From the NCBI GenBank assembly GCA_964016885.1, contig OZ024745.1, forward strand, positions 96,720,001 through 96,784,000: a DNA stretch of 64,000 nt, given 5' to 3'. Source of the stretch: Eledone cirrhosa (taxonomy: Eukaryota). The notes under the pieces are model-generated. The model had not been told where the DNA came from. It was given only the letters and a program-made list of their open reading frames with translations, and ran no database searches. This document shows, one piece after another, positions 1 to 64,000 of this stretch; position 1 is the stretch's first letter; every line of letters begins with the position of its first letter. A program made the translations under genes and the position numbers.

Positions 1-87
1 ATCTTCTTATGCTTATTTATCTGCAGAAAAATACACATAGAGTAAGTGTATATTATGTGTGCGTGTATACATAGGTATATGTCTAGC

Positions 88-600
88 TGTTTAAGGATGT
101 CATAAAGGACAATCTTAAAGTTCTGAAGATTGATATGGAGAACTGGGAGAGACTTGCTGAAGGCTGTACACCACGGAGAAAGATCGTCAAATATGGATGT
201 GATGTCTTTGAGAAAAAGCGAGCGGAGCATGCTGTTTTCAAGCGTTGACTTCGTAAGCGGGACTCAAGTGGAATGCCTGCAAAAATTCAACAAGATTTCA
301 GGTGCAATATATGTGGCCGATTTCTTCTAACATGAGCTGGTTTTGTTAACCATCTGAAATCACATGAGGCAGGGAGAGATCGAGCCAGCAGTGAGATAGT
401 TCTACCGCCACACACCCACGGTATATTTCTAGTGAGTGTAGCTTAATTTGAAAGTCAGCAAGTGATCTGGCCATATATGGTAAAATGCACGAAGACACAC
501 CCCAGCCGGTTTTACCAGGAGACAGATATCTCACATCTGCGACCGTATCTGCAAAACAAAAGCGGGTTTGAAAAGTCACCTGCGTGCACATGATCGTGAA
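88..600 (+). mobile_element. Degenerate 3' end of an RTE-type LINE ORF with C2H2 zinc fingers
   Basis: Manual translation: FKDVIKDNLKVLKIDMENWERLAE (RTE C-terminus-like), then FRCNICGRFLLT*AGFVNHLKSH and HICDRICKTKAGLKSHLRAH; stops present. Confidence 0.65.
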
Positions 601-807
601 GTTTTCAATGAAAGGGTGGCACTCTTCTGACAAGAAGTAGCAATCAACACATATACATTGCGTGTAACAGCAATACTTTACCATATATTTCAGCACTACT
701 ACATTGTATGTCTTAATTGAGTTTTTTAGAATATAAACAACCGATTATAGTCATAGGTGAAGTATTTCCAGGCTATTAAGTGAAATTCTAGTCTTTGTGA
801 TACAGCT

Positions 808-1010
808 GTCTTCTTCTTCTTCTTCTTCTTCTTCTTCTTGGTGAGGTCGTGAGTCCTCAAACACACCTTCCAGCTAGTCCTGTCGGAAGCAACCGTCTCC
901 AACTGATCCGGCTTGATCCCCAAGCGAGATCAGCCGAGCTAATGAATGCAACCAACTTGGTCGTGGTCTATCGCTGAGTCTCCTGCCAGTTGGTTTTGCC
1001 CGTAAAATCT
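808..1010 (-). mobile_element. RTE-type LINE 3' fragment with (GAA)n tail
   Basis: LGIKPDQLETVASDRTSWK followed by (AAG)n; a related piece lies at about 35965-36170 on +. Confidence 0.55.
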
Positions 1011-1196
1011 AATACAGTTAAAACAATGTTATATATGTAGTGATCGCCATTTGCTCTACGACACTGTTCATACATCTAAGATGGTATATCTGCCACATCG
1101 CCAGTTTATCCGTTTCATACAGATGGTTTTACTCCCCAACACTCAGCTTTGATCTTATTTCAACAATGGACTTTGTCCTCATTATGTCTCTTCCTT

Positions 1197-1197
1197 G

Positions 1198-1252
<55 letters not shown>

Positions 1253-1274
1253 TCTCCACTACTACTACTACAAA

Positions 1275-1335
<61 letters not shown>
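1197..1335. repeat. (CTA)n microsatellite
   Basis: Seen directly; explains the poly-S/T/Y ORFs. Confidence 0.95.
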
Positions 1336-1336
<1 letters not shown>

Positions 1337-1489
1337 TGAACCATTCATCACAGTATTACTTACTATTACATTCAGTGTCGTTTCTTTACCTACGCTACAA
1401 AATCTTTCCAGGTACATTTTACTTAACTCTTGACTAACCAAAATTTCCTGTCTGAAACTAGCAACTTTATATAATCGACTCCATCAATT

Positions 1490-2130
1490 GTTGGCCTTGT
1501 GCCTAAATTAAAAACCATCAGTATCGGTTGAAGGTCGGACGCCATGCTTTGTAGCATAGAGCTGCGACCATTTTCGGTCTGAATTCAAATCCCACCGAGG
1601 TTAACTTTGCCTTTTATCCTTACAGGGTCGATAAAATAAAGTACCAGTAATGCACTGGGATAATTTCTGGCCTTGTACCAAAAGTAGAAACAATTATTAA
1701 TATAGGCTGGCAGTAACGGTAGAACGTCAGACACCATGCTTTACGGCATAGAGCTATGACCCTTTACGTTCTGAGTTCTAATCCCGCCGAGGTTAACTTT
1801 GCATTTCATCCTTACTCGGTCGATAAAATAAAATACCAGTAATGCACTGGGGTAATGGGGTAATCGCTGGCCTTCTACCAAAAATAGAAACAATTATTAA
1901 TAAAAGCTAGGACGGTAAATTGGCAGTAACAGTAGAGCGTCGGACAAGATGTTTTGCGGCATATAGACTTTCTAAGTTCGAATAGTGAATGTTCTGAGTT
2001 CAAATCCGACCGAGGTTAACTTTGCTTTTCATCTTTACAGGGTCGATAAAATAAAGTACCATTAACACGCTGGGGTTGATTTAATCGACTTTCAAATTGC
2101 TGACCTTGCGCCAAAAGTAGAAACAAATAT
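1490..2130 (+). mobile_element. Tandem cluster of about 3 tRNA-derived SINEs
   Basis: Repeated B-box-like GAGTTCAAATCC plus core GAGGTTAACTTTGCCTTTCATCCTTACAGGGTCGATAAAATAAAGTACCAG (resembles the MetaSINE core) and tail GGCCTTGTGCCAAAAGTAGAAACAATT. Confidence 0.8.
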
Positions 2131-2667
2131 TCTATATGCCTTAATAGCTCAGTTAGTTACATGTCTCTATTCATCTAACATGGAATAGTTTAATTATTTA
2201 TACGAATCTAAAATACTGCCCTGGTGAATTGTAACAGGAAACTAGTTGCAATGAATGGCTTGATGTGCATTTTGCCAAAAATATAAAAAATAAACATTAA
2301 AAGAGAAAAAAATAGTGAGGGGAAGGATGAAGAAAGAGAACTGGAATAAAGAGAAAACCACTAAATAGAGAATTATAGATTTGAATTAACTGTTTGTTGA
2401 AACGAATTTATTTGAAGTTTGTGTTATAAATTACGATGTTTTTATTTGAAATTATATTATTATTACTTTTGATTTTACTGGAAGCATATCCGTTTCCGGA
2501 AGCAGCTTGCTTTCAACGTGTTATTGTATTTTAGTTGAAATTTCACTGCAGTTGATTTCTCATTGCCACGATTCTGTTACAATCTCATCGAGTGTAATTT
2601 CTCGCAGCTGCAACTGTTTTGCCGTCTGATATAAACTACTATAACATAGGTCCCGCGTCTTACAGTA

Positions 2668-5600
2668 CTAGTGTCGAAAGGACATACTGTAGGGATGTTC
2701 CTCGTTGTCACCCTCAGACAGATGTAGATAGGACACACTAGAGAGAAGTTTCTCGTTGTCACCCTCAGACAGATGTAGATAGGACATACTGGAGAGAAGT
2801 TTCTTGTTGTCACACTCAGACAGATGTAGATAGGACACATTAGAGAGAAGTTTCTTGTTGTCACTCTCAGACAGATGTAGATAGGACATACTGGAGGGAT
2901 GTTCCTCATTGTCATCCTCAGACAGATGTATATAGGACACACTGGAGAGATGTTTCTTGTTGTCACCCTCAGACAGATGTAGATAGGACATACTGGAGGG
3001 ATGTACCTCATTGCCATCCTCAGACAGATGTAGATATGACATACTGGAGGGATGTACCTAATTGCCATCCTCAGACAGATGTAGATAGGACACACTGGAA
3101 AGAAGTTTCTTGTTGTCACCCTCAGACAGATGTAGATAGGACACACTGGAAAGAAGTTCCTTGTTGTCGCCCTCAGACAGATGTAGATAGGACATACTGG
3201 AGGGATGTACCTCATTGTCATCCTCAGACAGATGTAGATAGGACACACTGGAAAGAAGTTTCTTGTTGTCACCCTCAGACAGATGTAGATAGGACACACT
3301 GGAAAGAGGTTTCTTGTTGTCGCCCTCAGACAGATGTAGATAGGACATACTGGAGGGATGTACCTCATTGCCATCCTCAGACAGATGTAGATAGGACACA
3401 CTGGAGGGATGTACCTCATTGCCATCCTCAGACAGATGTAGATAGGACACACTAGAGAGAAGTTTCTCGTTGTCACCCTCAGGCAGATGTAGATAGGACA
3501 TACTGGAGAGAAGTTTCTTGTTGTCACACTCAGACAGATATAGATAGGACACATTAGAGAGATGTTTCTTGTTGTCACCGTCAGACAGATGTAGATAGGA
3601 CATACTGGAGGGATGTTCCTCATTGTCATCCTCAGACAGATGTAGATAGGACACACTGGACGGATGTTCCTCATTGCCATCCTCAGACAGATGTAGATAG
3701 GACACAGTGGAGAGATGTTTCTTGTTGTCACCCTCAGACAGATGTAGATAGAACACACTGGAAAGAAGTTTCTTGTTGTCGCCCTCAGACAGATGTAGAT
3801 ATGACATACTGGAGGGATGTACCTAATTGCCATCCTCAGACAGATGTAGATAGGACACACTGGAAAGAAGTTTCTTGTTGTCACCCTCAGACAGATGTAG
3901 ATAGGACACACTGGAAAGAAATTTCTTGTTGTCGCCCTCAGACAGATGTAGATAGGACATACTGGAGGGATGTACCTCATTGTCATCCTCAGACAGATGT
4001 AGATAGGACACACTGGAAAGAAGTTTCTTGTTGTCACCCTCAGACAGATGTAGATAGGACACACTGGAAAGAGGTTTCTTGTTGTCGCCCTCAGACAGAT
4101 GTAGATAGGACATACAGGAGGGATGTACCTCATTGCCATCCTCAGACAGATGTAGATAGGACACACTGGAGGGATGTTCCTCATTGCCATCCTCAGACAG
4201 ATGTAGATAGGACACACTGGAGAGATGTTTCTTGTTGTCACCCTCAGACAGATGTAGATAGGACACACTGGAAAGAAGTTTCTTGTTGTCGCCCTCAGAC
4301 AGATGTAGATATGACATACTGGAGGGATGTACCTAATTGCCATCCTCAGACAGATGTAGATAGGACACACTGGAAAGAAGTTTCTTGTTGTCACCCTCAG
4401 ACAGATGTAGATAGGACACACTGGAAAGAAGTTTCTTGTTGTCGCCCTCAGACAGATGTAGATAGGACATACTGGAAAGAAGTTTCTTGTTGTCGCCCTC
4501 AGACAGATGTAGATAGGACATACTGGAGGGATGTACCTCATTGTCATCCTCAGACAGATGTAGATAGGACACACTGGAAAGAAGTTTCTTGTTGTCACCC
4601 TCAGACAGATGTAGATAGGACACACTGGAAAGAGGTTTCTTGTTGTCGCCCTCAGACAGATGTAGATAGGACATACTGGAGGGATGTACCTCATTGCCAT
4701 CCTCAGACAGATGTAGATAGGACACACTGGAGGGATGTTCCTCATTGCCATCCTCAGATAGATGTAGATAGGACATAATGGAGGGATGTACCTCATTGCC
4801 ATCCTCAGACAGATGTAGATAGGACACACTGGAGGGATGTTCCTCATTGTCATCCTCAGACAGATGTCGGAATGACACACTGGAAAGATATCTCTCGTTG
4901 TCACCCACAGACAGATGTAGATAGGACACATTAGAGAGTTTTCTCGTTGTCATCCTCAGACAGATGTAGATAGGACACATTTGAGAGATGTACCTCGTTG
5001 ACATCCCCGGACAGATCTAGATAGAACACATTAGAGAGTTTTCTCGTTGTCATCCTCAGACAGATGCAGATAGGACACACTGGGGAGATGTCTCTTGTTG
5101 TCATCCCCAGACAGATGTAGATAGGACACACAAGAGAGAAGTTTCTCGTTGCCATCCTCAGACAGATGCAGATAGGACACACTGGGGAGATGTCTCTCGT
5201 AGTCACCATCAGACAGATGAAGATAGGACACACAGGAGAGAATATTCTCGTTGCCATCCTCAGACATGTGCAAATAGGACACACTGGGGAGATGTCTCTC
5301 GTTGTCATCCCTAGACAGATGTAGATAGGACACGCAGGAGAGAAGTTTCTCGTTGCCATCCTCAGACAGATGCAGATAGGACACACTGGGGAGATGCCTC
5401 TCGTAGTCACCATCAGACAGATGAAGATAGGACACACAGGAGAGAAGTTTCTCGTTGCCATCCTCAGACATGTGCAAATAGGACACACTGGGGAGATGCC
5501 TCTCGTAGTCACCATCAGACAGATGAAGATAGGACACACAGGAGAGAAGTTTCTCGTTGCCATCCTCAGACATGTGCAAATAGGACACACTGGGGAGATG

Positions 5601-6343
5601 TCTCTCGTAATCACCATCAGACAGATGAAGATAGGACACACAGGAGAGAAGTTTCTCGTTGCCATCCTCAGACATGTGCAAATAGGACACACTGGGGAGA
5701 TGCCTCTCGTAGTCACCATCAGACAGATGAAGATAGGACACACAGGAGAGAAGTTTCTCGTTGCCATCCTCAGACATGTGCAAATAGGACACACTGGGGA
5801 GATGCCTCTCGTAGTCACCATCAGACAGATGAAGATAGGACACACAGGAGAGAAGTTTCTCGTTGCCATCCTCAGACATGTGCAAATAGGACACACTGGG
5901 GAGATGCCTCTCGTAGTCACCATCAGACAGATGAAGATAGGACACACAGGAGAGAAGTTTCTCGTTGCCATCCTCAGACATGTGCAGATAGGACACACTG
6001 GGGAGATGCCTCTCGTAGTCACCATCAGACATATGAAGATAGGACACACAGGAGAGAAGTTTCTCGTTGCCATCCTCAGACAGATGAACATAGGACACAC
6101 AGGAGAGAAGTTTCTCGTTGCCATCCTCAGACAGATGAAGATAGGACACACAGGAGAGAAGTTTCTCGTTGCCATCCTCAGACAGATGAACATAGAACAC
6201 ACAGGAGAGAAGTTTCTCGTTGCCATCCTCAGACAGATGCAGATAGGACACACAGGAGAGGTGTTCCTCATTGCCATCCTCGGACAGATGTAGATAGGAC
6301 ACACAGGAGAGGTGTTCCTCATTGCCATCCTCGGACAGATGTA
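2668..6343. repeat. 51-bp minisatellite array (about 72 units) with sub-arrays
   Basis: Unit CCTCAGACAGATGTAGATAGGACACACTGGAAAGAAGTTTCTTGTTGTCAC and variants; 17-aa periodic ORFs in several frames. Confidence 0.95.
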
Positions 6344-6606
6344 GAAACCGTCATTTATTTAAGAGAATGACAGTAGATGTCATCACATTCATATTTTTTT
6401 CTTCTTTCTTTCCAAAGTCATTTGCAATTTATGTGAAGGAAAATAGGTACAGTAGACAATCAACTAATAAACTATGGAACGATATTGGAGACATAATGTA
6501 TTATAGATACAACCTATATCATTTGCAAGATATTTGATTTGGAAATAAAGATTTTAAAATTAAGTGTAATATGCATAATACTAATATATATATATATATA
6601 TATATG

Positions 6607-6663
6607 TAAGTATGTATGTATACGTACATACATATATATATACAGACGTACAGTAGCATGCAC

Positions 6664-6751
<88 letters not shown>

Positions 6752-7128
6752 GCAGGTACACATACATATATGTACGCATCAGTTTAGCGGACGCTTATTA
6801 TAGCGCCCGCTTTGTTCGTTTGTAAACAAACTGAACAGCCTGAATTTATGCCGCACGGTGTTAAGGCAACCACGTCACCTTTTTGTTCAACACTGACACA
6901 GGAACGATGTACTAGTTTCAAGCTCGTTAGCTATCATCAGCACCGTATACCCATCTGCCAGATAGTTGAACGTTCGAAAGTATATACTTTCCTTATGAAA
7001 ATTAACGCCTGAGCAGCCTAATTTGCATATCGAGTGAGTTAAATCGGTCAGGCGCACCGAAAACGATGAGTTGTAATAAAATGAAAACGAAATTTCATTT
7101 CTCACTCTTAGTACGGCACTTACTTAAA
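6607..7128 (-). mobile_element. Diverged single copy of the 429-bp HHR-containing element
   Basis: Aligns by eye to the 32322-32750 unit; has an internal (TA)n expansion. Confidence 0.8.
6901..6951 (-). ncRNA. Type I hammerhead ribozyme
   Basis: Minus strand: CGGTG CTGATGA TAGCT-AACG-AGCTT GAA ACTAGT A CATCG; stem I CGGTG/CATCG, palindromic stem III, GUA site. Confidence 0.85.
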
Positions 7129-7219
7129 TGCTAATTTTATGCAATTTTTTTTACTTCCGTTGTCACTCTTGTCTTCATAAAAACAGTGACTATATTTCCA
7201 TTATTTATTTTCAGAATAA

Positions 7220-8240
7220 TTGATTATGAATAACTTTGAACCTCCAAATTTGTGGAAGAGACACGGAGTTCTTCTTGGAATCCGCGCCAGATTTGCAAAT
7301 AAGCAAATTTCAGACTTTCTCAGCGTCAGCAGGAGAATGGTGGAAAAGGTCAGAAAGGAATTGGAAGATTCAGGATTCGACTACGAAGCAACATCAGAGA
7401 GGAAAACACATGATCGACGATCTGACGCCTTCAGAACGCCCGAGTTCGTCGCTGAAGTTCAGGATATCATCAACAATGAACCTAGCAAGTCGATGCGTGC
7501 CATTGCAAGGGAGAAAGGCGTGGATGGAAAGCTCATTAGGCTGGAGGTATATGAAGACATTCGCTACGTTTCATACAAGATGAGGAAAGGACAATTTCTG
7601 TCAAAAGCGATGCACGAAAAGCGACTGAAGCACGCAAAGAAGCTGATCAACAAGTTCAAACATCCACTGAAGCCAGACATGCTGTTGTTTTTCTCCGACG
7701 AGAAAAATTTCTGCCAAGACCAGAAGATCAACTCCCAGAACAACAGGTGGCTCGCTGTCTCATCCAAAGACGTGCCCAGAGTCATGCAGACAAAGTTTCC
7801 AGTGACAACATTGGTCTTAGGTGTCGTCAGTAGTCAAGGTGACGTCATGCCACCTCACTTCTTCCCTGATGGCCTCAAGCTGAACACCGATGGCTACATC
7901 CGCGTTCTGAGCGAAGTAGTAAAGCCCTGGATCGATCAGGTAGCTGCAGGTAAGCCGTACGTGTGGCAGCAAGACTCAGCGCCCTGCCATACCAACCGAA
8001 AGACCCAAGCCTGGCTGTCAGAGAACTTCGTCGACCACACTTCACCTGACAGCTGGCCTCCCAGCTAACCTGACTGCAACCCCCTCGACTTTTTTGTGTG
8101 GGGCGCAGTGCAACGAGACACCAACAGATCTAGCTGCAATACGAAAAACGATCTGAAGGCCAGGATCATAAGTGCCTTTAGGGGCCTAAGTCGGGGGACA
8201 GTGACGAGGGCCTGTAGCCGGTTCCGAGGCCGCCTTGAGT
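7220..8240 (+). pseudogene. Tc1/mariner superfamily DD37D (maT) transposase with a premature stop
   Basis: HTH-like N-terminus; FFSDEKNF, WQQDSAPCH and WPPS*PDCNPLDFFVWG; 37 residues between the 2nd and 3rd D. Confidence 0.9.
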
Positions 8241-8262
8241 GTGTGTGTGTGTGTGTAAAGTG

Positions 8263-8450
8263 TAGTATGCGGATCGGCTGAAAATTTCATAGGCTTGTTA
8301 TGAAGGTGATGCTAGAGTTCTGAAATCGTGCATGCATTAATTTCAATTCTTCTTATTAATAACTGTATTGTTTCTTTCCAGGGACTATGCTGAAAAATAC
8401 ACCTCACTTGGTCATTCCATGAGAGTATCTTTGAACAATCAGTGCTATAA
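8263..8450 (+). mobile_element. Possible mariner-like terminal fragment
   Basis: TATGCGGATCGGCTGAAAATTTCATAGGC resembles mariner TIR starts; no partner TIR seen. Confidence 0.35.
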
Positions 8451-8764
8451 AATAGGATAATAGCAGTGTGTGTGGGTGTGTGTGTGTGTGTGTGTGTGTG
8501 TTTGTGTGTTGTTCATGTGCGTGTGTGTGCTAAACCTAGGAGATGGTGCACTGTCCCTGACCTTTTCGGGTTTCCCCAGACTGGCAAGATTGATATGTGT
8601 TATACCAATCAATCGCTCATTCATACCAACAAGATCACCCGGACCCGCTGGGTCACGTGGGTCACGATCCCTTTAAAATTTTTTTTTAAATCACGTTCAC
8701 TTAAAAATAATTTTTAAATAATTAAAATATACACAGCTATATATACGTCTATATATACGTTTGT

Positions 8765-8985
8765 GAAGGTGCGTGGCTGAGTGGTAAGAGAATTGGATTC
8801 GCAATCGTGAGGTTGTGAGTTCGATTCCTGGACCGAGCGATGTGTTATGTTCTTGAGCAAGACACTTTATTTCACGTTGCTCCTTCTACCTGGAGTTGCG
8901 ACCGATAGATAGTACTAGCAATTGGAAATACCAACGGAAACATTGTTTCCTCGGTCCGATTTGACGAAAGTCGATCGACTGTCGA
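8765..8985 (+). mobile_element. tRNA-derived SINE (second family)
   Basis: A box TGGCTGAGTGG, B box GAGTTCGATTCC, core TGTTCTTGAGCAAGACACTTTATTTCACGTTGCTCC; matching copy at 31615-31828. Confidence 0.8.
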
Positions 8986-9144
8986 TATATACGTCTTAGA
9001 TTTTAATCTGTGCTTTACCACATGAAAAGATGGAAGAAAGCAACTGAGTTATGCAAAAAGCTCTGAGTTTCCATAATGTTCAGCGAAATAAACTCTGACA
9101 GGGAGGTAGAAGTGTGGGAAAAGAAATAGCGAAACTAAGAGAGT

Positions 9145-9145
<1 letters not shown>

Positions 9146-9193
<48 letters not shown>

Positions 9194-9584
9194 GGGAGGG
9201 AAAAAGAGAAGGAAAGAGATAAAGAAAAGGAGTATAAGGCTCAAAAATATGGAAGGATCTAGAAACTTACATTGAAAAGCAAAGTGAAATGTGAATAGGA
9301 AGATGAAGAAAAATAGGAGGGAGAGGTTAAAAGAGAAGGACGGGACGAAGTAGAGGAAAAGTAACAGTAAGACTAAAAGTAGAGGTGAGAGAGAGAAGGG
9401 GCGAGAGAGAGAAAGAGAGGAGAGGGAGAGAGTGAAAGAGAGAAAGAGAGAGAGGGAGAGAAAAGGGCCAGGGAGAGAGGGTGAGAGAGGGGGCGAGAGA
9501 GATAGAAAGAGGGGGCGAGAGAGAAAGAAAGAGAGAGAGATAGGTGAGAGAGAGAGAGAGAAAGAGGGGCGAGAGAGAGAGGCA

Positions 9585-9615
<31 letters not shown>

Positions 9616-9970
9616 AGAGAGAGAGAGAAAGAGAGAGATGCAAGAGAGAGAGAGGGGTGAGAGAGAGAGGGGCGAGAGAGAGAGAAAGAGAGAGAGAGGC
9701 AAGAGAGAGGGGGTGAGAGAGAGAGAGGCAATAGAGAGAGAAAGAGAGGGGTGAGAGAGAGAGAGAGGTGCGAGAGAGAAGAGAGAGAAAGAGAGGGACG
9801 AGAGAAGAGAGAGCGAGAGAGAGAGAGAGAAAGGGGTAGAGAGAGAGAGGAAAGAGAGAGAGAGAGAGAGAGAGAAAGGGGTAAAATAAATGTTGATGGG
9901 GACAAATATGAAAGAGGGAAAAAAAGAGGATAGTGAAGGAGGAGGGAGAGAAGGAAGAGTGTAGAAAGAG
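9146..9970. repeat. GA-rich polypurine low-complexity tract
   Basis: (GA)n with GGGGC interruptions. Confidence 0.9.
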
Positions 9971-10397
9971 ATTTAGAAATTGTGTAACTATGGTAATTTG
10001 TATGATTCAGGCTCAGTAACTGTTTCTGACATCATCTATCATCCCCACACCCCACCACCTCACCTTCCCCCCACACCACGCCACCCCAACGCTGTCATCC
10101 CCACACCAGCATCACTATCATATTTTCACTATTATCTTGAGAATATTTCCCCAATCCCCTTCATGCACAAACACAACCATGTTTATCTACCTATCTATCT
10201 TTCTCTAAGAAACATATCTATATATCTATCTACCTATCTATCTATCTATCTATCTACACACATATATACACACACATATATCTATATATGCTCATATATA
10301 TATGAGCACACACACACACATATATATATACTTAAGTGTGTGCTTGTTTGTGTGTGTGTGTGTACATATATATGCGTTCATATATGTGTGTCTTTGT

Positions 10398-10739
<342 letters not shown>

Positions 10740-11451
10740 GGGTGGGGTACATATATAAGTAGGGAATAGCTTTTCTTCCAAACATGTTATATTGTAAACA
10801 CGACTGTGCTTCAGTTTCAGCATTTTTATTAAGGATTCCTCCTATTTCCTTATTAGTTTTTTTATGTTTAGTTTACTAAATCCATGTGTGTAGAGGCCTT
10901 CACGACACCGTCTTCATAATCAGAATGGTCATACCAGGCGTGTATAGTCATGTGTTAAACAGTGGTCGTAAAGTATTATGGGAATGGCTGGAGATTGCAG
11001 ACGTCTCTGTTAATGGCGTTCAGTATAATTAGTGTCGCGTATGCTGTATCTGTGTGTTACGATTTGGTGTATATCCTTATATTAATAGAGCGTCCATAGT
11101 TGTTTGTCTTGTTTTATGTATAATTTCGTACAGGGTTTTAGTGTTATCCACTATTGTAGTTCTATCTATTGTTTTATTTATTTTTATTTCTATATTTTTT
11201 TGTTTTATTTTGCATGTACTCTATGGAAATGTGTTGAGATGTCTCCTTGTAATTGCATGACTAACCGTCGGGAAATTGCAATGCTTCTGTGACCGATGTA
11301 AGAATTTTGGTCATGAATTTCATAACATTCCTGTTTACATTGATATATATATATATATATATATACACAGATAAATCCACCAATTAATGGTAGGGTCTAA
11401 GCCGTATGAAGAACTCAATGTAATCTATCTATCTATCTTTCTATCTATCTA

Positions 11452-11560
11452 GTTTATTTATTAATGTTAAAGGTTACACAATTCTTATGTAAAACCCCCG
11501 CCGTCACGTCTTGTAATGTCCCATTTCTTGGGCGCCCTTGTGGCAATAAAGAAACATATC
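11452..11560 (+). mobile_element. Short 3' end of a Tx1/L1-type LINE
   Basis: GCGCCCTTGTGGCAATAAAGAAA matches the 3' ends at 14650-14672 and 15866-15890. Confidence 0.7.
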
Positions 11561-11595
11561 TATCTATAATATCTATCTATCTATCTATCTATCTA

Positions 11596-14500
11596 GTGGA
11601 CGTGGACAAACCGCAGCGTGACATATAGATCGTATTTAGACAGGTTCTTTATCAGAGAGAGAGAGACAAGAAGATGTTAAACTGTCCACAAAAGCACATG
11701 GTTGCCTATTCTGACCACAAACTAGTCATCTGCAGAGTCAACCGTGATAGAATACATAGACAAGGACTCGGATACTGGAAGCTGAACGTGTCGCTACCGA
11801 CACGTAAAGCCTACAGAGAACGGATAAGTAGATTAGTTAAGCAACAGTTGACCGGAGCCATCGTCAACAATAGGTAGTGGTACTCTCTTAAGAGAGCAAT
11901 TAGAGTAGAGTTGATAGCTTTTAGCAAAGATCTAGCCTTTGAGAAAAACAAAACAGAAACAGAACTATAGCCAAGGTAGAGAAGGCGCTTAGGAGTGGCA
12001 ACGCAGCTAGAGTGCTAGCAACGAGAACGGCACTGGACTATTTCTTCGATGCGAAACGCGAAGGCTGCGGAGTCAGAAGTAAATCACGTGCTTTAGGAAA
12101 CGAAGGAGAAAAAGCTGTAAGCTGGGCCCGAGCGGCAGAGGCAAAAAGTGGCAACAAGTCCACGATTCGGTCTTTGAAAGACCAAAACGAACGCGTGCTA
12201 CTTGACACCAAGCGGGTGTGCACGGCCTTTCAGCGGCACTTTGCGCAACTGTTCGAGCAGAGCGACGGTGCGCCGAACGGGGCAATGGACTTCGGTTCAT
12301 ACCTCGACGGCCTGTCGCGTCTCTCGAGCATGGACGCCGAGTTCTTCGAAAGACTGATCACAACAACTGAAATACGGGACGCTCTGGGCCGCTGCGGGAA
12401 ACGCAATTCACCCGGTCTAGATGGTCTACCCTATGAGTTTTACATAGGCATAATGGACATCTTCTCTGGCATCCTCAAAGCCGTCTACTACAACTGGAAG
12501 CAGAACGGGAGAATTCCCAGTTCTGCAGGCAGGGCCGTAGTAACGCTGATCAGGAAAGACGAGAACAATGGGGACGAACTAAGCAACTTTAGGCCCATAT
12601 CTCTGCTCAACACAGAGTTAAAGATTTTGGCCAAGGTGTTAGCAACGAGGCTGGCACTTGTCGTTGAGAACCTGGTATGGAAAACGCAAACGTGTGCAAT
12701 CCCGACCAGGTCCATACACGACAACCTCCACCTCATGCGATACATCATAGAGAGGGTGGGGTGTAAACCTGGCTTCGGCGGGGCTCTGATCAATTTAGAT
12801 CAGTCTAAGGCGTTCGATAGGGTCGACCATCGATACTTGGAAGCGGTTCTCAAGGCGGCCGGTTTCGGACCCGTCTTCAGAGGCTGGATCAAAGCAATGC
12901 ACATCAACATCTGCTCGACGGTCAAGGTAAACTGCTACCTATCGGAGCCGTTCGCAATCACGCGTTCCATCCGATAGGGAAGCCGTCTCTCCCCCATTCT
13001 GTACGTACTGACTCTAGAGCCACTACTGCGGAAGTTGGAGTTTCTGCAGAGCATCCCGTTAGAACCAGGACTGCGGAAAGCGGCGTCGGCTTATGCCGAC
13101 AACATGACAATAATGGTGTCGGAAACCTCGGAAATCGGGGAAATCGGCAACTTACTGCAGGAATACGATAGGCTCACAGGAGCAAAACTGAACTCGGACA
13201 ATTCTGTCGGTTTGCAACTCGGAACGTGGAGAGGCAAACCGATGCCGTCCAACAGTGTCGTCGGACGCTGGACGGAAATTGCTCTGGGTCTGGTTCGGTC
13301 CGGAAATCCAGGTATAGAAAAACTGAAACGAGGTCACGACCAAGGTATTCGCGCTCACCCAGAAATGTGCAGAGTGCAAACTACCCTTGAAAGGTCGAGC
13401 GGAGGTGGCGAACACTTTCATAGCATCCGTCATCTACTACCGCTTGACCGTCGTGCCTTGTCACTGTGAATACCTCTCCAAGATGGAACGCATGTTCTTC
13501 TAGTTACTTTGGAATAAGCTGGCTCCACTGGTGAGTAGATCCGTCTGCTCTCAGCACCCTTCCAACGGAGGGCTGGGAATGCCGTGGCTGATGATGCGCA
13601 AACATGCGCAAACACGCGCTGAGGCTACGGCATCTCCAGGTATTCCTTACCGAACAACCGGTGTGGGTCCCGTTTGTGAAACAGGCCTTCCCGCAACTTA
13701 TCTCGCTGACGGAGCTTCAACCCTGGGTCAAATGGAGACCGAAGAAAATGGACGCCTGGCACATTGAATGCGCTCAGGCGCTCACAGTCCTCTTTCAAGC
13801 GGGCACAGCAATCAGTGGAGACTCCACTTCGACATTCTATAGAGGGTTAGTACGTTAAAAGCGCAACGACGTGCTCGGAGAGACTCTGGGCGTCGAAGAC
13901 GGTAGGACTTTCCGCTCGGGACCCATGGACAACTTCCAGAGGTCCCTGGCCTGGCAGTGCTACCGAGGAGCTCTACCAGTTCAAAACAAGATCTACAGGC
14001 ACGGACAGGGATCCTTCCAAGAGGACGTATCCAAGATGCGAGCAGGACAGTGAAACAGTCCTGCACGCAATTGTACACTGCCCGGACTTAACCGACCCGT
14101 GGAGCTACGCAGAACAACTACTGTCACGTATGGGACAAATCCAGTTGACTGCCGAGTCCATAGTAAGCATTAAACCGCCAACTTCTTTCAAAAACGAAAG
14201 AAAGGCGGTTTTCCTCTGTATAGTGGCTATGGTAAAAGAGATTATATGGTGGACGAGATTGAGAGGACTGAGGACAGCTACCTTTCTCTTCAGACAACAA
14301 CTCATTCCCTTCTTAAGGTCCACTTTAGAAGGAGAATCAGAATGGAGAGAGAGGAACTGCACCCCAGTAAATTTACTGAAAGGTGGGTGAATGTAACAAA
14401 AATGGCCCGACTGATTGGGCCTTCTCTGAATATAAACCTGTAGGTTGAAGATGAGAGCAAAATGAGGAAAGGAGCACTTGCACAACACGCTCCTGGAGTG

Positions 14501-14684
14501 GAGGGTTGTTCTATCTACGGATTATTAAACAACCCATTTTGGGGCCTCCCCCTATTGGGGATTTCGATTGTCATATTTGTTTCAATATTTTTACACGATT
14601 GTATGTAAAATCCCCGGCATGTGTCTTTGTTTTGTCCCCTTTTCTTGTGCGCCCTTGTGGCTAATAAAGAAATATATCTATCTG
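11596..14684 (+). mobile_element. 5'-truncated Tx1/L1-clade LINE (disrupted ORF2 plus 3' UTR)
   Basis: APE end (SDHKLV, GYWKLN), RT (SPGLDGLPYEFY, FRPISLLNTELKILAK, LDQSKAFDRVDH, YADN), GGLGMP motif; stops and frameshifts. Confidence 0.92.
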
Positions 14685-15900
14685 CATGCTCTCCCAGTTC
14701 CTGTGGAAGAAGCAGGCTCCACTGGTGAGGAGATCCGTCTGCTGTCAACACCCTTCCAATGGAGGGATGGGCATGCCGTGGCTAATGATGCGCAAACATG
14801 CACTGAGGCTACGGCATCTCCTATTCCTCATCGACCAACCGGTGTGGGCACCGTTTGTGAGACAGGCCTTCCCACAACTTGTCTCGCTGGTGGAGCTGCA
14901 GTCCTGGGTGAAGCGAAGACCGAAGAAGATGGGCGCCTGGCACATTGAATGCGCCCAGGCGCTCACAGCCCTCTGTCAGGCGGGCACAGCAATCAGTGGA
15001 GACTCCACTTCGACATTCTATAGAGGGTTAGTATGTTAAAAGCGCGACAACGTGCTCGGAGAGACTCTGGGCGTTGAAGACGACGAGCTCACCAGTCTGT
15101 TCGGTAGGACTTTCCGCCCGGGACCTATGGACAACTTCCAGAGGTCCCTGGCCTGGCAGTGCTACCCAGGAGTTCTACACGTTCGAGATAAGATCTACAG
15201 GCACGGACGTCCCGGCAGGGATCCTTCCAAGAGGACGTGTCCAAGATGCGAGCAGGACATTGAAACCGTCCTGCACGCAATTGTACACTACCCGAGCGTC
15301 AGCTACCTGTGGAATTATGCAGAACAACTGCTGTCGCATATGGGACAAATGCAGTTGACTGCCGAGTCCATAGTAAGCATCCAATCGCCAGCCTCTTTCA
15401 AAAACGAAAGAGAGGCGGTTTTCCTCTGTACAGGGGCTATGGTGAAAGGGGTTATATGGTGGACGAGATTGAGAGGACTGAGGACAGATGCCTTTCTCTC
15501 CGGACAACAGTTGATTCCCTTCTTTAAGTATCACTTTAGAAAGAGAATCAGAGTGGAGGGAGAGGCACTGCACCCCAGTAAATTTACTGAAAGGTGGGTG
15601 AATGTGGCGAAAATGGACCGAGTGATTGGGCCTTCTCTGTTTATAAGCCTGTAGTTTAAAGAAGAGAGCAAAGGGAAGAAGGTAGCACTTGCACAACACG
15701 CTCCTGAAGTTGAGGGTTGTTATATCGACGGGGTATTAAACAACCCATTTGTAACACCTCCCCGCTATTGGGGATTTCGATTGTTATAATTGTTTGTTTT
15801 ATATTTTTTACACCATTGTATGTAAAATACCCGGCATGTGTCTTTATTTTGTCCCTTTTTCTTGTGCGCCCTTGTGGCTAATAAAGAAATATATCTATCT
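14685..15900 (+). mobile_element. Second, shorter Tx1/L1-clade LINE copy in tandem
   Basis: Paralogous to 13490-14684; CPRC..ETVLHAIVH zinc knuckle; same 3' end with AATAAA and (TATC)n. Confidence 0.9.
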
Positions 15901-16071
15901 ATCTCTGTCTGTTTTTTCCAATCGTCTGCTTGTTTATCAATTTGAAGTAAACATTTATTTATATTTTGATGAATAAATTTCTTCTGTCTGCCTAACCAAT
16001 AAATAAGGTTGGAGATATTTGTGCGTATGTATCTATGTATATGAATATATATGATTTAAGTCAGTGCATCA

Positions 16072-16191
<120 letters not shown>

Positions 16192-16598
16192 TACGCGGAT
16201 GTGCACGTGTGTGTGGGTGTATGTTTTTGCATTAGAGTCTGTCAAAGTCTACATCTTGTTTTATGGCGTCGATCGAATACAGCCGCAGCTATGGTTATAA
16301 GATGTATGTTTTTGATAAAGCTCAAGCATCCTAGCTCCGACTAACGCCAAATATGACATAGCTGGTAAGATGAATAGCAGCTATTAGATGCAGTCTCTGT
16401 TGGAGTTCTCTCACTGCCCTATGTCGTGGCTTGCTCTAAACTACATAGGGCATAATAACCTGCACTTTACGCAATGTTTATATTTATTGATAACCGAATC
16501 TGCTATACACTGTTTCTTCCTCTATGTTTCTGTCTCTGTCTCTCTCAACGCACCTGCTTCTCTCTTTCTCTCCGTCTACCACTCCCCACTCTCTCTCC

Positions 16599-16678
<80 letters not shown>

Positions 16679-17224
16679 TCTCTGATTCTCTAGTTTTCCC
16701 TTCTTCAAATACTTACACATGTACAACCACACACGTTTCAAACTGATGCACCAATGTATGCACACATGCAGAATTTTTCTAGCTTTATGTATTTTTTCCT
16801 GCTATTTTTCATTTTCTCTCTGCTTTATATTTACTTATTAGTGTGTTTGTTTATTGATTTATCTGCATTTTATTCATTTCTTACTGTCAGCGTTGCTTAT
16901 TGGATAGTTAAAAATTCAGTAACACTGCTTTTAAGTATTCCTGGATTCTTCACTCACGCTTACAATCACATAGAAACAAAATACACACATACATTGGCTC
17001 AAACACTTTCGCACAAACTGGCATATACATGCGTGTATATACATGTATATATATGCATGTATACACATACATGTTTCAACGTATAGTAATATTAACATAT
17101 GCAGATGAAGCTGCATATATTCGGAATGAAGTATGTAGATAGTTATCTACAGGCAAACACGAATATATTTACATGCCTGTTTGTTAATGAATGTCAACAT
17201 ATATATATATGTGTGTGTGTGTGT

Positions 17225-17303
<79 letters not shown>

Positions 17304-17319
17304 GTATATAAATAAATAA

Positions 17320-17365
<46 letters not shown>

Positions 17366-17450
17366 TTGCAAATACACATCAGTATACGTGTATGTATGCG
17401 CATCTGTGCCTATGGTTTGTTTTAATGTGTAACACAAGCGAACTATTGTC

Positions 17451-17498
<48 letters not shown>

Positions 17499-18688
17499 GA
17501 AAAGCAACGGTTTAAGTAATAAACACTGTTGTAGATAATGTGAAATTGTTTAAGAGCCAATAAACCAATATTGTTAAATTAGCAATGTCGTGTGCCGCAA
17601 AACAACAACTGAGTTTCCGGTGAATCTGCGACCTGATTTCGATTTCCGGTTGATTTGATTTGACTTCACTTTGATATGACAAGAACAACACAAGTTCTCA
17701 TTTAAGGCTCTTTCCTCAGACTTCTCTCTCCTTCGCAACCTCTCATTCTCTATTTTACTTCATCTCTGTCCCTCTCACCTCTGCTTTCTGCCCGTCGCTC
17801 TCTTCACTTAACTCTCACTCTCAACCAATCTATTTCTGTGTGTAGGAAAAAATATATTATTTCACTCCAACAGAAAGCCATGAAGTATGAAAAAATGGAG
17901 TATGGCCGATTGAATCTACCCTAGTTCCTGTGCACTCCGTATATTTACGAAATCGGAGAAATAAAAGATAAATTCAACGATGCAAATTCGGAAGACAGAA
18001 CGTAAAGATACGGAGGTAAACCTTGCGAAGAATTTGTTATTTTAATTTATTATTTTCACCACCCACAGTGTTTGCCTTTTTTCTCTTGGAGCCTCTGTAA
18101 CCCAAGGAAAAAATAATCCTATTTTTTAAAGTGGGGAGGTATAAACACAATAAAACCCTGTTTTCTCATAAAATATCTGAGGATTTGTGTATACGTCTTA
18201 AAGCATATTTTAAACTTGGTATGACAAACTCTGTAGACGAGAAATAAGCTTCCGTCAATCCGATTTCGATTTTCCGTTAAAACTATTTTATGTCACTCGT
18301 GCTGTTAATTCCTTTGAAGAAAAAAAAAGCAAATCTCGTTCATCTTTTTGTCACAAAGTGACTTGAGAGCAATGAATAAAAGTTAGTAAAACAAAATAAT
18401 ATATACAGTTGCTTCTAACTTCCGTGTAATGCAAAGCTTGGTGAAATAAAGTTGACATTTAATGGATTTCAATCACTTCGATATTTAACATTGGTTTCTA
18501 CAACGTGATGTGTATGAAAACAGTTTACTCTTTCAACAAGACCCTTGTCTTATGCAGGTAACTCTTCTTATTACCTTGTTTGTTATTCAGCAGACGTTAA
18601 CTTAGACGAACCAAGCATAAATACGAATAGTACATAAAAGCGCAATAACATTTTTAAATTCTCTCCCTCTCTCTCTCTCTCGCTCTCC

Positions 18689-18734
<46 letters not shown>

Positions 18735-18738
18735 ATCT

Positions 18739-18775
<37 letters not shown>

Positions 18776-18806
18776 ATATATATATATATATATATCTCAC
18801 ACTCTA

Positions 18807-18867
<61 letters not shown>

Positions 18868-18880
18868 CGAAGGAAGTGTG

Positions 18881-20178
18881 GCAATACACTTTATGCTTAA
18901 TTAAAAGCATTTTGAAGACCGTAAGCTATTGTTTTAAAGTAGTGTCAAATTCACTCACTTTGATCTCAGCAAACAGGGGAGATAAGCCGACAAGACTTGT
19001 TTCGCTTTGGTTGAAGCTTATCAAGGCCAACTACCCCACCTGTTTACTGAGATCATTGATGTTATATTCTTATAGAAATCTAGTAAATAATCAGGAGCTG
19101 ATTATGAATTTGTCACTACTTTAAAACAATAGCTTACGGTCTTCAAAATGCTTTTAATTAAGCATAAAGTGTATTGCAAAATACATTATATATACATCCA
19201 TATATATATTGCTATTTCAGAGCTCCAATTCTAATTTTTAATTTCTGCCTGACTAACAACCGCTCTGCATAATCAGCTCCTGATTATTTACTAGATTTCT
19301 ATAAGAATATAACATCAATGATCTCAGTAAACAGGTGGGGTAGTTGGCCTTGATAAGCTTCAACCAAAGCGAAACAAGTCTTGTCGGCTTATCTCCCCTG
19401 TTTGCTGAGATCAAAGTGAATGAATTTGTCACTACTTTAAAATAATAGCTTACGGTCTTCAAAATGCTTTTAATTAAGCATAAAGTGTATTGCAAAATAC
19501 ATTATATATACATCCATATATATATATTGCTATTTCAGAGCTCCAATTCTAATTTTTAATTTCTGCCTGACCAACAACCGCTCTGCATAATCAGCTCCTG
19601 ATTATTTACTAGATTTCTATAAGAATATAACATCAATGATCTCAGTAAACAGGTGGGGTAGTTGGCCTTGATAAGCTTCAACCAAAGCGAAACAAGTCTT
19701 GTCGGCTTATCTCCCCTGTTTGCTGAGATCAAAGTGAGTGAATTTGTCACTACTTTAAAACAATAGCTTACGGTCTTCAAAATGCTTTTAATTAAGCATA
19801 AAGTGTATTGCAAAATACATTATATATACATCCATATATATATTGCTATTTCAGAGCTCCAATTCTAATTTTTAATTTCTGCCTGACCAACAACCGCTCT
19901 GCATAATCAGCTCCTGATTATTTACTAGATTTCTATAAGAATATAACATCAATGATCTCAGTAAACAGGTGGGGTAGTTGGCCTTGATAAGCTTCAACCA
20001 AAGCGAAACAAGTCTTGTCGGCTTATCTCCCCTGTTTGCTGAGATCAAAGTGAGTGAATTTGTCACTACTTTAAAACAATAGCTTACGGTCTTCAAAATG
20101 CTTTTAATTAAGCATAAAGTGTATTTCAAAATACATTATATATACATCCATATATATATTGCTATTTCAGAGCTCCAA

Positions 20179-20185
<7 letters not shown>
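18881..20185 (+). repeat. Tandem array of 316-318-bp HHR-containing units with a 5' inverted copy (retrozyme/pLTR-like)
   Basis: The HHR hairpin recurs at 19323, 19641 and 19957 on +; inverted partial copy at 18881-19105; flanked by (TA)n. Confidence 0.9.
19323..19409 (+). ncRNA. Type I hammerhead ribozyme, U3-A8 variant (copies at 19641 and 19957; 18965-19051 on minus)
   Basis: GCC TTGATAA GCTT-CAACCA-AAGC GAA ACAAG-T-CTTGT C GGC; stem I extended by CTCAGTAAACAGG/CCTGTTTGCTGAG; GUC site. Confidence 0.8.
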
Positions 20186-20204
<19 letters not shown>

Positions 20205-20214
<10 letters not shown>

Positions 20215-23016
20215 TACAAATATTAATAAAATAGATGTTCTTTTGATCAATAAAATTTTATTATACATATTTCGGAGGTACAACAGTACGTCCTCATCAG
20301 ACAAAATACAATGATACATGACATACACTGAGATATTAAAGGGTTAAAGATTTAATCAAGGTAGTGATTAACCAAAGAGAAAATTCAACATTTATACCCT
20401 AATAATGAGAAAATGCGAAAACGTAATAGATTCAATAGAGAATGTGTGAGTAAGAAAAACGTTGCTTAATGTGACAGCTATAGAGATTTTAAAATGTAGG
20501 ATACTACAAGTTATGGTTATCTAGGAAAACATCTCATGAATTATTCCTGTCCATGAGGGCCGCTGAAAGAGGATTTAAAGAGAGGGAAAGATAAAGGGGA
20601 GTAATATATGCAGAAAGAGATTTTTTCCCAAAAGCTAAACGGTTAAGTTTCAAAATATTTCATTTATGTTATTTTAAGGGTGAAGAATCAAGATTTTAGG
20701 TCTTTAAAAAAGTTGCTGGTTATTTATATTTATTAATTTTATAAATTCTATAAGTGTGTTAACATTTCTAAACTTCTGAATTTTATGAGGATAATATTTA
20801 AAGGATTTACCTGGCCAGCGAAAGGAAAATTTACACTGTTGAATATTTTCCTAAATGTAAAATTTAATGAAGATTACCTATAAAAATGTCAACATTTTCG
20901 GTATGTAAAGCTTATGAAGTACTTATTGTTAGAAATATTTAAATAACGATTATGTATATAGAGATATATTAATGAGCCAGTATATTTTAGGTAAATGATA
21001 ACGAATATAAAATAATAGATTGAAGCATGCTAAAGTTAAATAGATACCTATATATAAAAGGGTGTAAATGCATGAATTATTCACAGTTCAAAATAAATAA
21101 TAATCTACAAATTTAGAAGTTATCTAAAAATTATGTATATAGAGATACAAGGAGGTATATATAGATATATATTAAGTATTAGTGATACAGTATACTTTAG
21201 GTAATTTTAGATTGTAATCTTATATAATAGATTTCAACGTGTTACAGTTAAATACATACATATATATAAGAAAAATAATAATAAATGCATGGATAATTCA
21301 GAGTTCAAAATAAGGTCCGTAATAATTTATAGTTTGGATATTTGCTCTATATTTGAATCATGGATATAAAATACGGTAGGTATATTTAAAAACTTACAAA
21401 AGATAATTACATACATATTATAAATAAAAAATAAAAAATGTAAACACATGAATGATTCACAGTTAAAAATAAGTTCCGTAAAAATATACGGGTTGGATAT
21501 TTAAACTAAAATTTTAAACTTAGATAGGAAAATAAAGATAGAGAAATAATGGTATGGATCAAAGTTAATAATTTTATGTTATGTATATCAACGTATCAGC
21601 GTGTTATTGAACAAGTGTCATTCATTCGAGCGTTATTTCTTCTATAGACAGTTATAAGATAATGCAATATTAAAGGCCATTAATGTTTTTCCCTGTTGAT
21701 TATATACGTCTAAACCAAGTTTTTGATGGTTTAGTGTTTCTTTCTCTTTTTTTATAGTTTTGTGGGAGGCTAAGTATGTAGACGTAGCTTTATGAAGGCA
21801 ACTAGAGAATAATTCACTTTTTTTGTTAATTAGGGTCTCATAGTTATTAATAATCAACAGGGTCTCCATTGTACAGAGCGCGCAGTTATTTGATATACTA
21901 GAGTTACGGTAAACTCCACAATTCCGAAGTTTTGTTAAAAAAAATGGAGTATTTTAAATTCCTCTCTTTTAATGACCATATGAGCTGTGATAAAGAAGTG
22001 GATGATTTCCTCTTGGAGTTCGAGAATGAGTATTTATGGTTCGCAAATCTGGCTTTAAATGTAAAAGAAGTCGATCCTATGTAGTTGTATGTGTTGTGAT
22101 CAGTTTTTACGGTGCATTTATAAACCAAATTACTATCTAGACAATTATTTTGCAAAGGGCAGTCAGTTTTATTTCTACAATTACATTTTGGTTTAGTATC
22201 ATTTATGTTAACTCTATTATTAAGATCATTATGCTGGTTTTGTTTTAGGATTTTAGTGTTTAATTTGGCAATGTTTTGGGCCATGTTCATAGTTGTAGAA
22301 TACGAGAATTTAATGGTGTGTCTATTAAAAATGGAATGGTATTTATGTTGAGTAGGGAAAGAGGTGTCCAAAGCGTCAAAGAATAATTTTGCAATTGGTG
22401 TTCTAACTGCGACCGAAGCAGAGGGGGGGGGGGAACCATACGACTGATTTAGTTCTAGTTCTTTTCCTCGATTTATTTGGCGTATGGGTGTTTGAATTAT
22501 AATTATTAGAGTTTCTCTTATATATGTTATTATTTTTATCAAGATTAATACTTGGATTATTATTATCTACATATTCTATATTATTCACATATCCTGCTCT
22601 TTTTAACGCGTTGTTGTAGTATTCAACGTTTTCATCAAATATAGCTTTATTGGCTGATATTTTATTAATTCGTTTTTGCACACTATTTACTATAGCTTTT
22701 TTTTTACAGATTTAGGGTGATTGGAATGGTTACTAACATAGTTTAAGTTTTCATTGGGCTTATGAAAAGGGTAATAAAAGCCAGTGTTTAAGTTAAACGT
22801 AACGTCTAGGAAATTAACTATTTTGGTACCATTTTCTACTTCTAACTTAAGGTCATACATTTTAAAGAATTATATTATACTTTTCTTTACTCTATTTAGT
22901 TCAATATTGTATTTTAATATTAATAACTCTGGAAAAATATTTTTTCTGTAGAGTTCTTCCAATCTACTGTAACACTCATTCTTTGATATACTCATTGAAT
23001 CTTGTTTAACTCTTTA

Positions 23017-23020
<4 letters not shown>
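20205..23020 (-). mobile_element. 5'-truncated Naiad-type Penelope-like element
   Basis: RT C-terminus (VNFLDVTFNLNTGFYYPFHKPN), CNC..CPL..C linker, GIY-YIG (VYKC..YIGST..FKARFANH), CALC and CLH end; frameshifts; long AT-rich 3' UTR; HHR at the 3' end. Confidence 0.88.
20255..20307 (-). ncRNA. Type I hammerhead ribozyme in PLE pLTR
   Basis: ATTTTGT CTGATGA GGACGTAC-TGTT-GTACCTCC GAA ATATGTAT A ATAAAAT. Confidence 0.8.
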
Positions 23021-23090
<70 letters not shown>

Positions 23091-23095
<5 letters not shown>

Positions 23096-23667
23096 GTAAT
23101 CTGAGTTTTTCGAATATTAATAATAACATTCGATTTGTTTGCAATTATGCAAACAAGCCTCAATTTTCTAGCCATGTCAGTAGAATGAACACTTCATTCT
23201 TGCTCTTGTGTTGGCATGCGAACAGAACTGCAGAGACTAATGTTTCTGGGTATCACCCTTCATCAGTACAGCTCACTGTTCACCTGCCAAACTGTCAGGG
23301 CTAGTGAAAATATATACTATTTTCACAAATACACAGTGACTGATCGGCCTGATTTGCATGTTAGCAGACTGGCTGATCAGTCAGATCTGCATATTAGCAG
23401 ATCCACTGATCAGCCAGATTTGCATATCAGCAGACTGGCCAGTCAGTTTCACTAGCTCTGACAGTTTGGCAGGTGAACAGTGAGCTGTACTGATGAAGGG
23501 TGATACCCAGAAACATTAGTGTCTGCAGTTCTGCTCGCATGCCAACACAAGAGCAAGAATGAAGGGTTCATTCTACTGACATGGCTATAAAATTGAGGCT
23601 TGTTTGCATAATTGCAAACAAATCGAATGTTATTATTAATATTCGAAAATCTCAGATTACATTTATT
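23091..23667. repeat. Fold-back element with about 220-bp inverted arms, each containing an HHR
   Basis: 23091-23310 is the reverse complement of 23445-23667 with a few mismatches; the spacer has short internal repeats. Confidence 0.88.
23482..23531 (+). ncRNA. Type I hammerhead ribozyme (mirror copy at 23225-23274 on minus)
   Basis: GAGCTGTA CTGATGA AGGGT-GAT-ACCCA GAA ACATTAGTGT C TGCAGTTC; GUC site. Confidence 0.85.
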
Positions 23668-23694
23668 GTATTTAGCCATGTAGAGCGAAATTTT

Positions 23695-23799
<105 letters not shown>

Positions 23800-23850
23800 T
23801 ATGTGTGTGTGTGTGTGTGTCTGTGTGTGTGTGTGTCTCTGTGTGTGTGT

Positions 23851-23887
<37 letters not shown>

Positions 23888-24539
23888 TGTGTACGTGTGT
23901 GTGTGTGGAGGGGGGAGTATATGAGTGCTTAAACATGCAACCGTCTAATTTTGTAAATGCTTTTGGGGGGGGGGAGGGGGCCTGTGTATATTACGTTTGA
24001 GTATTTCGAAGTTATATAGTCGCTGTTGTTAGTCGTTTCCGATTTGATGTTTGATAAACAACGGATATTCTTTGTATATTATAATAATACATAATTTTCT
24101 TTATTTTCTTCTCGTTCTTGAGAATCATAACACTATTATTGTTCGCTAGTTGAGTTCTGTTTTACTTTTAATTGCAGCTATTGATGAAATGTATATCATT
24201 CCCCGATACATTGTTCCGTTTAAGTTCGTGTCAGTTTTATGAATATGCTATATTTCATGACGTATGCAACTATCTCCCGGGCATGTATACTTTTAAACAA
24301 CATTTTTATATATATTAGAATGTTGATCCTGCTAATATTTAGATTATTTCACTAGCATCGTTTAGTATCATGTGGAATGATGTAGCGTATCTATAACATT
24401 GGAGGTACTTTTTAAAAAATAAAAATAGAAGCATATGTAGTCTAATTGTCTAGTTAAAAGTGGTGTTATATAGGCGAAATGAATCATGAGTCCATGTTTT
24501 CATATATACATATATATGTGTGTATACGTGTGTGTGCGC

Positions 24540-24575
<36 letters not shown>

Positions 24576-24683
24576 GCATACATATGTGCATATATGTAAT
24601 ACTATATAAATGCGTGTATATATATATATGTATATATATATATGTATATTAAATATGTTTTGAAACAGTGAGCGAGTTTGAAA

Positions 24684-24952
24684 TTAGAAAATATATAGCT
24701 TTCACCGTATTTTTAACTAAAGGAATGTTAGCTTGATAACGGGGTTTAGAACCCTCAGATAAATGGAAAAAGATGAGTATTGACGTACATGGGAGTCGAA
24801 CCCACATCTGTGGTTATCGCGACCACAGATGTGGGTTCGACTCCCATGTACGTCAATACTCATCTTTTTCCATTTATCTGAGGGTTCTAAACCCCGTTAT
24901 CAAGCTAACATTCCTTTAGTTAAAAATACGGTGAAAGCTATATATTTTCTAA
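24684..24952. repeat. Perfect palindrome (about 131-bp arms) centred on a tRNA-like sequence
   Basis: Arms read as exact reverse complements around a 7-nt loop; GTGGGTTCGACTCCCAT T-arm/B-box motif. Confidence 0.85.
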
Positions 24953-24967
24953 ATATATGTATATGTA

Positions 24968-25043
<76 letters not shown>

Positions 25044-25632
25044 AAATTAAATTAAGGGTGTCATGTCAGAGAGACATGCGCCATATCCAATGTGAGAATA
25101 TGCTCCAAGATTCCAATGAATAGATCCGAGCATTTTATATCGACTAGAAATTGATTGACATATATATATATATCTAAAATAAACATATGACACCCTTAAT
25201 TAAATTTTGGATATATTACGGCTCCTTAATTGTAGAGCTAACTCAGTTGAAAGGACTCGGCTGCTATTTCTGTTCACGCCACTGGGATGAAGCTGATACG
25301 ATGTGTGTATTTTAAAAAAATGCAACACGTGCTGCTAGTCATTCGCAGATTTGGATTTGCTGTGTAAACACAGATAGTTAAATCTTCTCCCTTGTTGAAA
25401 ATCCGATATTTGGCTACTGTGGTTTACCGATCGATTAATGGTGAACTATATTTCTTTAATGAAATATATACAAAGAAGATTAATAAATTCACAAGGTATC
25501 TATATTTAAAGTTCTAGTTAAACTTTAATTAGTTACCTACATAGATATGTGTGTTTACACACTTTTACAAATTATTCCCTGTGATTGTTTTATATATATA
25601 TATATATATATATATGTCAATCAATTTCTAGT

Positions 25633-26230
<598 letters not shown>

Positions 26231-26232
26231 TA

Positions 26233-27700
26233 TATTGTTATACTTTGGGAGGGTGATGTTGCCAATAAGAAACACACGCACCAGTTGCTTTCACTTCAAT
26301 TTATTATTATAAATTTATAAATGTATAAATTTCCGGTTGGTTGGTTGGTTCCACAACCAGATGATTGTTTATATATTGTCAAAGTTCTTTCATCTCACAT
26401 TCTGTGACCTCTTCAGTGACTGGGGATTCTTTTCTTTGTTTTTGTGCCTCTCCTTTGTTCTGTCCTACGCCATCTTGTTTTTGTGTGTGTTGTGTGCTTA
26501 GTTTGTGCATATGTTACATCCGGGTGTTTGTGTGTGTTTATATTTGTTTATTTATTTGTTTATTTACATGTTACTGGTTGGTTGTTTGTTCTATGTGCGT
26601 GTGTGTTTTCATTTTGTCCTTAATTGTAAGTTGTGATGTTGCTGTTCCATTCATGTTTTCTATTTAATTTTGGTTGGAGTTCATTTATATTTATTGCCTC
26701 TGTGATTTGTCTAAATATTGCGTTCTTTTCTGTGTGTAGATTCTATTTTTATTTCTATGTTCTCTAATTTACCCTTGTGTTCTATTTTAGCATATTGGTA
26801 GAGTACAGATGATTCTTTACTATCTTGAAGGTCTCGCCAGTGTTCATTTACCCTTTTCAAAGACCTCCCTGTATAGATAAGAAATGTAAAATCTGTAAAT
26901 TAAGCCCCCATATTAACTGTAAAACTAGAAATGTAGTATATAGCATAATATTACTGAAGGATAATGTAGAGATAATAATATAGTGTACATAGGTGAGACA
27001 GCTCGTAGTATAGGGGAACGGATAAATGAACACTGATGAGACCTTCAAGATTGTAAAGAATCATCTGTACTCTACCAACATGCTAAAATAGAACATAAGG
27101 GTAAATTAGAGAACATAGAAATAAAAATAGAATCTACACACAGAAAAGAACGCAATATTTAGACAAATCACAGAGGCAATAAATATAAATGAACTCCAAC
27201 CAAAATTAAATAGAAAACATGAATGGAACAGCAACATCACAACTTACAATTAAGGACAAAATGAAAACACACAAGCACATAGAACAAACAACCAACCAGT
27301 AACATGTAAATAAACAAATAAATAAACAAATAAATAAACAAATATAAACACACACAGACACCCGGATGTAACACATGCACAAACTAAGCACACAACACAC
27401 ACAAAAACGAGATGGTGTAGGACAGAACAAAGGAGAGGCACAAAAATAAAGAAAAGAATCCCCAGTCACTGAAGAAGTCACAGAATGTGTGACGAAAGAA
27501 CTTTGACAATATATAAACAATCATCTGGTTGTGGAACCAACCAACCAACCGGAAATTTATAAATTTATAAATTTATAAATTTATTATAATAAATTGAAGT
27601 GAAAGCAACTGGTGTGTGTGTTTCTTATTGGCAACATGACCCTTCCAAAGTATAACAATATCGGTTTCAACACACGTTTTCAAATAAAGAATCTTGCTAA
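26233..27700. mobile_element. PLE 3' fragment (GIY-YIG end plus pLTR) as a 1.4-kb inverted duplication
   Basis: The + arm from about 26850 matches the linker/GIY-YIG/3' UTR of the PLE at 43645-45472; 26233-26855 is its reverse complement; HHRs at 27465-27507 (+) and 26378-26420 (-). Confidence 0.88.
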
Positions 27701-27713
27701 ACAAATTCAGAAA

Positions 27714-27767
<54 letters not shown>

Positions 27768-27798
27768 CAATTCGCCGTCCTTCCTTCTCTCTATCTCA

Positions 27799-27838
<40 letters not shown>

Positions 27839-28320
27839 GAGGGTGGCAGTAAGAAAAGTCGGCGAAGTGGTGAGCACTAAGAACCATTTCGATACCAAAC
27901 TGCCAGAAATCGGCACCACTGGTTCTATCATGTGTTTAAGTGTTTATATCTATCTAAAAGCACTCCACCGTAAATTTATGTAAGTACCTTTGTTAAAATT
28001 ATGTTGGTGGTGGTGGTGGTGGTGGTGGTAGCAGTGTTCATGCTTGTGCAAATTTTTTAAAGCGGGAAGTTGACTTTGGACCTTTCCCGTGCAAGGTTAT
28101 TGTTGTTTTATGTTGATTTCCTTTAACTGATGGCTGTTCCATGTTGCGGACAGCAGGCTGTTCATTTCAGCGGATGAATTTTTCTCGTCCGCCATATCAA
28201 TTTAAAGAAAAGGAAAGGACAGATATGTTTGTGATAAAGAAACACAAATATAGCCTTTATGCGCCACAGATAAAGAGAAACCAACTAGCTCCCCAAGAAG
28301 ATGGTTGGTTTAGCCACAAA

Positions 28321-28897
28321 ACAAGATAGTGTAGGAGAGAACAAAGAAGAAACACACAAAATAAAAACCTAGTCACTGAGAAAGGTCACAGAATGCATGA
28401 CGAAAGAGATTTGACAATATATAAACAACCTTCCGGTTATCAAACCAACCAACAAACCAACCGGAAACTTATAATAAATTGAGATGAAAACCAACAGGTG
28501 TGTGTGTTTTTATTGGCAGCATGACCCTCCCAAAGTATAACAATATCTGTTTCAACACACGTTTTCAGATAAGAAATCTCGCAAAACGAATTCAAAATCG
28601 AATTATGTAAATAAATAAACACACACACACCCGGATGTAACGCATTCACAGACTAAGCATACAACGCACAACACACAAAAACAAGATGGTGTAGGACAAA
28701 ATAAAGGAGAGACACAACATAAAAACCTAGTCACTGAGGAGGTCAGAGAATATATGACGAAAGAGCTTTGACAATATATAAACAACTTTCCGGTTATCAA
28801 AGCAACCAACAAACCGGAAACTTATAATACATTGAGGTGAAAACTAACAGGTGCGTGTGTTTTTATTGGCAGCATGACCCTCCCAAAGTATATCAAT
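28321..28897 (+). mobile_element. Two tandem diverged pLTR copies (period about 360 bp) of the same PLE family
   Basis: Similar to 27405-27700; HHR-like motifs at 28372-28415 (degenerate core) and 28730-28772 (CTGAGGA). Confidence 0.75.
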
Positions 28898-29282
28898 AAT
28901 GTATAATGTTCATACAAAAATGTTTCAAAATCAATTATTATTATTGGTTGTTGTTGTTGTTGTTACATGAGAGACACTTGTATACTGACGCAACAAACCG
29001 GGATCAGATTCGATATTTCAAATAATACACAGAACATATATCATTCCATGGCTGGACAAATCAATGACAGGGTCACGAAACCTTGAAATAGGTCGTCTAC
29101 ACGTGAGAAAACATGCACACGAGCATGAAATATCAATATATAGTTTTAAAAAATATAAAAAGAAAACATCGCCAAAGACTCAATTGAAAACCTTGAAAAC
29201 AAAAAGAAAAAAGAAAATATCTTATTTAATGAAACACGCCTTATATGTATATATGTATATAAATTGCTTTACACACACATTC

Positions 29283-29345
<63 letters not shown>

Positions 29346-29376
29346 TATGTGTATTTGTGTATATATATATACACAC

Positions 29377-29435
<59 letters not shown>

Positions 29436-29446
29436 CATATATATAT

Positions 29447-29492
<46 letters not shown>

Positions 29493-29541
29493 GAAAGGTA
29501 TAGAAATTATTGTAGCGAGAAGCTAACACTAAGTATTCCAT

Positions 29542-29573
<32 letters not shown>

Positions 29574-29631
29574 CGTGTCTGTGGTCTGTGCGTGTGTGTG
29601 TGTATATGTGTGTGTATATATATATAAATAA

Positions 29632-29713
<82 letters not shown>

Positions 29714-30292
29714 ATATATATATGCAGGTATACACGCACATACAGGCTGTCAGAAAATTTACACCGTTGCTACGAGTAATTGTAGATGCTGGCGTGTGCG
29801 ATTGATTGTGTGTGTGTGTGTGTGTGTGCGTGCCTGCATGTGTAAGCGTGTGCGCCTGTTACAACTAACGGTTGTACATACACACCCACAAAAGTACACA
29901 TTTAACACCCATTTTCTTACTTTCTCTTTTCCCCCTGCATGCTTTAACCGCCCCCAAGTTTGTACTATGACACACACTTTTTCCCCTCCTCCCCCATTCC
30001 CCCCCCCCTTCTCCTCCTCCTACTCCTACTCCTTCCCTATCTCTCTCTCTCTCTTTCTCTGTTCATAGTTCCATCCAAAAATTAGCCATCCGTTGACTGC
30101 TGCATCAAGTCTTTAAGACGATTGACTGAGTCATCATTGTATAATGTGTTGCAATATAAACTTGGTTGGTTAACAACTTATTCTTGCCAGCGTCTGGAGT
30201 CAAGGGGAAGAGCGATTTGGATTTGAGTGTTATAGCATACTGTATACTGTTCCTTTATATTTTTACACAAACACGTACACCCATAACTACAC

Positions 30293-30745
30293 ATGAATTT
30301 GTATATATGTATTATGTACGTATGTATTTATATATGTAAGTACGTACGCACCTATGGATACATTTATGTATACATTTGCGTATGGATGTATGTATTTATG
30401 TATGCATGTATACATTCATTATGTATGTACGTATGTACGTATTCATGTATTATGTATTTATACATGTACGCATGTATTTATGTATGTATGTTTGTATGTA
30501 TATGTGTATTTATATATGTATATATGTATGTATGTATGTATTCATGTATTACGTATTTATACATGTACGCGTGTATTTATGTATGTACTTACCTATGTAT
30601 GTGTGTATGTGTAAGTGTATCTATATGTGTATGTATGTATGTATGTATGTATGTATGTATGTATGTATGTATGTATGTATGTTGTATGTATATATGTATG
30701 TATCTATGTATGTACGTTTGTATATGTGTATCTATATATGTGATT
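30293..30745. repeat. Degenerate (TATG)n tract
   Basis: Seen directly. Confidence 0.9.
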
Positions 30746-31389
30746 TTTGGATGAAGAGATGACCCCTTAGCTTTTGTCAAGGCAGAATTCTAGGAGAAGG
30801 AAAACTCTGATATAACACCTGCAACCCTGATGGTATCCAATGATGTTGACTTTTTCTTTTTGGTAAATATCATCTTGGTTAAGAGAGTGGGACTGGCTTT
30901 GTGCAGTGCCTTTGCTCACTATAAAAGCTTCACGGCACAGACATTGCTTTATATCTGGAGATCTCTCTGCACTTGTCGTCACATGGTACCATGGACCCAG
31001 CACTATGTGTCAATAATTGTCACAAGTGTAGTGTTTGTACCAGAGTTTTCAAGTCGCTGGCTGGACTAAAACGTCACACTCGTTCAGCGTATCGGTAGGG
31101 GTTATCTTACATGGATATAAAGTAGTGGCCGTACTCGAAAACGAGTTGGCAGCCACCATCTATATATGTATGTATGTTTGTATATATGTATGTATGTTTG
31201 TATGTATGTATATATGTATGTATGTTGTATTGCTGAATTACTATATGACTACATTCCAGCCGACTATGGTCAGGGTATTATATAAGTTAAAATCGACTTT
31301 TTTTGGCAGATTTGCCTTATATCCTCCCAAAAGGAGAATTTGGCTTAAATTATATATAAATATGTTATATACATATATATTCAAATAAA

Positions 31390-31582
31390 TAATCGTTTCT
31401 ACTTTAGGCACAAGGCCAGCAATTACCCAGTACATTACTGGTACTTTATTTTATCGACCCCGTAAGGATGAAAGGCAAAGTTAACCTCGGCGGGATTTGA
31501 ACTCAGACTGTAAAGGGACGTAACTATGGTAGAAAGCATAGCGTCCGACCCTCTACCGATACTGCCAATCCACCGCCCCGCC
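31390..31582 (-). mobile_element. tRNA-derived SINE (first family)
   Basis: Reverse complement of the SINE at 1705-1900. Confidence 0.8.
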
Positions 31583-31614
31583 ATTATAAATAATATTTAT
31601 ATATATATAAATAG

Positions 31615-31828
31615 TGAAGGCATGTGACTGATTAGTAAGAGAAGTGGATTCGCAATCGTGAGGGTGTCAGTTCCATTCCTGGACCGAGCAATGCGTTATG
31701 TCCTTGAGTAAGACACTTTTATTTCACGTTGCTCCTTCTACCTGGAGTTGCGATCGATATTAGTAATTGGAAAGACCAACGGAAACTTTGTTTCCTCGCT
31801 CCGATTTGACGAAAATCGATCGACTACC
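31615..31828 (+). mobile_element. tRNA-derived SINE (second family)
   Basis: Matches 8765-8985. Confidence 0.8.
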
Positions 31829-31874
31829 TATATATATTAGAGAGATAGGGAGAGAGATAGATAGATAGATAGAT

Positions 31875-31917
<43 letters not shown>

Positions 31918-32117
31918 CCGACCGCGGTGCCAAGCAGTTTCGACTCGTCTATTCAGCAAGCCTTTTGAAGCGGTATCCTCGGTCTCATATATTTCTTCAA
32001 TTAAAGAGAGTTAGTTCATTTAGAATCAGTCGACTTTTAATAACACACACTAAGCACTCAACGGTATGTGTTTTTATCCGGAGTTTTGTTATTATATTAA
32101 TAAACATACAGGGCACT

Positions 32118-32302
32118 GGATGGCAGTATCGGTAGAGGGTCGGACACCATACGTTTTTGCATAGAGTTAGGTCCCTTTACAGTCTGAGTTCAAATCCCGC
32201 CAAGTTTAACTTTGCCTTTCATCCTTACAGGGTCGATAAAATAAAGTACCAGTAATACACTAGGATAATTGCTGGCCTTGTGCTAAAAGTAGAAACAATT
32301 AT
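32118..32302 (+). mobile_element. tRNA-derived SINE (first family)
   Basis: Same core and tail as 1490-2130. Confidence 0.8.
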
Positions 32303-32321
32303 TATATATATATATATATAA

Positions 32322-34208
32322 GTATGTATACCTACATACATATATGTATACAGACGTACAGTAGTATGTATATATATGTACATACATGCACACATATATA
32401 TATGTACGTATGGATTCACCGAACATTTATTATTATGCTCGGTGTGTTTGTAAACAAAAATCCCGAATTAAGCCGTACAGTGTCTAGCAACCATCGTTGC
32501 TCATTTGTTCAACACTGACAAAGGAATGCTGTACTAGTTTCAAGCTTATTAGCTATCGTCAGCAACGTATACCTTCCTGCCAGATGATTGAACGTCTGAA
32601 AGTATATACTTTCCTTCTGCATATTAACGGCTAAGCAGCCTCATTTACATATCGAGTGAGTTAATCGGCCGGGGTACTGAAAACGATAAACGGAAAAACT
32701 GAAACGAAATTTCATTTCTCACTCTTAGTACGGCTGTTACTTAAATATAAGTATGTATACATACATATATGTATACAGACGTACAATAGTATGTATATAT
32801 ATATACATACATGCACACATATATATATATATGTACGTATGGATTCACCGAACATTTATTATTATGCTCGGTGTGTTTGTAAACAAAAATTCCGAATTAA
32901 GCCGTACAGTGTCTAGCAACCATCGTTGCTCATTTGTTCAACACTGACAAAGGAATGCTGTACTAGTTTCAAGCTTATTAGCTATCGTCAGCAACGTATA
33001 CCTTCCTGCCAGATGATTGAACGTCTGAAAGTATATACTTTCCTTCTGCATATTAACGGCTAAGCAGCCTCATTTACATATCGAGTGAGTTAATCGGCCG
33101 GGGTACCGAAAACGATAAACGGAAAAAATGAAACGAAATTTCATTTCTCACTCTTAGTACGGCTGTTACTTAAATATAAGTATGTATACATACATATATG
33201 TATACAGACGTACAATAGTATGTATATATATATACATACATGCACACATATATATATATGTACGTATGGATTCACCGAACATTTATTATTATGCTCGGTG
33301 TGTTTGTAAACAAACATCCCGAATTAAGCCGTACAGTGTCTAGCAACCATCGTTGCTCATTTGTCCAACACTGACAAAGGAACGCTGTACTAGTTTCAAG
33401 CTTATTATCGTCAGCAACGTATACCTTCCTGCCAGATGATTGAACGTCTGAAAGTATATACTTTCCTTATGCATATTAACGGCTGAGCAGCCTAATTTGC
33501 ATATCGAGTGAGTTAATCGGCCGGGGTACCAAATGAGCAACGATGGTTGCTAAGCACTGTACGGCTTAATTCGGGATGTTTGTTTACAAACACACCGAGC
33601 ATAATAATAAATGTTCGGTGAATCCATACGTACATATATATATATGTGTGTGCATGTATGTATATATATACATACTACTGTACGTCTGTATACATATATG
33701 TATGTACGTATACATACTTATATTTAAGTAACAGCCGTACTAAGAGTGTGAAATGAAATTTCGTTTCATTTTTTCCGTTTATCGTTTTCGGTACCCCGGC
33801 CGATTAACTCACTCAATATGAAAATTAGGCTGCTCAGTCGTTAATATGCATAAGGAAAGTATATACTTTCAGACGTTCAATCATTTGGCAGGAAGGTATA
33901 CGTTGCTGACGATAGCTAATAAGCTTGAAACTAGTATAGCGTTCCTTTATCAGTGTTGAACAAATGAGCAACGATGGTTGCTAGACACTGTACGGCTTAA
34001 TTCGGGATGTTTGCTTACAAACACACCGAGCATAATAATAAATGTTCGGTGAATTCATGCGTACATATATATATGTGTGCATGTATGTATATATGTATAT
34101 ACATACTACTGTACATCTGTATACATATATGTATGTACGTATACATACTTATATTTAAGTAACAGCCGTACTAAGAGTGAGAAATGAAATTTCGTTTCAT
34201 TTTTTCCG
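32322..34208. repeat. Tandem array of 429-bp HHR-containing units with an inverted block
   Basis: Units start at 32322, 32751 and 33180; orientation flips at 33531; HHRs at 32523, 32952, 33379 (minus) and 33891 (plus). Confidence 0.9.
33891..33945 (+). ncRNA. Type I hammerhead ribozyme
   Basis: GGAAGGTATACGTTG CTGACGA TAGCT-AATA-AGCTT GAA ACTAGT A TAGCGTTCC. Confidence 0.85.
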
Positions 34209-34933
34209 TATATCTCTATCTCTCTATATATATATACACACACGCGAAGAGAGGGAGGGAGAGAAAGAGGGTGGGAGTGATGTAGAAAGAGATGTGTTCG
34301 TGAGTGTATGTAAGGCTTTAGACACTAATATGGAGATGAACTGATGAAATTGCCTTACATCCTGAAAGGGATTAAGAATGCTGGGCGCCTATAACTGTCA
34401 AAATGAACGAATTATAGATTGAATGTATAACAGAATAAAGGAATAAATGAATTATTTGACAAAGTGAGAATTTATCTGAAGAAGATATTTATTTATAGGC
34501 CTATATTTTTATCTCTAGAGACAGATGAACAGTTTTACAAATAGCATAGCTAGTAATACAAATTTCAGAAGTGTTATATATGCATGCAATTCCTCAAATG
34601 AAATGTTAAAATTGGACTAAAGAAAAATCTCTGTTACGCAATTAAAATACTATCATAGCTTTAATGTATTGGATATAGGGAAATATATAAGTATAGAAAT
34701 TATATTCTGTATAGAACAGTTGGAAGTTAGATTACATTTTGTAATGCACGCGAAAACTGATTCAGTACAGTTATTCTATTTTGGCGAAATTCCACGCTAT
34801 ATTAATTAAAACTGGTAAGGTGTAAATATTATGGACAATAGATGTACGTATATGTGTGATGCATTTACGCGGGCACGTGCACACACATGCACATTGCACA
34901 TAGAAACATACTCACAGACTCACGTGCACACGC

Positions 34934-34996
<63 letters not shown>

Positions 34997-35078
34997 ATAT
35001 CCTCTTACTGTTGGCGAAAGTCTAGGTGGATGTAAAGACTGCAATTTATATTGATGGCTTCGAATCACTCTCTCCCCC

Positions 35079-35125
<47 letters not shown>

Positions 35126-35964
35126 CTCTATCTATCTATCTATCAATCTCTCTCTCTATCTCTCTCTCTCTCTATCTCTCTATCTATCTCCCTGTCTCAC
35201 ACTCTCACCTTTTTCTTTCTCGTTATCACTAACAATAACACATTGTCTGCTAAAACTGCATTATTAAAGCTCCGATTTCTCATTAGAGCCTGGAAATACT
35301 TCATAACCAAAGGATTGTAGTCTAGGGATTAATATGTTCGACTCACAATTAAATAGTTATGGGTTCAACTACTGGGCCTGTCGATGCCTTGTTTTTCTTC
35401 AGCAAAATACTTCATTTCCCGTTGCAGCTCCTGCCAGGAGTTACGACCAGCAAGAAACTATCAGCAATAGAAAGATCAATAGAAACACTATTTCTTTTGG
35501 CCGAGTTAACTATTAGCCTATTTCCTTTCTCCCTTTTTTATCGATCAATTGTTGATCCTCTACAAAGCAGCTTAAGTAAGACTCTATTGGAGTAATGTTA
35601 ACATTGGCAATGAGATGTTTGTGAAGTTTGCAGCTAACTGCATTAACAAAGTGTACCTCTAGTATTTCTATAATGTGAAGTGAGCTGTTTTATGTATATA
35701 GTAGTTGTTATGATTTAATATGAAGAGTTTAGAGAGCCAGAGAAAGGGGTGTATAATCTACAATGTATCTAATACACAGCTTATTGTGGGAGTGTACAAA
35801 CAAAATATTAGTTCCATCATTTAGTATCTGTCACTGTTACAGTATATCGCTACAACGTTTGTCTATTTTTTCTTACTTTTCGATATCTTCTATATGTATT
35901 GTGAATGCTGTGGCGGTGTTATATGCAATCCTTGGTATATTTATTTTGTGTATTTGGTAAATTT

Positions 35965-36170
35965 ATATTGTTGGGTTTGATTATCCGGATCAGTTGAAGA
36001 CGGTTACTTCTGACAGGACCCGCTGGAAGGAGTGTTCGAGGAAGAAGAAGAAGAAGAAGAAGAAGAAGAAGAAGAAGAAGAAGAAGAAGAAGAAGAAGAA
36101 GAAGAAGAAGAAGAAGAAGAAGAAGAAGAAGAAGAAGAAGAAGAAGAAGAAGAAGAAGAAGAAGAAGGAG
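35965..36170 (+). mobile_element. RTE-type LINE 3' tip with long (GAA)n tail
   Basis: QLKTVTSDRTRWKECSR then (AAG)n; similar to 808-1010. Confidence 0.55.
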
Positions 36171-36499
36171 GAGTTTGATTATTGGTTGCAATAGTTTTTT
36201 TTGTGTGTCGTTGGGAAGAAATAGCCATGGTGGGTTTTGCTGGTGCTACTTTGAGTTTTGAAGCAAATTGCTTAGGTAGTTGGTGTAGAGTAGACTATTG
36301 GGAGGTTGTAACTGTGATGACATATATGCATAAGGTTATATGTATGCTTGTCAGATTTGTCACAATATGATGACTATATGTAGACACAGACACACGCACA
36401 ATTAGACATGAAAACCATTGAGGTGCCATCAGCATGGAAAATAAATACTAATGTAAGCGATAAAACAATGAATATGGAGAACATACCCAGCTTTTTTTA

Positions 36500-37020
36500 A
36501 TTTATTATTATTGTCTGTTGGGAGGTGTTAAAGTATTTTGTTTATAAGTGGGGAACAAGGCGTAGAATCGAAAGCATTGCTGACATCAATAGTAGTTAAA
36601 ATGGTGTGTGACGGATTTTTGTGGTTTTTATTATTGAAACAAAACATCTATTTGTTTTTAAGGTCTTGGAGTAATGTGCTGGTTGTGGACCCCTATTTGG
36701 AGAGAATGTGTGATTTGTGATATCAAAGACTTGTTTTCTAAGATGTTTTCTAGTGTGTATAGGAGGGAGGTGGATGTGTATGATGCTATTTCCACTATGT
36801 TTGGGGTTGGGGGGGGGAGTTGGGTTGGATAGAAGTTTTATAGGTGTAATGATGTTTGCCTAGGTTCCTGATTTCGGAGATCTTACAGCGTTGGTACGAG
36901 TAATTGTAAATGATAGCTAATGCATTAGCTCCCTCAGGTTTTAGGTTTTCTAGGCATGTGCTTGTGATCTTATCGGACCCTGGGGCCTTTGAGCTTTTCG
37001 ATATACCTATTGATTTTTTC
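36500..37020 (-). pseudogene. Degenerate LINE RT fragment
   Basis: Manual translation SKAPGSDKITSTCLENLKPEGANALAIIYNYSY resembles the KAPGPD region at the start of an RT domain. Confidence 0.5.
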
Positions 37021-37049
37021 GTGGCCTATTGAAGAAAAGGGACTTTAAA

Positions 37050-37860
37050 TCAAGAAAATATTTTTTTATGGTGAACCTGATTCATTCTAATTGCACAAAA
37101 GCCAAAATGATTTCACTGAGTTGAAACAACGAATTTTTATATTCACATAAACTCTACAGATTAAGACCACAAAATTTTTTTCAATCAAGGTTTTATATAC
37201 ATACACACCAAGCTTCACGTTTCCGATATTACGAGAAGTGTCCATAACACGGAAGGATCACAAAACTGACTTTACAAATAGAGGCAGCTACATTAGATTT
37301 ATTCAGTAAAGATACTCATTAAAAGATACTAAGATCAATATTAGGAAGTTTACTGAACTCCAATAATGAACCAAGAGCAGATCGCTTATATCCTTGTTAA
37401 GAAAGCGTTCATAAATATTTACCCTTCAATATCAAGACTTCTATTAGTTGTAGCTTTAGATTTGCACAGCGCGCGTCTCTGTTTTTCTATTGTGGCTTCA
37501 ATTGTACGAAAAACACTGAAACATGGTATCTACCTGATGTCTTGATAGGGTCACATGACAGCTCTGTGTGACCTTGTATAATCCTAGACATCCTCAAGTA
37601 CAGAAACCCTAGTGACATCATTAGTCTATATCGTGATATTGATCCTGCGATTGCAAACCATTGAAATGACCAAACATTAGACTCTTTTCATAAAGAACTA
37701 CCAGCTGCCTCCAATAAATTGAGCTTTACGGTAATTGTAGCAAATAACTTATCAAAGGCAGACATTTTGATGTAACAATGATTTAGTATCAGGAACATAT
37801 GAGCCCTTCCATAAACAAAATAAAAGGCTTAGCAATATAACACGTCTATCTACATGTACC
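37050..37860 (+). pseudogene. Highly degenerate Naiad-type PLE RT fragment
   Basis: Remnants IGSHDS, LYRD, DVTM..VSGTYEPFHKQN that parallel the ORF at 40217. Confidence 0.55.
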
Positions 37861-38499
37861 AATCCTTAACACCCCTATTTTTCCATTGCATTCAAGTTCT
37901 ATCCTACCTTCCCCTAATTATACATCTGTGTGCTTATCCATGTGTTGTGAACCATCTCTCTTATGGTATTAACTTTTGGTCTAACCGATACTCAAGTTCG
38001 GTTATTAGACCTGATATTATAATTGCAAAAGGCAAATGTATGATGAGCCTGTGTTTACATATCTACATTAATACACAAGCATTTACATACGAATAAACTC
38101 TATAGTTCTACTTTATTTATAGTAAATTTAATTCTCGTAGCCATTAAAGGGAAAGAACAAAAGTTAAAACAGAGTTAACACTTCTTAGTAAACTCTTCAT
38201 CTTTATCAGACGAGAACAAAATCTCGCTTTTTGACGTTTGTTAACGAATTTTAACGAACCGCCATATTATACAGTGTGATTTAAACACCAGATAATATCA
38301 ACTTCACACGCGTAACCGATGATCAAACACATATCTATGTATGTACTCGTTATAAAACAAGTATAATTATGTATGTGTGCATTTGTGTTAGTGTATAATA
38401 TACATGTTTTTCTATCTTTATATTCATCAATACATACAGATGTATTGAATAGGCGCACTCGTATGTCCAACAGTGTCTGAGTAGATGTGTCTATACTCC

Positions 38500-38660
38500 G
38501 ATTGTGGCTTTGTAGTTAGGGTGTTCGGCTCACGATCGTAAGGTAGTGAGTTCGATTCCCGGTGGCATGCTGCTCCAGTTCACATAAATGAGAACTACAT
38601 TAAGTGTGCACGTGTCTGTGGAATGTTCAGGCACTTGCACTAGTATTAATTTTACGAGGA
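38500..38660 (+). mobile_element. Degenerate tRNA-derived SINE
   Basis: TGTGGCTTTGTAGTTAGG..GAGTTCGATTCCCGG. Confidence 0.6.
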
Positions 38661-38699
38661 AACGAGATAAGATGACAAATATGGAACCACATCAACAGT

Positions 38700-38755
38700 G
38701 ACTGCAACGGCAACGACAACCACCATCACCAACACAATCACAAATGACAACAACA

Positions 38756-38798
<43 letters not shown>

Positions 38799-39052
38799 TT
38801 ACCAACACCACAACGACAACCACAATCACCATTACAATCACCACAACGACAACAACTACAACTACTACGACAACAACAACCAACACCACCATCACCACAA
38901 CTACCACACAACAACAATAACAACTGCTACTACAACAATTACAATGACAACGTCAACAACCACCATCAACAACTGCAACAACAACAACAACAACAATCAC
39001 CACAACGACAACTACCACCACCACTACCACCAACAACAACAACTACAACAAT
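38700..39052. repeat. (CAA/CTA/CAC)n trinucleotide low-complexity tract
   Basis: Seen directly. Confidence 0.9.
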
Positions 39053-39397
39053 TAAAAAAAAATCCCAGTAAAGTAACGATTAGGTCTACGAACACGTTAT
39101 ATATTGATACCAAAGATAAAAGCAATGACACTGATGATACATTTACCAAATGAACTCTTTATTTTTTTTATTTACGTTTTATGTTTCGTTTTCCGTTTCA
39201 TTTCACGATTTCCTGTTGGATTTTTAATTCTATTTAGGGATAAACATTTTATGGCAAATGAAGTTATCTATTAATATTAAATTAATAGACTATAAAACAT
39301 TATAGGCTACGACACAGCTGAAATGTTAATAGATAATGTTCGCGTTTATATATACAGATATACACACAGACAAATACAAATATATGTATGTATATAT

Positions 39398-39493
<96 letters not shown>

Positions 39494-39641
39494 GTATATA
39501 TATATATATATATATGTATGTATTTATATATGTATGTATGTATATGTATTTATGTATTAAGTATATATGTGTGTCTGTGTATGTTCATCTGTACATATAA
39601 CGGCGCACATTACCTATTAAACAGGTTCAGCCGTGTAGTTG

Positions 39642-39738
<97 letters not shown>

Positions 39739-39825
39739 AAAAGTTCTATTTAAATTGTTGGGATACAACAAGCAAATATTTTTATAACTGATATAAAGCA
39801 CTCAACAAATAATTGGAGTAAAAAT

Positions 39826-40075
39826 ACGATATTAACAAATAGAAAGTATATTTATAAAACCATATTTATTTCATTATACATATTTCAGACTATTCGGGAG
39901 CTTCCAACAGTAATGGTTGCATTCTTTAAGGGTATGTCAATATTTATTTATAAAACTGCTCTATATTATATTTTATCTGATGAAAGCACACCATAATATA
40001 ACTTGGTGTCCTTGAAATATGTATAATGAAATAAATATGGTTTTATAAATATAGTTTCCATTTGTTAATATCGTA
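39826..40075 (+). mobile_element. Small fold-back pLTR remnant with an HHR at 39969-40033
   Basis: About 60-bp inverted arms; TATTTTAT CTGATGA AAGCACACCA..TGGTGTCCTT GAA ATATGTAT A ATGAAATA. Confidence 0.72.
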
Positions 40076-40216
40076 TATATATATATATATATATATACAG
40101 ATAAATCCACCAATTAATGGTAGGGTCTAAACCCTATGAAGAACTCAATGTAATCCGTATGTAGAAGATGTCGTGAAGCAAAGTTTATTTTCGCCAAAAG
40201 TAGATCGGACCTAACT

Positions 40217-42454
40217 ATGAATGAAATTAAGATCGTCACACATGCCAGACAAACTCTACTGGACTTCCAAGACGAGTATTTGACTAGAAATACATATAGT
40301 GATTTATATGATATTACTATGGGCTCGATGGATTCCGCCCAGGTTACGGACCTTGTGGGCCTCTTTCTCCTATATAATTTAAATTCATCTTTTCCCCATC
40401 TCAAAGGGGGTCTATATCGCGATGACTGTCTTCTTCTATCTAACAATCTTAGTCTGTCAGCAATTGAAATAAATAAAAAGCATATTAGGAAATTCCTCAA
40501 AAATTACTATAATCTTACAGTTACTTTTGAAAATAGCACTAAAATGGTCAATTTACTCGACATCACTTTAGACCTATCAACAGGCACTTACCAACCCTAC
40601 CACAAACCAAACCAAAACCTCCATTATATACACTCACTATCTAACCACCCTAGTTCCATACTAAAAAATCTAGTGTACAATATCTCACTCAGATTATCTA
40701 AATTAACATCTAATGAAGAAATATTCTATAAAAATGAACCTTATTATAATGAGGCGTTAACTAGAAGTGGCTACAAGGATAACATATTTTACATACCTAA
40801 CACCATGAATACCCCTAGCATACAGCCAAGAATAGCAAACAAACACCGTAGAAAACACCAAAAAGTTAGTGCCAGCAATGAAACACCGAAAAACCTAGAT
40901 CCTACCATTACTCCCAATATCCACATTAACACGAATGACACAAATTCTCTAAAAATCATCAATCCTAACGATTCCGAATATTTCTATAACTTACTTAATA
41001 TTATTACTACAAACCATATGAAAACACCTAACTCCACTACTCTTAAAAAAGCAGTTAATAATAACATCTTATATCTTAATTCTCACAATAAATCTAATGA
41101 TGTATCACCTATTTCATTGAACCTTCAACCTAACCAAACTACATCCTTACAATCCAAAAAACCAGAGAAACATATCCGAACTACTGTAGATAACAAGAAT
41201 AATACCAACATTCCAGGTCCTATCAATAATGCTCCATTAATAAAACTCCCGATATCATCTATAAATCAAACAAAAAGCAATAAATCAAAAACTAATACAA
41301 TTCAAAAATCTACTAAACAATTAGTTCACACCCATAATAACAATCATAATATTATAATTTCATCTGATAACAATATGTACCCTCAAACTTCTATACATAC
41401 CCAATATAATAAGAGGAAACCTTTTAGAAACCATAAAAGAAATGTAACATGGTATAACGTTCCATTCAACTTGCAAACTATGGGCCAAATCCCTAAAAAA
41501 ATATTTACTATTCTCGATAAGCATTTCCTACCTAACCACAAATGCCATCAAATCTTAAACAGAAATAGAGTAAAATGTTCTTACTCCACATCGAGCAATA
41601 TACAACAAAAAATAAATGCATATAACATCTATAAATGTAAAAAAGCTCCATGTATACCACACACAATAGCACACCACACACAAGATAACTATGGTAATAC
41701 GACAACGCATAACCAGAATATTACTACATACCCCCCTGCTACATCCGCTCACTCACCTCACCAGCACAATACAGCAGCCTACAACCAACTACCATCTTCC
41801 TCATCCTTAATAGGGACTAAGAATTACATACCCAATCTAACCAATAGCTTCCAAAACAACCATGATTCTATAAACGTTATATCCAGTATAATTTCACCAA
41901 CTAACAACCCTTCGGGCCGTGACCACCCAACCGTAAACCCTTCTCTCCCAAATAAAAGGGTAGACACAAATACTAGCACTATTATTGAGAATACAGATAG
42001 CACATCTGAAACCCTATATGCAAACGGTTGTAATTGTAGAATAAAAGATAATTGCCCCTTAAATGGAAATTGCTTAATTAATAATATAGTATTTAAATGT
42101 GTAATCACCACTAAGGACTCTAATCAATTCTATATTGGATCCACTTCTAATCCGTTTAAATCGAGATTGTATGCACACACCCACAGTTTCCGAAACACAA
42201 AATTAGCTAATACCACTTCTTTAGCAGAAGCAGTTAATAATTGTAAAAAGAGGAATATTAAATATAACCTAACTTGGAAGATTCTTAAGAGAGCCATTTC
42301 TTATCAGGGCAATAGAAAAGAGTGTAGACTGTGTTCCCAATAAATTTTTGAAATTACTAAATCGAAGGACACTCTATTAAATAAAAGACAAGAATTAATT
42401 ATAGTATGCAACCATAAAATTAGAAGAACATTCAAATATTATAAATACAACTAA
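40217..42454 (+). pseudogene. Naiad-type PLE ORF (RT C-terminal half plus GIY-YIG), 5'-truncated, one premature TAA near the end
   Basis: YDITMGSMDSAQVTDLVG, GLYRDD, LLDITLDL..YHKPN..SNHP, CNC..CPL..C, VFKC..YIGST, CRLC; the frame continues after the stop at 42343 to LLNKRQELIIVCNH. Confidence 0.92.
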
Positions 42455-43428
42455 ACAAATATAGAAAATGATATAGGAGAAAAAATGTGTGAGTATGTGT
42501 GTGTGTGTGAATATGTATATGTGTGTGTATATGTATGTGTATGCATAAGTGAATGCCTCTATTATGTGTGTACGTACAAGTATATGTGTGTGTGTATATA
42601 GTATGTGTATGTGTATGTGCGTGTATATATATGTGTATGTATGTGTATGTATGTGTATGTATATACGTGTGTGTATATATATGTGTATATATATGCGTAT
42701 GTATATCTATATATTTTTTTTTTTCTGCTAATAGAATTAATCCATGGATTAAATCCTATATCTCATCCCTATAACTGTTTTAAGTAATTAACTATAATTT
42801 AGCACTATATATTACATTATTTTCAATAATCTAACAAACATTTTTAATTCATATCCATTTAAACCTCCTTTTTAAAAAAAAAAACAGATTATTAATGTAG
42901 ATTCTTATTCGAAAATATAATTCCCTACAGGGAAAACTTCATTCTAACCATTCTAACACAATACAATACTTACACAAACTTTAGTATTTTCTTACCTATA
43001 TAATATTTTATCTATATTTTATCTAAATTTTACTTCCATTTTGTTCCATTTATATTCCTCTATTTATATATTTTTAGAACAAATTATTCCTCACAACAAA
43101 GAAATTAAAAACATTTTAAGATTGTTCTATACCATTCTACTTGACATAACACACTAATCTCAGTTCCCCTTTTCCTCCAACCGTAATCTTCTTTGACAAT
43201 CAACACTTTTATATACAATATGTCTAAATTCATTTACACTAGCAACTTTCATTTCTTTTCTTAAAAGTCATTTGATACCTCATCCCCTGACGGCTTATTT
43301 ATTCATCTACTACTACCAACTTAAGGATCTATACTGCCCCTTCCTATTCTTACTATTGGTCAACCTCAACCTGGTTATAAAACGTTACTTATTTATATAT
43401 ATATGTTTTTTTGTATTCTTCAATAAAC

Positions 43429-43581
43429 AAAACTCATTATTTCTGAAGACGGCGGGGAGTGAAGACGTATGTATATTTTCTTACTATGATATTTTGTAAT
43501 ATATTTTACATAGATCAATATTAGAATGGACATACGGGGAACTACCCCCCCCCCCGAAACGATCGTAAAATAATGAGTTTT
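43429..43581 (+). ncRNA. Type I hammerhead ribozyme with a very long stem II insert (3' pLTR of the Naiad-type PLE)
   Basis: AAAACTCATTATTT CTGAAGA ..about 105 nt.. GAA ACGATCGT A AAATAATGAGTTTT; 14-bp stem I, palindromic stem III. Confidence 0.78.
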
Positions 43582-43644
43582 ACTATGAATTAACCGTTTT
43601 TTGGTTAATTTCATTGTTTTAATATATATATATATATATATATA

Positions 43645-45472
43645 GTTATACTTTGGGAGGGTCATGTTGCCAATAAGAAACACACGCACCAGTTGCTTTC
43701 ACTTCAATTTATTATATATTTATAAATTTATAAATTTACAAATCTACAAACTTATAAATTTCTGGTTGGTTGGTTCCACAACCAGATAGTTGTTTATATA
43801 TAGTCATAGTCCTTTCGTCACACACTCTGTGACCTCTTCAGTGACTGGGGATTCCTTTCTTTGTTTCTGTGCCTTTCCTTTCTTCTATCCTACGCCATTT
43901 TGTTTCTGTGTGTGTGTTGTGTGCTCAGTTTGCGCATGCGCCACACCCGGGTGTCTGTGTGTGTTTGTGTTCATTTATCTATTTGTTTATTTATTTATTT
44001 ATTGTTGGTTGGTTGTTTGTTCTATGTGTGTGTGTGTTTTCATTTTGTCCTGTGTGTGTTTTCATTTTGTCCTTAATTGTAAGTTGTGATGTTGCTGTTC
44101 CACTCATATTTTCTATTTAATTTTGGTTGTAATTCTTTTATGCTTACTGCCTCTGTAATTTGCCTAAACATTGCATCTTTTCTGTGTGTGGATTCTATTT
44201 TTATTTCTATGTTCTCTAATCTACCCCTGTGTTCTATCTTAGCATGTTGGTAGAGCACAGATGATTCTTTATTATCTTGAAGGTCTCGCCAGTGTTCATT
44301 TATTCGTTCCCCTATACTACGAGCTGTCTCACCTATGTACACTATATTTTTGTTTCTACATTGTCCTTCAGTACATCTTATGCTATACACTACATTTCTA
44401 GTTTTACAGTTAATATGGGGGCTTATTTTACAGGTTATACATTTCTTATCTATACATGAGGGTCTTTGGAACGGGTATGTCTTGCTAATAAGTGCTTTTA
44501 CGGAGGTACCTGGTCTTTCTACTATCTTAATATTGAGTTTATGTTTATTTAAAGTAGACTTAAACAAAAACTTAAAGAACAATTAGAAGACAGCTTAACC
44601 CTGATAATGTACTCCCGCTACGTAGATGATATAAACATCGTAGTTAAGACACCCCCACTAAAGAACAGTCAGGAACTAGAGAAAAACACAATGGAAAGCA
44701 TCCAGCAAATAGCAAACTCCATCCACCAGAGCATTAGAGTTACTATAGACTACCCAAGTAGACACCCCAACCATCGATTACCTGTACTAGACACAGAGCT
44801 CTGGTTAGATACCATTAACAACCAAAAACAAATCCTCCATTCCCATTATGCCAAACCCATGACTTCCAAACATCTGATCCACCGAAACTCGGCCATTTCG
44901 GACCATACCAAAATCAACATACTGATTGCGGATTTGGTACGGGTGATGAGAAATGTGTCCCGCATGTGCAACCCCGAAGAACTAGAGAGACACATACAAC
45001 ACTTCATCCACCGTATGCAGTTCTCTGGCTACAATCAGAGAGATAGAATCAGAGTGTATAGAGGAGCCAGAACCAAATGGGAAAAAATGGTAAATAATGA
45101 CATAAATAGAACCTGCCCCTTGTATAGGAGCAAATTTTGGAATAGAATAGAAAGAACTAGGAACAAGGCCAATAGAATAAACTCATGGTATGATAGCAAT
45201 AAATACCAGAGTGTAATGTTCATCAATACAACCCCTAGAGGCGAACTAGCCTACAAATTTAGAAGGGCCCTAAATAAACATAAACTCAATATTAAGATAG
45301 TAGAAAGACCAGGTACCTCCGTAAAAACACTTATTAGCAAGACATACCCGTTCCAAAGACCCTCATGTATAGATAAGAAATGTATAACCTGTAAAATAAG
45401 CCCCCATATTAACTGTAAAACTAGAAATGTAGTGTATAGCATAAGATGTACTGAAGGACAATGTAGAAACAA
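43645..45472. mobile_element. Penelope-like element with internal inversion (RT part on +, GIY-YIG and pLTR on -)
   Basis: 44607-45472 (+): YSRYVDD, LPVLDTELW; 44073-44552 (-): VVYSIRC..YIGETARSIGERINEH; linker present in both orientations; HHR at 43802-43846 (-). Confidence 0.9.
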
Positions 45473-45529
45473 AGGTGGTGATGGTTCACTTCCAGTCTTG
45501 GCAGTCTGGAATTGAATCATCAGCACAGT

Positions 45530-45763
45530 TGAGGTATGTCATACATCAATTTATATATTTTATCTGATGAGGACGTACTGAAAAAACAGCACAGTACCTC
45601 CGAAATATATATAATAAAATATATTTTCATTACGCTGAATGTCTATATTTATTAATATTTTGAATTAATATTAATAACTCCAGAAAACTTCGCTGGTGAG
45701 TGCTTCTAATCTATTTTCAAACTATATTCATTGATTAATCAATGAACCTTGTTTAACTTTTGG

Positions 45764-45765
<2 letters not shown>
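45530..45765 (+). mobile_element. Solo pLTR with an HHR at 45556-45621
   Basis: TATTTTAT CTGATGA GGACGTACTG..CAGTACCTCC GAA ATATATAT A ATAAAATA; tail similar to 22905-23020. Confidence 0.78.
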
Positions 45766-45814
<49 letters not shown>

Positions 45815-45821
<7 letters not shown>

Positions 45822-46070
45822 AGATCAAAAGATGGTTAAAAGAGTTCCATGTATTATATTATGCGCATTTCAAGAATAGTGCAGTTTTAAATCAACATGA
45901 TATGTTGATTTAAAACTGCACTATTCACAAGTGTTTTTTAACCTTCATATCATGTCTTCCTATTTTATCTGATGAAAACACAAATATTATTGCATGATGA
46001 TATTTGTTTTTGAAATGCGCATAATAAAATACATGGAACTCTTTTAACAATCTTTTGATCTTATATATTA
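45815..46070 (+). mobile_element. Fold-back pLTR remnant with an HHR at 45961-46030 and an internal hairpin
   Basis: Inverted arms 45815-45872 and 46010-46070; CTGATGA AAACACAAATATT..GATATTTGTTTTT GAA ATGCGCAT A ATAAAATA. Confidence 0.75.
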
Positions 46071-46153
46071 TATATACTCCAGTCCTACAAACTGTAGAGT
46101 GCTTCTTATCCGATATCTGCATTGCTTTATTGTACTACAATAAAACTCACCTC

Positions 46154-46214
<61 letters not shown>

Positions 46215-46308
46215 AGAGAGAGAGAGTCACACACACACACACATAAATATGTATATACGCATTCATACATACATAGATACATCTACACTTCAATAAGTGC
46301 GTGAAATG

Positions 46309-46382
<74 letters not shown>

Positions 46383-46431
46383 ATTAAGTCAAATATGTAA
46401 AATTTGGCTTATTTATTATAAATTAAAAATT

Positions 46432-46486
46432 ACTGCTATATATATTTCGGTGACAGCCATCATTGGCTGTGACCTCTTCAGGCAGT
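46432..46486 (-). ncRNA. Type I hammerhead ribozyme
   Basis: ACTGC CTGAAGA GGTCACAGCCA-ATGA-TGGCTGTCACC GAA ATATATAT A GCAGT. Confidence 0.82.
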
Positions 46487-46908
46487 CCGAATTGGTGTGG
46501 AAAGGACAGGTACACATGTTGTTGAAGTGTGTTTTACTCCGTCAATACATCGATATGTCCAGCTCCTGCGTGTGTTGCTATTCCTCCGAGGAACTGGAAT
46601 TATATGTGTTAGAACAAACAAATTTCAGCGTCATAGGACACGCTCGTATCCCATTGGTCAGTTGTGAGAACATTCCTCCGTCAAAAGTCTATAGAAATTC
46701 TTCTGAGGCAAGTCAGCCTGTTATAGTTGTTTTTGTCAGAATGTTTAAGTACAGCTGACCTCCTCCAGTGGTAGTGGTGTTAAGGGGTCAGCTTCAGTAT
46801 GCTGCTATTATGGTCTGAAGAATTTATGTGTAGACTGGCATATATACATCTATATATATATACATATATATATATACATATATCTATACATATATATATA
46901 TGTATAGA

Positions 46909-49395
<2,487 letters not shown>

Positions 49396-49492
49396 ATACA
49401 CACACATATACATATACATATATAAATGAAGTATTTCCGTAGGAAAGGTAAAGGAAAAGAGAGTACTCTATGTAGGCTACAGAGCTTTTTGT

Positions 49493-49690
49493 TATGTAAT
49501 AAACAACGTAAGATAATTATTTCATTTACCAATGGTTTCTTGAAGACACATACTTATGTCTGTCTTCATTCATCAGAAAAAATATTTATAGATATAAATA
49601 TTTTTTCTGATGAATGAAGACAGACATAAGTATTTGTCTTCCAGAAACCATTGGTAAATGAAATAATTATCTTATGTTGTTTATTACATA
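49493..49690. repeat. About 200-bp palindrome with an HHR on both strands
   Basis: + arm: CTGATGA ATGAAGACA..TGTCTTCCA GAA ACCA-T-TGGT A AATGAAAT at about 49600-49665; mirror in the left arm. Confidence 0.8.
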
Positions 49691-49691
49691 G

Positions 49692-49753
<62 letters not shown>

Positions 49754-49982
49754 ACAGAAATGGTGGTATGAGAGAAATATTTTCTGCATATCTATGGAAA
49801 TTTGCTGTATCTAATCTCTCTATATTGTAAATATCTATCCTTAAATACGTATACCTCTTCATACACTATTTATTTCTCTCTGTGGTTTACAGGTTATATT
49901 AACATTACAGCAGAATTATTATTTTATAACGAAAATAGGATATCAGATCAGAATGTACATATATATATGCATAAGACTATAA

Positions 49983-50015
<33 letters not shown>

Positions 50016-50097
50016 GGTGTGTGTGTGTATGTGCGCTTATGTGTGTGTGCGTATATGTGTGTATGTGTATGAGTGTGTGTATGTGTGAGTGTGTATG

Positions 50098-50244
<147 letters not shown>

Positions 50245-50779
50245 TAAACACACCACACAATATTTGTTTTGACGATGCAATCATGCTTCCCTTGATATCA
50301 ACTCATTTATTGCCAATTGTGCAAACAGATAGAAATAACAAATAACAACAATATCAACTATGAAAATACATGAAAAGCATAACAACTCTAAGCAAAATGA
50401 GCATCTAATTAATATAAGCTAACGCAGTAACGAAATAACCACTACTAACATTTGCTTCATATTGATTCGTGCAGTTAGTGCAGTAGCAACAATAACTACA
50501 ACAGCAACAACATCAATAAACTAGAGACAAACAAGGGTGGAACCAATATTTATAATTAAATGGAGTTGCTTTAAATGATGCTCTTAAGGTTAGGGTTAGT
50601 TTTGTGATCAATATTAAATTGTAAACACTGCAGCTAATTATAACAATATTTGCGTAACGAGTCACATAGTAATGAATTCATTTGAGGTTTTCAGGCATAA
50701 CCTTGCTTTTCTGTATCTTGATAGAACCAAAACTCGTTAAAACACAGAAGCTAGCACAAACGTACATACCCGAGCGTTG

Positions 50780-51408
50780 ACATTCACTCACCTACACACA
50801 TACACATACACACACATACTGGCATATTCACTCACATACACACATATACATATACACACATACTGGCATATTCACTCACATACACACATATACATACACA
50901 CACATACTGGCATATTCACTCACATACACACATATACATATACACACATACTGGCATATTCACTCACATACACACATATACATACACACACATACTGGCA
51001 TATTCACTCACATACACACATATACATATACACACATACTGGCATATTCACTCACATACACACACATACATACACACACATACTGGCATATTCACTCACA
51101 TACACACATATACATATACACACATACTGGCATATTCACTCACATACACACACATACATACACACACATACTGGCATATTCACTCACATACACACATATA
51201 CATATACACACATACTGGCATATTCACTCACATACACACACATACATACACACACATACTGGCATATTCACTCACATACACACATATACATATACACACA
51301 TACTGGCATATTCACTCACATACACACATATACATATACACACATACTGGCATATTCACTCACATACACATATATACATATACACACACACATACTGGCA
51401 TATTCAAT
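50780..51408. repeat. 42-bp minisatellite
   Basis: CACACATACTGGCATATTCACTCACATACACACATATACATA, about 15 units. Confidence 0.92.
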
Positions 51409-52069
51409 TCCTTTATAGCTTTTTAATAGTTAATTCTAATCGATGCCTTGCAACCTACATCGACGCCCTGATAATGGATATTCTGCTTCACTATTTTCAT
51501 TTCTTCATTGGTCCAGAAACATAAATTTATTTTAACGACCCCGGAGGGATGAAAGGTGTTGGCGTGGTAGAAAATATGGATGTACAGAGATGATAACAAT
51601 AAATAAATTATAATAGTTCTCTTTTATTTTCAATCTAGCACCAGAAAGTTTAGACCTCTTTCGGCCTAGCGGTACTATTATTCAAATTCGTTAAACAGCA
51701 CGTGGCCTTTCAAATATTGTGAAGTCCTGGCTTAGAATGGACAGTAATTCATGCATAGAAAATTAACTTTTTTTTAATAGCAATAACAAAAGTCTTACTT
51801 GCATGGCGAATATAACAACTGAGGTGAAGTCTACAACTGATATATTGACGATAAAATATGACACTCCCCTGTCAGCTTACTTCTGCACTTACCACAAGGA
51901 TGAATTGCAATGTGATGTCTTACACAACACAAAACAACACTAAATTGGAAAATATTAGTATTTAAGTGGTACAATTCCCCACAAAACTATATGACTAACG
52001 ATAGAAATGATAGTCATAGTCATAGTAGACTACAATGTTTATATAAATATATAGATACCATACTCTAGA

Positions 52070-52468
52070 TACAAATATACAAATACAGTTAATGTACACT
52101 AGTTACAAATATACAAATATACAAATACAGTTAAGGTACACTAGTTACAAATATACAAATGCAGTTACAAAACACTAGTTACAAAACATGTACACTAGTT
52201 AGAAAACATAACACAACACAATCATTAATATATACATACAGTTATTGTATACTAGTCACTAATATATACATACAGCTAATATACACTAGTCACTAATATA
52301 TACATACAGTTAATATACACTAGTCATTAATATATACATACAGTTAATATACACTAGTCACTAATATATACATACAGTTATTGTACACTAGTCACTAATA
52401 TATACATACAGTTAATATACACTAGTCACTAATATATACATACAGTTAATATACACTAGTCACTAATA
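52070..52468. repeat. 34-bp minisatellite (degenerate on the left)
   Basis: ACTAGTCACTAATATATACATACAGTTAATATAC. Confidence 0.88.
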
Positions 52469-52469
52469 T

Positions 52470-55400
52470 GGTTAGAAAAAGCTATCTCACTTACCGCTTT
52501 TCATAGGCGCCGCTAAATCCCATGGCTGGTTTCTCCTCTTCCATGTGTGTCCAACTCATTAACACCCGGGAGCTGCCAAACTCGCGTCTACACCGTTCCT
52601 GGTCACCACTAGAGAGAGTCCGATCTGCTGGCCATTCCGGTCGAGCACCCTTCCGGCCAAGCACCCTTCCGGTCAAGCACACTTCCGGTCGAGCACTCCC
52701 CAGCTTCCGGCCACCGCACACCACACCATACCCACACTCCCCCCTGATCTCAAGGAAAAATTTCCCCCTCGTCCTTCTGCATATGAAAATCTGCTGTCCA
52801 GGTTGGTGGTTTGCGACTTCTTTGCGATCTCCGCAGTGTTGGGGAGGCACTTTGGGTTTCCTCTTCCTCGGAGTCCGTTGACACAGTGATTCTACGGACA
52901 TCCAAGACATGACGTGGTACTCCGTCCACGGACACATTGTTCTGGGAATTTACGGCCGTCACCGTTGCCCTTCGCCATTGAGATGTGCAACGTGCATCTG
53001 GGGGCTTAACCCAGACTTATTCGCCCACCTGCACGAATGCATTCTCTCTCCCCACTGACCGTTGTGGGGGCGTGCACGGGTGCCGCCACTCGTATCTGAA
53101 TACTGCTCTGAGTGGCACCGATTCCTCAACCTGTCCCACCCGAGGGGACATGTTGTACCAGAACACTGCCTCCATTGGTGAGATGTGGTCCCACTCCGCC
53201 ATTGCCTTGATCGTCCGGTGGTGTCGCTCCACAATTCCATTTCCGCTCGGCCTGTACGCTGCTCTGAAAAAACGGTCCACCTTCCATCCATCGAGCATCT
53301 CCCTCAGCACCTCCGAGCGGAACGCTGCGCTGTTGTCCATCAGCAGTTCGTCCACAGGGCCCCGCTCCAAGAACACCTCTCTCAACGTCCGCATGATTTC
53401 CTCGGCCGTTCCAGTCTTCATCTCCCTCCATATCGCCATCCGTACTGGTCCACAGTCGACCATCGAGAGGTACGTTCCCTGTCGGTAGTGCGTTACATCC
53501 ACCGCCAATCGCTTCCAGTCGCGATCCACCGGGAGGCTTCCCGTTTCGTTCACACCCGGGGCGAGATCAATGGACTGACATCGGACGCAGCCTCTAACCA
53601 CCCTTTGAACATTGTGTCTGTTAACGTCCGAGTCGATTCTCTTGGCTAGGAACAGGCTCCTATCCACTCCCGTGTGGTGCATGTCATGCAACCCTTTCAG
53701 ATCCGACTCGGTCAGCCGACATACGGCAGCTATCTCCTCTTCTACCTCCTCCGGCGCTTCCATCCAGGCTTTCTTCACCCTGGTTAAGGCGTCCGCCCTA
53801 TTTTTCTCTGAGGGCACGAAAACTACGCTCAGCCTCAGGTCGAACTCGGTGGCCAGCTCTCCTAAAGTTCCCAGGCGGCGCTTTATCAGCATCTCCGCCG
53901 CTCCTCTCGTTCGCCCTCTCTTCTCACTGGTGAGCACTGATCTCACCCATCCGACTACAGTAGCCGAGTCGGTGCGTATCTCGATGGTGCGCAGTCCCCA
54001 CTTCAGAGCGAGGTTCACCCCTCTCAACACCGCGTCCAGTTCGGCCACATTGATGTGGTTGCAGTCGTCCTTCTTCCTAAGCCAGGCTGCATCCTCGACC
54101 TCAACACCTCCTATCTCCAACGTGACACCCAGCGCTATGCTGCTGGCATCGCACCATACGGTCCCGCTCTGCGATTTGGGAACATACCAGCGTCCCGGCA
54201 CTGGGTCGTCGGCCTTCACCCTCTCTACGATCTCCTGCATCATGGCCACCGTCCTCTCTCCCACTCTGTCACTCCACGTCACACCTCCCGCTCGTCTCTT
54301 GACATAGCTGCATGCCGTCCAGAGCCACCCAACAATCGGGTAGTGACCCACCAACATTCCACACACCGAGAAAAACTCCCTCCTACTCATACTTGGAACC
54401 AGTTCTGGAACTTCATTTCCCCTCTGGAATACCAAGACGCTCGTCCTGTCTCACAGTAGCCTAAGTCCCAGCGCGGCTCCTCCCTCCAACACTTCTGACC
54501 GCTTCGCAGCCAGTCCATACCCCTGTAAATGACTCGTGGCCCCCGCCGCCGAAACTACAGAATCGTCCACTAGGATGTCGTCAATGTAAGAATTAGTGGC
54601 CCTCTTCACCTTGTCGGCCTTTCCCAGAATGATCTTGAGGACCACCGCCATGATCTTCGATGCGGAGTTCAGCCCGAAACCGAGCCTGGTCAGGCAATAT
54701 GTTCGGCCCTTATACCTGACCAGCTGATACTGCCAGAGCTTCTCATCTATATCTAATTGCAAGTATGCCGACTTTACATCTACGATTGCGGAACCCCCCG
54801 TCATACGTCTCCACTCACGCAGGGTTCCCCACAGACATCCGTGACCTCGCCACCCGTGTGGCATGATACGTGCTCGTTCAGCTCCCGAAAGTCCAGTACC
54901 GGCCTCACCTTGTTCTTCGTGGGTTGCGCCACCGCCATTAACGGCAATACTCCGCATTTCACCTCCTCTTTCCAGGGAAGCAGTATGCCCTCCATAATCC
55001 ATCTCTCTACCTCTCGCTCGAACTCGCTCCTAATGTCTCCCTTCAATGTGTGTTGATAGCAGCCCACTTTGGTCTTCAGAGTTGGTGGTTCTCCCTTCCA
55101 GTACCACTCAACAACCCATCGCTGCCCATCGAATACGGTCTTGAAGTCTTTGTCCTGCACAGTGTAAGCGGAGTATTTCTCCTCGTGGGCCTTCTGGTTC
55201 TCCTGTCGCGTACTCACAGCGCATACCGATGCAGCGCCGCCAAACGACACACCGACGTTGTTCACTGTGACGCCTCCTAGACGGCCTATTGCGTCCATGC
55301 CCATAACCACGCCGATCCCATCCACCACGTTGTCAACTACGATGGCAGAAAGCCTTATTTTCCTTCCCCGTACCGCCATCTCCACCTCGCTGCGACCTCG

Positions 55401-55913
55401 GCATTAAATTTTCCTGCCGTCGACTGCCCTTACGCTGCTCTTCCCTATCCACCCCTAATCCACCCACGCGGTCACCAGTGTCGTTGTATAGACCGTGTCC
55501 ACGAGGGATCGCTGTCGCTTTCCCCTCACGAAGACTTCCACCACGAGCAGCGCCTCTACAGTAGGTCCCCTTGGATCGTTTCCCTGGTCGCAGTTAGTAG
55601 CGATGTGGCCTGGTCGCTTACACCGGTAGCATATTATTTCCGGCCTTGACTCTCTACAGTCTCTCGTCATGTGCGGGCCCTGGCACCTAAAACAGCGACC
55701 TCTAAACGTTCGCGGTCGACCGCGTGCCGTGGTTGCCTCCCTTTCACCATTTCGCTGCCAGCTGTCTTGAGCCTCTGTAGTTGCTATCGCCGCGAAACTC
55801 TTCTTGGCATTTTCTGCTATGATGCGGGCTTGCTCCACCAGTGAACGCATCTCCATTTCTTTATAACCCGGGACTTGCTGCAGTTTCACCGCTATTGTCG
55901 TCTGGAAATCCAT
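52470..55913 (-). mobile_element. Gypsy-type LTR retrotransposon, 5'-truncated and frameshifted
   Basis: Two gag CCHC knuckles, protease (LVDT), RT (VRPVLDFRELN, DVKSAY, YIDD), RNase H (CDAS, INVAEL, RTDS, NRADALTR), integrase (HH-CC, AVD, LMDN, SGNGIVER); PPT-like AGGGGGGAG then TG at about 52736 starting the putative 3' LTR. Confidence 0.92.
53017..54435 (-). CDS. RNase H-integrase portion of Gypsy pol (open frame within a disrupted element)
   Basis: 472-aa ORF with RNase H and rve DDE motifs. Confidence 0.75.
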   Translation of the reverse strand: MVFQRGNEVPELVPSMSRREFFSVCGMLVGHYPIVGWLWTACSYVKRRAGGVTWSDRVGERTVAMMQEIVERVKADDPVPGRWYVPKSQSGTVWCDASSIALGVTLEIGGVEVEDAAWLRKKDDCNHINVAELDAVLRGVNLALKWGLRTIEIRTDSATVVGWVRSVLTSEKRGRTRGAAEMLIKRRLGTLGELATEFDLRLSVVFVPSEKNRADALTRVKKAWMEAPEEVEEEIAAVCRLTESDLKGLHDMHHTGVDRSLFLAKRIDSDVNRHNVQRVVRGCVRCQSIDLAPGVNETGSLPVDRDWKRLAVDVTHYRQGTYLSMVDCGPVRMAIWREMKTGTAEEIMRTLREVFLERGPVDELLMDNSAAFRSEVLREMLDGWKVDRFFRAAYRPSGNGIVERHHRTIKAMAEWDHISPMEAVFWYNMSPRVGQVEESVPLRAVFRYEWRHPCTPPQRSVGRENAFVQVGE

Positions 55914-55919
55914 TTATGA

Positions 55920-56010
55920 ACGCCAATTTGCGGGATTTGAACTCAGATCGTAAAGGGACGTAACTATGCTGGAAAGCATGGCGTCCGACCCTCCACCGAT
56001 ACTGCCAAAA
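55920..56010 (-). mobile_element. SINE 5' fragment (first family)
   Basis: Matches 31490-31570. Confidence 0.7.
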
Positions 56011-56493
56011 CACAATACTAATATAGACATATAGATACCATACACTAGTAACAAATAAAAATAAACTGACTGGTGACTGATTTGTGTCTCTGCGGTAATG
56101 TTTAAATCAATAAGATAGACCCTACCTACTAAATTGAAGCAGCAACACACACCAACGTCAATTCTACTTGATCATGAAAGGCTGAAGCTGTCTAAATAAT
56201 GATAGATTTCGGAACTTTACTTCTCCAAACAAACTGCAAATATGAAACTATGAAAAAAAACCCACTTAAAAAAAACAACACATCACCCAACATGGCCTCA
56301 GCCCATCGGCTGGAACACGTAATGGAATAATTCAATACATAGTCATGTTTTCAATACAACACATATGTAGTTCATGATTTCACATGCTTTCTTAACACAC
56401 ACACGTACACACACATACATACATACATACATACATACATACATACATACATACATACATACATACATACATACATACATACATACATACATA

Positions 56494-57355
56494 CAGAAAA
56501 AGTTGTGCTTTACAGAAAAAGTTGTGCATGGATACTTGAGGCGTAAAACACAGACCATAGAGGGGATAAACCACTCAAAAAGCCTGGCATGGAGTTCCGA
56601 CAAGTTTATGAGATCACACCTTGAGGGATATCTCTATGCAATACAGGAACAAGAACTCCCTACCAAATATCTGCTGCACAAAAGAGGAGGGCCAGCAGCT
56701 GACAATAAATGTAGGCTATGTAAAACAAAGATCGAGGATGTAAGCCACATTGTTGCCAGCTGCGAAAGAATGTCATCTCGCTACTACCTCCCCATGAGAC
56801 ACGATGGGATAGCTAGAACCATCTGGAACGCACTTCGGAAAACAACATTAACAACAAACGAGGAAGAATATATTGAGACAGATGGCACTAAGGAATACTG
56901 GTGGAACCTGAAAATAAAAACTGCCACCAAATTAAAGCACAACCGGCCTGATATTGTTTGGGACCACACATTGAAAACGTGTTCTGTTGTGGAGATCAGC
57001 TGCCCACTTGATGTAAACGTTGTCAGAAAAATACAGGAGAAGGAGGACATCTACGGACTATTGATGAGGAGTTTACAAATCCAGTATCCAAGATACACCT
57101 TTAGCTTCATACCCATCATTATTGGAGCTACGGGTTATATAGCAACCCGCTTGGACCAAAGTATGACTGAACTTGGATTTGCGGACAAAAAGCGCAGATC
57201 CCTAATTCATAGTCTACAAATGGCTGCGATAGCTGGCACCTTCAAAATTTGCAAAACATTCTTGCGATTCAAGGGATGACAATTTCTTTTCTTTTACAAC
57301 CTTGCCACGAGGAAGGTTGCCGGTCAAAAAAATATACTCGAAATTAAGAGAAAGA
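56494..57355 (+). mobile_element. 3' end of an R4/Dong-like non-LTR element (restriction-like endonuclease)
   Basis: AIQEQ, CRLC..EDVSHIVASC, RHD, NRPDIV..VEISCP..K..Y; flanked by (TACA)n. Confidence 0.88.
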
Positions 57356-57496
57356 GATAACATACATACATACATAGATACATACATACATACATACATA
57401 CATACATACATACATACATACATACATACATACATACATACATACATACATACATACATAGATACATACATACACACATATATACATACATATGCA

Positions 57497-58075
57497 GGCA
57501 TAACAGACCAGATATTATGATATAGGATAGGGAAAAGAAAGCATGCACAGTAGTGGAAGTTAGCTGTCCAGCAGATGCCAATATAATATCAAAGATTAGC
57601 GAAAAAGAGAATATTTATGCAGAACTGATGAGAAATCTGCAGATACTCCACTCTGACTATACCTTCAGATTTATACCTGTGATTATTGGGGCACTGGGTA
57701 TGTTAGTAACTGCCTTAATACAAATCTTGAGAAGCTGGGCTTCACAGAAAAAACACAACTAGTTAGGAAATTACAAGTACAGTCCATTAATGGAACAGTA
57801 AAAATATGTAAAACATTCCAAAAATGTTGCCTCTAATAACTGCATATACACATGTACAGATACAAAGCATATGCACATGCACACATTCAACTCAAAACAT
57901 CCGCATCCACACATACAATAACATCCATACCTACACACACATGCATGCAGACATGCAGACATATCTACCTAGTTGATGTTGTGTAAATTCCACTGAGAGA
58001 GTCTTGTAACTATGTTAGAAACCGACTCTCTCTCTTTTTTTCCAAAAATTTGTGAAATTATAAAACCAGAAGAAT
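57497..58075 (+). mobile_element. Second R4/Dong-like 3' fragment
   Basis: HNRPDIMI*DREKKACTVVEVSCPADAN..FIPVIIGALG; flanked by (TACA)n. Confidence 0.8.
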
Positions 58076-58695
58076 ATACATACATACATACATATATACA
58101 TACATGATGGCTGCCCCCTCGTTATCGATATAACATTATTAATAATTATCAATTAATTCTATCGTACAATGCTTGTGCGTGAAGATTTTTTTTAAAGTGA
58201 GGAAAGACTGTGCACTGAGCCAATCCCACTCTCTGAGCGACAATATCTATAACCCGAAAAGAGGAAGAGATCAACATCATCGGTAACTACTGAGCCGCAG
58301 GTTTTATGTCGGAGTTATCCCAGTTTCCTGAGTTGCTTCTCCTAGAAGAATGCCCTGACAAAGGCTAGGGGTCCTTCACCGCACGATCGGGTATCCAGCC
58401 CGATTATTTCCATGTCCCAGCACATATACGTACACATGTATATACATATTTACACATTTTGGGATGGCCATTGACTCTTATGAGTTCTTCCATCTTTTGT
58501 CTGGTTTTGTTTTTTGTCCTGCGGAGTATCCAAAATCCCCCTCCTTACCAAGTAAACTTGGTGGGGTTGCCGGTTTAGTCGTCGACGATCCGAACATGCG
58601 ACAGGTTGTACTGGGTTACATGCTACCAGTAGCACTCAAGAGTGACCCGACATTAACATACATACATACATATATATATACATACACACACACAC

Positions 58696-58726
<31 letters not shown>

Positions 58727-58924
58727 CATACATACATACATACATACATACATACACACACACTTACATACATACATACACACACTTACATACATGCAGA
58801 CATACATGCATACATACATACATACATACATACATACATACACACACTTACATACATGCAGACATACATACATACATACATACATACATACATACATACA
58901 CACACACTTACATATATACGTTCA

Positions 58925-59210
58925 CGTCAATTGATAATGGAGAATAGAATGGAATTATAATGGAGAGAAAAATCACTCCTCGATTACTATCCGACAAGGT
59001 TCGATGGAGAAAAAATACACCAAAATGAAAGTCTACAATATCTCAGACTATCTACAGACTAAAAGAAGAACCGGAAGGATTGATTCTCAGAGCACAAAAA
59101 CAATGTCTGACCACAAATAACTATATAACAAAATCATTAAAGTGGATCCTAACACCAAATGCAGAATTACAACTAACAAAATAAGACTATCGACTACATC
59201 ATCTCCGGCT
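58925..59210 (+). pseudogene. Degenerate R4-like fragment
   Basis: LKEEPEGLILRAQKQCLTTNNY resembles the ETEG..AQDQ region; follows a (TACA)n tract. Confidence 0.5.
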
Positions 59211-59263
59211 ACACACACACACATACGCCCCCCCCCCCTCACACGCACACACGCACCCCCCTC

Positions 59264-59296
<33 letters not shown>

Positions 59297-59441
59297 TTGA
59301 AAAGGGAAGTATGGTTCTATACAAAACAGTGGTTATAGATAAAAGGTGAAGTTGGAAGTCGCACGTGCTATTTCCAAATTCACCTTTTCTTTCTCTCTTT
59401 CTCTCTCTCTATATATATATATGTGTGTGTGTGTGCATGAA

Positions 59442-59534
<93 letters not shown>

Positions 59535-59681
59535 AACCAGTAAGACCCCGACGGCTGAGCTCAAGTCGTTTCGACGGCTAATTACCCACTCTACTACCCT
59601 AAGTATTGAGTACTTTGGTGCGTTATGGTCCACCTGGTTCCTTACCACATTTCCTTCGTTATATATATATATATATATATA

Positions 59682-59847
59682 TGTCCCAAGGCTCTGATAC
59701 CATCAACACTATAAACACAGAGCTGGCATATCTAAGAACTGACTAACTGCCTGATGAGGTCATAGCCATTCAATGGCTATCATCGAAATATATATAGCAG
59801 TAAATAAAGGATTATGAGTTCATGCAATTGACTTATGTTTCGTCACT
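59682..59847 (+). mobile_element. About 170-bp solo element with an intact HHR at 59746-59801
   Basis: ACTGC CTGATGA GGTCATAGCCAT-TCA-ATGGCTATCATC GAA ATATATAT A GCAGT; between (TA)n tracts. Confidence 0.82.
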
Positions 59848-60169
59848 ATATATATATATATATATATATGGTGGCCAAATGTCTTGCTTTAAGAAAGAAC
59901 AGTCCTGCTTTTCAATTCTTTCATTTGTCCTGCGCTACCTCAAGAGGCACTTTAAATTGTCCTTGTATTGGGACCCTGTCTAAAAAAGAATTATATAAAT
60001 TGCCTAATATTTTCTTTCTTAATCATTGTCTTGAAGTATTCTTAGAAACTATTGAAGCACTAGAAACCAAGATATTTAGTATAACTTCATTATTGAAGCT
60101 AAAATCTCAACTGAAAAGAAACTTGGAACACGAGTAAAAGCCTGTTTGTTTCTTTTCTAATTTTTATAG

Positions 60170-60838
60170 TTACCTAGGAAATGTGAAGCAGATGCCTGGT
60201 TATTCTATCCCAGAGATACCTAGGAAATGTGAAGCAGGCGTCTGGTCACTTTATCCCAGATATACCTAGGAAATGAGAAGCAGGCGTCTGGTCACTTTAT
60301 CCCGGATATACCTAGGAAATGAGAAGCAGGCGTCTGGTCACTTTATCCCAGATATACCTAGGAAATGAGAAGCAGGTGTCTGGTCACTTTATCCCAGATA
60401 TACCTAGGAAATGAGAAGCAGGTGTCTGGTCACTTTATCCCAGATATACCTAGGAAATGAGAAGCAGGCGTCTGGTCACTTTATCCCAGATATACCTAGG
60501 ATATGAGAAGCAGGTGTCTGGTCTCTTTATCCCAGATATATCTAGGAAATGAGAAGCAGGCGCCTGGTCACTTTATCCCAGATATACCTAGGAAATGAGA
60601 AGCAGGCGTCTGGTCACTTTATCCCAGATATACCTAGGAAATGAGAAGCAGACGTCTGGTTACTTTATCCCAGAGTTACCTCGGAAATGTGAAGCAGACG
60701 TCTAGTGAGTTTATCCCAGATATACCTAGGAAATATGGAGGAGACGTCTGGTCACTTTATTCCAGATTTACCTAGGAAATGTGAAGGAGATGTCTGGTGA
60801 GTTTATCCCAGAGATACCTAGAAAATGTGAAGCAGATT
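60170..60838. repeat. 46-bp minisatellite (about 14 units)
   Basis: TACCTAGGAAATGAGAAGCAGGCGTCTGGTCACTTTATCCCAGATA. Confidence 0.93.
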
Positions 60839-62320
60839 TCATTGTTTTCTATGAAAGAGTTTAACACGATTTCTCTAAAAGCTGCTTTCATCTCAAAGTA
60901 TCGAAATTGTGTTTATCAAGTATCATACCATTTGGAGAATTATGTGTTGAAGTCATTGCATATAACGTTCAAATTATTGATATAGATGAATTATGTGGAG
61001 AGTATGGCATTGTGTAGGTAATTATCGATACACCTAAGATGATAGACACAGACACTATCTGAAGTTATTCAGTATATCTGGGGTTCCTTTCACAAAACTG
61101 AAGGAGATATGTACTTTTCTCTTTTCCATTCCATGCAGCAATGCCCACACAGAACGATTTTTTTTTTTTTTTTTTTTTTCAATGATGACCTCAGCTTGAA
61201 AAAATGAAGGAAACCATCTGTAAGTGAACTCAGTCAAGGCAGAGTTCCAAACCCGTTACTACTTTTCAGAAAAGAGGCTAGACATGTATAGAAAATTCCT
61301 GTCCATCAAAACATTCTTGGAGATGGCAAGAAAGGCAAAGAGATTTCTTTTAAAAGAAGAAAGAGATAAAAAATAAACATACATGGTAAATAGGTTACAT
61401 CCTTTAGCTTGTGAAGCAAGTTAATTTGGTTAGCATATGTTATTCCAGCAAAGATAAAAATGAATACTCATTTCTTTATTTTTACTGAATGAATACATTT
61501 ATGTAATATATACGCTGTATTTTAAAATTCCATTCAAGGCAAAATATCACAAAATACCATTCATTACATTATAGTAATATTTCGCAAATCAATTTTTTGT
61601 GTATTTGCTACGGTCTTTATATACTTCAATTTATCTATAAAATATTTAATTTAAATTAAATATCAATGCTTAAGACTAGTAATTTGTTAGCAATTCTAGT
61701 TCGTAATTTATTTATTTCGAATATTATGAAGTAAAATGTATATTTATTATATGTATATTACAAAAGTACCAATAAAGTACCAATAATGTACGGGGTAATT
61801 GCTGGCCTTGTGCCTAAATTAGAAACAATTATATGTATATTACAAAAATGAATAAAAATGTCGTTTGAGAGAAATTACAGACACGCACGATATCGTCTAC
61901 AATGAAAGCTCCAGGATAAATTCCCAGCTATTAATAATATAAATTCAGGAGCGAATGACATATGTATATAAAAATATACCTAAAAATACAGGAGACAATT
62001 TTCGTTTTGGCCAGTTTTTAGATTTGCTTAGTGGTGCAGGTGCCTATGGATTAGATCTCTCTTCCTCGCTGATTCCAAGGTGAAACATAGCTTTATTGCC
62101 ATTAAGGAATTAAAGTACTGTTTGAATTTTTTGCTAAACTATCTATACTGTTTCATTTTCAGTTGATATGGTCTTACATTTTTTGCAAATTGTCTTCTGT
62201 ATTGTTTGATGTATTTCTATATGTCATACTCTCTTGAATGAATATATATATATATACGTTAGAAAGTGGGGTTATTTTATCAAAATGAAAAATAACCGAG
62301 GTGTCCTACACGAGTGAAAG

Positions 62321-62612
62321 TATAAAGAAAAAGAGATGAAATCGAAAATGCAACTGGAGTCTTATTTAAAAAAATATATATATATATTTATTTGGTTCCT
62401 TTACCGGTTTCGCTGTTCTTCTGCTTTTCAAAAGGTGAGTTGATCAAAAGGTGAGTAGATCTGTGGTTTTTCTCACAAAAACCACAGACCCTCCATCTCA
62501 ACTCACCTTTTGAAAAGCAGAAGAACTGCGAAACCGGTAAAGGAACCAAATAAATATATATATATTTTTTAAAAATAAGACTCCAGTTGCATTTTCGATT
62601 TCATCGCTTTTT

Positions 62613-62618
<6 letters not shown>
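62321..62618. repeat. Fold-back element with a minimal U3-A8 HHR on both strands
   Basis: + 62506-62543: CCTT TTGAAAA GCAG-AAGAA-CTGC GAA ACCGGT A AAGG; mirror at 62398-62435. Confidence 0.78.
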
Positions 62619-62689
<71 letters not shown>

Positions 62690-62729
62690 CAATAACAAAG
62701 AACGCCTATAGCATATGCATATCTTTACT

Positions 62730-62775
62730 TGCTAACATTGTTTCATCCGCACTATAAGTGGGACTCATCAGAGCA
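62730..62775 (-). ncRNA. Type I hammerhead ribozyme, probably a PLE pLTR
   Basis: TGCT CTGATGA GTCCCACT-TAT-AGTGCGGAT GAA ACA-A-TGT T AGCA; next to a long AT-rich tract. Confidence 0.68.
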
Positions 62776-62869
62776 TAAAGGTTAATTACATACCACACAA
62801 GCAATAACAAATCCAAGACATTGAAGAAATAAAGAATGAAAAATAATAAAAGATAAAAGATATTGAGGA

Positions 62870-63475
62870 AGTAAAAATAAAAATAAAGATAAAAATAAAA
62901 ATAAAAATAAAAATAAAAATAAAAATAAAAATAAAAATAAACATTGAAAAATAAACAATGGAAAATAATTGAAAAATAATTGAAAAATAAGGGGTGCTAT
63001 CAGTCACAGTTGGGCGGGGTGCTATCAACATATAGTTACATACAAGCATACACATGGATAAGAGAACAGACAAGAATAGATAAGATAGATAGGATTAGGT
63101 AAGAGTAGATAAAAAATAGGTGAAAAATAGGTAAAAAATAGACTTATAATATATATAAGAAAATATTTAAAAAAAACATACATATAGAATATAAAATATA
63201 CAGATAATAGTGATACAGGGTAAGGAATGAAATAAAATAGAATAAAATAATATAAAATTAAAATTAAAATTATATAAAATAGAATATAATATAATATAAT
63301 AATAAAATAAGATAAAATAAAATAAAATAAAATAAACTAAAATAAAATAAAATAAACTAAAATAAAATAATATAATATAAGATATAATTAAATAAATAAA
63401 ATTAAATAAATAAAATTAAATAAAATGAAATGAAATGAAATCAAATAAAATAAAATAAAGTAAATTGAGATAAGA
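62870..63475. repeat. (AAAAT)n-like A-rich low-complexity tract
   Basis: Seen directly. Confidence 0.85.
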
Positions 63476-64000
63476 TATATATTTTTTTAGAATATATTTC
63501 TTGAATATATCAGGGGCCCACGAAGGCACTAAGTGTCACAGTTATCAGTATCACTTGACCATTGCAATGCAATGGAGACGTCCCAGGTTGGGCAGTCTCA
63601 AAAGTTCACTCGAAAGTCACGGGTGTGCATTCACACAGTTGAGCGGTGGGGTAATCACAAACCGGTTCACACCCGGGCAGGAGTCCAATGGTCAACAGAG
63701 GTACATCGAAGGAAGGTAGGAGAATTCACGTGCAGCAGCAAGAGGCAGACAGGTGGGCCGAAAGCAAGCAGGTGCAGGCGGGCTAGCCGAAAGCAAGCAG
63801 ACACAGTTGGGTCAGGCGGGTTAATATGCATACTCAACAGCGCATACAAAAGATATATAAAAAATAGCTTCAAGAGCCAATATCATGAAGTCCCCGCATT
63901 GGGACATCTCAAGATTATACACACCACTATGTTCAGCACGTATATGCACATATACACACCACATGCATATGCAGAGACGGTATACATATATATATATTTT

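Follow-up and report, generated by a model that had tools for sequence, protein, structure and literature searches.

Metazoan non-LTR retrozymes are tandem repeats with units of 150-450 bp, a GC content under 50% and a type I hammerhead ribozyme, and they have been described as widespread and species-specific, mussels included (PMC7229834). A dimer-on, monomer-off logic was described for metazoan type I hammerheads (PMC4209133), and dimer action has been shown for axolotl retrozymes, whose monomers were circularised by RtcB in vitro (PMC7229834). According to a 2020 review, retrozyme repeats show no motif pointing to a helper enzyme (PMC7761336). A 2026 preprint derives retrozymes from pseudo-LTRs belonging to Penelope-like elements (PLEs) and reports that one of nine predicted Xenopus retrozyme dimers cleaved in vitro (bioRxiv 10.64898/2026.07.22.740005). 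An adjacent inverted 5′-truncated copy, a tail and (TA)n targeting have been described for PLEs, and almost all families of the Hydra clade insert in (TA)n (PMC8557442).

Several natural hammerheads are reported to have the C3-G8 pair of the core replaced by U3-A8, a covariation described as active in vitro (PMC3088659); the original prediction for the locus studied here had also recognised it as a covariant. A U3-A8 descriptor returned about 1,300 minimal motifs in Schistosoma mansoni, and the supplement to that study places UUGAUAA and UUGAAAA cores among the motifs of this species (PMC4209133). The U3-A8 core is an already published variant with no hidden novelty. Our literature search, in which few subscription papers or supplements were covered, returned no cephalopod retrozyme, no U3-A8 tandem retrozyme and no retrozyme with an inverted arm.

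Here, we analyzed a block of repeats within a 64-kb stretch of DNA (the window) from a probable mollusc. We consider it likely that this ORF-free U3-A8 tandem is a non-LTR retrozyme, predicted to cut as a dimer and to form a circle that is likely copied into (TA)n by the reverse transcriptase of a PLE. The element is built from known parts and is not a new kind of system.

Results

An ORF-free tandem array joined to an inverted arm

The block comprises 3.4 head-to-tail units of 316, 318, 316 and 131 nt, which TRF reports as a repeat of period 316 with 98% matches over 19105-20185, preceded by an inverted arm that is 99-100% complementary to the array (Table 1). Arm and array are joined head to head by their 5′ ends, which overlap by 2 nt (TG), so that both outer ends of the block are 3′ ends of the element. 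Over 1,307 nt, the five copies (the inverted arm and units 1-4) differ by five substitutions and one AT insertion; all six differences are private, a pattern that fits copies made together. A (TA)n tract flanks the block on either side, and the 14-nt tail next to the left tract had no second copy within the window. Inside the block, there was no ORF with an RT plus GIY-YIG joined to the repeat, and ARAGORN found no tRNA-derived head in the element.

The near-identical tandem units, the inverted partial copy at the left end and the lack of an ORF that had been claimed from the sequence are all borne out. The proposed monomer length of about 317 nt divides into predicted monomers of 318 and 316 nt. 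The block was also said to lie in (TA)n, which is true of both flanks, with the provisos that the 14-nt tail precedes the arm and that the right (TA)13 is shared with an adjoining PLE.

Table 1 Coordinates of the element, its predicted products and its immediate flanks within the window
Feature	Position	Strand	Basis
(TA)20, left target microsatellite	18827-18866		TRF
14-nt tail separating (TA)20 and the inverted arm	18867-18880		
Inverted partial copy, 226 nt, with one hammerhead (core 19024-18989)	18881-19106	-	
Unit 1, 316 nt	19105-19420	+	
Unit 2, 318 nt, one extra AT	19421-19738	+	
Unit 3, 316 nt, majority sequence	19739-20054	+	
Partial unit 4, 131 nt; sense 3′ end 164 nt beyond the last cleavage site, into (TA)n	20055-20185	+	
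Hammerhead 1, including the long helix I (core 19350-19385)	19319-19413	+	
Hammerhead 2: U3 19668, A8 19673, helix II 19675-19688, helix III 19692-19702, C17 19703	19637-19731	+	
Hammerhead 3; core 19984-20019	19953-20047	+	
Predicted 316-nt monomer, cleavage site to cleavage site; circular fold z = -5.6	19704-20019	+	Folding
Other predicted monomer, 318 nt	19386-19703	+	
(TA)13, right target microsatellite, common to the element and the adjoining PLE	20184-20209		TRF
Decayed Hydra-type PLE, separate from the element, tail to tail	20210-23016	-	CxCX5C linker, GIY-YIG-type region

Each full unit carries a U3-A8 type I hammerhead

Every full unit, like the inverted arm, contains a type I hammerhead whose core reads UUGAUAA (U3-A8). 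The motif combines a 4-bp helix II, GAAA, helix III (ACAAG-U-CUUGU) and a GUC site with a helix I in which roughly six positions lead through an internal loop into a 17-bp distal stem; in keeping with the type I core rule, N3-UGA-N-N8-A / GAAA / UH, positions 3 and 8 are paired, three helices are formed and helix I is open. U3 lies at 19350, 19668 and 19984 (+) and at 19024 (-), and cleavage is predicted after C17 at 19385, 19703 and 20019 (+) and at 18989 (-), coordinates that derive from the motif. None of 200 shuffled sequences folded as well as the 106-nt hairpin (z = -6.9).

A pattern scan of the window returned five U3-A8 and 11 C3-G8 motifs and none with other 3-8 pairs, the means over 60 shuffles being 0.05, 0.03 and 0.18, respectively; four of the five U3-A8 motifs are copies of the element. 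With the Rfam model HH9, which was built on another family, each of the four hammerheads scored 24.6 bits (E = 0.006), which falls short of the model's gathering score (52). The complete type I fold with a UUGAUAA core proposed for the unit is found in every full unit, with HH9 aligning all four copies. The further expectation that canonical CUGANGA searches would miss it holds for a strict pattern, whereas HH9 detects it below threshold.

Non-LTR retrozymes can be defined as tandems of 150-450-bp units, at least two of them with a complete type I hammerhead, no coding capacity and a GC content under 50%. The block has three such hammerheads in tandem, a longest Met-started frame of 31 aa and a GC content of 34%. 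The description of the locus as retrozyme-like is supported: the tandem unit lacks an ORF and bears a U3-A8 hammerhead of type I.

A second, unrelated U3-A8 hammerhead-like motif, with UUGAAAA, a palindromic helix III (ACCGGU) and a 4-bp helix I, occurs at 62510-62539 (+). Its inverted copy lies head to head with it at 62431-62402 (-) in a region (62325-62615) that ends in (TA)36; Rfam gave no match for the UUGAAAA motif there.

Folding predicts a switch between monomer and dimer

For a single unit, the active fold is less stable by 6.2 kcal/mol than an inactive one that pairs the core with helix III. The hammerhead that had been proposed is present, but the minimum-energy fold of a single unit is not the active ribozyme. 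For two units, the double hammerhead reaches -130.6 kcal/mol, compared with -118.5 kcal/mol for two monomeric hammerheads and a minimum of -132.8 kcal/mol, energies that leave tertiary contacts out. When natural variants of relatives are introduced, the double hammerhead becomes the minimum-energy dimer fold, and inactive monomer folds stay 1.3-5.3 kcal/mol below the active one. Folding thus predicts that the monomer is inactive and that the double hammerhead is favoured in dimers.

A conserved inactive monomer helix was considered as well and rejected, as that helix is lost with the relatives' variants.

The insertion has the anatomy of a PLE insertion

The block displays the hallmarks of PLE insertions, namely an inverted 5′-truncated copy, a tail and a microsatellite target. 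Head-to-head pairs also occur elsewhere in the window, at 26375-27510, 43800-45515 and 62325-62615, with copies about 85-99% alike. The inverted arm and (TA)n target match unrelated PLE insertions in the window, which points to mobilisation by a PLE, as the original prediction had noted for metazoan non-LTR retrozymes. At its two 3′ ends, the element extends 108 and 164 nt beyond a cleavage site; the template was therefore not a linear RNA ending at that site, and a circle or an uncut multimer fits.

PLE fragments at 20210-23016 (-) and 40154-42340 (+) carry the Hydra CxCX5C linker, and the fragment at 43800-45515 carries a CX4CX2C linker of Neptune type, both clade names being a reading of linker motifs rather than of a tree. 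For the adjoining fragment at 20210-23016, the clade assignment combines the CxCX5C motif with a match to the 40154-42340 ORF; a homolog search with this fragment found nothing, and Pfam gave no family. The fragment contains a minimal C3-G8 hammerhead at 20300-20262. Apart from the common (TA)13, it has no sequence match to the element and is thus a separate insertion; more generally, no sequence match was found between the unit and the PLEs of the window. Among candidate helpers, a PLE that targets (TA)n and is of Hydra or Neptune type is the likeliest; the window contains both types.

The frame at 40154-42340 encodes 729 aa with a long low-complexity linker and belongs to a decayed PLE at about 39750-42400 (+), while the Neptune-type fragments at 43800-45515 and 26375-27510 are about 85% alike as loci. 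C3-G8 type I motifs are located at 20262-20300, 26416, 27469, 28734, 39977, 43841, 45564, 45969, 46481, 59751 and 62771, several of the eleven at the ends of PLE fragments.

A 429-bp tandem (2.8 units) at 32313-34214 likewise has an inverted arm attached to it, about 1.6 units long, and an older dispersed copy at 6818-7129 is 81% alike. Neither a hammerhead (pattern scan) nor another Rfam ribozyme was found in this repeat, and since its layout is the same, layout alone is no proof of a ribozyme-made circle.

The remainder of the window holds minisatellites at 2672-6345 (period 51, 72 copies), 50782-51406 (period 44) and 60171-60835 (period 46), a LINE-like remnant at 11943-15654 and a remnant resembling an RT with zf-RVT at 56371-57279. 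We take the remnant at 7220-8068 to resemble a Tc1/mariner transposase, and that at 53017-55913 presumably resembles a Gypsy-type LTR element. The best named protein matches of other elements in the window were to Argonauta hians (61%) and Octopus bimaculoides (55%), which makes an octopod the likely host. Overlapping tRNA-like folds on both strands at 24780-24856 (ARAGORN) are probably a repeat-derived hairpin, and whole-window Rfam miRNA matches (best 150 of 195) were set aside as microsatellite-driven.

Relatives show compensatory change in helix III

Fourteen of 24 listed sequence runs, from 11 studies, have words in common with one unit; RNA runs were absent from the list, which has no bearing on expression. 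Four of the fourteen (X1, X3, X6 and X17), with the contig run of organism B set aside, were compared with the majority unit 19545-19860 at 80% likeness, yielding 43 matching contigs in X1, 1,500 in X3 and 6 in X6 (organisms A, C and D); summed contig depths in these runs do not equal copy numbers. X17 consists of raw Hi-C reads, of which about 1 in 100 were sampled, and 0 reads matched. Individual inspection covered 23 of 1,560 matching pieces. Candidate relatives among metagenome contigs (17-mer scan, 118 loci) were rejected as chance matches, none being alike beyond 42 nt.

For relatives in X1, X3 and X6, 35 changes at 31 positions are listed. No listed change falls on the 13 core positions, an invariance that is not significant when taken alone (p = 0.26), and UUGAUAA is also read in loose ends of X1 and X3. 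In helix III, A19695U and U19699A change together in one contig of X6, and in X3 they are found in 11 and 9 contigs, respectively, at equal depth; they form a compensatory transversion pair that preserves the quasi-palindrome. In helix I, X1 and X3 each contain G19638A as well as C19730U. Nine changes affect paired positions: four keep the pair, three are compensated and two break it. The one-sided stem changes are transitions, for which chance pair-keeping is 54%, giving p = 0.31 under that null, compared with p = 0.003 under an all-substitution null. Firm covariation thus appears limited to one transversion pair, in helix III. The check for covariation proposed with the original prediction accordingly gave the helix III pair and a helix I pair, but the remaining changes were not significant. 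The family had also been called young, which describes this insertion only, as the relatives range down to the 80% cut-off.

In X3, the depth of the 45-nt stretch of the unit at 19776-19820 is about ten times that of the hammerhead. The stretch also recurs in sister sequences whose helix I differs; it may be a conserved cis element.

These findings bear on the alternative that survives best, itself improbable, in which the unit is a PLE-mobilised non-autonomous repeat with a slow or silent hammerhead and no circle, the tandem being due either to linear read-through RNA or to an insertion of 1.4 units that then grew by unequal crossing-over. Such a repeat would accord with the inactive lowest-energy fold of the monomer, with the 429-bp repeat of the same layout and no recognisable ribozyme, and with 3′ ends that both lie past the cleavage site, although ends away from that site also fit a circular template. 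The 2026 preprint models local amplification, and eight of its nine elements did not cleave (bioRxiv 10.64898/2026.07.22.740005), a success rate of one in nine that counts against assuming cleavage here. On the other hand, helix III covaries with its quasi-palindrome preserved, the double hammerhead lies near the energy minimum, and neighbouring units share no difference.

The unit is closed on itself and circularly permuted

Contigs with relatives span every position of the unit. Three of them continue across the point corresponding to 19551/19552, where the array stops: two from X1, one exact and the other diverged, and one of 383 nt from X6. The X6 copy, one unit long, has both its ends near 19727-19732 and unrelated flanks. 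The unit is therefore closed on itself, with copies that are circularly permuted. At most 7 in 100 matched records run on into unlike sequence, and no upstream ORF was recognisable among the 14 of 109 loose ends inspected. Permanent attachment to an autonomous PLE ORF, named at the outset as evidence for an ordinary pseudo-LTR, was not seen in these 14 loose ends. A closed, permuted unit argues, within the same 14 of 109 loose ends, against locus-specific truncation of an ORF-bearing element. Judged by these sequences, the unit behaves as a closed ORF-free circle and not as the truncated end of a protein-coding PLE.

Next in standing, and also improbable, is the reading that this closure speaks against: the unit would belong to an autonomous PLE located elsewhere in the genome, as its pseudo-LTR (3′ end), and the locus would be a severely 5′-truncated partial tandem with an inverted arm. 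The would-be truncation joint is the same 19551/19552 that is read through in X1 and X6, diverged copy included; copies end at different places, with no upstream-ORF-like sequence in the 14 loose ends; and the 4-bp helix II and looped long helix I are those of a canonical ribozyme, whereas the PLEs of the window carry minimal motifs. In favour of this reading are the layout of the block, which is that of PLE insertions, and the U3-A8 cores and palindromic helix III reported in PLE hammerheads (PMC4209133); moreover, 24 of 57 Xenopus retrozyme families are end-homologous to 22 known repeats, 21 of them PLEs (bioRxiv 10.64898/2026.07.22.740005).

Near-identical copies between microsatellites are difficult to assemble, but private differences in every copy but one and diverged head-to-head pairs (about 85-99% alike) at other positions in the window make a fold-back or assembly artefact very improbable as the origin of either the inverted arm or the array.

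Discussion

Returning to the non-LTR retrozyme that we favour, we propose that in a multimeric transcript neighbouring ribozymes would pair via the 11-nt quasi-palindromic helix III. In the resulting double hammerhead, two copies would contribute to each ribozyme; cleavage at both sites would set free a single 316-nt monomer, and a lone monomer would drop into the inactive fold, protecting the circle. By analogy with known retrozymes, the repeat would be transcribed and a host RNA ligase would ligate the monomers. The anatomy of the insertion suggests that target-primed, more-than-unit reverse transcription could have produced the 3.4-unit arm and that a second priming event on the other strand could have produced the inverted arm. 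Self-cleavage, circles and expression of the element are all predictions of this model.

A bolder reading, a viroid-like 316-nt RNA circle that is now spreading in several species and whose U3-A8 double-hammerhead switch would cut in multimers only and stay locked in the monomer, is unlikely. It derives from pieces, found in two organisms with different labels, that lack any difference over 132-137 nt, and from a third organism's 265 contigs at a likeness of 99% or above. If this were true, head-to-head (TA)n insertions would be direct genomic footprints of rolling-circle copying, and Hydra- or Neptune-type Penelope enzymes would be named as the helper of animal retrozymes.

The anatomy of the insertion, with its inverted arm and (TA)n, bears on which enzyme mobilises animal retrozymes, and an ORF-free hammerhead tandem with a PLE-type inverted arm and a (TA)n target is a signature that can be counted genome-wide. 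The element also provides a natural, compact ribozyme of U3-A8 type, predicted to be off in monomers and on in dimers. Our results suggest that U3-A8 families escape the ribozyme counts made for cephalopod-like genomes.

Compared with the metazoan non-LTR retrozymes of coral, mussel and axolotl (Cervera and de la Pena 2020, PMC7229834), the element is likewise a short, low-GC, ORF-free tandem with a type I hammerhead per unit, a self-paired predicted circle and PLEs in the same genome. Axolotl retrozymes cleave best as dimers, whereas dimer action here is predicted by folding. The element differs from them in its U3-A8 core and in a helix III of 4-5 bp (the 11-nt quasi-palindrome) instead of 1-2 bp, as well as in its inverted 5′ arm and (TA)n target, neither of which is mentioned in the main text of that study. 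The pseudo-LTR hammerheads of the Schistosoma mansoni PLE Cercyon share the UUGAUAA core, a palindromic helix III and predicted dimer action; they are minimal, mostly single and tied to an RT/EN ORF, whereas those described here are canonical-like, in tandem and ORF-free (PMC4209133). Insertions of Hydra, Neptune and Naiad PLEs and of the non-autonomous Chlamys MRC1 have the same partial tandems, inverted 5′-truncated copy, tail and microsatellite target (PMC8557442), but the element encodes no protein, has a tail of 14 nt rather than 30-40 nt, and had no 3′ sequence found in common with an autonomous family. Finally, the Xenopus retrozymes derived from pseudo-LTRs are tandem type I hammerhead repeats of similar size that are also linked to PLEs; there, the link was drawn from homology and co-occurrence in mostly vertebrate genomes, whereas here it comes from the anatomy of an insertion in a probable mollusc (bioRxiv 10.64898/2026.07.22.740005).
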